A stretch of DNA of 64,000 bases from Octopus bimaculoides. Lineage: Eukaryota. The stretch covers positions 54,274,530 to 54,338,529 of the forward strand of contig NC_068987.1 of the NCBI RefSeq assembly GCF_001194135.2, in the 5' to 3' direction. Of this stretch, positions 1 to 64,000 are shown piece by piece. Both the position numbers and the translations under genes were made by a program. Within the stretch, counting starts at the first letter, position 1. Every line of letters begins with the position of its first letter. The notes beneath the pieces were generated by a model that ran no database searches, was not told where the DNA came from, and worked only from the letters and a program-made list of their open reading frames with translations.

Positions 1-202
1 GTGGTGGTGGTGGTGGTAGTATTGATATTGAGGTTGACAATGACGATGATGACAACGAAGACGATAGTGACAGCGACGACGATAACGACGACAGCGACGA
101 CACGGATGACGACGGTGATGATACGACGACAATGATGACGATGATGATGATGACGACGACGACGGCCACGACGACAACGACGACGACGGCCACGATGACG
201 AT

Positions 203-234
<32 letters not shown>

Positions 235-285
235 TGACGATGATGATGATGACGATGATGGTGGTGGTGACAATGATGATGAAGC
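1..285. repeat. Imperfect (GAC/GAT/GGT)n trinucleotide repeat
   Basis: Seen directly; overlaps the 3' part of the minus-strand ORF. Confidence 0.9.
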
Positions 286-1210
286 CATCGAAAAATTCCG
301 ATAACGAACCAGCAGTACATTTCATCATTCTATAATGTTCCTTCAATTCCTTGCAGAGAAAAGTAGAAATTCTTTCGATTTTGTTCTGTCCTTCTTTAGG
401 GTTGTCTACTGGATTCTGCTCGTTGGAATCTGGAACGTCCGATGATAAAGATGCTTCCACGATTTCCGTCATAATCCGATGATGTACGTCTGTCTCTTTC
501 TTGCGGCACAGATTTTCGACTTCCAACAGGAATTTATTGCGATCTTTCTCAAATGTATAACTGTCTATATAATCGGATTTGAGTAAGGAATTAGGTCTCC
601 GATAGAAAACTTCGTGAAGATATGAAGATTCTGAGTGAGACCGCAAGAAAGACGGAGCCACACTAATCTGTTTCCGCTTTAGATGGCCACCCAGCAATAT
701 GAACGGGTTTTGATGTAGTTGATGACTAACTTGTGTAGAAGATTTATCAGAATTCTCTGAAGTACATTCTTTTTGGCTACTTTCAAAAGAAAATTTATGG
801 TTCTGTATTGGATTGTATGTTGAAATGTCTTCGTCTAATATTGCTGCACTTTGAAAAGAAGCTGACCTAAACATGGACTCATGTCGGTGATTGCCAGAGT
901 TTAGGACATAAGGGAAATCATACTTTAAACATCTATCCATTTCTTCGTAGCTGTTTTCAGTCTCAGCGTCTGAAGAGTTCTCATCACTTACCTGACAAAT
1001 TTTATCATCAAGAGAATCTTCACTCGATTGATCGATCGTATTTAATTGTAATTCAGAAGAAGACTGGATGTTCGTAGATTTTAACACAATTTTATCTAAA
1101 ATATGTTCAACAAAAGAGGCAGCAAAACTAGACAAGTCTGTATTTGATGAACTTGTCTGTAGTGGAGGTTCTTTGCACATTGAGAAATGAGTCTTTTCCG
1201 AAGACGACAT
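1..1210 (-). CDS. Unknown protein-coding exon/ORF, at least 403 codons, open past the window edge (MSSSEKTHFSMCKEPPLQ...ELKEHYRMMKCTAGSLSEFFDGF, then a repeat-encoded Val/Ile, Ser and Pro tail)
   Basis: Manual minus-strand translation shows no stop from the ATG at 1210-1208 down to position 1, with an in-frame TGA upstream near 1307. About 310 codons are non-repetitive, Ser/Glu/Asp-rich sequence, which is unlikely by chance at this AT content. No family recognised. Confidence 0.6.
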
Positions 1211-1615
1211 TCTTTGTGCACTTATAGTTCTGGTTAATTTTTTCGGTACAAGTGTACGTTTTGAACACAACGGTCGCCAGAACGAACCAAAATATGCCGT
1301 GTTATATCAGTAATTTAAACATCAAAAGCAAGAAAAATGTTCGGGCGTTTTATTTGCGCTGCTTCAACGCCGAAGTTTCACACGCTGTCGGCACAACATT
1401 TCAGACGTTCGTCACGAGGAATCTAGCAGAGTATTATGAAGAAATTTTACACACTATTTGAAACAAAGCATGGCTGTATGATTAATAAAAACAAATCGCT
1501 TCTGAACCATTGGGTTTTAGGTTCAGTCATACTATAAGGTAACTTGAGTAAGTATTTCTTTGATAGCCTTGGATTGGTCAATATCTGATGAGCAAAATAC
1601 AGTAAGCAGAAACTC

Positions 1616-1647
<32 letters not shown>

Positions 1648-1668
1648 TGTGTGTGNNNNNNNNNNCTC

Positions 1669-1700
<32 letters not shown>

Positions 1701-1704
1701 TGTG

Positions 1705-1736
<32 letters not shown>

Positions 1737-1744
1737 TGTGTGTG

Positions 1745-1775
<31 letters not shown>

Positions 1776-1818
1776 ATGTGTGCGTGTGTGCATGTGTGCG
1801 TGCGTGCGTGTGCGTGTG
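1616..1818. repeat. (GT)n/(GTGC)n compound microsatellite with an assembly gap
   Basis: Seen directly; source of spurious CV/HT ORFs. Confidence 0.95.
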
Positions 1819-2487
1819 TAAGTTGCTCTACATTGGGGTACTATCTAAAAGCGTGTATCTCAAGGTAAACTTACCCATTTGGTATCCAGGGACTAGTTAA
1901 ATGAGTACCAGACTAGACTAAGTGCTGCGATTGATATAACAAACTAAAACCTTTGAAAGTGTTGCCCCAGCTTGGTCGCAATTCGGTGACTGAAAAAACA
2001 ATAAAACCAATAAAAGAAAAAAAATGCAACACAATTACTGAAATTTCAATTCAAGAATTTTCTTTTCAGCTTGTTATTGTTCTAGGGTATTCTTCAACAC
2101 ACACACCTTCTTGGATCTTCGGGCTCTGTGGCTGAGGTACTATTTGAGCCCCTATCGCACAGACATTGGATATATCTTTCATCCTTCATCATTTACTTGT
2201 TTTAGTCCTTAGACTTCGGCCATGATGGGTCACCGTCTTGAAGAGAAGAGTTTATTCGAACAAATCGACCCCAGCGGTTTTTTTTTTTCTAAGCCTGATA
2301 TTAATTCTATCGTTTTCGTTTTACCGAATTGCTAAGTTACGAGAACATCCACAAACCAGCATCGGTTGTCAAGCAGTGGTGATGGGGACAAACACAAGTA
2401 CAAAGACGTACACACATAGATATATACGTACATTTACATACAAATACATATGTGAATATGTGTGTGTGAGTGTGTGCGTGCGTTGTT

Positions 2488-2527
<40 letters not shown>

Positions 2528-3364
2528 GTAGGTAGGTAGGTAGGCAGACAGACAGACAGATACATATGTTCTTTTTTTATGAATTAAGGTTAGGGTAAAT
2601 TGAAATTCAGTTTTAAAAAATTGTAAAAATATCACCAAAATAATTTTATTGAATTCTAATTCGAGTTATAATCTTAATTTCCGGTTCTCCTCAATTTCAG
2701 CAACACATCAAACAACAAAAACAGCAACAAGATATCGAGTAAAACAACCACTGAAATTCATATGAAACAAAAAAATATGCTTTCATTACTTGTAATAGCT
2801 ATCATGGAACGACCGATTTCACGTTCCTTTTTGAAAACGAGGCGTAAAAGCATTCCACAACTCCTCCTTTTCAATGAGAAATTTAATCTACATGTTATGA
2901 AGATGACTGCCAGTAACCTACAGATTCTTATTCCTGGTGAGAGGCACATTCACCAACGTTTACTTTTTCCACACGTCGGCTTCGTCTTGATCGACATTGA
3001 AGAGAAGTCCACACTACTAGATGTGTAGTGATCACTGATTAGGAATAAATATGAAGCTCTTGATCCAAACGGACCAGGAGAGGTTCAAAATCATCTCTGA
3101 TTAGACTGACTTTTTTTCTTTTCTGTTTTGCTGAGTCTGGAGTAAAAGACAGTGCTCAAGACCTTTGCAGGTCCTCCAGGACCGGCGAAGGTGACACCGT
3201 TAATGTTCTGTTTAAACTACAGCAAGTCAACAGCTGCAGGAAAAAACATGAACAGCGAGATTTCAAAGAGTTGAAATTCTGTGGTGATAGAAGGAAGAAG
3301 ACCAAGTTGCCACATCTGTAAAGCTGCAAACCAACTGACGGTCTTCTGTGTACTGTGTGTTGGC

Positions 3365-3730
3365 ACTCCGTCGCTTACGACGTCGAGGGTTCCAGTTGAT
3401 CCGATCAACGGAACAGCCTGCTCGTGAAATTAACGTGCAAGTGGCTGAGCACTCCACAGACACGTGTACCCTTAACGTAGTTCTCGGGGATATTCGGCGT
3501 GACACAGTGTGACAAGGCTGACCCTTTGAATTACAGGCACAACAGAAACAGGAAGTAAGAGTGAGAGAAAGTTGTGGTGAAAGCGTACAACAGGGTTCGC
3601 CACCATCCCCTGCCGGAACCTCGTGGAGCTTTAAGTGTTTTCGCTCAATAAACACTCACAACGCCCAGTCTGGGAATCGAATCCGCGATCCTATGACCGC
3701 GGATCCGCTGCCCCAACCATTGCGCCTCCA
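3365..3730 (-). mobile_element. tRNA-derived SINE (family D; head TGGAGGCGCAATGG...GATTCGATTCCC)
   Basis: A-box/B-box-like head on the minus strand. A related body sequence recurs near 25060-25170. Confidence 0.7.
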
Positions 3731-4235
3731 TTTCTGTGTACTATGGATGGTATAAAGAAAGAAAACTCCTACTGCTGCTGATACCACAAACACAAACAAC
3801 AGCAGCAGCAATGTGCAATGACAGCAGCAGTACCAGTAACTGCAGCTGTAATAACAAAGCAGCAACAATAGCAGTAACAAAATTAACAGTATCAAAAACA
3901 GCAGCAGCAACAAAAATTCCAATCACAGCAGCCGTAAAACTACCGACAACAACACAACGACTCAGTAACACAATGTGTTACTTTGCTCCATTCTCCGCAA
4001 TGCACATACGTGCGAATACCTCTTCCCTATCATTTGCTTCAGAAATCAATCTCAGATACACGTGAAAAAGCATGCTACAGAAGTCCATCGTAAAAAAGAA
4101 ACATAAAATTTAACGAGGGTCACCCTAAGCAGAAACCTGAAAAGCTCAAAGGATTAATGGAGGAGCATTTTTCAACCATCCACGTAGTCACACCACCAGA
4201 TCCAGCACAGCAACACCACCAGTATTACAACGTCA

Positions 4236-4380
4236 TCCGTCTTTACGTTCTGAATTCAAATTCCACCGAAGTCGACTTTGCCTTTCATCCATTCGGGATC
4301 TATAAGATAAGTACCAGTTGAGCACTGGAGTCGATGTAATTGACTTACCCCCTCCCCCAAAATTGCTGGCCTTGAGCAGC
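4236..4380 (+). mobile_element. tRNA-derived SINE family B, 5'-truncated
   Basis: GTTCTGAATTCAAATTCCACCGAAGTCGACTTTGCCTTTCATCC is shared with the copies at 26909, 30038, 41010, 41217 and 57414. Confidence 0.75.
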
Positions 4381-4662
4381 AAAATGGCAGAGTCGTCGGA
4401 GCGGCAGATTTATTCCGAGTTTTTGTGCTCTTAGTTCAAATCCCGACGAGGTCGGTTTTTTCCTTTCATCAACAACAGGAAAACTTTCGAAAGCATCGAC
4501 AACCGAAGAAAATGAAACAACAACGGCGGTGCCCCAGCATGGCCACATCTCACGAGCTGAAACTAGTAAAAGACGAAGAAAAAAGAGTAAATTCCAACAA
4601 CACGTCCAAAAGTTAATCACGCCATAACTATCCTTCATCATTTTCCCCGATATAAATAAATA

Positions 4663-4877
4663 CGAGTGTACTGAAAATTTCCTGGCTTTGGGTAAAAGCA
4701 AATGCAGAAGTATCAGTTAATCATGATTTTATTCAACATATTCCCCTCTCAGATTCACACATTTATTGCAATGGTCCTTCAGTACTTCTAAGCCCTGTAA
4801 AAGATTTCGGGATATTGGGCCTCCAGCCAAGCCTTTCGCGAAACCCTTAAAGCCAGAAACTTTTCGGCACCCCCTCG
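4663..4877. mobile_element. About 215-bp mariner-type MITE, copy 1
   Basis: TIRs CGAG(G)GTGCTGAAAAGTTCCTGGCTTT-like, TA flanks at 4661-4662 and 4878-4879. Three more copies in the window. Confidence 0.85.
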
Positions 4878-5464
4878 TACAACAGAGATATAATAACTAG
4901 AAAGAGACAAAAGTTCGAGATGCTTGTCCACAGCTTGTCACCTCGTAAAAGAAATGAAAATCATCCACAAACAATTATTAGAAATGTTTTCTAAAGAAAT
5001 ATCTTTAAATGAAAAGTAATGGGGAGCTTCCAGAACAGAGCTGACAAAAGACTTTTGGACAAGCTTTTCGAGGAACGCGAGTCAACTGCTGGGAAAACCG
5101 GATCACCTGTCTTTCCACATGTTTAAGTTATGTAATCTTTTTCACCCCGCCCACCCCTGCATTTTTTTTTTATCTGTATTACTGATAAAATATAAATGTA
5201 CCTGACCTGGGACTACCTTGAAAGCAACATCCAAAAGCACTGGATATACAGTTGTGAGCAAAAGTTTTGAACGTAGGTTTGAAAATTAGGATTTTTATAT
5301 TAAATGCCCAAATTATATTTACTTTGCAATATATTATTACTTGACCAATTTGGAATATAGGTCTGAAAATTATCAAGTATATCTCTACATTGTATATATT
5401 TGAATCAAATTGTACTTGGGCATAACAATTTTAATTTTTTTCTTTTAAATGTTCCAACTTTTGG

Positions 5465-6400
5465 GCATGACTATAATACCACAAGGTTTCCGTGTTGCAT
5501 CACTCGCAGCTATCCTCGATGACTACGAGATATACTGGTCTTGGATCAGGATGCCGAATGGTAGATGTTTCGGAGTGTTTCAGATCTGAAGGTGCGACCG
5601 ATTTTCTGAACCGGAATGGTAAGCCGGTGGTCCGGGAAGTGGACCGCTGCGGAAGTAGTACTTTGAAGCAGTGGCTATGATCCGAAACGGTCAAGGATGA
5701 TGGATTTCTCCAGACGTCTCGAAGCTTTTTGGGGGGACATTTTGCTCTTTAGTACTGTGCAAGACATAAATGTCATTTTAGACGCACGTTAGAATTGTGA
5801 GGGGTTATCAAGTAGAAAAGTGCGATGTAAAAACTCGCAAACTAACCCAAACAATTCCAACAGCCTAACGTGTACCGACTGGTCGCACCAAATATAGTAG
5901 TGTGAACATGGAGCAATTGCACCGGGACATCCAGATCGTATCTATCTAGGGTATTATTTGGGTCAACAGACGGGAACTATGAATAACATCAAGAAACGCC
6001 TGCCCTGGCAGTGCTGAGGGAGGAGATGGAGTTATTGCCTGAACGAGACAAACTCTACAATCGCGGGTCTATCCCGAAGTACCTTCAGTCTGACTTGTCG
6101 GAACAATGAACAATGAAATGCACTCGTTCAGTATCCAGGCATCACTGGACTGTGGAGGTATGTCGAATAGTTGCCATCGCGTGTTGGTCATATTCGACTA
6201 TCGTTCAAGTCCATGCCGAGGATCGCCCGCCGCCTTCTATGACTCTGAAAGGCAGGTACTTTCTCTTCCTGGAGGCTATGGTGAAACAGGTTATGTGGAG
6301 AACGAGACTGAAACGAATGAGGACGGACACTTTCCTCTGTGAGCTTTCATCAGCTTTTTCAAGTTTCGCTTGACAAGAAGGGTGAGTGAGCGGAAGGAGA
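5465..6400 (+). mobile_element. Degenerate L1/Tx1-like LINE ORF2 remnant (endonuclease plus C-terminal region, RT apparently absent)
   Basis: Frameshifted fragments resemble APE motifs (DINVILDAR; YRLVAPNIVV*TW...RSYLSRV), followed directly by LPERDKL and HWT/GLWRYVE-type C-terminal motifs. Family call is from recalled motifs. Confidence 0.6.
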
Positions 6401-7139
6401 AGTCCCACCACTACCACCACCACCCCGTACACTTATTGAGATGTGAGTGAGCGTGGTTAATGGGGCACGAATAGGCGAAACTACTTAAATATGTGCTTGC
6501 AGGTCGGCAGAAGTTAAACGAGTAAGGGCATTTTCCCTCCCCACTTGAAGGGATAACTTTTTTTTTTTTAGTTTTGTTGAAAGATAGCTCCTTTGATTGA
6601 CCTTCGTAGCTGTTTTTGTTGTTTTGTTTCTATTATTTTGGGGGGGGGGATTTTTATTTATTGAAACACTCTTGTTATCTTTTGCTTATGTTATTCTTTT
6701 TTTTTTATTCACTTTAGGCAAATCTTCCCTTGTATAGCATCTTCTCTTTTTATCTACTCTCCCTCTTTTTTTAGCCCTTGTGGCAGAGAAAAAGTTATCA
6801 AGACTGTAGATTGACAGAACTGTTAGAGTGTCGAATAAAATGCATTCTGGTATTTCTTCCGATACTTAACGTTCTGAGTTCAAATTCAATCATTTATCTC
6901 TTCGAGATCGATAAAATGAAGAGCCAATCAATTACTAAAATCAATGTTATCGACAAACCCGCTTCCTTCAGAAATGCTGGCCTAGTGCCTAATTTAAAAA
7001 ATTATTATCATCGTTGTTTTCAGTGGTGTTTTCTTAGCTATTTTACTCTTGCATGTCTTATTCAATAAAATCCAAATGAGAAATGGAATAAAAGTTACTG
7101 AGGGTACTGTTTTCCAGTAACACCGGCCCTGCTTTTAAA

Positions 7140-7215
7140 ATGGCCATGCGTAACAACACACTTCGCGTGTTGGAGTTATATAGCGGTATAGGGGGAATGC
7201 ATTACGCTTTACAAG
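7140..7215 (+). CDS. TRDMT1: TRDMT1 exon 1 ([25 protein letters not shown])
   Basis: ATG at 7140 (second in-frame ATG at 7146), motif I, donor G|GTAAGA at 7216, phase 1. Confidence 0.95.
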
Positions 7216-8479
7216 GTAAGAGTTCTAATTAGTAAGATCATGTTGATTCGATTGATGTTCAGTGACGATATTGATACGTAGAGTAGTGTTTTTCCATTTA
7301 ACTGCTTTAAATTCCTATCTCCTGTCTACACTTAGTCTTTCGTAAACACTATCGCGGAACTGTACCTCCCGGCTTAGTTTCGATTTACAGTAAGATTATA
7401 TGTCAGTTAGGCTAGTAAATCTTACGAAATGAACTTTACAAAATGTCGATACCTGTCCTGTATAACTTCCTTATAGTCTGTCCAAAGAAGTTTATATTTA
7501 GGTATCGAGAATACAGGCAAAACCGTCTGGATTCCATTCTTATATTTTATTTTACTTACGTTGCTAGTCATCTGTACAAAGGCACGAACCTCGCATATTT
7601 TTATTTAATTTATCTTCTCTTATAAAACTAATACTTTTTAAAGTACCAGCACGTGTTGTTGGACAATCAAATTAGTATAAATCTAAACTAAATGTCTAGA
7701 TGTCTCCTAAACCACGTGGAGATGCTTTGAGAAGGGATGCTTAACTCCGCTGTTACTTGTGATACAGGTGAAAGGTAAATCTCTTGGGAATCAGTTGGTA
7801 CCTTAAAAGGAGGTACCTACTTATGTGAAGTAAGGTATTATAGGATATCGTGATTTGCTCCGAACCGACGAAATACCAACAGTGGGTTTGAACTGCAGTC
7901 TGTGATGTAATAGTTGACGATCGTAAAAATGCGATCATTTCGCTTCTACTCATAACAAATACTTTAAAAAATCAAGTTTTTTCCCTGTCATTTCCGAGTT
8001 CGAATCCCTTCGAGGTCGACTTTATATCTTTATTGTTCTTAGGGTTATGAAATAAGCACCAATAACATGGATCGCTGTCTACAGCTGATCGTGTGCCAAT
8101 ATATGTTTGTGTGTGTGTATTATTTTATTTGTTTCAGTCATTTGACTTCGGCCATGCTGGAGCATCGCCTTCAGTTAAACAAATCGAAACCAGGGCATAT
8201 TCTTTATAAGCCCAGTACTTATTCTATCGTTCTTTTTTGCTGAACCTGTAAGTTACGGAGACGTAAACACACCAGCATCGGTTGTCAAGCGATACTGGAG
8301 AGACAAGCACATAGATATATATACGACAGGCTTCTTTCAGTTTCCGTCAACCAAATCCACTCACAACACTTTGGTCGGCCCGAAGCTATAGTAGAAGACA
8401 CTTGCCCAAGGTACCACGCAGTGGAACTGAACTCGGAACCATGTGGTTGGTAAGCAAGCTACTTACCACACAGCCACTG

Positions 8480-8519
<40 letters not shown>

Positions 8520-10310
8520 GTTGCCCGAAATGATTACAGCTGCGCTTAAAACTAAGTCCTCTTATCGGTTCGATTTGCTGGAAACTCTCACCTCTGCCTC
8601 TGCGGAATTTTCCAGGAAAAATAAAAGAAACAGAACTGAAAGGAAACGAACGTGCGAATTAGTGTGAAAACAAAACGAATTGTCACGAATACCACGTTTG
8701 TTTTGTTTCACATTTAGTATGTGCGTCACATACAGAACAATGCCATTGTTAGTTATTTTCAGTGACTTTGAGAAAGGCATAAATGTGGCACAATCCCCCT
8801 CAAAACATTAAATGGTGTGGTCGAAGAGTTGCATTCCATTAACGCTTCTTCGAGTTTACTACAGGAGTTGCTTCCCCTACCCTGTCAGCTTCGCACCCAT
8901 ACAGGCAAGGGAGATAACTTGCTTAGTACATGTTCCTTGTAACCCTGAGGCTGTTTAGAACATTGCGACAACTTTATTTCGATCTGAGGAAGAGTTTGCT
9001 GTATCTGCGTGGCGCAAAGCATATCTGATGCTTAGTATAATGGATCACAGTAGCTAATATGCATCTTGTGGGCTTAATAATTAAATAATTCGGTGATATT
9101 TAGCCTCCTGTTGTTTGAAGCCTTGCTATTTCTTAGCTTTTGAAGTACCACGTAGAGATCCACAAGTTAGTTCAACGATGATTGACGAAAAAGCTAAGAT
9201 TGTCTAGAGCAATGGTTCTCCACTCAGTATCATTTTGACTTTAACTAATTATCCCCAAATCACTTTAAAAATATATATCATCATCATCATCGTTTAACGT
9301 CCGCTTTCCATGCTAGCATGGGTTGGACGATTTGACTGAGAACTGGTGAACCAGATGGCTACACCAGGCTTCAATCTGATCTGGCAGAGTTTCTACAGCT
9401 GCATGCCCTTCCTAACGCCAACCACTCAGAGAATGTAGTGGGTGCTTTTACGTGCCACCAGCACGAAGGTCAGTCAGGAGGTACTGGCAACGGCCACGTT
9501 CGAAATGGTGTATTTTACGTGCCACCTGCACAGGAGCCAGTCCAGCGGCACTGGCAATGATCTCGCTCAAATGTCTTTTCACATGCCACTGGTACAAGTG
9601 CCAGGAAGGCGACGTTGGTAACGGTCACGCTGAAATGGTGCTGTTTACGTGCCACCGGCACGAAAGCCAGACAGCTGGTGCTCTGGCAATGATCACGCTC
9701 GGACAGACTTAATAATTGTTTTTGTCCGTATATATCATCAGCATGTAGATGTGTGTATGTGTGACTATATAGTTCATAGATGAGATTCAGATACTCTCCG
9801 TCTAGAATACACCTGGTAGTGCTCAAGAGGTTAAAACTTGAGCTGGTAGAGGAGTAAATGTAAGGACAAACAAGTTAGACAGGTCGATATACAGAGGATA
9901 TTTAATACATTAAATACTAAAAATGCAAAAGATGTATAGGTGTTTAGATACAAAAAATGTCCGACTTAGAATAGAAAAGATATCAAAAATTAAAGGGGAT
10001 GAAGAAAAGTGTTACAAATCCATCAGCTGTTTCTGGGGGCTCAGTGGTCCAAATTAATTATTGTAAATTGATTCCATTGTCAGAATCTTTTACTTGTTTC
10101 AGTCATTTCACTGTGGCCATGCAGGAATACCACCTTGAAGGGTTTTCGGCTGAACAAATTGACCCCAGGACTTACTTTATGTATATTTTTTAAGCCAAGT
10201 ACTTATTCTATCTCTTTTTTCCAGACTGCTAAGTTATAGGGTCGTAAACACACCAATGCTGGTTGTAAAGCGGTGATGAGAGAACAAACACACACACACA
10301 CACATAAATA

Positions 10311-10353
<43 letters not shown>

Positions 10354-13300
10354 NNNNNNNNNNGTCCAATAATACTATCCATATCACGTCCTCACTTTGT
10401 TGTTTTTTTGTTTTTTTGTTATTGTGTTTTTGAACTATATATATATATATATATATGTATACAACAGGTTTCTTTTTAGTTGTACACACACATACACAAT
10501 TGACTTATTTCAGTTTCCATCTACCAAATCTACTCTCAAGGCTTTGGTCAGCCTGAGGCTATAGTAGAAGACATTTGCCCAAGGTACCACACAGTGGAAC
10601 CAAAGCCAGAAATATCTGGTTAGGGAGCAAGTTTTTTATCACACAGCTACACCTGTGCTTATATATAGAAAGATGTAGCACAATAGTTGTAAGAGATGAG
10701 TAAATTTCTCTGTTGTCTTCTCCAGGCTTATTTTATGATTTAAGCTGACAGGCATGGCTGTGTGTGATGTCGAAGCTCACTTCCCAGTCACATGCTTTCA
10801 GGTTTAGCACCACATTTGCTCAAGATGCCATGCAGTGGCACTTTGAGCAAATGTCTTCTACTAAAGTAGCATAGTTATTTACCAATTGAGATTATTTTCA
10901 TTTCCTTTCATTTCAGCTACTTATCTGTTTGTATATCTATTGGTATATCTCTTTATCTGTTGATATGGCTGTAGACACAACCTACATATCTATTTATCCA
11001 GCCATCCTTCCTTCCTTCCTTTTGTCTTTCCCGCCTTCCTTCCTTTCCTGTCTGCTGGTATATGAATCTGTCTCCTCTCATAATACCGATAAGCATTTAA
11101 ACTTAATAACAAAAAGAAATAAATAAAAAATTAATAATGGTGGTGGCATCCCTGCATAGCCACAGCCTCTAGTCTTGAACAAGTTAAATATAAAAGTGTA
11201 ACATCCACAGCTATTTGCTAACTATCATGCTTGAGAAGAACCATTAAGCCAAGTGAAATCATTGTTGTGGACATTGTTGGTGTCACATATCTGGCATCGA
11301 TGCTGGTGGCACGTAAAAGGCACCTTTCGAGTATTGAGCCTCACTGAGGCAATGTTGCCAATGCCAGTGTCTCAGAATGGTTGGCGTTAGGAAGGGCACC
11401 CACCTATAGAAACCAGACCAAATCAGATTGGAGTTTGGCGCAGCCCCTCAGCTTACCAGCCCTGGTCAAACCATCCAACCCATGCCAGCATGGACGACGG
11501 ACACTAAATAATGATGATGATGATGATGATAATGATGATATATATATACATATATATAAAACTTTCTCCATTTGAGTTATTACCTCCTTTGATGTAGAAA
11601 CAAGCAGAATCCTACATTTTTTAAACTGAAAGATAAATATTAGATTTGTTATAAGGTCACTGGATAATAACAACACCAGCACCTGTCCTAGTACTGTTAG
11701 TCTCTATATTGCTAGCAAGAAGATGAGTTGCTGCTACCTCTAGCAGTTGAACATTCCTCATTGACAAGATCAAGGTTGAAATCACATGATCTGGTGGTCT
11801 TAGTGCTGGAGGTGGCAGGGATTTATCTCCCCACTAGCGATATAAGCTAGAGTGCATTTTGCACCCAAAGCCAATATGAGTTTCTCTCATGGTATCTACC
11901 GCAGTATAGTTTGTTCTAACAGAACATCCACATTTAAGTGGGGATAAATATTACTTCTCAGTATCAATGCTGCCTCTGTCACTAATAAATATTATTTATC
12001 TTAAGCAAGAATCTATTTCATACATGTCTTGCATTCATGTGACCATGTGGGTTCAGTTCCACTGCGTGGCACCTTGGACAAGTGTCTTCTGCTATAGCCT
12101 CGGCCAACCAAAGCCTTGTGAGTGAATTTGGTAGATGGAAACTGAAAGAAGCCCGTCGTATATATATATATATATATTTTTTTTTTCTCTGTTTTTCTCT
12201 TTGTTTTCTCCGTATTCTTTCTGTTGAAGAGTGTAGCTCGAAATGTTAATGAATTCCCCTATTCCCAAGCGTTAAACTAATACATCCTTTTGTTGTTTAC
12301 ACCACCTGTCCTCGTCTGTTGTTGTTTTTTTCGTAAATTCTCCCATATATATATATATGTGTTTGTGTGTCTGTGTTTGTCCCCCGCCAACATCGCTTGA
12401 CAACCGATGCTGGTGTGTTTACGTCCCCGAAACTTAGCAGTTCGGCAAAAGAGACCGATTGAAAGAGTACTAGGCTTACAAAGAATAAGTCCTGGGGTCG
12501 ATTTGCTCAACTAAAGGCGGTGCTCCAGCATGGTCACAGTCAAATGACTGAAACAAGTAAAAGAGTGTATATATACACACACACACACACACACATGACA
12601 GAAGTAGATAGACACCCTTATAATCATTAAAATTTATTTAAATTTGAAATTATTCATTCTAATTATCTATTAATTGTTATAATGTGGACATTTAATATTT
12701 AGTAGACATGCCCTTTGCATTTTTCAATGCAAGGACCCTATTAGACAGGTTACTGATCAGATGGTGAATATTCTCTTGAGGAATTCCTTACCAAGTTTCA
12801 TGCAGTGATCTCAGAAGATCTGGCTTTGAAGATGCTTTCTTGTTCTTTTTTTGAAGTGTCCTGTCCATTATATCCCAGCGGTGTTCAATAGGGTTCATAT
12901 CTGGTAACTGGCTTGGCTATGGACGCTTTTTAATGCCATTCTCACCCAACAAATCTTTGGTCATTTTAGCCATGTGACAAGGAGCCCCATCTTCCATAAT
13001 TAAAGTCTTCTTTAATCATTTCACCACTGGAGAAGATTAGAAGGAGTCCTTTCTGCAATGTGGACATGTATTTATCTGAGTTTATGTATCCCTCACACTC
13101 CACCAGCACTGATCAACCATTGCTCCAAATTACTCCCCAGACCATCACAGAATAGCTGCCTTGTTTCATTATTGGCTGCAATCTTTTAACATCAAATTCT
13201 TGATCACAGAGTCTCCAGACTCACACTCAACCACAATCAGGAAATACAGCAAATCTGGACTCATCAGAGAATATGGCAGTGTCCCAAAATACTAGTGACT

Positions 13301-16300
13301 TCTCCACCATCTCACTGGCCCGATCTTTTCTCCACTTGATGTTGGCTGGTCAAAGAAGGGGTTTCCTTCTTGCTGCTCTGCCATAGTAACCAAGTTTCTG
13401 GAGATACCTGACAGCTGTTCTGGGACTGACATCAACTTGCTCTGCTATGTCAGAGGCCTTGCAACAAGGATTATCCTCCACACTTCTCTTAACAAAGAGA
13501 AGGGTCCTGTCAGAGGGCCCTGATTGATCTAGGTGAGGTGATGTGGACTCCTTCACTACTCTGGTGAATTGCACAATCACTCTATTAACTGTAGAAAGCA
13601 GAATCCCAAGGTTTTCTCTGATTTTACACTGACTACATCCACCTTCAGAATGACCCACAATATGGCCTCTTTGAAATTCAGACAATTCCAAAGCTTCTTC
13701 TGTACATGGCCTGATTAAACAGTCACATATAGAACCTGAAACATGAAAATGTCAACTAATAAAAAATATAAACCTTCACAAGTTAGAATGAACATAAAAC
13801 AATGTTTTACGGGGTTTTTATTCACTTCTGTCACGTCTGTGTGTGTGTGGCCTTCGTAGGATTTTCGAGCAAGATCGTTGCCAGCGCCCCTGGACTGGCT
13901 CTTGTGCGGGTGGCACATAAAATACACTATTTTGAGCATGACCGTTGCCAGTACCGCCTGACTGGCCTTTGTACCGGTGGCACGTAAAAGCACTCACTAC
14001 ACTCTCGGAATGGTTGGCGTTAGGAAGGGCATCCAGCTGTAGAAACTCTGCCAAATCAGATTGGAGCCTGATGTAGCCATCTGGTTTCACCAGTCCTCAG
14101 TCAAATCGTCCAACCCATGCTAGCATGGAAAGCGGACGTTAAACGATGATGATGATGATATATATATATATGTGTGTGTGTAGAGAGAGAGACAGACAGA
14201 GACACACACAGATATTATGATTTTATATATGTATGACCTCATATAACCTGATTTTTCCAGTAGAACTTTATGTGCCTTTCATATCTGTGTTGTATCAGTA
14301 TGTCAAATATGTTTTGATTGGCCGATTGCTGTTTTGTCTGATTATTTAAACTAACACTAATCATTTAACCATTTTATTGCTTTTCACCTCACTAAACACA
14401 GATTAACAGATTTCATGACATTGTGTACTCATGTAAACCTTTCCATAACAGATTTTTATTTATTTTTTTATACTTTTTTTCACACCACTATTTTATATTT
14501 TGATGACACATCAGATAGAACTGTTATTATGTAATTATTATTACTAGTTTTGTGGTTGTGGACTTCTGTGAATGTTGTCAAAATAGCTGTATAGTGTTTG
14601 TTATCTGTATTTTCTTATATGATTAGCTTTCAGCATTCAATATAGCTAACTATAAACTCTATGCAACACCGTACATGTTTTGCAGGCCTTTCTCTCATGT
14701 ACAAGCACTAATTTGCAAATACACACATTCACACGCACACGTGTGCCCGCATATATGCACATATGTAAAAGCATTCCAGGGATTCTCCATTTGAGGTTCA
14801 TAGGTGAAGACATGCATATGGAATACATATGCATGATGCATGCACACACATGAACAGTAATGAAACATACATACTCATGCTCTATTGTGACACACCCACT
14901 ACGGCAATTTTATCCACATGCACACATATAACGCTCACATCAACCAGTTCATAAAACTACAAATCCCAAGAGCTGTCTTGACTTTAAACAAAAGTGATTT
15001 ACTACTTCGTTAGTGACCAGCGTAAATATCCAAATGAAAAAAACTTAGAATAAATCCCAAAGAACACGTACATACATGTGTGTGTGTGTGTGTGTGTGTG
15101 TACACACACATATATTTGTCTATGTATGTACGTATGTATTACCATCATTATCATTTAATGTCCATTTACCATGGTAGCATAGGTTGGATGGTTTGACAGG
15201 AGCATATACAGGCATACCTTACCCTACATCATTAATTAGTTCCAGGAGACATGACTTAAGTTGAATTAACTTGTCTCTAAACTAAACCAATAATAACCAT
15301 TCCCAGTTCTGTACTTTATTTATGAATGCAGTTTCAATAATACATACTAAATAAAAAGTTATTTTAAGCTTACAAACAAATGATTTTTTATTTTTAATAC
15401 AGTACAGTAAAAAAAAAATAATCTAAATTTATGGATACAATTTGGTGGTGTTTACCATATATTGTGGATGCTTTATTTATGAATGCTGTTTGCAACAAGA
15501 CATGGTAAAAGAAAAGCCATTTTTAAGCTTAACAAACAAATTCAGTAATTATTGCATCGGGACATCTTTCGCATTGAAGATCGGTGGTTGTCATACGCTG
15601 AGGACGGGTAAATACCCAGAAACTCGAGTCCGTGCGTATCACAGATCAAGATGGGAAGGATGACTTCCCTTTGCAAATACAGACAGGACACAGATGTGTG
15701 TCAATAGCTAGCTGGAGGAGATGTTCTCCTGGGGCTAAAAGCAACAGTAACATCCACCCTTAGGGTTCAGCCACATTTAAGTGGCAAATATACTTCACGT
15801 TGTCGTGCAGTTACTGTTAATATCTTGTTCAGAGATTTAACATTGATTGTCAGTAATTATTATTATTTTGCAATAGTAAAAAAAACGAAATTATTTTAAA
15901 TTTACCAATATGTTCATACAATTTGGTGGTTTACATCACGTAAGTAGATGGCTGTGGATTGTCAACATCAACAGCTGACTCTGGCTGTTCCTGTTGTTTG
16001 ATACACTTGTAACGTGGCTCAGGTTTAACTTCCTCTTCTTCTTTATTTTGCTGCTCGTGAATCTCTATCAAATCCTCATTCATCAGGGCCTGCTTATCTT
16101 TTTCAAAGAAATCTGTAAAATCCTCTTCCAAATCCATTTCCAGTTCTTTGCTCGTAGTCACCAACATTTTGTTGATGGCAACATTATCAAACCCCTTAAA
16201 ATCATTCGTGAATTGTGGGCATAGCTTCTTCCATACACCATTCCTAGCCATGCTCTTCACATCATTCCATGCTGCTGCTATGTTCTGTACAGCCTTGTAG

Positions 16301-19300
16301 ATATCGTATCTCTTCCAAAAGTCTCAAAGTGTGATAGACTTGTCAAGGTCAGTTACAGCTATTGCTTGCTGCAGCATATGCTTCATATAGTAACACTTGA
16401 AGATAGCAATTATTCCCTGATCCATTGGCTGCAGAAGAGACATGGTGTTCGGAGGGAGGTATACGATGGTAACATTGGGGTCAAAATCTAGAATGTTTTG
16501 CAGGTAGTCAGGAGCATTATCTAAGAAAAGTAAAACCTTAAAAGGAATCCCCTTCTCCTTACCGTACTTCTCTGCTACTGGGATAAAATGATTGAAGAAC
16601 CAATCTTCAAAAGCAACAACAGTAACCCATGCTTTTGAATTAGCCATCCATACAACAAGGAGAGACGCCTTGAGTATGTTCCACAGGGCACGGGTGTTGT
16701 GTGCATGATACACAAGCAATGGCTTTAACTTAAAATCTCCTGCACAATTACCTCCCAACATAATGGTGACACGGTCTTTTGAGACCTTGCAGCCTGGAAT
16801 AGTTTTCTCCTCCTTGGAAATGAATGAACAGTCTGGCAATTTTTTTCCAATACAATCCAGTTTCGTCTACGTTAAAAATCTGTTCAGAAGAAACCTGTTT
16901 TCTTCAATGATTTTCTTAAATGCACTGGAAATTCCGCTGCTGCTTGTTCGTCAACTGATGCACTCTCACCTTGTTTCTTAATGGAGTGATAACTTCTTCG
17001 CTCCTTAAATCTCATGAACCATCCTTGACTTGCCTTGAACTCTACATCTTTCTCATCTGGATATTTTTTCTTCAAGTCCTCAAACAAAAGACAAGGCTTT
17101 CTCTTGAATGATTTCTTGACTAATAGTAGCACTCTGATGATTCAACCTAACAATCCAAAGAGAAAAAAGACTTTCCATTTCTTCAAAGATTTTGCCTCTT
17201 TTTTATTGACGACAGTATTCTTCATCCCCGGGGCTTCAGATTTGATATGTGCTAAAATCCTGTCCTTATTATGTACAATCGTCGATACAGTTGTCCAGAT
17301 CATCTCAAAAGATTGTGCAACTGCTACCACTTCTTCACCTTTTTCATGGCATTTTATCACAGCCAGTTTATCTTCCAGCATTATAGTATGACATTTAGCA
17401 CTTCACTATGAATTTTCTTAGGAGTAATGGGGGGCAAAAAATAAAGTCACAAATGAATGAGAATGAGAAAGGAGCCAATAAACAGACGTAAACAAATCTG
17501 AATTCAAAGCAATTGTGGGAATCATGAGTTACAACGATGCCGAACAGTAAATATTGGAACTACAGTGCAATATGAGCTCCCAAAAAAACGATAAATAAGA
17601 TAACACAGCTGATTTCATGATTTTGTTCACTAAGCTACGCTACTCTATGGTGTGTTTCTTAACATCTGCTGTATGCATTTTAATATGATTTTATATTATG
17701 CTTTTATTGTATTTATTATACAGTAACATGATTTTATGTGCTTTTAATGGTTTTCTAGTGATTTTACGATTCCAATATTTGTGGCAGACAGATGTGAAGT
17801 CAAGTAAAATGACTTAACTTGATTTTTATTTTACCATATATTATTTTTGAAAACCGACGTATAATCGAGAATGACTTAAATCAAAACGTTAAACCAAGGT
17901 ATACCTGTATATATATATCATCATCATCATCATCATCATTGTTTAACGTCCGCTTTCCATGCTAGCATGGGTTGGACGATTTGACTGAGGACTGGTGCAA
18001 CCGGATGGCTACACCAGGCTCCAATCTAATTTGGCAGAGTTTCTACAGCTGGATGCCCTTCCTAACGCCAACCACTCAGAGAGTGTAGTGGGTGCTTTTA
18101 CGTGTCACCCGCACGAAAACGGCCACGCTCGAAATGGTGTCTTTTATGTGCCACCTGCACAAGAGCCAGTCCAGGGGCACTGGCAACGATCTCACTTGGC
18201 TTACCGGGTCTTCTCACGCACAGCACATTTCCAAAGGTCTCGGTCAGTAGTCATCGCCTCGGTGAGGCCCAATGTTCGAAGGTCTTGCCTCACCATATAT
18301 TGGTGTTAGAAACGGCATCCAGCTGTAGAAACCAAGTGAAAACAGACTATGGAACCTGGTGTGGCCCCCGGCCTTACTAATTCCTGATAAGCTGTCCAAC
18401 CCATTCCACCATAGAAAATGGGCATTAAATGATGGCGGCAGCAGCTGCTGTTGCTGCTGCTGCTTCTTCTATTGAGACATTATGTTTCAGGATAAGTTAT
18501 AAATAAATTTAAGGTACCTGTGCACATCTCATAAGCACATCTTTAGCCTCACTTTGGAAATAGATTTTCTTGTTAAACCACAGGCCTCACTGAACGGAAT
18601 GAATAAAACAACAACAAAAACTCGACTACAATATTTGTAAATCTAAGTGAGGACACGTCACTTCAAAATGAAAAAAAACAATTTCAAAGTGAGCACATGT
18701 CACTTAAAAGTTACTTTACTTGATTTATTTAACCAAGATTATACAGAATGTAGAATCCAAGAATACATAATTAGAACTGTTCACAGAGAAGAGGAAAAAA
18801 AGATATCAGTGTCATTGCTACTGTGTCAAGCACTGAGGGACAGGTCCTTGTCAGAATCTCATAATTATACACAGAAGGCACAGTTTGTAAAGTTTCTTTG
18901 TCATTTAACTGAAGCATTTCTAGGCCATGAATATATCTGCATATTTGATCATTTGTCTGTTTACCATGGGATCAAAATTACCATACAGGACGCTTACCGT
19001 TGCTGTTTGAACCATCTGCTATTTGCCTACACTTTTAATCCCGCAGAGGAATGCTTTTCATGAATAAGATATACACTGTAATTAGAACTTTCTCCAGCAG
19101 ACATTTATGCAGAAGTAGTGGAACAGTCCTGCAAGTGTTACAAAAGTCTCAGATGGAGAGAATATTCTTAGAAAATTAGTGTTGAATGTCATTGGTGTGG
19201 TTAGCCCTGAAAAAGTTGGGAGTATTACGAGCCTGTATATGATGGCTGGGTGGTAAGAAGCTTGCTTCCTAAGTACATGGTTCTGGGTTCAGTCCCACTA

Positions 19301-19397
19301 CATGACACTTTGTGCAGGTGCTTTCTACTGTAGTCTCAAGCTGACTAAAGCCTTGTGAGTGAATTTGGTAGACGAAAACTGAAAGAAGCCCATCATA

Positions 19398-19444
<47 letters not shown>

Positions 19445-21145
19445 CATTGTCATCATCATCATTTAACATTCATTTTCCATGCTTACATGGGTTGGGCAAT
19501 TTCACAGGAGCCAACCAACTGAATGGCTGTTTGGGCCCCTTGTCTGTTTTGACATGGTTTCCACTGCTGGATGCCCTTCCTGATACCAACCATTTTACAG
19601 AGTGCACTCGGTGCTTTTATGCAGCACCAGCATGGGCGCTTTTCATGTGGCACCAGCACCTATGTGCTAGAGAGGTTTGCAAGGGCAACCAAACCATAAT
19701 NNNNNNNNNNNNNNNNNNNNNNNNNNNNNNNNNNNNNNNNNNNNNNNNNNNNNNNNNNNNNNNNNNNNNNNNNNNNNNNNNNNNNNNNNNNNNNNNNNNN
19801 GCCCTTCCTGTTGCTAACCCTCACCTGTTTCCAAGCAAGGTAATATTTCTTCATGTCCTGTCATACAAGGGTTAGCTGAAAAGTTCATAGGCTAACCAAG
19901 ACTGTCTCATGGGATGAGAGTGTCTTGGTCAGCCTATGAACTTTTCAGGCTGCATCAACAACAACAGATATGACATCATTATCACTGTGGTACTGGTTTC
20001 AAGCCAAGTATTTTCATATTGGGGGAACAGATGATAGTTAGATGGAACCAATTCAGGAGAATAGGGAGGCTGATCAACCAGTTCACTTCCACAGTCATGC
20101 ACAGCAGCCACTGAAACCAGACTCACTGGCTAATCACAACCCCAGCACCTATTTTGGCACTGTTTTTCTGTGCTGGATAATTGTTTTGATGAAACAAAGA
20201 TCCCTTTTATCAGTTTTCCTGGGTGTTTAGTCTTGGTAGCCTTTCATAACTGTCTCAGTAAGTTGGCATACTTCTTTCTATTGATGGTGAGGCCCTTTTG
20301 AAGATAGTCAATTAACACAATGCCATTTGCATCCCAAAAAATTATGGCCATCACCTTCTCTGCCGATGAAACGACCTTGGCCTTCTTTGAAGCAGGTGAG
20401 GAGGGGTGCGTCCAGTGCATGAACTGTCTCTTTGTCTCTGATTTAAAGTGGTGAAGCCAACACCCATTCTGGCTAAGGAAACATTCAAGGAAACCAGCTG
20501 CATCTTCCTCAAACAATGTCAGATTTTCTTGTGATGTGATCAGCTGTCAAAGGACGCGACCCCCACCGAGTAGAAACTTTCATCCTGCCAAATTTTTGTG
20601 CAGAATATTTTCAACTCTGTCACAGGATATGAAAATAGCATTGGTTGTTTGTTTTTTAATCAATTGCCTGTCATTCATTAGCATGTGGTGAACACGACAA
20701 TATTTTCCTTTGTGGTAGCAGTTGCAGGACATTCAGATCTTGGGTCGTCTTCAAGTCTCCCTTCCACTCCTAAATTCAGTTGCTCACTTTTACGCTTTTG
20801 ATAAAACTGGAGCATCATTTCCTAATGTAGCAACCATGCAGCATAAATACCTTTGGGGTCTAAAGTCTTTTTCTGCCGGTACTTCATAACACGACAATGC
20901 CAAATTTTGTCAATTTTCAAGAGAAGTCACTACTGGTTACTTCTGAAGTGTTCTTTGAACAGCTAGATGTCAGTACCTGGAAAGAAACTATGCCTTTATT
21001 AATAAGAAGAGTGGAAATTAATGCATGCAAGATTTCACAGCTCAAGCATCACTCCTTCATAGTCAGCCTATGAACTTTTCAGCCCACCCTTATACACACT
21101 AAACAAACACATAACACATATAACAATCATGTGTACACCCAACAG

Positions 21146-21177
<32 letters not shown>

Positions 21178-24100
21178 TTATACACACAAACATGTTTATA
21201 TGACATTGGTAGACTAATTCTGTGGACACAGTTACTGTCTCCCAGAAATCACCCCGTGGTGGACATGCATAGTGTGTGTGTGTATATATGAAAGGGTGCT
21301 AAAAAGTTCCTGGCTTTAAGGATATTGCAAAAGGCCTGACTGGAGGCCCAACCTCCCAAGTTCTTTTACAGGGCTTAGAAAAACCGAAGGACCACTGCAA
21401 TATGTGTGTGAATCTGAGAGGGAAATATGTTGAATAAAATCATAGTTAACTGGTCCTCCTCTATTTTGCTTTACCCAAAACCAGGAACTTTTCAGCACTC
21501 CCTCATATATATAATGTATGTAATTACCCCTTAGTATCAGTGCTGTTTCTGTTGCTAGTATATACTTTTTAACGAGCTCACTGGCTAACCTCAATACCAG
21601 CACCTGTCCTAGCACTGTTATTCTATATATCACTGACTGGGAGATGAGTCACTGCTACCTCAACTGGCTGAGTGTCCATCATTGACAAGACCGAGGAAGG
21701 TCAAAATCATGTGATCTGGTGGTCTTAGCGCTGGAGATTGCAGGGGTTTATCTCCCCATTAGCGATATTAACAAGAGTGCTTTCTGCACCAGAAGCCTAT
21801 ATGAGACTTTCTCTCATGGTATCTTCCACAGTATAGTTTGTTCTAACAGAACATCCATGATTAAGTGGGGATAAATATTACCTTTTGGTATTAATACTGC
21901 CTCTGTTGCTAATATATATAAAGTATTTATTGTTTGTATGTAATGTATGTATTTTTTGTATGTGTATGTGCATACAAGTGTATGTATATGTGTATGAACA
22001 AATGAGTTATGTGAGTAACGTATGCATTTATATGTGTGTGCTTGTGTGTGTATGGTATCAGTTCTCTCAGCCATTCACTGTATGTGATGCATTAATATAT
22101 TAATATGTTTACAGTTCATATCTCTGCTATAATTTCTTACAGAAAGTAATATCCCTCATGAAGTTGTTGCCGCTATTGACATCAACCCTGTGGCCAATAA
22201 GATTTACTCCTACAATTTCCCACACACAAATCTTCTAGAGACTGGCATTGAAGTAAGTAATATCCCTTTTTTTAAATATTTTAACTGTTATCTTTTATTT
22301 GTTTCAGTCATTGGATTGCAGCCATGCTGGGGCACTACCTTATGTCAATACATTGACATGAGTACTTATTTTTTTAAAGCCTGGTACTTATTCTGTTGGT
22401 CTCTTTTGCCAAACTGCTAAGTTACAAAGATGTAAACACACCAGCACTGGTTGTCAAGCAATGGTGGGGAGGGCAAACACAGATTCAAAGACATACACAC
22501 ATGGATATATTTATACATGTATACAACAGGTTTCTTTCAATTTCCATGTACCAGATCCATTCACAAGGCTTTGGCCAGCCCAAGACTATAGTAGAAAACA
22601 CTTGCCTACCCAAGGTGTCACACAGTGGAACTGAACCCCAAACCATGTGGTTGAGAAGCAAGCTTCTCACCATGCAGCCACACCTGCACCTATGTATATT
22701 TTCAAACTACTGTCTCACAAACATACCGTTCCTATTTTCTGCCTAACCTTCTTTGAGGTCCTTAACCATTTTGATACCAGTGGAGGTGTGTGGCTTAGTG
22801 GTTAGAGTGTTGGACTCATGATCGTAAGATTGTGGTTTCAATTCCTGGACTGGGCGACATGTTGAGTGCTTGAGCAAAACATTTCATTTCACGTTGCTCC
22901 AGTCCACTCAGCTGACAAAAATGAATAAGTCCTATGAGTATCTGCTGTCCTGTCCCGGTGGGGAATATATATGACATGAAGCTGGAAAACCAGCCCTTGT
23001 GAGTCGATACAACTCGAGAAGGTAACTTTACCATTACCTTTTATTTTGATACCAGCCTGTCTAAGACTGACCTTGGTTTCATGATACAAACTTCCTGTAT
23101 TAAAGACCATCTCTCAGAATTCTGTTAATTTACATGCCAAACACCAGCTTAGCCCTTTCCATACCAACCAGCTTGAGACAACCCCTGGTTCTGTGATACT
23201 AATCAAAATCCATTTTTAACCCTTTAGCATTTAAACCAGCCTTATCCGGCCCAAATATTCTACCAGTGTTATCTCTTCAAACCAGCCAGATCCTGCTTCT
23301 CATACAGAGCCTACAATGTAATTCTAAAAATAAACAATTACATCATCAAAATCTTGAAGCTATGAAATAATTCATGATTAATTCAAAATAACATGAATAA
23401 AGAAGCATTACATATGCTAGAATAATCTGAATGCTAAAAGAGTTATAGTGATTTTCTTAAAGTCTTCTATCAAAATTTCATGCTAATTTTTCTACCAAAC
23501 ACCAACCGGCTCGTTAACTATAATATTACTTTACTGAATTCTTCAATGTTCTCAAAATTGAGATGAAAGTAGTGGTAGTGAAAAGATTAATAACGACAAA
23601 ATTATTTTACCAACTTCTTTGTTATCTTCAAAATTAATCGAAAAAGAAACTGTCATGTATTTCATTGGAAATATTGAGACGAAAGGGTTAATTAATAATG
23701 GCAAGTATTTTTGGTTTTTTTTACTAAGTTCTTCGTTATTGTCATAATTGAAATAAAGGTAGCGTATTTCAACAGATATATTTTGATGAAAGGGTTATTA
23801 GTGACAGTTGTTTTATTAAATTCTTCATTATTTTCAAAATTAATTGCAATGAAGGTAATGTATTTCATTAGAAATATAGTAACATAAGAGTTAATTACAA
23901 ATCTTATGGATATGGTACATTTCTGCTGATAGTATAATTAATAAGAACCAACAACTTTTCAGTTAGTAGATCAATTCTCTGTTGGTTTAGTTCAAGATGA
24001 CTTTGTCACATACAAATCAGTACCGGAAATGGGACATCATCTGTAGAATCTTAGATTGCAGGTTCAATACTCTAGTGTTACAACTAACTACAGATCCTTA

Positions 24101-27100
24101 AAAAAATTATAATCATCATCTTCAATACCACAACCAACATCATGATCATCATTATCATCATCACCATCATCATCAAGACCACCACCACCATCATCATCAT
24201 CAACATTAACACCACTGCTACCATCATCATCATCACCACCATAATCATTATCATCATCGTTATTATCATTATCATCACTATGTCCACCACCACTATCATC
24301 ATCATCATCATTGTAACATTCCTTTCTCCATATTGGCTCAGATTATTAAACAAGCCTGCAGATATGGCTGAATGGTTAAGAACTTTGCTTTGCAACCATG
24401 AAGTACTGGGTTCAATCACAGTGCATGGTACCTTCATTGAAATGTCTTCTGTCACAGTTTCAAATCAACCCATGCCTCATGAATAAATTTGAGTTGTTCT
24501 CAATGTCATTTACACCTACATCAACTTGACTGAGCAGACCTATGACCAGATGCATTCCAACCTTGATCATCCCAACTTTTTGCCAGGATATGAATAAAAG
24601 ACACTTTGCTAAATGTTTCCTTTCTTTATTTAAGGTGGTGTGAGTGTGATTTGAGGGAGATGTGGCTACTGTTTCTAGCAACTCAGGTGACCACATGCAG
24701 TTGACATAACTGTCTAGAACAGAGGTTCTCACCCATTTTTTATCTATGGACCCTTTGATTACCATTTTATTCTGGTGGACCCTCATAGCCACTCAGTGTT
24801 TAAAAACTAGTTTTAAAGAAATTTCTTTCAAAATTCTTATTTTGTTTTTCACACTTTAACTTGTGAAGGTTGGAGTTCGTAAAATGTTAGAGAAAAAGAC
24901 CTAGCTATTTCTTGCAATGCATATATCTAAAGCAACATTTTTTCAGGGGCTCTTAGAATATTATTGTCGATTCCCAGTTTACTATTCTGTTGTGCCATCA
25001 AAGGCCACATAGACCCCCAGTTGAGAACCACTGATCTAGATCCTGTTTGATGGGTGGTACCTGTAATTCAAAAGACCTGTCTAATCACATCCACTGTGAC
25101 ACCAACACTGACTGAGAATTATGTTAAGAGTACTTCTGTCTATGGAATACTCTGCCACTTCATTATTGTTTTTTATGTCAACTTTTTCATGCTTGCATAG
25201 CTCAAATGGAATTGGTTGAGGCAGATTTTCTGTGGCCGGATAACCTTGTTACCAACCCTTACTTTGTTTCCAAGGAAGATCGGAAACAAGGGATTCTGTT
25301 TGTATAATAGTGATGCTCATCTAAAACTATTGTCTGATGTCAAATAAGGGGACATGCATGCATGCAGCGCATACACACTCTCTCTCGCTTTGTCTTGCAA
25401 GTTACTTGACAACCACACTTTGAGCCAATGTCTTGAAAAAGAACACAGTACACTCTGGTATTAAGAAAGGCATCTAGATGTAGAAACCATACCAAGGCAG
25501 ACATTGGAGCTCAGCGCAGTCCAGTAAGGAAGACAAATATTAGATAATAATGATGATGATGGTAATGGGCTTCCTTCAGTCTCCGTCAACCAAAGCTCCT
25601 CATAACTTTTGTGCCAATACTACATAAAAATGCTCATGACAGCACCCAGCACACTATGTAAAGTGGTTGGTGTTAGGAAGGGCATCTAGCCATAGAAACA
25701 ATACCAAATCAGACTGGAACTTGGTGCAGCTCCCCAGCTTTGGTCAAACCGTCCAACACATGCCAGCATGGAAAATGAACATTGAAAGAAGTGGAGGAGC
25801 AGGAGGAGGAGGCTCTCCACAGGTCCTTCACAGTCAATGTTTATGCAGCCATCAAATTTTTTGGATATAGGCTTCACTCCCCACATTTTAAACTATCACA
25901 AAAGTCTTTTCTTCCCAATTACACTAACAGCATCCTTAACACTTTGGCATTTAAACTGACCAGATCTGGCTTCTCATACCAACCCCACAATATCATTCTA
26001 AAAATAAGCATTTATCATCATCATCATCATTCAGCATGTGTCTTCCATGCCGGCATGGGTTAGACAGTTTAACTGGAACTAGTAAGCCAGAGAACAGCAC
26101 CAGGCTCCAGTCTGTTTTGGTTTGGTTGCTACAGTTGGATGCCTTTCTTTACACCAACCACTCCATAGAGTGTATCAGGTACCGTTTGCATGTCACCAGC
26201 ACAGATGCCTTGTATATGCCACCATTGCTGGACACAACTACAATTACATCATCAAAATCTTGAAGCTACAAAATAACTCATGATTAATTCAAATTACATT
26301 TGACAGACAAAATCTGAATGCAGAAGGGTTAAAATGTTTCTCTTTTCTTGTATTGTAGTCACCTACTGCAATAGCCAGAAATTTTGGCTGTAAACAAATT
26401 ATAGGACAAAGAATTATGACATCTTTAAAATTTTCTATTTCTTTATTTGCAGGGTTTGACTGCTGATTGGTTAGATCATTTAGACTTTAACGTGGTTCTT
26501 ATGAGTCCGCCGTGCCAACCATTTACAAGGGTTGGCAAAAGACTTGACACTAAGGACAGCCGAACTAGATCTTTTTTACATTTTCTTGATTGCCTTCAAA
26601 AGTAAGTTATGCTTTTCTTTTTACTGGGTTTTATAACTGCATTTTTCTTCTTATATATGTGTGTGTATGTATGTATGTATGTATGCATGTATGTATGTGT
26701 GTGTATGTGTATTTATTGTGTGTGTGTGTGTATTTTGCTCAGACATTGTGAGACTAATAATCTGGTGTAGCACTCAATATATGTATGTTTCAGAACAAAG
26801 TGTTAGCTGAGTATAGAGCAGTAATAATATACTTTGGGTACCCAAAAGTAACCAAAAACATTCTTTGTGGGGCAAGCCAGTTGTAGTTCAGACTTCCACT
26901 GCTAGAAGGTGGTGAGCTGGCAGAAACGTTAGCACGCCAGGCAAAATGCTTAGCAGTATTTCGTCTGCCGTTACGTTCTGAGTTCAAATTCCGCCGAGGT
27001 CGACTTTGCCTTTCATCCTTTCGGGGTCAATTAAATAAGTACCAGTTATGCACTGGGGTCGATATAATCAACTTAATCCATTTGTCTGTCCTTGTTTGTC

Positions 27101-29348
27101 CCCTCTGCATATAGCCCCTTGTGAGCAGTAAACAAATAACTTCCACTGCTAGAAGCCACTTGATGTGACCATCAGGCATCAGTCTGCTGACCAGTGGCAT
27201 CGAGTGAGGTCATACTGCCATGTGGTGCTGAATTGTTTCATCGATACGAAAGGGATTGTCCACACAGAATTTGTTCCCCCTGGTCAAACTGTTAACCAGA
27301 CATTTTACTTGGAAGTTCTGAAGCATTTGCGAGACACGGTGAGATGAAAACGCCCCAACTTGTGGCAAGGTAGAGAGTGGTGGTTCCATCACGACAAAGC
27401 ACCTGCAACACTGCCTTGAGTGTGAGACAGTTTTTGACCAAAAAATGTCATGATCCCATTTACCCACCCTCTCTATTCACCCCATCTTGCTCCTTGCAAC
27501 TTTTTTTTGTTCTCCCGAATGAAAAATAGTCCTTAAAGGAAAACGTTTTGCAGATATGGAAGACGTGAAGAAAAAAAATGACAGAAGCATTAAAAGGTAT
27601 CACTTTGCAAGAGTTCCAGCACTGCTTTGAACAGTCGAAAATGCATCTGGACTGATGCATTGCTTCAAACGGAGAATACTTTGAAGGTGACAAAAGTGTA
27701 AACATGTAAAACTAAGTGAATGAAATAATATGGCAAAATTCTGGTTTCTTTTGGGTACCCCCTTGTATGCATATGTGTGTGTGTGTGTGTTGTTGTTGCT
27801 AACATAGCTGTCTGGTTTCACAACTTTTGGGGGTTCCACCCCTTCTCTGCAGAAGCCATGAAATGTCAACCTTGATGATTTATTAATACTGTAGTTTAGT
27901 GGTTAGGGTGTTGTACTTACAAGATTGTGGTTTCGGTGGGGAGTGCATCTGTGTTCTAGCACAAAATACTTCATTTCACATTGCTCCAGTCCACTCAGTT
28001 ATATGAGTAATGCTGCACTGGACTAACTTCCTTTTCAGAGTGGAGAGTGTTATGACTGATGTCGGTCACTCATTCGCCATCGAAACCAAGCAACCAGTTC
28101 TATGAGTCCTAGATCTCGAGACTACTTACTTATTTCTCCTGAAAATCATTTAAATCAGCTGCACTGGGACCAGTTAAAAAGGGGGCACTGTTGCTTCTAC
28201 AGAATCTCCCCCCATTTCTTTGACATCATTATGAAAAAACATTGTACTCTTTCAATCATTGGACCAATGGATAAAACATCTGCTCTCTGCTTTTTGGCAA
28301 AAGAGTAGAATATTTTGAGATGATGTCTAATTTTCTCTTGATGGCCTAGTCTACCTTGGTAGGCTTTTGATTCTTAATAATAGACATCATACTGTTCTGG
28401 ATATGATAGTTTTTTGATTGAAGTGTTCTGTTTTCTGCCAAACTTGTTGCTGTTGGCAATGTCTTTATCAGCTTGATTTGTCGATTTTTTTCTAAAATTT
28501 TTGTTTACTTTTCATTTTCTAAACGAGTCTCTCTCTCTCTCTCTTTCACCCTCTCTCCTGCATCTATTTTTGTTGTAAAATGGGTTGTGGTTTGAGCATA
28601 TGTTGCTGGCAAATGTATCTTCAGATATCTGCCAAGATGCTTCCGAAAGTGGGGAAGTGAGTGTGAAAGACCAGTTGACAAGTGATACGTCATGCTTATT
28701 TATACTCCAGTTTGCTTTCTGTACATCCACAGTGTCACATGAGTGAGCTGGATGGAGTGTTAGGCTTAAATCTTGAGTGTTGAAAGCTAAAATTGCAAAG
28801 AAACCATAGCATGGTATGAGAAGAGAATTTCTAAAACTGGTATCTTATGGTTGCTTAATACTGGGTCTGCATCACTTTTGTTGTGTCCCATTCACTCAAC
28901 ATCATCTCTTATCTTTATTTGTTTTAGCCATTGGGTTCTGGCCATGCTGGGGTACAGCCTTGAAAATTTTTTTAGCTAAATGAATCAACCCCAGTACTTA
29001 TCCTTTTATGTCTGATATTTAATCTACTGGTCTTTTTTGCTGAACTTCTAAGTTATGGGGACATAAACGAACTAACACCAGTTGTCAAGCTGTGGTGAGG
29101 AATAAACATATACACATACATATATACTCTTTGCTCTTTTACTTGTTTCGGTCATTTGACTGCGGCCATTCTGGAGCACCGCCTTTAGTCAAGCAAATCG
29201 ACCCCAGGACTTATTCTTTGTAAGCCTAGTACTTATTCTATTGGGGTCTTTTGCCGAACCGCTAAGTTACGGGAACGTAAACACACCACCATCGGTTGTC
29301 AAGCAATGTTGGAGGGACAAACACAGACACACAAACATATACACACAT

Positions 29349-29401
<53 letters not shown>

Positions 29402-32400
29402 CATATACATATATGTGACGGGCTTCTTTTTCAGTTTCCGTCTACCAAATCCACTCACAAGGTTTTGGTTGGCTCAAGGCTATAGTAGAAGACATTTGCC
29501 CAAGATGCCACGCAGTGGGACTGAACCCAGAACCAAGTGGTTGGTAAGCAAGCTACTTACCACACAGCCATTCCTTTTATGGTTTATTTTTTACTTGTCT
29601 CTCTGATTGGACTGTGGCCATGCTGGGATACTGCCTTGAAGGGCTTAGTTGAACAAATTGATCCAGTACTTATCTTTTAAGACTGGTACTTATTCTATCA
29701 GTCTCTTTTTGCCGAACCACTAAGTTACAAGAATGTAAGCAAACCAACACTGGTTGTCAAGAGTCGGTGGGGGATAAACACATACACACATAGATATATT
29801 ATATATACACATACACAATAGGCTTCTTTCAGTTTTCTGTCTACCAAATTCACTCAAAAGGCTTTGGCTTCCCAGGGTTATAGTATAAGACACTTGCCCA
29901 AGATATGACACGGTGGGACTGAACCTGAAACCATGTTGTTGGGAAGCAAACTTCTTTCCACACAGCCATGCCTATAGCTGAGATAGGGAAGAAAAAAAGT
30001 CACCCATGAAGTTAAACAATATTTTTACTTCTGAAGGCAGCAAGCTAGCAGAAATGTTAGCACGCCAGGCAAAATGCTTAGCGGTATTTCGTCTGTCTTT
30101 ACATTCTGAGTTCAAATTCTGCCATAGTCGACTTTGTCTTTTATCCTTTCAGGGTCGATAAATTAAGTACCAGTTGCATACTGAGGTTGATCTAATCAAC
30201 TGGCCCCCTCCCCCCAAAATTTCAGGCCTTGTGCCAAGAATAGAAAAGAATATTTTTACTTCTGTTTGATTTGGGATTGATATGCAAATGTCTAGTGTCA
30301 ATCAATTTATGAACCAATCAATACAGGTTAAGTTGAAATCACTCATCATTAATATGTTTCCAAAGCTGCATTGCTGGATAAAGCATTTACTTTTGTTGAG
30401 GCATTCATTGAAGCAGATAAGAGACACTTGAAAAGGCATTCATAGAGCCCAATTATAGTCATTTCATTAGTCTTGTTGTTTATAGGCGATAATTTGCAGA
30501 GGCCATTAAGAAATAAGCCCTTTGCATCTACAATAAAAGATTCATAGACTAACAGCACACACATACACACACACACACTCACATATATGAATATATATAT
30601 GTTATTATTATTATTGTTTTTTAATTGGCAGAAAGTTTTGTGCTTTTGACATTTGGGTCACTTTTGTAACTTTCTGCTTGTTTAAAGATAAGAAAAAGAA
30701 ATATTTATATGAAGTGAAATATTAAGTTCTTTTGTTTTCCTAAACCAAGGGTCACCAAACTTTTCATGGTGGGCCAAATAACTGAGTGATTGACAAGCAT
30801 GGTCCATATACCCATTTTGTTCAATACAACACAGTGAATACACAAAAAATAAAGACAACCAAAAAGTTATCAAAGAAGGCAACATTAACAATAAAATAGT
30901 CAAATCACATGCAGTGTGCACATATCCAGATCTTACAAACTGAGCAGCAAAAGAGGTTAGTGAGACTTGTGGAACTGGTGTCTAGCTTTTCAGATATAAT
31001 CAGTATTTGCTTTGGAATTGCTGCATACAACCGAGAGAATTACTTTCAAATGTTCATCAGTCAACCTCGTTTGATGTGTTGACTTCACATACTTCATTTT
31101 TGAAAATGTTTACTCACAGACATAAGTTGTTCCAAGAACTGATGCCATACCAGAGGCAAATGAACTCCCATTACAGGTATTTACACAAAAGGTACAGTGC
31201 AGTGGCAGGCTGGATGAAATAACCTTGCAGGACAGATCCGGCCCACTGGCCATAATTTGGTGACCCCTGTACTAAACACACACACACACACACACACACA
31301 CGTCACATGGACTTCCAAACTGCTTAGCACTATTTTTTTGCTTCTCTCCACTGGATACATTACTCAACCTTTATTTTGAACAATAGACTTACCTAGGAAT
31401 GTACATTAGGAAGAACCCTTTCATGTGGGTCTGAATACCCCCCCCCCCCTATCTTCCAAAACACAATAATCAATAACAAAGCCATGAACTTTCTGCTGTG
31501 CTACGCATTTTTCTACAACAAATGTTCCTGCCTATAATTTCCTGCTTATATTTCTTATATTTCTCCGATGGCGGAATACCCAGTATATGGAACCTTGGAT
31601 CAATAGGATAATCCAGTACCTGGGATATCCCAGAAGCAGCTGTAAGAGACTATATCTATTAATTCTACCTACATTGCTTTAGCATTAACTCTCTTAAATT
31701 AAACTAAACAAATTTAAATGCCATAGTCCTGCCTTGATTAATTGTTTTGCTCTTATTCAACTTACTTCTAGGGACTCAAAGGTAAGATACTGATTGCCAG
31801 TTCTCTCCCACCTGGACATTTGTGCTACTACAGCTTCTGCTCCAGCCCCTGTTTGAACTGGGATTCTAATGGCTTGTCAATTTGGACCACTCAGACTGCA
31901 TACCTATTAGCTTGGGTTAACTTGACCTAAACTCCTCAACTTCTGTATGTGTGTGTATATATATATGTGTGTGTGTATGTTTAGCGATTGTAGTATGGAA
32001 GACACAAGTTAGCAATTCAGAAACATACAGAAACAATTAACTTCAGTTAAACACCCATTTGTAATTTAGTGTCAGACTTTTCATTGTTCAAAACTGCAAC
32101 CTTGTTCACTAGTAAAACATTTTGCTGTATCTTTTGTCAGTGAACTGGTCACAGTTTTGAACGAAGAAAATTTTGACACAGTGTTACAAATAGATGTTTA
32201 AGTGAAGTTGACAGTTTTTGTGTGTTTCATCTGTTTTTGTGTGTTACATCTTCCAGCTGCAACTGCTTTAGTTTCAGTAAGTGATTGCCGATCAAAACAC
32301 TTGCTATGCAAATACATCTTTGTTATATATATACATCATGTGAAAGACCTGACTGTCAGATATTGTTACACATCACCAGTCACAATGCTTTGTTCTGGTC

Positions 32401-32596
32401 TTTGCATGATGCCACCGCGTTGGCTAAGTGAGGGGATCAACATTCCTCCCTGATCAAAAGGCGGACTGCAGCAATGTGAAATGAAGTGTTTTGCTCGAGA
32501 GCACATTGTATTGCCTAGTCTGGAAATTAAACCCATGATCAAGTAATCATGAATGCAATAACCTAACCACTGGGCCACACCCCTTCACATGCGCGT

Positions 32597-32635
<39 letters not shown>

Positions 32636-35600
32636 TACATGGTTCAATTTTACAGAAGACAAAGGATAAAGACAAATGTAGGAACAACAAACAAGCATAT
32701 TAGTTTGACACTTAGGAAGAATGGAAAAATCTTTGATGCTTCGAGCATATGCCCTTTGACAGAAAGGATTGAGAGGGAAAAAAATGGAGAGAGAGCGATA
32801 AAAAATGCGGAGAGAGAAAAAACGATGGTTCAATATGATGAAATATATAAACCTTTTATCTTTTTCCCTGTTTCTGTCATTAGACTGCGACCATGCTGGG
32901 GCACCGCATTGAAGAATTTTTAGTCAAACAAATCAACCCCAGTACTTATGATTTTCTTTTTCTTTTAGCCTGGTACTTATTCTATCAGTCTCTTTGCTGA
33001 ACTGCTAAGTTACAGGGACATAAACACACCAACACCTGTTGCCAAGTGGCATGGGAGAGGGTGGACAAACACAAACAGAAAGACACACATACATAGATAT
33101 TTACATATATATGTGTGTGTGCGTTTGTGTATACACACGACAGGCTTCTTTCAGTGTCTGTCTACCAAATCAACCCACAAGGCTTTGGTCAGCCTGGAAT
33201 ATGGTGAAAGACACTTGCCCAAGATGTCATGCGGGAGGACTGAACCCAAAAACCATGTGGTTGGGAAGCAAACTTCTTACTACACAGCCACACCTGCACC
33301 TATATACATAATAAGATTAAGCACGTGTATGAGAAAGAAAGTAGACTGCAATATCATTGAAATAGGGGAATAAATTTAATGTACTATACAAACATGAAAC
33401 ACTCAAAACATACAGTACCCAGAATATGAAGTTATCTGATTTCTGATCTCTGCCTGTTTGGGAAATAAGCAATGGGTTTACTTCACTCCAGTAACTACTG
33501 TACAGCAAGTGCTGTTCTCCAAGGGACACAACACATACAGCCTTTTGTCATGGTGTGTTAGTTTGATCCCTTTGTGAAAACTCTGCCTTATCATTAAGTT
33601 CCACCTTAATGGAACGTCAAAGTTTTTCAGTGTCATTGGAAGATTGTATACTGTATAACCCAGTCTGCATGAATGCTCGAGTCTGTCTTCTCCATGAACT
33701 TCAAGCTCCATGTTGACTTTGAAGATTTTGAACAAGATTTTTTTAGCACGAATGGTGAAGCTTATACCATCTAGAGCAGGAGTTCTCCACTACTTTTTCT
33801 ATCTATGAACCCCTTTGATTACTATTTTATTCTGGTGGACCTCCACAGCCATACAAAGTTTAAATGCTAGTTTTATAGACACTTCTTTCAAAATTTCGAT
33901 TTTGTTTTACACATGTTCGCTTGTGTAAGTTAAACCATGTAAAATGTTAGAGAATGAAGCCTAGCTGTTTCTTGCAATCCATACCAATAGATACATCTAA
34001 AGCATGATTTTTTTTTTTCAGGGACCTTTAAAATGCTCTTATGGATCCCCAATTTATTTTTTTTGTTATGTGAACCCCCAAAAGTCTTACATAGACCCAT
34101 ATGGACCCTGGTTGAGAATTACTGGTCTAGAGAGAAGCAGGCAGACAGACACCTACATATATGCTGAAGATAATGTAACAAATATGCTTCTGTCACTCAT
34201 GGGATTAAACTAATGAATAAGCTACTGAGGGTTAATGTGATTTATGAATATGATTGTTGTCTTAAAAGTTGTAAACTTCATAACTCTTAGCTGCTACATT
34301 GAACACACCACAAGTAGAACAATGTTTCTGCTCAGTTACTACTACTACTACTACCAACACCATTACCACCACTGCTACTACTACTACTAACGCTATAACC
34401 ACCACCACTGCTACTACCACTACTACTGCTACTAATGCCAATGACCCCACCACTACTACTAATGCCATCACCACCACTACTACAAATAACACCACCACAC
34501 TACTACTAACATCATCACCACCACTACTACTAACACCACCACCACCACCACTACTACAACTGCTGCTGCTGCTGCTACTACTACTACTACTACTACTACA
34601 GCTGTTGCTATTGTTAATACTTCTGTTATTTATTCTCTTCCTTCGTCACCACATTCATGGCTATTTCTCTCTCATCTGATGCAATTTCTTGTACGATTAA
34701 AAAAATAATCTTTTTTTTTTTTCTTCTTTTTAATTCTAATAATTGCCAAAGGAATCTGTCTGATCCACTGGTGCAAACCTTAATTAGAACTCTTTCTCTC
34801 AGATGCCAACTTTCTTTGTCGTTAATATTAATCCTTCACCTATTCCAGGATGAAGTGTCCACCCTCGTTCATTCTGCTGGAAAATGTCAAAGGGTTTGAA
34901 GTGTCAGAGACAAGACACCTTTTTCTGAAGACTCTCAAGGCCTGTAATTACAAATATCAGGTGAGCTCTTGTTTCAACAACATTGATAATGATAATAATA
35001 ATAATAATAATGATAATAATAATAGTAATAATAATAATAATAATAGTAATAATAATAATAATAATAATGATGATGATGATAATAATAATAATTGTAATAA
35101 TAATTTATTGCTGTTGTTGTTATTATTGTTGTTTTTGTTTATTTTCTATGATAATATTTGATCAATTTTTTTATAATTTTAGTCACTGGCAATTTTCAAC
35201 AAAGAATATATCTTTATGGTGTTTTTTTTTTCCTTCTTTACTTATATATATATATAAATATATAATAATATAAATAATATGTATATATATATATATATGA
35301 ACACACATACACAAATATATATGCATATATGGGTACAAAACATCACAAACTGTAAACAACAAGAAATACGAAAACCAAAGAGTTGAATACATAAACAACG
35401 AAAGAAACAAATGAAAAACAGGACAAGTAACATAAAAAACGACCCTTCTTCAGTTGTTGGTTGTCCATCTACTCCTCAAGGTGTCCACAAAGTCATTTGA
35501 CAGAAAAAAATGTTTATTAAAGTTACAACAGTCTGAGACTTGAATACATAACATTGATATTAAGTTTGATCATAGCATATTAACATGCAACAAAAATTTA

Positions 35601-36413
35601 GTTGCCACCTCTTAGGCAGTTGATGAAGGAAAAGTTCCATAACTGGCTTGTCTGTTTTCCTATGTGTTTATTCTGTTATCGGCAAAAAAAGTCCGTTTTT
35701 TTGTGCTTTATTTATGTTCCCGTTCCTTTTTTGTCCACGTTGTTTGACGTCCTGTACCCAGATATGCATCTATATATACCTGTAGATGTAGGTATGTACA
35801 TATATGTATGTATACATGCATATGCTCATATATCATTTGTATTATATATATGTGTGTGTATATATATATTCGATTCCTAGACCGTGTTGTGTTGTGTTCT
35901 TAAGCAAGACACTTTCTTTCACATTGCTCTAGTTCACTTCACTCAGCTGTAGAAATGAGTTGCAGCATCACTGGTGCCAAGCTGTGTCACCCTTTGCCTT
36001 TCCCTTGGATAACATCAGTGATGTGGAGTGAGGAGGCTGGTATGTATGGACGGCTGTTGGTCTTCCATAAATCACCTTGCTCGGATTTGTGCCTCAATGG
36101 GGAATTATCTAGGTGCAATCCCATGGTTATTCATGACTAAAAGGGGTCTTTACCCTTTATATATATATGTATACATATATATATCATTATCTTATGATAT
36201 TTACTTTGTATTATATTATACTTATTTATTATGCTTTTACTTATTAATTTTTCTATATGTTAGTGGATTTTCATCGATGAGTTCATAAACATTGTTTCTT
36301 TTCCCTAAAACTATATATATATATTTTATACTGTGAAACTTAATTTAATTTTAATTTTTAATAGATTGAATTTAATTGAGTTTTTACCTGTAAATTTGGA
36401 TTTTTATCCCTAA

Positions 36414-36459
<46 letters not shown>

Positions 36460-39400
36460 CTTCATTCCTTTTTCTTGAAGATTGACTGCATCTTTTGAAA
36501 GCCACAAGCTACCAAATCAATCTGTATGGTGCTAAACTGTCAATCAAAGAGTCCATAGTTAACATCTTACCGCCCATGCCGTATTATGCCATGTCCCTAC
36601 TTGGCCAAGACTCTTAACTGTTAAAATTCTTCATTTATCTAGATATAGATAAGTACCATAACCCTATAAGCAATGCTGAGCAATACACTTTTGCTAGAAG
36701 TGGTTATAACCTCACCCTTTTGTTACCACACTGCCTTTGTTTCAATTAATTTTGAAAATAATGAATTTAGTAAAAATACCTTTGATTTTATTAAGCTGTT
36801 TACTTTGAGCATAAATTAACCTGAAACAATAGCAACTTTCATCGCAAGTCAGCAATGCAGCCTCTGTGTGTGGTCACTCAAGTTGCTAGTAATAATGAAC
36901 AGATCCCCCTCTGATCCAACGTTATCATCTTAAACTCTTTAGCATTCAGATTATTCTTTCAAATGTAATGTTTATTTATTCACATGGTTTTGAATTAATC
37001 ATGTATTACATCATAGCTTTGAGATTTTGATGTGATTGTGTATTTTTAGAATAATTGTAGGGTAGGTGTGAGAGGCTGGATCCTGCCTTTTTGAATTTTG
37101 AATATAAAACAGGCAGGATATTTAGGCTGGATATGGCCTGTTCAGGTGCTAAAGAGTTAAGCAAGAGATTGTGATCGGAAGTGTGTATTGTAGAACCAAA
37201 GACCAATCTCATGTGGGTATGTCTCAAAAATCGTTAAGCATCTCATTAACTTGATGTCATCAGCAGCAACAGCAGCATAATGTCCACTTTTCTATGCTTG
37301 CTTGGGTTGGACAGAGGTTCCAGAAATAGACATTTTATGGCCCTTTTCTGTCACCAACCCTCATCCCTTTTCAAGCAAGGTAATATTTCCCTATAACCAG
37401 ACATGTTTATCATGGAAGATTGGGAACAAACAACCCTGTTTGTATGATGTTGACTCTCATTTACAGCTGTTATGGGATGTCAACAAAACACACACATACA
37501 CAACTTGACAACTGGTGTTGGTGTGTTTACATCCTCATAACTTAGAGGTTCAGCAAAAGAGGCCAATAGAATAAGATGAGGACTGGGGTTGATTCATTTG
37601 ACTAAAAATTCTTACAGTCTAATCACCGAAACAAGTAAAAAGTAAAAGATAAAAAGATATATAATAATAATCATAATAATAATAATTATTATAATAGATA
37701 TGAGATCACCATGTTGCGCACATATGGTTGTGATGCATGTGCCTGGTGTACCTTATCAGACAGGTAGTCATGATGGGTATATTGGGCTTCGTGTATTTTA
37801 CCCCAGTGTCACTTTGATGGCATGCACTGCTCTCTTACTCAATAATAATAATATTAAGGATTCAGATAGAATTGGGTACTTGAAGAGATATGCACCAGGT
37901 AGGGTTAGATAAACCTGTGGTCACTGCCTACGGTTGCTAAGTATCAAATAGGATATCCCAGTTGTGTACGCAGAGAACAACAACCCTCTGGGTATTTAGC
38001 GCAATAAGCCTTGACAGACTTCAGCCACATCCCTGCTGTATTCTTGGGATATTTTTGTTTTTGTTTTTGAAACTATGTTTCATCTGATGATTATGGTTTT
38101 TTGCAATGAAGTAGTGTTCTCGCATAAGAAACAGCTGTAATGAGCTGACAATTATCCATTGTCTGCTATTATTCATTTGATTATATACCACACCACATCA
38201 TGCCACACTGCACCACACCACACCACACCACACACCACAACACAGCATATCACACATCACTACACCAACACACCACACATCACCACACCACACCACACCA
38301 CCACACTACACCATCACACTACATTGCACCACCCTGCACACACTAGCACTGACCACTTCCCAGCACCACACCACCACCCACACCACATCACACCACTCTG
38401 CACACACTAGCACTGACCACTTCCCAGCACCCATACCATCATCCACACACCCACACATCAAGGTCACCAGCCCCTATCTACATGCATATATATGCTCTCA
38501 CATACACACGTACGCACACCTTCATTTTGGGATTACCACTACTTTATTATCTCCCCTTCTTCCTAGCTCTCCTGTCTGACTACCTCTGTCCGGCCATCGC
38601 CATGATTGACCGCTAGCCATTAAAGCTTTTTTTATTCTCTCTCTGTTTATTTCCTCATGTTGCTTTCTGTTGAAGAGTGTGGGCTTGAAACATAAAAGAC
38701 TTTCTTACCTTCTCGAGCGTTAAACTAATACACCTGTTTGTTGTTTACACACCTGTCTTCGTCTTTTGTATTTTTGTAAATTCCAACTATAGGTAGGTGG
38801 TGGGGGGGGGGCTCCAAAAGGGTCTCAGGAAGTAGCAATCCCTGCTTTCCTGGGCTAGTTTTCTACCACATTTCTTAAAAATCTTGATAGAGGCTTTGGT
38901 CCTGGGACCACTCATGTCTAGAAACTTGGTTGGGGGTAAGAAAGGGCATGCTCCTCATAGGAAATCCAGCTCCAAAAAAGCCTCATGATAGCAAAGGAGA
39001 GAATAGGCACCAGCTAGCCCAAAGGTTGGGGTTGGCGGCACCTGCCTACCTCGGTTGCTATGAGATTGAGATAGATCCAGCCACCTGGACAAAACTTGGA
39101 TTTAAAAGACTGAATGATGATGATGATGATGTAAATGATCCACTCTCCTCTCAATCTTTCTGTTCTGCAGGAGTTCATATTCACCCCACTACAGTTTGGT
39201 ATCCCAAATAGTCGAGCACGATATTATCTCATAGCAAAAAAACATCCAGGAAAGTTTTATTTCGATTTAACAGATGAAGTAAGTATAATTTTCTTTTGAA
39301 AGCTTTTCACTCTTCTTTTGAACATTGGCATCAATATTCTTTGATTAAGGCTGGTGATTAACAGACTCATTATAGCATCAGCTAAAAATGCCTTGTACTA

Positions 39401-40455
39401 TTTAGTTATAACCCTTAACGGTCTGAGTTCAATACTCACTGATGTTGACCTTGCCTTTTGTTATTTGGTATGGAGGGTGGGTGTAAGATATATGGCAGTC
39501 AAGTACTGGTATCGATATAATTGACTGTTTTCTTCTCCCTCCTCTTTGCTTGCAGCTAAATGGGTTCTGTTAGATGGTGCAGTTAAACGGGGTGGTCGAT
39601 TAACCATTGAAATCACGTCAAATGACATGTGAGTATCTGGTCTTTGGGAGCTATAGCTCCCAATGAGAGATGACTCAGACCATGATGAACAGTCTAACCC
39701 ATGCCAGCAGGGGAAGCAGGCATAAAATGGCTGCCTTCATTTAGTCAATAACCCATTTAACTGTGGTCTGTAAATGACATTTTTAACCCTTTAGCATTAA
39801 GATTTTTCTGTAAAATGTAATGCTTATTTATTCACATTGATTTGAATTAGTCATGCATTACCTTATAGCTTTGAGATTTCAATGACATGATTGTTTACAT
39901 TCAGAATGATATTGTAGGGTGAGTGTGATAGGTCAGATCTGGTTGGTTTAAAGATAAAACAGGTAGATTATTTTGGTTAGATATGGCCAGTATAAATGCT
40001 AAAGTGTTAAGAAAATGAAGTTTTCATGAATTCTTTGTTTCATTTCAGGTGCAGGAAGAGTTACCAGCTTGCTCTAAACAATGGCTACATCACATAGAAC
40101 CTTCTGAAGATTGTGGTGAAACCACTTGCCTGTCACAAGACAAAGACATCAACTGCTTACAGACTTGTAAAACTGAAAAAGAAGAAATTAGAGATTTTTT
40201 GGACTATTATAACAAATATAGTACAATCCTACACCAAGAAGAGTTTGAAAATGGTATTTCTTACCCTAACTGCAAGGCACTTAATGATTTCTTAGAAACT
40301 AATCAATCAAAAGAATATTATGACCAGTTTTTAGTGCCAGAAAAGTACTTTTCTTTGTTTGTAATTTTAGATATTGTCTGTCCTCATTTACGTAAGAGTG
40401 TCTGCTTCACAAAAAGGTAAAGTTTTACATTCTGTTATCATTATTAATATTATTA

Positions 40456-40486
<31 letters not shown>

Positions 40487-41499
40487 GTTGTTTCTTTTTC
40501 TTCTTTCTTCAAATTTTCTTCCATTTCTCGCCGAGTGTTTTCCGCACACCTAGGGCAGAGAAACTCGTTGTATGCATTCCCAGTTTACACTCGCAAATTC
40601 ACGGGTAAAATATGTATTTAAAAAAAAAAAAAAAATCATGAATGGATGTTGTTTTCACAGCGATAATGCTCTTCTCAGTACATAAGTCGTTCCAGTTAAC
40701 ACGATTTCTTGCACTTCTTGTAGGGATGGTAAGCCTGGNNNNNNNNNNNNNNNNNNNNNNNNNNNNNNNNNNNNNNNNNNNNNNNNNNNNNNNNNNNNNN
40801 NNNNNNNNNNNNNNNNNNNNNNNNNNNNNNNNNNNNNNNNNNNNNNNNNNNNNNNNNNNNNNNNNNNNNNNNNNNNNNNNNNNNNNNNNNNNNNNNNNNN
40901 NNNNNNNNNNNNNNNNNNNNNNNNNNNNNNNNNNNNNNNNNNNNNNNNNNNNNNNNNNNNNNNNNNNNNNNNNNNNNNNNNNNNNNNNNNNNNNNNNNNN
41001 NNNNNNNNNATTGTTAGCATGCTGGATGAAATCTTTAGCGGTATTTCGCCTGCCATTACGTTCTGAGTTCAAATTTTGCCGAGGCCGGCTTTGCCTTTCA
41101 TTCTTTCGGGGTCAATTAAATAAATACTAGTTACGCTCTGGGGTCAAGGTAATCAACTTACCTCCTCCCCACAAATTTCAGGCCCTGAATAGAAAGGATT
41201 GTTGTTGTTGTTGTTAAGGTGGTCAGCTGGCAGAATCGTTAGCATGCCAGGTAAAATGCTTAGCAGTATTTCGCTTGTCACTACGTTCTCAGTTCAAATT
41301 CTGCCATGGTCGACTTTGCCTTTCATCCTTTTGGGGTCAATAAATTAAGTACCAGTTATGTACTGGGGTCGATGTAATTGACTAGTCCCCCTCCCCACAA
41401 ATTTCAGACCTTGTGCATTTAGTAGAAAGGATTATTATTATTATCATTATTATTTGGCGGCAAGCTTGCAGAATTGTTAGCTCATTGGAAGTAGAAAGG

Positions 41500-41531
<32 letters not shown>

Positions 41532-41748
41532 TATCATTATTTTTTTTTTATATTTAATTTTATTATATTTTTACTATGGTATACTACATATGCTTCTCTT
41601 CAATATCTTATTGTATACTGTCTATATTTTCTATACATTTATACATATATATTTTTCCTTTCATTTCATTATGCGTAAACCCACCACATTTGATGTCTGT
41701 CTTTGTACTGTCCCACCTCATCCTTTGCCCTGGTAGCAAATAAAAGAA

Positions 41749-41783
<35 letters not shown>

Positions 41784-43420
41784 CATCATGATCGTCTATT
41801 TGTTTCTATTAGGTATGGTCACTATATTGAAGGTTCTGGTTCCATTATTCAAATGTCCACAGATGGCCAAGTAAGTATTTTCGAAATGGTTCCATCTAGA
41901 ACTCTTCCTTTAACACTGAGTCATTCAAAGTTTATTTCAACAAGGTTTTCGGTGTTACACTGGTATTACACAGTCGTTACTTTGAAGTTTTTAAAAAAGA
42001 AGCACTTATGGAAATAGATATAAACATGGAACAGAGGTAGTTGTATGCTGTCAACTTAATGTGACAGTCCCCTGAAGGGAATAATACTACTGTTGGTTAG
42101 ACCTAGGAAGCTGCACCGCTTCCTGTCGGCCTTGACACATTTCCTGTGTCCTTATGTTTACAAGGGGGAGACAAGCACCTCTTGTAAACATAAGGACACA
42201 GGAAATGTGTCAAGGCCAACACAAAGCGGTGTAGCTTCCTAGGTCTAACCAACAGTAGTATTATTCCCTTCAGGGGACTGTCACATTAAGTTGACAGCAT
42301 ACAACTACTTCATCGTATCACTACTGCATAAATCTCTCTGAGAGATTTTGAAATGTATTATTTCTAAAAATGGAACAGAGGTGTAACAAAAATGTTTGGT
42401 TTTTATTTTGTCAATTAAGTGTTATTTCCTATTTGTTTTTATCTATAAATCAAAGGAAATGACTACTATTCCCTTCAAACTTTGCTTTTGTGACATGGAC
42501 ATTAGTGTTTTGAAACTGACCTATTTCCCATTACATTTTAGACAGATTCAGCACTGAGTTGCTGAAGCAGAAATATCATTATACCAAATATTCTGCTCAA
42601 TACCACAGATTTACTGGTCAGTTGCATGAGTGACCTTAACCACTTGAGCATGTTTTTTAATGGTTGACAATAAGTGCAACTCTGATCATGAGCAGGAGTA
42701 GCGGTGGAACATCATAGCCATGTGTTGAGAGGGATTCTTCGGGGTTTGAATAAATGTTTGAATAAATGTAACAAAAGAAAATAAATGCCAGCTGTCTGCT
42801 AGTGCAGTATTCTATCCCTCCACCTCTTTGGAGTCTGTCAGAAACCCACAGTCAAGTTATCCAGTGCATAGTGTGTACATATGAAATGAGGTTCCTCCAA
42901 TGGGTCTTTGGAGTTACATTACTCGGCAATGTGCATAGCTCAGGGATAACAACATACCCTTAACATCTGAGATGTTGTAAGGGTATGTTATATGATAGAT
43001 TTGGCTGTTGCTTCTAGCCAGTCAAATGATCTCTTAGGAACTTCTTCATTGGCTCATAGTAATACCAATAGTCAGTACTTATTGGAGGAATTCTATTATA
43101 TCTTTCTACCTACCTTACAAACATGAACACTACCTTTGCACGCTCAGTTATGGCTTGAATGAATTTCAAGAAAGAAACCAGTGAATCATTGAATGAATTC
43201 AACATGATAATTATTTGTTTTTCTAAAACTTCAGTCGGTAAAAGATGCCTATGACTTGAAAATGAAGACACAGCAGCTAAAAAACCGTAAGCAGTGGAGC
43301 GAGGAGGAATTTAATGTTGTACGGAAACTAAAGCTACGTTTCTTTACCCCAAGAGAGATTGCTAATCTGTTATGTTTCCCTCACACATTTGGTGAGTATT
43401 TTGAGCAAGATTTGTCAGAC

Positions 43421-43502
<82 letters not shown>

Positions 43503-43838
43503 TTGTGTGCATATATAAATATATATATATATATACANNNNNNNNNNNNNNNNNNNNNNNNNNNNNNNNNNNNNNNNNNNNNNNNNNNNNNNNNNNNNNN
43601 NNNNNNNNNNNNNNNNNNNNNNNNNNNNNNNNNNNNNNNNNNNNNNNNNNNNTTATTGCATCCTCTTTCTCTCTCTGTCTATTTATCTTTTTATCTATAT
43701 ATCTGTCTCTTCTTATTCACTATCCACCTTAGGCGGTATCCCCCCCCCCTATCTCCCTCTGTCATTCTGAATTTCCTTACACCTTTCCATTTATGCTAAT
43801 TCCATCCTTTTTCCATTCCTTCCCTACTACCTCTCTCT

Positions 43839-43877
<39 letters not shown>

Positions 43878-46800
43878 TGATCAGCCTCATTGTCATCATC
43901 ATTATCATCATCATCATCATCACTTGCCATTAAAACTCTGAGCCTCAGAGATAGAATGGAAATGATAAGAAATAGTCAGCAGGTGAGAATGGGATTGATT
44001 CCACACCAGTCTGACACCACCACCACCACACTCATGTTTCGTGTTATTTACCCCCCACCCCACCCTGGAATGTTGCTCCTCCCTTGTTCCTCTTTGCTTT
44101 CTCCACCCTTTTGACTGGAAGGAACCTTCTACCAGAGAATTTCTGTTGGTGGTGGGATGAAGACAGAGGCCAGACATGGTAGCAGTGAGAGGGGGGTGGA
44201 GACAGAGATGCTAAGTGTAGGTGGAGAAGGAAGTGCCTGGACAAGAATGTTTTGGGAGTTCTTCATTTTAGCACAAATAAGCTACTACCATCACTACTCT
44301 CACCACTACCCTCACCAACTTCAGTACTTCCATTTCAATCACTACCACCATCAGCATCACCATCATCATCACCACTACAACCATCATCATCATCACTAGT
44401 CATCATCATAAGGATTGCTATATCCATTGCCCACATCATTTCCATTCCTGTATTGCTGAAGCATACTGCTTTCATTGTCACCACCCCTATAGATGACAAC
44501 ACCATTATTTAAGCCGACGAGAAGGCCATTACTTAGCTGCTTAGTCTGGTAGAAACAGCAACCAAATCTTCTTCAAATAACATCCTACCAACTTAAAAAT
44601 GTAGTCCTGGGTTTCCTGCACATAAAAAGAAAGAAACAATGGGATGATCACATCTGGAATACATCCAGTCATAGATCTGCTAAGGGCTAACCTGTGACTA
44701 AACAACAATACGATCAGGAACCAACGATAGAATCTATATATACATAGAGGATTTACCTTTTACCAGCCATATCCAGCCAGAATATTCTAACAGTTTTATG
44801 CTGAAACTGGCCCGATCTGGCCTCTCACACTTACCTTACAGTGTTATTCTAGAAATAAACAATCATGTCATTGAATTCCCAAAGTTACAAGATAATTAAT
44901 GATTAATTCAAAGGAATGTCAATAAATAGGCATCACATTTGGCTGAGTGATCTGAATGTTAACCCTTTCGTTACTGTATTTATTTTGAGATGCTCTGTGT
45001 TTCTTTCAATTACTTTAACTATAACAAAGAATTTAGTAAAATAACTCAGTTATCATTTAGCTACTGTTAGGAATATAAATTGTGACTAAGGTTTGGTGGA
45101 AGATTTTAATTCAAAACTTATGAAAACAAGGCATTTGTACTCAGATCCAGTGCTGGTTTCAGCCGGGTTGGTAACTTCAACTTCTGCAGGGTCAGTTGTG
45201 CGACGTGCGGCCAAGCTTGGTTTTGAAGAAGAATTGGTCCTTTTCTATTGACCAATGCTGGTTATTGTTGTCGGAGTTTCTTATGCATTTCATCCATTTG
45301 CTGACAGTACTTCTCCGCTGTAATGATTTCGCCTGGATCCAAAAAGCTGTGATGGATGAGACGGGCCGCAGACCAAATAGTGACCATGACCTTCTTTTGG
45401 TGCAGCTTTGGCTTCCGGAAGTGCCATGGAGCTTCGTCAGCATCCAACCACTGAGCTGAGCATTGCCAGTTGTCATAAAGAATCTACTTTTCATCNNNNN
45501 NNNNNCTCAAGTCACAATCCGGTCGAGAAACAGGTTATTCTTGTTGCGTGAAAGAAGGGAAGCTGACACTTCAAAACGGCGTTTTTTTTTTGGTTGTTGT
45601 TCAATTCGTGCGGCACCCATTTCGCAAGTATTTTTGTTTTTCCAATCTCTTTCAAGTGGTTGGATATTGTTGTATACATTACGTCTAATTCAGAAGCAAG
45701 CTCTCGAACAGTTGGGCATGGACTGGCTTCTACTAAGGATCTTAGTTGATTGTTGTCAGCATCTGATGGCTGACCACTACGCTTATCATCTTCAAGACTC
45801 TCACTACCGCTATGGAATTTCTTGAACCACCATTTTGCTGTACGTTCATTAGTGGTTCCTGGGTCAAACACATCGTTCATATCGCGAGCTGTTTCAGCAA
45901 CTTTTCAGCCTAGCTTGAACTGGAATAAGAAAATTGTGCGAATTTGCTTTTTGTTCATGTTGTATTCAACGTTCCAGAAAAAAAATGGCCTAATTATTCA
46001 AAAAGAAAAAGAGTAACACGATTAGATAGAGCGAAAAACAGGTTTTAAAATGATATATAAAGCCAAAGTAATTTAATGAAAATTAATTTGAAAATACATT
46101 ATTTAAAACCAAAATTTAAAATTCCGTAAGAACTTTCTTGACAACCTAATAGCAGAGAAAGTTTAAATAAATGGCTGAAAATGTTGCTTTATAAATACAC
46201 TTTTCATAATTCAATTTTTTTTCTCACGCATTCACTTGCAGTGTTTGACTTTTTCCTTCATTGTGAAAAGTACAATGGAGGGATGAGGGAGTAAGGATTT
46301 TTTTCTTTTAACGTGAGTTACAAATGTTTCAGAATGTAAAATACAGAAAATGACAGAAAATTACAGAAAAGAAAAATATATCATTTTAGTGGTTGCTGTT
46401 CCAAAGGTATGATGTATGTGTCTGTGTGAAGGAAGAGACAAACATTGAAAAGACATGGATTTTTAAACTTTTGTTTTAAAAAAGCTTCCCTTCATTGTTT
46501 TGGAATGCATGAAAAAGAGGGAAAATCCTGACAAAATTTGTGGAATTCCAACATATATGGGACAGCTATTCTGAAAGAATTCTATTTCTCCATCAGATGA
46601 CAACATACAAGTTCTGGTCTTCTCATAGGTCTTTGCAATAACAAGAACTAGTTCTTCTGGAATGTCATATGCTTGAAGGATCTTCCATATTTTGTAATGA
46701 TGGGTGTTGTCAAACCCATGGCTAAAACCCACAAAGGTTATAATGGCAGGTAGCAATCTTGATTTAACTCCTATGATATGCCTCAGGGCTAAGATCTGAG

Positions 46801-47952
46801 ATGTTGTGGCTCTCCTTGGTCTAAATCCATTTTGATTTGGTCTTACATGGCTATCAAGCACCTGTTGAATCCTGTTGAGGATCTTTCAGTTGATGACTTT
46901 GAGTAAGATGCTGGACAGTGCAATTCCTCTGTAGTTAGTTCTATTGCCGGGGTTTCCTGACTTTGGGATTGGTATCAAGTTAACCTCAGACCTCTGATCT
47001 GGACTTTCTTGGTTCTGCAAGAGCTTATTTGCAAAATCCAGTATTATTTCATCCTGATTACATCTCTTGATAACTTCAAGGGGAATTTCATCAGGGCCAG
47101 CAACTTTTCCTTCTTTCAGTCAATTTTTGGTCCTCTGAATTCTTTCAAATATTAACTGGGGTAGTAAAGGAGATACGCTTGCACCATATCTGTTTGTAAC
47201 TGTATTGGATTATGCAATGCATAAGTTTAAAAATCCATGTCTTTTCAATGTTTGTCTCTTCCCTCACACAGATTATGCAATGCATAATCCAGTGGACAAC
47301 AGTGACAAAAATAATGAAAAGAGAAAAAGGTTAAATTAAATGAATACATGTGAGCATAAAAGCAATAATTCTAAAGCTGAAGAAAGAAATGCTTTGAGCT
47401 ATTGAGAGATCTGATTTTATAATCAAAACTAAATTCAAAATTTAAATTTTACTACAGGCACAGGAGTGGCTGTGTGGTAAGTAGCTTGCTTACCAACCGC
47501 ATGGTTCAGGGTTCATTCCCACTGCATGGCATCTTGGGCAAGTGCCTTCTACTATAGCCTCGGACCGACCAAAGCCTTGTGAGTGGATTTGGTAGACGGA
47601 AACTGAAAGAAGCCTGTCGTATATATGTATGCATATATATGTGTGTGTCTATGTTTGTGTTTCTGTGTTTGTCCCCCCAACATCACTTGACAACCGATGG
47701 TGGTGTGTTTACGTCCCCGTAACTTAGTGGTTCGGCAAAAGAGACCGATAGAATAAGTACTAGGCTTACAAAAAATAAGTCCTGGGGTCAATTAGCTCGA
47801 CTAAAAGGCGGTGCTCCAGTATGGCCACAATCAAATAACTGAAACAAGTAAAAGAGTAAAGAGTATTACCTACTTGCTCTTTCATAAAATAAGACCAGTT
47901 TTCAATGCCTCACTGAAATAAAGAAGTTTACAATGGCAATATATGTGTATGC

Positions 47953-47990
<38 letters not shown>

Positions 47991-49156
47991 ACATGAATAT
48001 CTTTAATGGCCAGTAATCAACTTAAGATCACTGCTCAGTCATGCATTGAAATAAGAAATCTAAACTAGAGACAATAAATAACTTCTTTCTATCAATCTCT
48101 TTATCCTTCTATCTCACACACACATACTCAAACACAAACACCAATTCCCATGGGAATTATAGATGCTTTGAGAATGGGTAGCAAAGTGTTTTTTAATTGA
48201 ATAAATTGATGTCACTTATGTAGTTAAAACTGGTTATTTATCAAAAAAGAGAGTCCATTACATTTTTTACAATATTTTCATTTATTGAGAGAAACCCCCT
48301 GCATGCAAGATCGCTAAGAGATGGGACCCCCTATACTGAGTGCTACATAACCTTCATAGTAGGAGGGTCCTTTAACTGTGGATGTCCGTGGCAATTGCCC
48401 TCTTTGACCCCCTATAAATCCAACCCTGCCTGTGCTATCTTTTAAGTCTTGTATTTATTCTATCAATCGCTTTTGCCAAACTGCTTCATTATGAGGATGT
48501 AAACAACCCAACACCAGTTCTCGAGTAGTGGTGGGTGAGAAATACATGTACACATTTGCCATTTTGCAAAACAGCAAATAAAAAGACAACCTCCTTTGTG
48601 ATAGACAGCTGAAGGGATACATCTGCACCTATGATGCACCACAACTCTTTGTACAGCATTCCACCTGTGATGTACCAGTGTACGATGGGTCGAAACAATT
48701 ATAGTGAATAAAGAGTCTTGTGAATTTCATTTCTTTCTTTCAAATTTTTATAAGTTCTACAGACACAAAGGAATTCCTTAAGTAAATCCTGTTGATGACA
48801 TCAGATAGCTGAATACTGTGAATAGGCTTTAAATGTATGCTCGAATATAGAGCTATTATATTTATATAATGTGTGTGTGTGTGTGTGTGTCTATATATAT
48901 AATGTACATGCATGTTTATATATATAATGTATGTGTATGTATATTCTTTTACTTGTTTCAGTCATTTGACTGCAGCCATACTGGAGCACTGCCTTTGGTC
49001 AAGCAAATTGACCCCAAGACTTATTCTTTGTAAGCCTAGTACTTATCCTATCGACCTCTTTTGCCGAACCGCTAAGTTATAGAGACGTAAACGCACCAAC
49101 ATCAGTTGTCAAGCGATGTTGGGGAGACAAACACAGACACACAAACATATACACAC

Positions 49157-49194
<38 letters not shown>

Positions 49195-50706
49195 GACAGG
49201 CTTCTTTCAGTTTCTCTCTGCCAAATCCACTCAAGGCTTTGGTCGGCCCGAGGCTATAGTAGAAGACACTTGCCCAAGGTGCCATACAGTAGAACTGAAC
49301 CCGGAACCATGTGATTTGTGAGCAAGCTACTTACCACACAGCCACTCATGTGTATGTGTCCCTGTGTTTGTATACATGTATATATATATATAAGATCGGA
49401 AGAGCGTNNNNNNNNNNGTTTTGATTATCATGAGGGTATAGCAGAAGATACTTGCCCAAGGTGCCATGAAGGGACTGAACCCAGAACCATGTGATTGGGA
49501 AGCAAACCTCTTACCACACAACACTGATATCAACAAATACATTAGTGTGCCTTTCCTTTTTTTTTGCTTTGGGTGTTATTTAAGGAAGAGTTGGCTACTA
49601 TTTCTAGCTGATTATACCACCACTTGTGTAGGGGCCTCCTGATTAACCTCACAATACTGTTAGAGTTTGTGTGTGTGTTTGGTTGTGGTGGGTTGCCACA
49701 GCTGTCAAGGGCTGAGAAATGGCACGCTTCTTGACATTCAACAATTCCATATCTTCCTTTACCTTCTTCCACTCCTGCCACCCCTGTAAGTCATACCCTT
49801 TCTCCTCCCTTGCTTGCTTCTCATCCTCACTTAAAGACAACAATATATGCTCCTCCACTTCTACCATCACCACCACAGCCACCATACAGGCACACATTCC
49901 AGAAAGAGGAAGGTTATGGCAGTAGTATATATGTATGTGTGTGTGTGTGTATATGTATGTCTGTCTGTCTATGTATGTATATATGTAACACTGTCCCTTT
50001 TCTGCCTGCTTCTTCCTTTTTTCTGCTCCTTCTTCCTTTTATCACCTCACCCACCATTTCAGGACTCCCATATGTTTGTATTTACAGTACATACATACAT
50101 AACTAAAGCCTTGGAGATATCATTCTATCTTCCCCTCATCTTCAACCCACCTTTTAATGGTTGGTGGGCACACTTAGAAAGTGTGTGTAAATATGTGGGT
50201 ATTTGCTTGTCTGGCATGTGGAGCGGGGGAGGGGGGTCCTGTTGCCAGGCATTAGTGTATCAACAGTCATGTGTCTTCATTCCCATGGCAGGAATATACA
50301 TTACCCTCACTCCTTTGGTTCATTCACAAACATGCACATCTGTTTACAAGGGAACATCTATCAATGATGATAGATGTGCATGTGTGTGTGTGTGTGTATG
50401 TATATGCTCTTTCTCTTTTACTCTCTTTTACTTGTTTCAGTCATTTGACTGCGGCCATACTGGAGCACTGCCTTTAGTCGAGCAAATCGACCCCAGGACT
50501 TATTCTTTGTAAGCCTAGTACTTATTCTATCGGTCTCTTTTTGCTGAACCTCTAAGTTACGGGGACGTAGACACACCAGCATCAGTTGTCAAGCGATGTT
50601 AGGGGGACAAACACAGACACACAAACACACACACACACACACACANNNNNNNNNNNNNNNNNNNNNNNNNNNNNNNNNNNNNNNNNNNNNNNNNNNNNNN
50701 NNNNNN

Positions 50707-50764
<58 letters not shown>

Positions 50765-51324
50765 ACGACAGGCTTCTTTCAGTTTCCGTCTACCAAATCC
50801 ACTCACAAGGCTTTGGTCAGCCCGAGGCTATAGTAGAAGACATTTGCCCAAGGTGCCACGCAGTGGGACTGAACCCAGAACCATGTAGTTGGTAAGCAAG
50901 CTATTTACCACACAGCCACTCCTGCACCTATGTGTATATGTGTTTATATACATATATATGTATGTTTGTATATATTTATATATGTGTTTGTATATATGTA
51001 TGCATGCATCATCATTGTCATCGTTGTCATTTAATGTCCGTTTTTCATGCTGGCATGGATTGGACAGCTTAACAGGAGCTGGCATGGCCAGGTTTTACAC
51101 CAGGTTCCATAGTCTGTTTTGGCTTGGTTTCTACAACTGGATGTCCTTCCTAGCACCGACTACTTTACAGAATGTACTGGATGCTTTTTACAAGGCACCA
51201 CCACCAGTTCTTTTTATGTGGTACCATTACCAGTGCCTTTTACATGGCACTAGAACCAGTGCTTTTTATATTTATTTAGTAGATATATATAGATAGACAG
51301 ATATATATATACACATGTATGTAC

Positions 51325-51356
<32 letters not shown>

Positions 51357-53371
51357 ACAAGGGGGTGCTGCAAACTTCCTGGTTTTGAGTAAAAGAAAAT
51401 ACAGGAGAATCAGTTAATTATGATTTTATTCAACGTATTCCCCTCTCACATTCACACGCTTACACAGTGGTCCTTCAGTTTTTCTAAGCCCTGTAAAAGA
51501 ACTCAGAAGGTTGAGCCTCCAAACAGGCATTTCGTAATACCCAAAAAGTCAGGAACTTTTCAACACCCTTTGATATATATAGTTATGTATACATGTGTGT
51601 ATGAATATATACGTGCTTGTGTATATTTAAATGTGTGTGCATGTAAGCACACAGTACACTGTAAAGTGGTTGGTATTAGGAAAGGCTTCTGGCTGCAGAA
51701 AGCATGCTCCAAAGTCTACTTTGGCAGACATTGGAGCATGGCACAGTCCTCTGGTTCACATGAAAAACAGACATTAAATGATGGTGATGATATAAATACT
51801 GTAAAAACCCATATTGTTAAAAAAAAAACAGCCTCTACTCATGTAAAATTCACACCTAAAAGTTTTCAGAATTGCTGATATGACCAGGGGGAAAAAGTTT
51901 TCAGTTTAGTTGTATTTAGCATAATTTCACTTACTTATGATTAGGTTTTATTAAATCTTCATTAAATAAAAATAATTTCTGTTTAACAGGTATCGCATTG
52001 AAAGCTATTAGATTATGAAGTGTTTGTGCTGTTTATAATAAACTTTATTTTACATTTCTTGCCTACAAGAGATTATATCCAATCTTTAGCATACTTCTAT
52101 ATGCCTTCTCAAATCACAACCACAGGAAATATTGTTGATAATTCTTATAAACAAAAACAAAGCTGATAAATACGCACAAGTGTTGCAAAATAAGTTTAAT
52201 TACCGATAAACATCAGCTTGAATGACACTTTACTCAACTGACAGAGGAAGGTGACCAATCAAACTGATTATGCAAACAGAATTTTGACTGGTCGAAAGTG
52301 TCTTCTTGTCTCAAGCTCTGATTTTCTGCCTGTTCTTGTCGGAACCTTTGATATGGAGTATCGAAATTTTAATCCCTTTCACACTTATAAAATGTCAAGC
52401 AAGCTTAAAAATTTGTCATTACTGTTTTAGCCAGGAGACCAAACTGATAGTTTGGTAGCCCACTAAAATAAACATTAAAAATCAAAAGGAGAAAATAAAC
52501 AGCTTTGCAAGTTTAATTCAGGATTTATTGAACAAGAGAAGTGCGAAATTTAAGAAGTGATTTGTTGGAATATACATGTCTGTGAGGAGACATAAACAAG
52601 AATAGCAAAAACTCTACTATACCAAAAGAACTGGTATTATATACATTACAAGTGTTCTATGAAGAGAACATAAGATTGCTGCATAATTCAACATGAATGT
52701 CAAACGACATTAAACATTGTGTGAGGTAAATGAAGGTTTCTGTAGGAACACTAAGTCATATTCACTTAGTGAGTTTACATGCACAAGGATGAATTATGAT
52801 GTTGTCATCAGCCTTAGATACAGTAAGAGCTAGTAGTGGCGATGTCGGTGGTGACGAATTTCATTGTCCTAACACGGAGAAAGTGAACAATAGCTTCCTG
52901 AAGGTAAACTCACGCTAGACTTCTTAAGTGGAGAAAAACTGATCTATTTAAGGAAAATTGCTGGGCTCCGTTGCAATTAGTAGAAACTCCAAACAATGTA
53001 AAATATGGCCCAGACCATGATTACCTGCATGAACGTCAAACTTCAAAAAGTAGTTAACCATTTAATAGTTGTAGTAAATTTATACAGAAAACGCAAGCAT
53101 TATACCGTCCAGCATAAATAAAAGTCAACTTCGTTATATTTTTTATGTGAAAACCTATTCTGACATTAAATGAGTCAACTTCAAATGTGAATGTTTACAT
53201 TTGTACTTCATTTTTCAACAAAAATTGTTTTTTTAAATTCTGGAAATGATGTACTCATGTAATTTATGCACCCACTAAAGTTTATTTTTGTTTTTGTGAT
53301 AAAAAAAAGTGCATAAATTACATGGGGTTTTATGTATACACGCACACACACACACACACGCACGCACACAC

Positions 53372-53402
<31 letters not shown>

Positions 53403-53588
53403 TACACACNNNNNNNNNNNNNNNNNNNNNNNNNNNNNNNNNNNNNNNNNNNNNNNNNNNNNNNNNNNNNNNNNNNNNNNNNNNNNNNNNNNNNNNNNNN
53501 NNNNNNNNNNNNNNNNNNNNNNNNNNNNNNNNNNNNNNNNNNNNNNNNNNNNNNNNNNNNNNNNNNNNNNNNNNNNNNNNNNNNNNNN

Positions 53589-53622
<34 letters not shown>

Positions 53623-55325
53623 ATGTGAGAGAGTTAGGGGTTGGGGGTTCAACCCACTAAGGGATAGTATCCAGTATACTGCTGGGAGGGTACCCAATTA
53701 TTGCTACACTAGTGCTATCCTAGGTGCAATCAATGGGAGCGGGTAAAAGTGGAGGTTTTACCCAAAATTTGTGTAACAATTAGAAAATGGAGGATAATAT
53801 GCTGAACCCAACTACTCGCAGACGGTGTATCCCGTTGAATTCATTAGTTTAATTCATAGCAAAAGTGACAAAAAAAGGAAGAAAAGAAAAAGAAAGAAAG
53901 AACTAAAGCACAGGTGTCCATGGCAGACTATGTTATTTTGCCAACATGGTTTACATATAGAGGTACAAAGTACATAAGGAATTAGAGGATGATATCAGGT
54001 CATTAAGAATGAAATGTCTGATTTTCTTATGCACCTAGTTTGACAGTCAATAACTCTAATGTTTTGTCCTGACAATTCTTTGTTTTACCACATTCAAGAG
54101 TTACATCATCACTTTTCGAAATGTAATTCATGGTGTCTGATTATATTGTGAGTTTTCTCTTGTAAATCAATTTTTGTGAACCCATGCATAGATCAAAAAT
54201 TTATGTTGTTTATGAATGAGTTCCGTCGTGGAACCAATGCATCCCAGACAGATGGAAGCATCAATGATGTGCTTGGTGAAGATATGGCGAATAAGCGCAC
54301 TGTATGTCAAGAAGTTCCTATCTGGTGACTTTAGTTTTGAAAACCAGCCCTGTGGTAAACTTGAGACCAAGGTGGATAATGATGAGCTGGAAACTGTAGT
54401 GGAAGCAGATACATCTCAAACTACGTATGAGTTAGCAGCAAGGTTTGATGTTTCGATTCCAACTGTATTGGACCATCTGCAACAAATCAGCAAGGTAAAG
54501 AAGCTGGACAAGTGGGTACCACACAAAATGAACTGGCATCAAATGACACGTCGTCTTGAAACTTGCTGTTTTTTGTTGTCACGGCATAAAAGCGAACTAT
54601 TTTTGCATTGTACTGTTACGTGTGATGAAAAATAGGTTCTTTTCAACAATAGCAAGCATTCTGCATGGAGGTTCGATAGAGACGAAGTGCCAAGACAATC
54701 CCAAAAAGAATATTCACCAAAAAAAGGCTAAAGGTGTCTGTTTGGTGGTCTAGCACTGTTGTCATCCACTACAGCTTCATGAGACCGGATAAGGCAATTA
54801 CAGTGAATCAACCAACTGGATGAAATGATGAGTGAACTTGCAAACTGAGATTGGTCGAGACAGGCCAATTCTCTTGCAAGACAATGCTCGACCACATGGT
54901 GCACAAAGAATGCTACTCAAGTTACAGGAACTGAACTTGGAAGTATTTCATCATCTACCATATTCACCAAACCTTGCACCAACTGACTATCATGTTTTCC
55001 AGACATTAGACAACTTTTTGCAATGAAGAAACTTCAAATCTGAAGAAGATGCAAAAATAGCCTTTTGTAATTTCATTTCCTGTTTCTCTCCGGATTTTTT
55101 GCTGCCAACATAAATAAGCTACCGATAAAATGGCAAAATTGTGTGCATACTTTGATTAACTGCATCGCTTTTTGTTGAGATAAAATAAAATAAACTTTCA
55201 GTTCAGAATTGGACATTTCATTCTTAATGACATGATATATATATAGCATTTAATTAAAACTGAAATTGAGTGTTTGCCTCATGATTCAAGTTTCACACTG
55301 ATCTTCAGACAAAACTACAGTGGAG

Positions 55326-55369
<44 letters not shown>

Positions 55370-55957
55370 GTATTTTTATTTTTCATTTTTGTACTCTAAA
55401 TATATGTATAGAACAAAAGTAAAACTAATGAAGATGAAGTAAAAAAAACAAAATATAAACAGGGTATATTTGGTTGAAAACTGAGAGAAGTCTTTAGTGT
55501 TTTAAGCCTACAGTCTTCTACGAAAAGGACAAATGAGGAGAGAGAAAAAACAATAATCCTCTAGCATTTAAGCCAGCCATATCCAGTTCAGATATTCTAC
55601 CTGTTTTATGTTCAAACCAGCCATATCCAGCCTGTCACACCTATCCTTCAAGGTCATTCTAAAATTTAGCAATCATATCATCAAAATCTCAAAGCTATGA
55701 GATAATGCATGATTAATTCAAAACTGTGATTAAATAAGCATAATATTTGATATAGTAATCTGAATGCTAAAGGGTTAAAGTTTTAGTTATTGTATATACA
55801 TACATTTTATACATATACTTATTTTGTTTCTCTTGTAGATTTTCCTCCTGAAACGACGCTGCGTCAAAAGTACAGAGTACTTGGCAACAGTCTTAATGTA
55901 CACGTTGTGGCCGTCCTTATTAAACTTCTCAGCCAGGACTGTAACCTAATGTTATAA
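7140..55957 (+). CDS. TRDMT1: tRNA (cytosine-38-C5)-methyltransferase DNMT2/TRDMT1, 9 coding exons, 418 aa
   Basis: Exons join in frame (76+110+149+112+108+368+58+157+119=1257 nt) across GT-AG introns. Motifs: ELYSGIGG (I), SPPCQPFTR (IV, catalytic Cys), LLENVKGF (VI), [10 protein letters not shown] (VIII), the DNMT2-specific [14 protein letters not shown] (IX) and [10 protein letters not shown] (X). Confidence 0.97.
8121..8478 (-). mobile_element. tRNA/CORE-like SINE family A with internal microsatellite
   Basis: Head GGCTGTGTGGTAAG...GTTCAGTTCC, CORE-like ACCTTGGGCAAGTG, tail GCTCCAGCATGGCC...GAAACAA. More than 15 copies in the window, e.g. 2191-2406, 19241-19394, 28915-29110, 29588-29972, 37505-37650, 61441-61650. 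Confidence 0.85.
9277..9705 (-). mobile_element. RTE-type LINE 3' end with four ~65-bp internal tandem units and an (ATG)n tail
   Basis: Tail GGACGTTAAACGATGATGAT. Longer copies (18180-18295, 58258-58430) extend into the RTE ORF2 C-terminus (GRGRPRKTW.EVVK.DL..L.LTEAM...DLW). Confidence 0.8.
10087..10657 (-). mobile_element. SINE family A (gap inside internal microsatellite)
   Basis: Same head and tail as the 8121 copy. Confidence 0.8.
11279..11533 (+). mobile_element. RTE-type LINE 3' end
   Basis: GGTTGGCGTTAGGAAGGGCA core and (ATG)n tail. Confidence 0.75.
11671..11990. repeat. Unclassified ~320-bp interspersed repeat, copy 1
   Basis: Aligns by eye, same orientation, with 21592-21920 (e.g. 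CAGTATAGTTTGTTCTAACAGAACATCCA is identical). Confidence 0.8.
12041..12565 (+). mobile_element. SINE family A with a nested insert in its (TA)n tract
   Basis: Head, then (TA)n, then a foreign ~150-bp segment at 12180-12345, then the tail. Confidence 0.8.
12591..13840 (-). mobile_element. Tc1-family transposon, decayed, near full length
   Basis: ORF 13350..13691 is Tc1 HTH-like ([11 protein letters not shown]). Internal SVMVWG and [11 protein letters not shown] motifs. TIRs TGACAGAAGT(A/G)AATA.ACACCC at about 12596 and 13811-13835. Confidence 0.9.
13855..14158 (+). mobile_element. RTE-type LINE 3' end with two tandem units
   Basis: Same family as 9277-9705, opposite orientation. Confidence 0.8.
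15209..17907 (-). mobile_element. Tigger/pogo-family transposon, frameshifted, full length
   Basis: TIR CAGG(C/T)ATACCTT with TA flanks at 15207-15208 and 17908-17909. HTH-psq (17142..17381), CENP-B HTH ([12 protein letters not shown]) and DDE_1 (LLFLDNAP; LQPMDQGII) fragments. Confidence 0.93.
17919..18295 (-). mobile_element. RTE-type LINE 3' end including the ORF2 C-terminus
   Basis: [30 protein letters not shown] on minus; (ATG)n tail. Confidence 0.8.
19866..21092 (-). mobile_element. Mariner transposon (irritans-like), decayed, full length
   Basis: TIR AAGGGT.(A/G)GCTGAAAAGTTCATAGGCT.AC with TA flanks. Fragments [12 protein letters not shown]...[12 protein letters not shown] and [16 protein letters not shown]. 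Confidence 0.9.
21289..21505. mobile_element. About 215-bp mariner-type MITE, copy 2
   Basis: Same TIR and internal sequence as 4663-4877; TA flanks. Confidence 0.85.
21520..21920. repeat. Unclassified repeat, copy 2, with a ~45-bp terminal direct repeat
   Basis: Matches 11671-11990. 21523-21566 resembles 21877-21920. Confidence 0.75.
22143..22252 (+). CDS. TRDMT1: TRDMT1 exon 2 ([37 protein letters not shown])
   Basis: Acceptor TTTCTTACAG, donor GTAAGT, 110 nt; motif II/III similarity to DNMT2. Confidence 0.95.
22297..22690 (-). mobile_element. SINE family A starting 45 nt after exon 2
   Basis: Family A head and tail. Confidence 0.8.
22781..23030 (+). mobile_element. tRNA-derived CORE-like SINE (family E)
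   Basis: GGCTTAGTGGTTAG...GTTTCAATTCC head and TTGAGCAAAACA...TTGCTCCAGTCCACTCAG core. Related copies at 27890-28110, 32440-32580 (-), 35880-36150 and 60900-61000 (-). Confidence 0.7.
23220..23442. mobile_element. About 220-bp piggyBac-type MITE
   Basis: TTAA|CCCTTTAGCATT...AATGCTAAA(A)GAG. Six copies in the window. Confidence 0.8.
23480..23895. repeat. AT-rich tandem array of ~95-bp units ending GAAAGGGTTA(A)
   Basis: Repeated TTCTT.GTTAT..TCAAAATTAAT.GAA...GTATTTCA..AGA.ATAT...GAAAGGGTTA. The ends resemble the TTAACCCTTTCGTTAC element at 44959. Confidence 0.6.
24108..24315. repeat. (CAT/CAC)n low-complexity tract (similar tracts at 3770-3975, 34340-34605, 34985-35130, 38180-38460, 44260-44410)
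   Basis: Seen directly; these explain the poly-T/I/M/V/N/H ORFs. Confidence 0.9.
24720..25033. mobile_element. hAT/Charlie-type MITE
   Basis: TIR CAG(A/T)GGTTCTCA; 8-bp flanks GTCTAGAA and ATCTAGAT (NTCTAGAN target). Confidence 0.85.
25940..26328. mobile_element. piggyBac-type MITE interrupted by an RTE 3' fragment (26015-26232)
   Basis: TTAA at 25936-25939 and 26329-26332. Both halves match the 23220 copy. Confidence 0.75.
26453..26601 (+). CDS. TRDMT1: TRDMT1 exon 3 ([49 protein letters not shown])
   Basis: Acceptor TTTATTTGCAG, donor GTAAGT, 149 nt; catalytic PPCQ motif. Confidence 0.96.
26833..27765 (+). mobile_element. Internally deleted mariner with a nested SINE
   Basis: TIR GGGTACCCAAAAG(T)AACCA at 26836 and its inverse at 27737-27765, then TA. 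Transposase fragments [43 protein letters not shown] and [10 protein letters not shown]. Confidence 0.85.
26909..27138 (+). mobile_element. Full-length SINE family B with a 17-bp TSD
   Basis: ACTTCCACTGCTAGAAG is duplicated at 26892-26908 and 27139-27155. Confidence 0.92.
29133..29570 (-). mobile_element. SINE family A (one of three stacked copies in 28915-29972)
   Basis: Near-consensus head and tail with internal (CA)/(TA) tract. Confidence 0.85.
30038..30250 (+). mobile_element. SINE family B
   Basis: GCTAGCAGAAATGTTAGCACGCC head. Confidence 0.8.
30746..31269. mobile_element. hAT-type non-autonomous element
   Basis: TIR CA(A/G)GGGTCACCAAA; 8-bp flanks TCCTAAAC and TACTAAAC. Confidence 0.8.
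32860..33300 (-). mobile_element. SINE family A
   Basis: Family A head and tail. Confidence 0.8.
33777..34124. mobile_element. hAT/Charlie-type MITE, second copy of the 24720 family
   Basis: 8-bp flanks ATCTAGAG and GTCTAGAG; internal match to 24720-25033. Confidence 0.85.
34849..34960 (+). CDS. TRDMT1: TRDMT1 exon 4 ([38 protein letters not shown])
   Basis: Acceptor TATTCCAG, donor GTGAGC, 112 nt; ENV motif VI. Confidence 0.96.
36934..37156. mobile_element. piggyBac-type MITE (inverted relative to 23220)
   Basis: TTAA at 36930-36933 and 37157-37160. Confidence 0.85.
39171..39278 (+). CDS. TRDMT1: TRDMT1 exon 5 ([36 protein letters not shown])
   Basis: Acceptor TGTTCTGCAG, donor GTAAGT, 108 nt; motif VIII. 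Confidence 0.95.
39787..40006. mobile_element. piggyBac-type MITE directly upstream of exon 6
   Basis: TTAA at 39783-39786 and 40007-40010. Confidence 0.85.
40049..40416 (+). CDS. TRDMT1: TRDMT1 exon 6 (variable region through [16 protein letters not shown])
   Basis: Acceptor CATTTCAG, donor GTAAAG, 368 nt; matches track ORF 40049..40420; CFT motif. Confidence 0.93.
41010..41430 (+). mobile_element. Two tandem SINE family B copies
   Basis: Copies at about 41010-41200 and 41217-41430. Confidence 0.8.
41813..41870 (+). CDS. TRDMT1: TRDMT1 exon 7 ([20 protein letters not shown])
   Basis: Acceptor TTTCTATTAG, donor GTAAGT, 58 nt; DNMT2-typical YG-Y-EG-GS segment. Confidence 0.95.
42037..42308. 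repeat. Long inverted repeat: 128-bp arms, 16-nt loop, 124/128 identity
   Basis: Base-by-base comparison of 42037-42164 with the reverse complement of 42181-42308. Confidence 0.97.
43235..43391 (+). CDS. TRDMT1: TRDMT1 exon 8 (SVKDAYDLK...[22 protein letters not shown])
   Basis: Acceptor AACTTCAG, donor GTGAGT, 157 nt; motif IX. Confidence 0.94.
44755..45175. mobile_element. Truncated piggyBac-type MITE followed by a second TTAA|CCCTTTCGTTAC element
   Basis: 44755-44958 matches the 23220 family. A new element starts after the TTAA at 44959-44962. Confidence 0.65.
45185..46149 (-). mobile_element. Mariner transposon (cecropia/Hsmar1-like), 3'-truncated
   Basis: [20 protein letters not shown] and FQDK/ARP-like motifs. 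5' TIR TTAGGTTGTCAAGAAAGTTCTT with TA at 46150-46151. Confidence 0.9.
46470..47150 (-). mobile_element. RTE-like LINE reverse-transcriptase fragment
   Basis: [21 protein letters not shown]...FVGFSHGFD (RT domains 1-3); AGPDEIP-like motif upstream. Confidence 0.8.
47456..47863 (+). mobile_element. Full-length SINE family A
   Basis: Complete head through GAGTAAAGAG tail. Confidence 0.9.
48944..49347 (-). mobile_element. Full-length SINE family A
   Basis: Inverted relative to the 47456 copy. Confidence 0.85.
50413..50928 (-). mobile_element. Full-length SINE family A (gap inside internal microsatellite)
   Basis: Near-consensus head and tail. Confidence 0.88.
51358..51572. mobile_element. About 215-bp mariner-type MITE, copy 3
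   Basis: Matches 4663-4877. Confidence 0.8.
53995..55235 (+). mobile_element. Mariner transposon, decayed, full length (1241 bp)
   Basis: 24-bp TIRs TCAGGTCATTAAGAATGAAATGTC (1 mismatch) with TA flanks. Motifs WVPHK, VTCDEK, QDNARPH and [11 protein letters not shown]. Confidence 0.95.
55557..55774. mobile_element. piggyBac-type MITE upstream of exon 9
   Basis: Ends AATGCTAAAGGG|TTAA (55775-55778). Confidence 0.82.
55839..55957 (+). CDS. TRDMT1: TRDMT1 exon 9, terminal ([39 protein letters not shown])
   Basis: Acceptor TCTCTTGTAG, motif X, TAA at 55955-55957. Confidence 0.96.
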
Positions 55958-56319
55958 CGCAAGTGGTGCTCTCTCTCTCTCTCTCAACCAATCACAGACA
56001 GACAGATATATATTTATTTTTATAAAATATACATATAATGTAAATTTGAATTATGAGACTGGCTCTGTTGAGTCAGATTATGTTGTGATTTTTGTAGAGC
56101 CATGTTTATTTTCATTTTCCAAAATTTTATTTTTGGCTTGCTATTTTGTAAAACCAGAAAGAGATATAGATATTTCTTCATTTTATTCTTTTATTATCGT
56201 ACTTCTTACTATCCAAGTCATACATGAAATTGTTTGCATCTGCTGCTGAATATTAGCAGTAAGGAAAGTGAATGAGAAAGGAAGGTAATAACAAAGCTTG
56301 GTTTTATGAACTGGTAAAA

Positions 56320-56352
56320 AATAAAAATAAAATAAAAAAAACATAAATAAAT
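56320..56352 (+). terminator. Candidate poly(A) signal cluster for TRDMT1
   Basis: Several overlapping AATAAA hexamers about 365 nt after the stop. The context is A-rich, so they could be chance. Confidence 0.4.
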
Positions 56353-56483
56353 ATATAAACATTTATAATATGCATTTCATTGTATTGTAGAATTCTTGTG
56401 TGTTTGTCTGTCTGCCTTCTCTCTCTCTCTCTCTCCCCCTCTGTCTCTGCATACACATATACATATATATATATATGTATATG

Positions 56484-56748
56484 TCATCATCATCATCGTT
56501 TAATGTCTGTTTTCCATGCTGGCATGGGTTAAATGGTTTGACGGGAGCTGGAGAGCTGCCGAGGCTCCATGTCTGTTTTGGCATGGTTTCTACAGCTGGA
56601 TGCCTTTCCTAACACCCACCACTGGCATTGGACACAACTACAATTTCACTTGGCTTGGCAGATCTTCTCAAGCATGGCATATTGTCAAAGGTTTCAGTCA
56701 CTTGCCATTGCCTCCATGAGGCCCAGCATTCGAAGATCATGCTTCACC
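56484..56748 (-). mobile_element. RTE-type LINE 3' fragment
   Basis: (ATG)n tail plus ORF2 C-terminal remnant. Confidence 0.75.
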
Positions 56749-56767
56749 ATATATATTTTTATATATA

Positions 56768-56802
<35 letters not shown>

Positions 56803-57413
56803 CGTGAGNNNNNNNNNNNNNNNNNNNNNNNNNNNNNNNNNNNNNNNNNNNNNNNNNNNNNNNNNNNNNNNNNNNNNNNNNNNNNNNNNNNNNNNNNNNN
56901 NNNNNNNNNNNNNNNNNNNNNNNNNNNNNNNNNNNNNNNNNNNNNNNNNNNNNNNNNNNNNNNNNNNNNNNNNNNNNNNNNNNNNNNNNNNNNNNNNNNN
57001 NNNNNNNNNNNNNNNNNNNNNNNNNNNNNNNNNNNNNNNNNNNNNNNNNNNNNNNNNNNNNNNNNNNNNNNNNNNNNNNNNNNNNNNNNNNNNNNNNNNN
57101 NNNNNNNNNNNNNNNNNNNNNNNNNNNNNNNNNNNNNNNNNNNNNNNNNNNNNNNNNNNNNNNNNNNNNNNNNNNNNNNNNNNNNNNNNNNNNNNNNNNN
57201 NNNNNNNNNNNNNNNNNNNNNNNNNNNNNNNNNNNNNNNNNNNNNNNNNNNNNNNNNNNNNNNNNNNNNNNNNNNNNNNNNNNNNNNNNNNNNNNNNNNN
57301 NNNNNNNNNNNNNNNNNNNNNNNNNNNNNNNNNNNNNNNNNNNNNNNNNNNNNNNNACAGCCTTCCTGTCACCAAGCCCCGCCTGTTTGCAAGCAAGTTA
57401 ATCTTTCCCCAAG

Positions 57414-57598
57414 GCGGTGAGCTAGCAAAAACATTAGCACGCCAGGCAAAATGCTTAGTGGTATTTCATCTGCCTTTACATTCTGAGTTAAAATTCTGCC
57501 ATGGTCAACTTTGCCTTTCATCGTTTCGATGTCGATCTAACTGACTGGCCACCTCCCCCAAAATTTTGGGCCTTGTACCTAGAGTAGAAAAGAATATT
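57414..57598 (+). mobile_element. SINE family B
   Basis: GGCGGTGAGCTAGCAAAAACATTAGCACGCC head. Confidence 0.8.
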
Positions 57599-58257
57599 TC
57601 CCCATGGCCAGACATGTTTTTCTCAAATGGCTGGAAATGAATAACATCACTTGCATGAGAGTGGTGCTCATTCACAACCATGGTATCTAGATATAAATAC
57701 CTGCAAACAAACAAACACACACACACACACACACATACATACACATATAGTTATTAATGAAGGATTGTCAATCCAGACAAAATACTTTATAAGCACTCTG
57801 TTAGTACACCAAGCTGGCAATATTGTTTAGATTAGTAAAGAACTCTGAATATTCTTGTGGCAGGGTCCAAGATTATAGTTCATCACCATTCTATATTGTA
57901 AATCCATGGTTGTGTTCCAGTTATACTGGGGTTTTTTTTTTTATACAGAGTGATATACAAGACAAGGATTAAATAATGATCATTGCATATTTATTTATTG
58001 TAGCAAATTTATTTCCAGTAGTCATAGGTTCGTTATTGAACCGGAAATGACTTTGATAAAAGTAGCATTAATTTTCTACGCTTTTCAGTTTTTCTCAATC
58101 GATCAATGAGCTGATTAACTAAACCTATCAAGAACAAACCTATAATGACTACCGGAAACAGTTGTAAGTCAAATTCAGTTATAATAAAGAAATATGCAAT
58201 GACCATTATTTATGCCTTGTCAAGCATCTTGAGAGAAAAGGTAGGCATAAGAGGCAT

Positions 58258-58870
58258 CAGATGTGGTGTGCAAGAGAGATGACTGTGCAGGTATGGTAAC
58301 TGTGGAGGAAGTCTGTGGTAGAGGTAGACCCAGGAAGACATGGGGCGAGGTGGTGAAGCATGATCTTCAAACTTTGAGCCTCACAGAGGCAATGATTAGT
58401 CACCGAGACCTTTGGCAATGTGTTGTAGTTGAGAGAACCTTTCAAGCCAAGTGCACCCGTGCTGGTAGTGCGTAAAGTACACCTTTTGAGCATTGGGCCT
58501 CACAGAGGCAAAGTGGTTGAGTTCCTTTCAAGTGCTGGGCCTCACAAAAGCAATGACCAAGACCTTTGGCATTATGTTGTGCTTGAGAAGAAGACCTGTC
58601 AAGCCGAGCAAAATTGCACTCAAGGCAGATATCGGTGTCGTGCAAATTGGCACATAAAAGCACCCTGGTGTCACACAAATGGCACTTATGCTGGTGATAC
58701 ATAAAAGCACCCATTACACTCTCAGAGTGGTTGGCATTAGGAAGAGCATCCAGCCATAGAAAACCATGCCAAATCAGACTGGATTCTGCTGCAGCCTTCC
58801 AGTGTACCAGCCCGGTCAAACTGTCCAACCCATGCCAGCATGGACAATGGACATTAAAGATGATGATGAT
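58258..58870 (+). mobile_element. RTE-type LINE 3' end with an internally duplicated ORF2 C-terminus
   Basis: ORF 58263..58475 contains CGRGRPRKTWGEVVKHDL; the GGCCTCACAGAGGCA segment is repeated; (ATG)n tail. Confidence 0.85.
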
Positions 58871-59859
58871 GATATATATGTGTGTGTATGTACGTATATA
58901 TGAATGCATACATACATTCATATATTATGTGTGTGTGCATATACACATGCATCTCTATGTTTGTGTTTGTCTTACGGAATTCATATTTCACTCATCTCCA
59001 CACCAGTTTACTGGTTGTAAACAATAGCCTCACTGATAGGTTTTATTTGTTTCCAGTTCTCCAAGTAAACATACCTATTTGTTACTCAATAGACTAGGAG
59101 ACAGGTTGTTCATTTTAGAAAGGGCATCCATTGTACTCGTTTCACCCACACAAGCATGGAAAAGGAGATATTAAAAATAATAATGAGGATGATAATTAAT
59201 ATCATATTGGAATCAAAACTAGGTCACAGATTTTGTTGCACAGGAACTGGTTTTTTTAATCATTCAAGTGGGTTAATGATTCTTTGTTTTCTCTTGCTTC
59301 TTGTTTCTTCTGAGTCAGTGATAAGAAAAAAAGCAATTAAATTTCTAAAAAAAATAGAAATTATATATACTGATAAAAATAAGGAATTCATTAAATACGA
59401 TAGGATTCATGTTACCACACCTACTCATTGTGTAATTAAGATCTTTGGCCTAGTTTGATGTGGGATAGAATTTATTTTGTTTTGTTTGTATTTGCTTTTT
59501 GCGGGGTGGGTTTATTATTATTATTATTATTAATTGTGTTACTGCCAGAATGTAACTGAAACAGATGCTGCATGGAAAGAAATAGATATTAAGCCAATAA
59601 TAATAATGCCATTAAAGATAAAGACATTGCTGATGGATGGTAGCTGGTGGAGGCAGCAGTTGCAGCATTGATAGTGAGGGTGAGGCTGATAGGGCAATGA
59701 TTATGTCCATGATTGTCATGGCAGAGGTTTTTATGATGACAAACTTGAAAAGAAGTGGGATTTTGTTAACCCTTTTGATACTAATCTGCATGAGACTATC
59801 TAATACTCTGTGGTAGAACCTTTTTGTTTTAAAGCTATTTGAAATAATAATGATGAACT

Positions 59860-60310
59860 TATACAGTGCTCAGGTGCATTACAACTCATCAGAAAAAGTA
59901 ACCAAAGCTGCATGAACAGTGCACAGAATATGCACAGGAAGTGAACAATGAAATAGTCTTGAAAAGGAAATGAGGGTCGGCGGCATCAGGTGTACTGTTG
60001 GCAAATTTCAGGAAGCATGGAAGTTTTGAAGGATGTAGTGTCCCAACAACTAAGAACTGACGTAGGTAGTTTATTCCATGCTTCAGCAATTCTGAGCATG
60101 AAAAAATATTTTCAAAAGTCATGGGTGCTGTGTTATATTTTTTTGATTTTGTAAGCATGTCCACAAGTGTTAGACTTATGGAATTCAAAAAGGCGCCCAA
60201 GGTTGTTGTTGGAAAGACGGTGAATAATCTTGTGGTATATATCAAGTCAGTTGCCAGACATCGTTACAAACCTTCCATAGAAATTTCATATTAATTGATG
60301 TTCCAGACAA
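59860..60310 (-). mobile_element. CR1/L2-like LINE ORF2 C-terminal fragment
   Basis: Minus frame reads SNTCGHAYKIK...FFMLRIAEAWNKLPTSVLSC...SFKTSMLPEIC, the TRGH...FF..R....WN.LP pattern. Confidence 0.75.
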
Positions 60311-60358
60311 TAATCTAATCATAAAATTATTTTACAAAATTTTTGATTATTTTCTCCT

Positions 60359-60567
60359 TAGGGTGCTGAAAAGTTCCTGGTTTTAAGGGTATCATAAAAG
60401 ACTTACTTGGAGGCCCAACCTTCCAAGTTCTTTTACAGGGCTTAGAAAAACTGAGGGATGCTGCAATAAGTGTGTGATCTGAGAGGGGAATGTGTTGAAT
60501 AAAATCATTATTAACTAATCCACCTGTATTTTGTTTTACCCAAAGCCAGGAACTTTACAGCCCCTCA
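60359..60567. mobile_element. About 215-bp mariner-type MITE, copy 4
   Basis: Matches 4663-4877. Confidence 0.8.
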
Positions 60568-61724
60568 TACTTTATTTTATTTTCTCAGCTCTGAATAGAT
60601 CAAAATCAAACGCATCTTTTACAGGATTTAAACTCAAAATCTAAAGAGACTTAATTAAATGCTGCACTGACATTTTTGTCTGACACTCCACTGATTGTCC
60701 TCAGGTCACTCTGAAATAAACAACACAACAATATTAAGAAACTTTAGAGTTTCTGTTAATGCTTTTGTTTGGTTAATCTGGCCAACAATTAATGGCAATC
60801 AACCCATGACCATCCCTTTTTTCTTACTTTATTTCCAAGACTACTTTATCCAAAGTGAAGGCATGTGGCCTAATTTTTAGGATTGCTAGACTGTGGGTTT
60901 GATTTGCAGACAAGACAGTGTGTTGTGTTCATGCACAAAGCACTTTATTTTATGTTGCTCCAGTCCCCTTTCGATCAAGGGGAAGTATTGGCTTGCTCGC
61001 CTAGCTAATGGGGTGGCATCATTTGATGGCAAAATCAATGCAAAGTGCATTGTGACTAGCGATATGTAACAGCGTCTGATAGTTTGGTCAATCATATCCA
61101 ATCAATCCACTTTATCCAATGTAATCCTTTGTTTTTTTTTTTTCTAAGACATTAAAATTGCAACCATGAAGCAATTTGGTTACTATCTCTAACAGGTGCA
61201 TGGCCTAATGATTACAGTTCTGATTGCTTTCTAATTCAAGTAGTGCATTGTATCCTTGAGCAAGACACTTCATTTTCCCATTGTTCTAATCCACTCAAAT
61301 GAAAATGAGTACCAATAACGGCTGGAATTTAAATCTGCAACAACAGACTAACATCCCATCCAGAATGGTGAGATTGTCATGTACTCTCAATGTTACTTCT
61401 AATTTTTTGCTCCAGATGTGCACAGAAATTTGCATACTTATGCAGGCATGGCTGTGTGGTAAGAAGCTTGCTTCCCAATCATGTGGCTTCCGGCTCGGTC
61501 CCACTTGAAGAGTTTTAGTCTAGCAAATCGAACTCAGTATGTTTTTTTGTTTTTCTTTAAGCCTGTTACTTATTTCGTCAGCCTCTTTTGCTAAACCACC
61601 AAGTTATGGGAACATAAACAAACACTGGTTGTCTAACAGTGGGAGGTAGATATATGTGTGTGTGAAGTGAGAAGAATTATGAAAATACACACACACATAT
61701 ATGACGTACATGTGTGTGTGTGTG

Positions 61725-61761
<37 letters not shown>

Positions 61762-61762
<1 letters not shown>

Positions 61763-63726
61763 TGTATTTTCCCTTATATTAATTTTCACTCCGAAATGAT
61801 GCACTAGGGCTTATTTTCAGGGGAGTTCATATATTTTTCATGTACCGGAAAACAACATTGCAAAATTACTAAATAAACAGAAATTATGAAAAATGATTTA
61901 TATTTACTTGACAATTTATTACGACAGAAATTTATTAAACAGAAATTACGAAGAACGATCAACATTTACTTGACAATTTACATGTTTTTTTTTTACTCAT
62001 AAAAACAATTTATTCAATAACAGTCATGTCATCATCTTCTGAAATGTCATTGTTCTGCAAATCACCAGATTCCAAAATTTCTGTGGAATTTTTGTGTGAC
62101 TCCATTTCCTGCAGAATTTTCGTTCCCTATCTCTCATGTTGAGCAATAAAGGTCTCATTGAATGAGAAGTTCTTGTACAAGTAGCCTGCTTGTAGAGCAT
62201 TGGCAACACAGCTGTCAGTAATTTTGTTCCATGAATTTATCACCCAAGTCATGATCTCTTGCAGGCTGGGTTTCACAAAATTCCCATGCTGATTTCTCAC
62301 AATTCTGTTTTCAGTGTAGTCATTGATTTCCATGCATAACTGGTCCTGGAATTGTTTATTTATTGCAATGTCAAGAATCTGAAGATAGGCAGTCATTCTT
62401 GTGGGAATCTATTCTTTCTGCAAGGAAGTTCTCCGTGTCTTTTGCATGCTGCATGCTGGCTGAAAACCAGACTATCAAACCTCTTTGACCTCCTCACAAA
62501 ATAAGTGGCAGCATGAAATCAATCCACTTCCCTAAAACTGCCTGTGTGCATGCCTTTTCAGTTTCCAGAACACAAATGCCTGAAATGCATTTAATTTTAT
62601 CCTTCCTACTTTTAGTGATGATTAGAGCTGGGGGCGTTACTTCCATTAATACGAATTGCCAAAATACATGTAACTTGTGCACTTTCATAACCAGAAGAGG
62701 AAATGTAGATTGATGACGCACCCCTTTGATCAATTGTTGATTGAAATTCTTGACTCATGAACACTGCAGTGACATCTGTAGCAATAATGTTGGAGAGACG
62801 GTATTTAGAAAAGTCTGTCCCATCAACAAAGGACTTAAATGCAACTGCACGTTTAATAGTCTCCATATCTTCCAGTTTGAACAGTGTTGTCGACCTTCTC
62901 AGAGAAAGGTCATGTCACTGAAGGAAACTATCCAGCCAGTGTTGTGATGCTTTGCATTCTTATGGAAATATATCAAACTGGTGCATTTGCAAGGACAAAT
63001 GCTTGAATATCAGTCTTGCGAACAACCAAAGCCTTTGCTCTCCTGTCAGCAACTTATTCACAGATGACATCTTCCAGCTCAGAAAATAGTGGTTGCTGAC
63101 CTGATCCACACTTGCATTTCTTTGCATTTCCCTTGTCCACTTGTTGACTGAGTTTACTGTAGTCTACTCACCATTTTCAAACCATTCAGATCTAAATTCC
63201 TTTTCTTTGCAGAAAACAATAAGATTCTTTCCCTGTGATTCCTCCACAATTCCTTTCTTGTACTCAATGGAATAACTCTTTCTTCTTGCATTCATCTTGT
63301 ACTGGGGTGAAAATGACATGACAAATGATTTGCCATTCAATTTCATCATATTTTCTGAGAGATTTTGCCCTGAAAGAAAATGTGTACTTTTTTGTTTTTT
63401 GCATCTACTGTCCAGTACTGACCACTGATGAAAATGTTACGTGACACATTTGAAGCTCCAAACATGGGCTGTTGATTAATGTATAGCTTGTTAATATTTG
63501 AGTTACAAAAGAAACACTAGGATAGATTTTGTGATGTCGCTATTTTAGCCGGCAAAAAGATATTTTGAACAGTGTATACACCGCAACAAAGCAGTTTCAA
63601 TCAATATGAAGAGGCTACTTATTTCTTTTGTCTGTCTACTGCTCTCAATTAGGGCTTATTTTAAGGGAAGGTCTTATATTAAAATCATCCTGAAAAATAA
63701 TACTAGGTCTTATTTTCTGAACACAC
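61762..63726 (-). mobile_element. pogo-family (POGK-like) transposon, decayed
   Basis: RRKSYSIEYKKGIV (Brinker-type DBD), D.TAVF and LQILDIAINKQF fragments. Repeated subterminal TAGG(G/T)CTTATTTT motifs at both ends. Exact termini uncertain. Confidence 0.8.
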
Positions 63727-64000
63727 TATTCCTATGGAAGGTATAATTTGTAATCTTCAAAACATATGATGGAAATAAAAGTATTCAGTTAAAATATGCG
63801 TTTTACTCCATTTACTAAATTTATATTTACTCAAGTACCCAAAATTACATGGAGTTTCTACCTCATAAACAGGAGTTACACCACAGTCGTTTTGTGATCT
63901 TTGCTACCCTAGTATCTATTCACCAATTTATTTTGTCCGAGTTAATTATTAACTAGGAGAAAATAAATACATATAATAAAATATATATATATATATATAT

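Follow-up and report, generated by a model that had tools for sequence, protein, structure and literature searches.

A probable 300-codon first exon of an uncharacterised Octopus gene, head-to-head with TRDMT1 and prolonged in appearance by a microsatellite

The closest described counterparts of the sequence discussed here are uncharacterised gene models from three species of Octopus. In O. sinensis, LOC118764375 comprises seven coding exons extending over 57 kb and encodes XP_036360993.1, an uncharacterized protein of 523 aa. The O. vulgaris orthologue, CAI9726388.1, is a hypothetical predicted protein of 467 aa and originates from an annotation pipeline in which RNA-seq, Iso-Seq and ab initio predictions are combined. 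O. bimaculoides is represented by XP_014770759.1 (LOC106869506, uncharacterized), a C-terminal fragment of 156 aa covering exons 3-7. The gene itself is already known, since annotations of two sister species list it as uncharacterised and that of O. bimaculoides includes its C-terminal part; our search of the literature for the locus and accession identifiers found no paper mentioning them. In all three species, the region 5.9-6.8 kb upstream carries, on the opposite strand, a gene with the DNA_methylase domain (PF00145).

The window analyzed in the present work is a stretch of 64,000 nucleotides of O. bimaculoides DNA. On its minus strand, an ATG at window positions 1210-1208 opens a frame of 403 codons that runs without a stop down to window base 2. 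An earlier note on this DNA had reported such an open reading frame of at least 403 codons, made of about 310 codons of complex sequence rich in Ser, Glu and Asp and continuing through a trinucleotide repeat as about 55 Val/Ile residues, a Ser-rich run and poly-Pro; it also placed the start codon about 5.9 kb from that of TRDMT1, in head-to-head orientation. All these elements were recovered on the sequence, and the distance from ATG 1210 to the TRDMT1 ATG (7140, plus strand) was measured at 5,930 bp. Identity and synteny group the window frame with LOC118764375, LOC106869506 and CAI9726388.1. The features needed below, as read by comparison with the sister species, are the following (here and in the text, a slash marks an exon-intron border):

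310 to 1210, minus strand: very probable coding exon 1; 901 nt, that is 300 codons plus 1 base, with a phase-1 end; matches the sister-species models
304 to 309, minus strand: 5' splice site of intron 1, CTG/GTTCGT; the same in three species and used by both sister models
1 to 303, minus strand: read as the 5' part of intron 1, not coding; a microsatellite that ends at an assembly gap
1307 to 1309, minus strand: upstream in-frame TGA closing the frame 32 codons before the ATG, with no other ATG between
7140 to 7215, plus strand: first coding exon of TRDMT1/DNMT2, with its start codon at 7140, ending at gtaaga

From the upstream stop to the window edge, the stop-free run amounts to 435 codons and is the longest of the window, the runner-up reaching 225. 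The frame never closes within the window because an assembly gap begins immediately beyond window base 1. Window positions 7204 to 1 are 100% identical to positions 1 to 7204 of our locus L002 on O. bimaculoides chromosome CM046607.1, and extending the scaffold leftwards, as the earlier note had advised, leads directly past window base 1 into 2,312 N (L002 7205-9516). The edge of the gap is flanked by (GAY)n and (GGT)n microsatellites.

We hold with high confidence that window 1210-310 constitutes coding exon 1 of a real gene, spliced and protein-coding, so far found only in Octopus; the transcription, strand and donor use attributed to it in O. bimaculoides are inferred from gene models established by others in the sister species. 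The protein encoded by exon 1 is 95-96% identical to residues 1-300 of both CAI9726388.1 and XP_036360993.1, from which it differs by 12-14 amino-acid substitutions, and the nucleotide identity to both species amounts to 97.1-97.3%, ungapped over 901 nt. In both cases, protein similarity extends to ...MMKCTA and no further, the final complete codon ahead of base 310 being reached there. XP_036360993.1 and CAI9726388.1 have in common with the window frame the start codon, an exon 1 of 901 nt, the donor CTG/GTTCGT and the position divergent from TRDMT1. When the two sister models were reconstructed base by base, they translated to their proteins only with an exon 1 of 901 nt ending at this donor. 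The donor (nine bases at window 313-304) is weak and agrees with the consensus CAG/GTAAGT at 6 of 9 positions. One of the two options considered earlier placed the end of the exon at a weak donor, G/GTTCGT at 310/309; both sister models splice exactly there and the site is identical in the three species. In the sister species, the acceptor of intron 1 is TTGCTACAG/CC and is found 721-775 bp downstream of exon 1.

A perfect donor consensus, CAG/GTAAGT, is also present inside exon 1 (986 to 994, minus strand), where it covers codons 73-75 (QVS). This internal site, identical in the three Octopus species, is used by neither gene model, and a junction from it to exon 2 would disrupt the frame. It could serve as a cryptic or alternative donor, or simply be a chance occurrence.

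Past the weak donor, the frame runs into a (GAC/GAT)n trinucleotide microsatellite at about 36-282 (TRF arrays) and ends in a (GGT)n/(CCA)n run at 1-19. Its in-frame reading yields about 54 Val/Ile residues, the antisense of (GAC/GAT)n, then a Ser/Leu run and finally PPPPP. We read this tail as the start of intron 1, where the O. bimaculoides microsatellite is by chance free of stops in this frame. The other option raised earlier, the recruitment of the microsatellite as a hydrophobic, membrane-like coding segment, was not supported by comparison with the sister species. There, the frame continued past the donor closes at codon 351 (O. vulgaris) or 350 (O. sinensis), the in-frame TAA of these species being TCA at the matching place in O. 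bimaculoides. The intron start aligns at only about 64%, and 54 gap columns are needed. No conserved in-frame hydrophobic Val/Ile segment was found in these relatives, in which the region contains stops and is an annotated intron. It would still be conceivable that the whole frame of at least 403 codons is translated with its Val/Ile segment, constitutively or by intron retention: in O. bimaculoides no stop intervenes before the window edge, and a donor of such weakness makes some retention plausible. However, the repeat is about 100 bp (about 36 codons) longer in O. bimaculoides than in the sister species, and its composition varies as well, with FLLLL in O. vulgaris and long V runs in O. bimaculoides. 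Moreover, conservation of the downstream exons (dN/dS 0.09) presupposes that splicing takes place. The open frame itself carries no weight in favor of translation. The antisense of (GAY)n reads GTC/ATC, TCG/TCA or CGT/CAT and cannot hold a stop in any frame; the openness of the tail is therefore uninformative. Translation of the whole frame is thus regarded as highly improbable and would account at most for a minor product of intron retention, and the assignment of the tail to intron 1 is retained. The locus illustrates how an exon can be mistaken for a far longer ORF, complete with an exotic hydrophobic tail, when a trinucleotide microsatellite lies beside a scaffold gap.

The conservation of exon 1 stands out from that of the DNA around it. 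An alignment of the O. bimaculoides and O. vulgaris sequences shows 97.3% identity and 0 gaps over the 901 nt of exon 1. The 340 nt that precede it reach 86.5% with 18 gap columns, the intron start has the values given above, and the wider intergenic DNA stands at 88-91% with many gaps. Synonymous and non-synonymous differences between O. bimaculoides and O. sinensis were counted according to Nei-Gojobori, and the same bases read in the two shifted frames were taken as controls. Exon 1 offers 183 synonymous and 717 non-synonymous sites, and the counts are as follows (p values are binomial):

Exon 1, coding frame: 14 synonymous, 12 non-synonymous; dN/dS 0.21 (range 0.21-0.25); p 1.6e-4
Exon 1, shifted frame 1: 5.5 synonymous, 20.5 non-synonymous; dN/dS 1.06; p 0.53
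Exon 1, shifted frame 2: 2 synonymous, 24 non-synonymous; dN/dS 3.26; p 0.98
Exons 3-7: 11 synonymous, 4 non-synonymous; dN/dS 0.09; p 1.6e-5
All visible CDS: 25 synonymous, 16 non-synonymous; dN/dS 0.16; p 1.7e-8

The excess of synonymous changes in the coding frame of exon 1, when set against the shifted frames, indicates that this frame is under purifying selection as a protein, and the selection measured over all visible CDS suggests that the gene is probably functional. A dN/dS comparison across Octopus species had been proposed with the original observation, and it separates the ORF frame (0.21) from the two others (1.06 and 3.26); frame-breaking changes, the expected mark of a spurious gene, were found in exon 1 of neither O. 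vulgaris nor O. sinensis. These results bear directly on the proposal that annotation pipelines called coding what is in fact a non-coding transcript, a pseudogene or a chance ORF. Such an error would agree with the lack of any domain or of any homologue outside Octopus, with the mostly disordered structure predicted for exon 1 and with the fact that the O. bimaculoides annotation left exon 1 uncalled. The missing call is nevertheless accounted for by the assembly gap, and at the base composition of this DNA (38% G+C) only about 1e-5 stop-free stretches of at least 300 codons are expected by chance per strand. Added to the alignment of 901 nt without gaps between gapped flanks and to a synonymous excess specific to one frame and controlled by the others, this makes a non-coding origin very unlikely. 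An ORF derived from a transposon or a repeat deserves next to no credence: no transposase, RT or integrase domain appeared in the Pfam scans, each locus carries a single copy in the 64-95 kb of the three species, database matches are limited to three positional orthologues, and the position beside TRDMT1 is conserved. What can be said for it is that the surroundings are rich in repeats, among them a DDE_1 relic (16327-16866) and a dispersed repeat (3358-3726), but the search for a match between exon 1 and a transposon ORF, which the earlier note had named as evidence against a gene, returned none. The reading of window 1210-310 as the first exon of a protein-coding gene is therefore kept in what follows.

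Homologues were sought in two large protein collections. The 310-aa core, compared with 5.8 billion protein clusters, gave one match, CAI9726388.1, at 95% identity. With CAI9726388.1 as query, phmmer run exhaustively against 1.84 billion representatives added one extra cluster, composed of XP_014770759.1 and XP_036360993.1, and the two databases together contain three matching proteins, all of them Octopus positional orthologues. Neither the 5.8 billion clusters (two word-indexed searches) nor the 1.84 billion representatives contained a homologue outside Octopus. The proteome of the cuttlefish Sepia pharaonis is present in UniProt (PMC10700109). As far as the searched databases can show, the gene so far appears restricted to Octopus. 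The initial impression of a frame belonging to no recognizable family and possibly lineage-specific was borne out to this extent, with no match in Pfam or PDB and no relative beyond the genus, although the gene proved to be annotated already in the sister species.

The first exon described here is missing from the O. bimaculoides gene model. The CDS of XP_014770759.1 starts in exon 3, 3.1 kb downstream of exon 1 on the same chromosome, and lacks exons 1 and 2 along with 27 codons at the beginning of exon 3. Its annotated start Met corresponds to an internal Met of the sister-species proteins, and the conserved frame of exon 3 reaches 27 codons upstream of it in O. bimaculoides. Exons 3-7 were all found in this species with canonical AG/GT borders. 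Exon 2 (119 nt) gave no match by tblastn or blastn anywhere in locus L002, because the place where it should lie, 0.7-0.8 kb beyond the end of exon 1, is taken up by the N gap. The O. bimaculoides exon 2 would be a segment of 119 nt located about 0.7-0.8 kb from base 310, preceded by an acceptor ...CTACAG/CC and encoding (A)TGYQIGYDTATIHSKALIDELRTKEFMLDYFRRENHRMT. It is probably because the gap hides exon 2 that the O. bimaculoides annotation was limited to the 156-aa product. The practical consequence is a repair of the annotation: LOC106869506 would be 5'-truncated, with its true first exon (300 codons) at window 310-1210.

The two sister models do not entirely agree with each other. Compared with O. 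sinensis, the O. vulgaris model leaves out exons 3-4 (222 nt, without a change of frame) and terminates in a different exon, the terminal exon lying 31 kb downstream of exon 6 in O. vulgaris as against 45 kb in O. sinensis. O. vulgaris DNA carries exons 3-4 intact, at about positions 12687-12798 and 17336-17445 of the O. vulgaris locus (L001). The difference corresponds either to alternative splicing or to an error in one of the models.

The first 300 residues comprise 49 Ser, 28 Glu and 20 Asp and bear a net charge of -15. Pfam scans covering exon 1, full-length XP_036360993.1 and three sub-segments detected no family at threshold in any of these queries. Sub-threshold matches to YbjQ_2, RasGEF_N and Spc29 were taken as chance. 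The PI-PLC X domain (PF00388) was the sole family to recur in separate scans; it aligned with residues 214-278 (window about 377-571, minus strand) at 14-17 bits for a cut-off of 23.1 (E 0.005-0.03). Only the C-terminal half of this domain is matched, from profile position 75 to 138 of 144, and a PDB search with residues 212-300 retrieved no PLC. This match is most likely due to chance. The same residues 212-300 hit designer PPR proteins in the PDB (E 2e-5), at about 1 bit per repeat over 11 repeats, which was rejected as a repeat-summing artefact. A PDB sequence search with XP_036360993.1 found no relative, Cas2 (E 0.055) and a serpin (E 1) being considered as noise.

XP_036360993.1 was also modeled with AlphaFold2, from the single sequence and from a 4-row alignment, with mean pLDDT values of 38 and 42 that are too low for a fold search. 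The pLDDT remains below 50 for residues 1-236 and rises to 66-85 for residues 330-430, which are predicted as long helices. In these low-confidence models, residues 1-216 are unstructured except for an amphipathic helix at about 25-49, and long helices at 217-255, 270-380 and 389-441 precede a disordered C-terminal tail. Residues 217-441 probably form a coiled coil, to judge from the predicted helices. The combination of a disordered acidic N-terminus, which would probably be phosphorylated, with a coiled-coil core evokes a non-enzymatic scaffold or adaptor; we advance this as a tentative guess, less likely to be right than wrong.

The amphipathic helix invites a comparison with A-kinase anchoring proteins. 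The RII-binding helix of these proteins follows the degenerate pattern [AVLISE]xx[AVLIF][AVLI]xx[AVLI][AVLIF]xx[AVLISE]. Residues 30-45 (AASFVEHILDKIVLKS), situated in the predicted helix, fit this pattern, as do 12% of shuffled versions of exon 1, and no AKAP Pfam family was matched in our scans. The AKAP-like helix is a candidate to be treated as a lead only. A more ambitious reading would combine these elements into a taxonomically restricted octopod gene, absent from squids, cuttlefish and other animals, that is maintained by purifying selection and encodes a signalling scaffold made of a disordered phospho-acidic region and a coiled coil, whose N-terminal helix anchors PKA or another helix-binding partner. 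In a smaller variant of it, weak splicing of intron 1 would give rise in O. bimaculoides to an isoform carrying the hydrophobic tail encoded by the microsatellite. Taken jointly, the two are unlikely. Nothing that we found points to an unusual mechanism, and the gene, considered as protein-coding and restricted to Octopus, would be one of many such genes without an assigned function.

Several other features of the window were recorded along the way. Three open stretches of 160-225 codons, at 49835-50509 (plus strand), 51393-51875 (plus strand) and 58445-58924 (minus strand), gave no Pfam hit at E <= 0.01. Positions 1532-1900, in the interval that separates the gene from TRDMT1, are occupied by a long microsatellite of the (TG)n/(CACG)n type, interrupted by a gap of 10 N at 1656-1665, which yields several spurious Cys/Val and His/Thr ORFs. 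The window contains nine more N runs, the largest at 56809-57356. On the minus strand, the DDE_1 relic mentioned above is an open stretch of 180 codons whose translation matches PF03184 (DDE_1 transposase, E 2e-34); a pogo/Tigger-type transposon probably left it behind, and it likely sits in a TRDMT1 intron. The 370-bp segment at 3358-3726 is intergenic and has an inverted copy, 95% identical, at L002 43142-43510, in a downstream intron of the same gene; the existence of this second copy identifies it as a dispersed repeat. Part of it, from 3544 to 3726, aligns to O. vulgaris in reverse orientation.

What the first reader, a model, noticed from the sequence alone, without database searches (positions are those of the whole stretch)
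42037..42308. Near-perfect 128-bp foldback 166 nt downstream of exon 7
Seen: arms at 42037-42164 and 42181-42308, a 16-nt loop and only 4 mismatches (one G.U, one C.C, and two A.C mismatches at A42218 and A42223). The arm sequence matches no other repeat in the window. Transcribed in the pre-mRNA it would form a long dsRNA, a strong ADAR and Dicer substrate (A opposite C is the favoured editing context). It is close enough to affect splicing of the 58-nt exon encoding the tRNA-recognition region. In DNA it could extrude a cruciform. High arm identity implies a recent origin or gene conversion.
Basis: partly seen in the sequence, partly recalled or inferred. Interest (0 to 1): 0.7.

Follow-up and report, generated by a model that had tools for sequence, protein, structure and literature searches.

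The report
Retroposon insertion that copied itself backwards
The long hairpin in this DNMT2 (tRNA methyltransferase) intron is real, but it is most likely the by-product of one short mobile-element insertion whose DNA copy folded back and copied itself, so it is an ordinary kind of genomic debris with no demonstrated function.

Summary
The foldback exists as described. Its arms are 42034-42167 and 42178-42311 (134 nt, 96% complementary, 10-nt loop; RNA MFE -265.6 kcal/mol, z = -33). It lies in the DNMT2/TRDMT1 intron, 163-166 nt after the 58-nt exon.

- **Flanking repeat.** A perfect 13-bp direct repeat (ATGGAACAGAGGT, 17/18 if extended) brackets the foldback plus a 58-nt one-sided tail. This marks a 331-bp insertion with a target-site duplication (TSD).
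- **A relative in the window.** The unit "right arm + tail" has a diverged, single-orientation relative at 15667-15842. That relative sits inside a 296-nt element with no terminal inverted repeats (TIRs), its own 12-bp TSD and a paralogous empty site.
- **The turn-around.** It aligns to a short native hairpin of that element.

Best reading: a 5'-truncated SINE-like retroposon inserted by target-primed reverse transcription. Its cDNA end snapped back on the native hairpin and copied about 125 nt of itself, then joined the target by 4/5 microhomology.

The MITE reading fails the TSD test. The dsRNA, ADAR, Dicer and splicing ideas remain untested inference. Low interest; new member of a known kind.

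The parts
42026..42038 (+). Upstream copy of the target-site duplication ATGGAACAGAGGT. It extends to 42021 as TAAAC+13, giving 17/18 identity with the downstream copy.
   Evidence: there are only two copies in the window. Only 0.2% of random placements in this window show a >=12-mer bracket of this kind.
42039..42163 (-). Left arm: an inverted (antisense) copy of 42182-42306, inferred to be the product of snap-back synthesis.
   Evidence: inverted repeat; the reciprocal nhmmer hit Z99-238 matches 42181-42044 on the minus strand. Nothing upstream of it resembles the Z head.
42164..42181 (+). Turn-around: GGGG-GAGACAAGCA-CCTC (loop 42168-42177). It is homologous to a native short hairpin of the element family.
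   Evidence: alignment A1: it aligns to Z CAAGAT-GGGAAG-GATGA-CTTCCC-TTTG; homology to Z starts at 42163.
42182..42311 (+). Right arm: the sense copy of the 5'-truncated element body. The last 5 nt (42307-42311, ACTTC) pair 4/5 with the end of the upstream TSD, which I read as 5'-junction microhomology.
42312..42369 (+). One-sided 58-nt tail: the 3' end of the element. It contains the stem-loop AAATCTCT-CTG-AGAGATTT and ends in ...TTTCTAAAA.
   Evidence: the homology with Z runs straight from the arm into the tail (to 42350-42352); the local hairpin is predicted.
42370..42382 (+). Downstream copy of the target-site duplication ATGGAACAGAGGT.
15554..15849 (+). Element Z: a 296-nt diverged family member in single orientation, without TIRs. 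It is flanked by the 12-bp TSD TCAGTAATTATT (15542-15553 and 15850-15861).
   Evidence: 23.6 bits, E = 1.6e-6; 300 shuffles reach at most 11.2 bits. (direct repeat and reciprocal hits). (paralogous empty site: X1-Y1 adjacent versus X2-Z-Y2). (no TIRs).
41813..41870 (+). The 58-nt DNMT2 exon (..[19 protein letters not shown]) upstream of the foldback.
43235..43392 (+). The next DNMT2 exon (SVKDAYDL...[18 protein letters not shown]). The intron 41871-43234 hosts the insertion.

Best explanation
The foldback is the product of one retroposition event.

1. A short SINE-like element, or the 3' end of its LINE partner, was copied into the intron by target-primed reverse transcription. This family has no terminal inverted repeats and makes 12-13-bp target-site duplications.
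2. Reverse transcription started at the element's 3' end (the tail, 42312-42369) and ran through the body (the right arm).
3. It stopped about 97 nt short of the full-length 5' end, at a native stem-loop (42164-42181).
4. The 3' end of the new cDNA folded back on this stem-loop and primed DNA synthesis on the cDNA itself. This copied about 125 nt in the inverted sense (the left arm, 42039-42163).
5. The extended end then annealed to the upstream target overhang through a 4/5 microhomology (GAGGT versus GAAGT), and second-strand synthesis fixed the structure between the two TSD copies.

Shown: the inverted repeat, the TSD, the one-sided tail, the family relative with its own TSD and empty site, the 5' truncation relative to it, and the match between the turn-around and a native hairpin.

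Inferred: the RNA intermediate, the snap-back step and the identity of the reverse transcriptase.

Consequence, by inference only: the pre-mRNA intron carries a 134-bp near-perfect duplex, which is most likely neutral. It has gained 3-4 substitution events since formation.
For: - **The insertion has a TSD.** A perfect 13-bp direct repeat (17/18 when extended) abuts the left arm and lies 58 nt beyond the right arm. These are its only two copies in the window. The chance of such a bracket is about 0.2%.
- **Right arm and tail are one contiguous unit.** A relative at 15667-15842 spans both parts in one orientation: nhmmer 23.6 bits, E = 1.6e-6. The best of 300 dinucleotide shuffles scored 11.2 bits, and the reversed query gave nothing. 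Reciprocal hits from Z reach both arms.
- **Z behaves as a retroposon.** It is 296 nt with no TIRs and a perfect 12-bp TSD. A paralogous empty site exists: segments X and Y are adjacent in one copy and separated by Z in the other.
- **5' truncation with a shared 3' end.** The foldback copy starts at Z position ~98 and shares the 3' end to within 10-19 nt.
- **The turn-around matches a native hairpin.** It aligns to a native Z hairpin beyond which Z is not palindromic.
- **An independent precedent in the window.** A 46-nt 5'-truncated LINE 3' end sits between 17-bp TSDs, with 4/5 microhomology at its 5' junction. An RT-bearing LINE fragment is also present.
- **Published precedent.** cDNA snap-back 5' junctions were observed in R2-protein-mediated insertions (PMC11371274). 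Self-priming has been proposed for head-to-head Penelope-like element insertions (PMC3846280). Inverted duplications from self-annealed ends occur at L1 TPRT sites (bioRxiv 10.1101/2024.12.14.628481).
Against: - Only one relative was found. It is distant (about 60% identity in the nhmmer alignment and 48% in a global MAFFT alignment), so the family is defined by two copies.
- There is no clear poly(A) or simple-repeat tail (the foldback copy ends ...CTAAAA; Z ends ...TTGATTG).
- No tRNA, 7SL or 5S head was detected in Z, and no partner LINE was identified.
- No orthologous or allelic empty site could be obtained for the foldback itself.
- The RNA intermediate and the snap-back step are inferred from anatomy alone.
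Confidence: 0.62

Rival explanations
1. It is a Penelope-like-element (PLE) type insertion. PLE reverse transcriptase and GIY-YIG endonuclease characteristically leave a 5'-truncated copy with an adjacent inverted 5'-truncated copy (head to head), an optional extension ('tail') at one end only, and a TSD. The foldback would then be a minimal PLE-mobilised unit and not a LINE-type snap-back.
For: The architecture matches published descriptions: an inverted 5'-truncated copy adjacent at the 5' end; a 30-40-bp tail often at one end only; 8-10-bp TSDs; palindromes at the inverted junction, interpreted as self-priming (PMC8557442; PMC3846280). PLEs are abundant in many invertebrate genomes.
Against: The tail here is not an extra extension. 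It is homologous to the contiguous 3' part of Z. No hammerhead ribozyme or any Rfam match was found in the arms or in Z. No PLE RT or GIY-YIG sequence was seen among the seven long TE-like ORFs scanned with Pfam. Z itself is a plain single-orientation insertion.
Confidence: 0.12
2. Two-step origin. An ordinary 5'-truncated (or longer) retroposon copy inserted first. Later a DNA break at its hairpin was repaired by fold-back (snap-back) DNA synthesis and microhomology-mediated end joining, which created the inverted left arm at the DNA level.
For: Fold-back priming at resected 3' ends is an established route to inverted duplications (for the L1-associated cases). The junction shows 4/5 microhomology. 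The final structure would look identical.
Against: This needs the repair junction to fall exactly at the boundary of the upstream TSD copy, with no leftover 5' element sequence. The single-event model explains that adjacency and the microhomology without any coincidence.
Confidence: 0.12
3. It is a MITE or foldback DNA transposon with about 130-bp terminal inverted repeats, cut and pasted by a Tc1/mariner/pogo-type transposase that duplicates TA.
For: Long inverted arms are typical of foldback-type MITEs. TA is present at both arm ends (42038-39 and 42306-07). Mariner and pogo transposase remnants are abundant in the window.
Against: TA is self-complementary inside a palindrome, so it carries no information. 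No TSD of 3 bp or more abuts the arms at any symmetric or near-symmetric boundary. The 13-18-bp direct repeat and the one-sided tail are left unexplained (p about 0.002). The only relative (Z) has one orientation, no TIRs and a 12-bp TSD. The arm ends do not resemble the TIR starts usual for Tc1/mariner/pogo elements; this last point rests on my own knowledge.
Confidence: 0.06
4. It is an assembly artefact: a chimeric or fold-back read was collapsed into the scaffold.
For: The window is a gapped draft assembly with N runs at about 40.7-41.0 kb and 43.5-43.6 kb. Palindromes are a known artefact class.
Against: The arms differ at 5-6 positions, mostly transitions, one of them at a CpG. An artefact would give identical arms. 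The structure has a unique loop, unique flanks on both sides and a TSD, and its loop matches a native hairpin of a related element.
Confidence: 0.03

Closest known systems
cDNA snap-back 5' junctions in R2-protein-mediated TPRT (PRINT experiments; PMC11371274)
   Same: An antisense copy of the inserted sequence is joined to the upstream target. It is produced when the cDNA 3' end primes synthesis on the cDNA itself before the 5' junction forms. The 3' junction is normal.
   Different: Those events were seen in engineered insertions at rDNA in human cells. This one is a natural, fixed insertion in an invertebrate-like genome, made by an unknown RT, with a 13-bp TSD and a turn-around at a native element hairpin.
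Head-to-head inverted insertions of Penelope-like elements (PMC8557442, PMC3846280)
   Same: An inverted 5'-truncated copy is adjacent to a direct copy. There is asymmetry at one end, a flanking TSD and a palindrome at the inverted junction. Self-priming is the proposed cause.
   Different: There is no PLE coding sequence, pLTR or hammerhead ribozyme here. The one-sided tail is part of the element, not an added extension. The family relative is a plain single-orientation insertion.
L1 5' inversion by twin priming
   Same: It is also a TPRT insertion with a TSD whose 5' part is inverted relative to the 3' part.
   Different: Twin priming inverts a different, more 5' segment of the RNA, so no palindrome results. 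Here the same segment is present in both orientations.
MITEs and foldback elements as hairpin sources (for example MADE1-type palindromic MITEs)
   Same: It is a short non-coding TE-derived unit that folds into a long hairpin when transcribed within an intron.
   Different: It has no transposase-type TSD at the arm ends, it has an asymmetric tail, and its relative lacks TIRs. It arose by inverted self-copying, not from two transposon ends.

Membership tests
TIR DNA transposon / MITE | A target-site duplication of superfamily-specific length directly abutting both inverted-repeat ends | tested here: not met
   the only match at any boundary is the self-complementary TA (42038-39 and 42306-07). 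No TSD of 3 bp or more was found.
TIR DNA transposon / MITE | Other family members share the two-armed (TIR) structure | tested here: not met
   the only relative (Z, 15554-15849) has a single orientation and no TIRs. Only the 64-kb window could be searched.
Non-LTR retroposon (SINE or 5'-truncated LINE) inserted by TPRT | A variable-length TSD of roughly 7-20 bp flanking the whole insert | tested here: met
   13 bp perfect (17/18 extended) for the foldback insert. 12 bp perfect for Z. 17 bp for an unrelated LINE 3' fragment.
Non-LTR retroposon (SINE or 5'-truncated LINE) inserted by TPRT | Copies share the 3' end and are variably truncated at the 5' end | tested here: met
   the foldback copy begins at Z position ~98. 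The 3' ends coincide to within 10-19 nt. This rests on two copies only.
Non-LTR retroposon (SINE or 5'-truncated LINE) inserted by TPRT | A 3' poly(A) or simple-repeat tail | tested here: inconclusive
   The foldback copy ends ...TTTCTAAAA, overlapping a TAAAC target. Z ends ...CATTGATTG with no A-run; the nearby A-run at 15877-15886 belongs to the host pogo UTR.
Non-LTR retroposon (SINE or 5'-truncated LINE) inserted by TPRT | A pol III-type head (tRNA, 7SL or 5S) for a SINE, or an identified partner LINE | tested here: not met
   ARAGORN found nothing. Rfam E-value scans of both loci and a gathering-threshold scan of the window gave no tRNA, 7SL or 5S match above noise. A partner LINE cannot be tested without the genome.
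Penelope-like element insertion | Hammerhead ribozyme in the pLTR, or PLE RT/GIY-YIG homology | tested here: not met
   Searches found no hammerhead. No PLE protein domain was seen among the seven long TE-like ORFs scanned with Pfam. Naiad-type PLEs lack canonical hammerheads, so this is not decisive.
Penelope-like element insertion | A head-to-head inverted 5'-truncated copy plus a one-sided 30-40-bp extension | tested here: inconclusive
   The head-to-head arrangement is present. However, the 58-nt one-sided segment is homologous to the contiguous 3' part of Z, so it is element sequence and not an extension.
L1-type twin-priming inversion | The inverted segment derives from a different, more 5' part of the template than the direct segment | tested here: not met
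   both orientations carry the same 125-134 nt.
miRNA or hpRNA gene | A match to a curated precursor family, or small-RNA evidence | tested here: not met
   the best hit is mir-627 at 60.9 bits against a gathering score of 86. Similar scores occur on both strands for several unrelated miRNA models, so these are generic hairpin matches. Small-RNA data cannot be tested here.

The most novel reading that the evidence does not exclude
Snap-back retroposition at native element hairpins may be a recurrent, one-step route by which this genome creates long, near-perfect hairpin-RNA loci inside genes. On that reading, this copy would be biologically active in DNMT2 pre-mRNA: as an ADAR recruitment or 'editing inducer' element, as an endo-siRNA source, or as a modulator of inclusion of the 58-nt exon in the target-recognition region.
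Probability: 0.06. Interest if true: 0.55.

Novelty: new member of a known kind. Interest (0 to 1): 0.22.

Why it matters
For annotation, the feature should be labelled as a TE-derived inverted self-duplication, not as a MITE, a miRNA or a regulatory hairpin. It is also a clean natural example of how one retroposition event can create a perfect long palindrome: the turn-around sits on a native stem-loop of the element, and both junctions are still readable. This kind of event has mostly been documented in engineered R2 systems and for Penelope-like elements. If such events are common in this genome, they would be an under-counted source of intronic dsRNA and of fragile palindromes. For DNMT2 itself nothing suggests a consequence.

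Tried and rejected
- **blastn of arm, tail and whole insert against the window** (word size 7): only self hits. nhmmer was needed to find the relative.
- **Orthologous or allelic empty site via proteins**: the best DNMT2 homologue is 53% identical and lies on short Logan contigs (1.4-1.9 kb). The species and its close relatives are absent, so I spent no more protein searches.
- **Collection scans** with a 26-mer from the arm and a 22-mer from the tail in metagenome contigs, and a 21-mer in viral contigs: 0 hits.
- **Paralogous empty site for the foldback** using the joined flanks: no paralogue in the window.
- **Rfam**: only sub-threshold generic hairpin hits at the foldback, and nothing at the gathering threshold anywhere in the window. 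ARAGORN found no tRNA.
- **Profile built from Z plus the foldback copy**: no further convincing copies. The next hit has E = 0.029.
- **A-run at 15877-15886 as Z's poly(A) tail**: rejected, because it belongs to the duplicated pogo 3' UTR segment Y.
- **Resemblance of GAGGTAGT at the left arm end to the let-7 seed**: rejected as coincidence, because GAGGT is target (TSD) sequence.
- **Base composition**: the arms are 43-47% GC against a local mean of 37%, but 9% of nearby windows are as high, so this is only weak evidence of foreign origin.
- **Literature search for natural self-primed SINE/LINE hairpins**: nothing specific.
- **Compensatory changes in the sub-hairpins between Z and the foldback copy**: they look real by eye in two stems but depend on the alignment register, so I do not rely on them.

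Full report
**Observation.** The foldback is present as described. The repeat finder gives arms 42034-42167 and 42178-42311: 134 nt, 96% complementary, with 10 nt between them. It adds a G.T next to the loop (42165/42180) and one in the outermost five pairs (42036/42309). Folded as RNA, 42020-42390 has an MFE of -265.6 kcal/mol against -91.4 +/- 5.2 for shuffles (z = -33). Folded as DNA it gives -154.4 kcal/mol (z = -30). It is the longest and cleanest short-loop palindrome in the window.

**Host gene.** The window is a gapped draft eukaryotic assembly, about 37% GC, rich in microsatellites and transposon remnants. The peptides flanking the feature match DNMT2/TRDMT1 (human DNMT2, PDB 1g55, E = 5.6e-19; weak PF00145 hits). 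The 58-nt exon is 41813-41870 with donor GT at 41871, and the next exon is 43235-43392. The foldback therefore lies in a 1364-nt intron on the sense strand. It starts 163-166 nt after the exon and ends 923 nt before the acceptor, so it overlaps no core splice signal. I did not verify the exon number or establish the organism.

The 13-mer ATGGAACAGAGGT occurs exactly twice in the window, at 42026-42038 and 42370-42382. With one mismatch the repeat extends to 18 nt (TAAAC/TAAAA + 13). The upstream copy abuts the left arm. The downstream copy lies 58 nt beyond the right arm. In 200,000 random placements of a 278-nt interval in this window, only 0.2% had a direct repeat of 12 nt or more arranged in this way. 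So the unit 42039-42369 (331 bp) looks like an insertion with a target-site duplication. It consists of the left arm, the loop, the right arm and a unique tail that ends ...TTTCTAAAA.

**DNA-transposon test.** No TSD of 3 bp or more abuts the arms at any symmetric or near-symmetric boundary. The only match is TA, which is self-complementary inside a palindrome and so carries no information. A 13-18-bp duplication does not fit any TIR superfamily that I know of; this point rests on my own knowledge.

**A family relative in the window.** blastn found no other copy. nhmmer, using loop + right arm + tail (42168-42369) as query, hit 15667-15842 on the + strand (23.6 bits, E = 1.6e-6). The alignment runs without a break from the arm into the tail (query positions 11-185). 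The control is clean: 300 dinucleotide-preserving shuffles reached at most 11.2 bits, and the reversed query gave nothing.

The hit lies inside a 296-nt unit, Z (15554-15849). Z is bracketed by a perfect 12-bp direct repeat, TCAGTAATTATT, which again has only two copies in the window. Z interrupts a duplicated stretch of the 3' UTR of a pogo-like transposon. Segments X and Y are adjacent in one copy (15314-15381, then 15385-15470). In the other copy they are separated by Z and its duplication (X2 15471-15541, Y2 15860-15950; X copies 83% identical, Y copies 67%). This serves as a paralogous empty site for Z.

Z has no terminal inverted repeats and no Rfam or tRNA match. Searching back with Z hits both foldback arms: Z98-286 matches 42163-42350 (+) at E = 2.8e-6, and Z99-238 matches 42181-42044 (-) at E = 7.5e-6. 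Three conclusions follow:
- "Right arm + tail" is one contiguous element body.
- The family inserts with 12-13-bp TSDs and has no TIRs.
- The foldback copy lacks the first ~97 nt of Z but shares its 3' end to within 10-19 nt. This is the 5'-truncation pattern typical of target-primed reverse transcription.

**The turn-around.** In alignment A1, the centre of the foldback is ACAAG-GGGG-GAGACAAGCA-CCTC-TTGT. It lines up with a short native hairpin of Z, CAAGAT-GGGAAG-GATGA-CTTCCC-TTTG. In Z the palindrome ends there, and the upstream sequence is an unrelated head. The 134-bp palindrome is therefore derived, and it starts from a native stem-loop. The G.T mismatch next to the loop is most simply a native imperfection of that stem.

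At the outer end, the inverted repeat runs 5 nt into the upstream TSD copy with one mismatch (GAGGT versus GAAGT). I read this as microhomology at the 5' junction.

**Precedent for the machinery in this genome.** An RT-bearing LINE fragment lies on the minus strand at about 46421-47020 (RVT_1, E = 1e-4). Its last 46 nt recur in the + orientation at 47225-47270, between perfect 17-bp direct repeats (47208-47224 and 47271-47287). That copy also shows 4/5 microhomology at its 5' junction. So extremely 5'-truncated TPRT insertions with long TSDs and microhomologous 5' junctions do occur in this genome.

**Mechanism (inference).**
1. The bottom strand was nicked at the left edge of the future TSD.
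2. Reverse transcription ran from the element's 3' end through the tail and body.
3. At the native stem-loop the cDNA 3' end folded back and primed on the cDNA itself, copying about 125 nt.
4. The extended end annealed to the upstream overhang through GAGGT/GAAGT, and second-strand synthesis completed the insertion.

The strand polarity is consistent. The left arm read on the minus strand equals the right arm read on the plus strand, as snap-back predicts.

This type of 5' junction has been observed directly in R2-protein-mediated insertions (PMC11371274). Self-priming has been proposed for the head-to-head inverted copies of Penelope-like elements (PMC3846280; PMC8557442). Self-annealed ends at L1 TPRT sites give inverted duplications (bioRxiv 10.1101/2024.12.14.628481).

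**Age.** The arms differ by 3-4 mutational events over about 125 nt. One is at a CpG (left arm TCGG versus TTGG). One is an adjacent double change in the right arm; there the left arm keeps the GG seen in Z and a perfect local hairpin. The 13-bp TSD is still perfect. By contrast, Z and the foldback copy are only about 60% identical. The event is young relative to the family, but it was not made yesterday.

**Rivals.**
- *PLE-type head-to-head insertion.* It shares the architecture. However, the one-sided tail is element sequence, no hammerhead or PLE protein was found, and Z is a plain insertion.
- *Two-step origin (later DNA-level fold-back repair).* This cannot be excluded, but it needs the repair junction to coincide with the TSD boundary.
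- *MITE.* It fails the TSD test and the family-structure test.
- *Assembly artefact.* Unlikely, because the arms differ by transitions and the structure has a unique loop, unique flanks and a TSD.

**Function.** Nothing here shows function. The Rfam hits are all below gathering scores. They occur on both strands and for several unrelated miRNA models, so they reflect only a perfect hairpin. A 134-bp intronic duplex would be expected to bind ADAR and perhaps Dicer, from general knowledge. No expression, editing or small-RNA data were available. No orthologue close enough for conservation analysis exists in the searchable collections.

**Verdict.** The feature is real and TE-derived. Its origin is explained with moderate confidence as a snap-back retroposition. 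It is a new member of a known kind and of low interest, apart from being a tidy natural example of one-step palindrome birth.

Noticed in passing
window 47208-47287 (with 46421-47020): A 46-nt 5'-truncated copy of the 3' end of an RT-bearing LINE fragment lies between perfect 17-bp direct repeats (GATTATGCAATGCATAA), with 4/5 microhomology at its 5' junction. Together with the parent fragment it forms a 53-nt, 96% inverted repeat 746 nt apart.
   Followed up: yes
window 15314-15950: The 3' UTR of a pogo-like transposon (DDE_1 ORF 16324-16839, minus strand) is partly duplicated in tandem (X1-Y1, then X2-Z-Y2). This duplication is what supplied the paralogous empty site for element Z.
   Followed up: partly
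window 19876-19948: A 73-nt near-perfect hairpin (35-nt arms, 91% complementary, 3-nt loop) lies about 300 nt from a mariner transposase remnant (20244-20516). It could be a tiny palindromic MITE made of two TIRs, or a small-RNA precursor.
   Followed up: no
window 32020-32228: An older foldback: 82-nt arms, 78% complementary, 45-nt spacer. Its origin was not examined.
   Followed up: no
window 47454-47805 versus 48994-49357 (also 50423-50639): Inverted pairs of an abundant SINE-like repeat (about 350 nt, 87-90% complementary) lie 1.2-2.8 kb apart, downstream of the DNMT2 exon at 43235-43392. If they are transcribed together they are another potential long-dsRNA source. Whether they lie within the gene was not checked.
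   Followed up: no
window 41010-41413 and 41745-41790: Tandem units of about 225-234 bp, each ending in an (ATT)n microsatellite, sit just upstream of the 58-nt exon. The last (ATT)n run ends about 20 nt before the acceptor AG, in the position of the polypyrimidine tract.
   Followed up: no
window ~40700-41000, ~43540-43640, ~53400-53600, ~56800-57350 and others: Runs of N (assembly gaps) occur inside and around the gene, so the sizes and contents of neighbouring introns are incomplete.
   Followed up: no
window 13350-13691, 20244-20516, 45192-45880, 54216-54635: Several decayed Tc1/mariner-type transposase fragments are present (Transposase_1 E = 1.6e-16; HTH domains). DNA transposons have therefore been active in this genome as well as retroposons.
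   Followed up: partly
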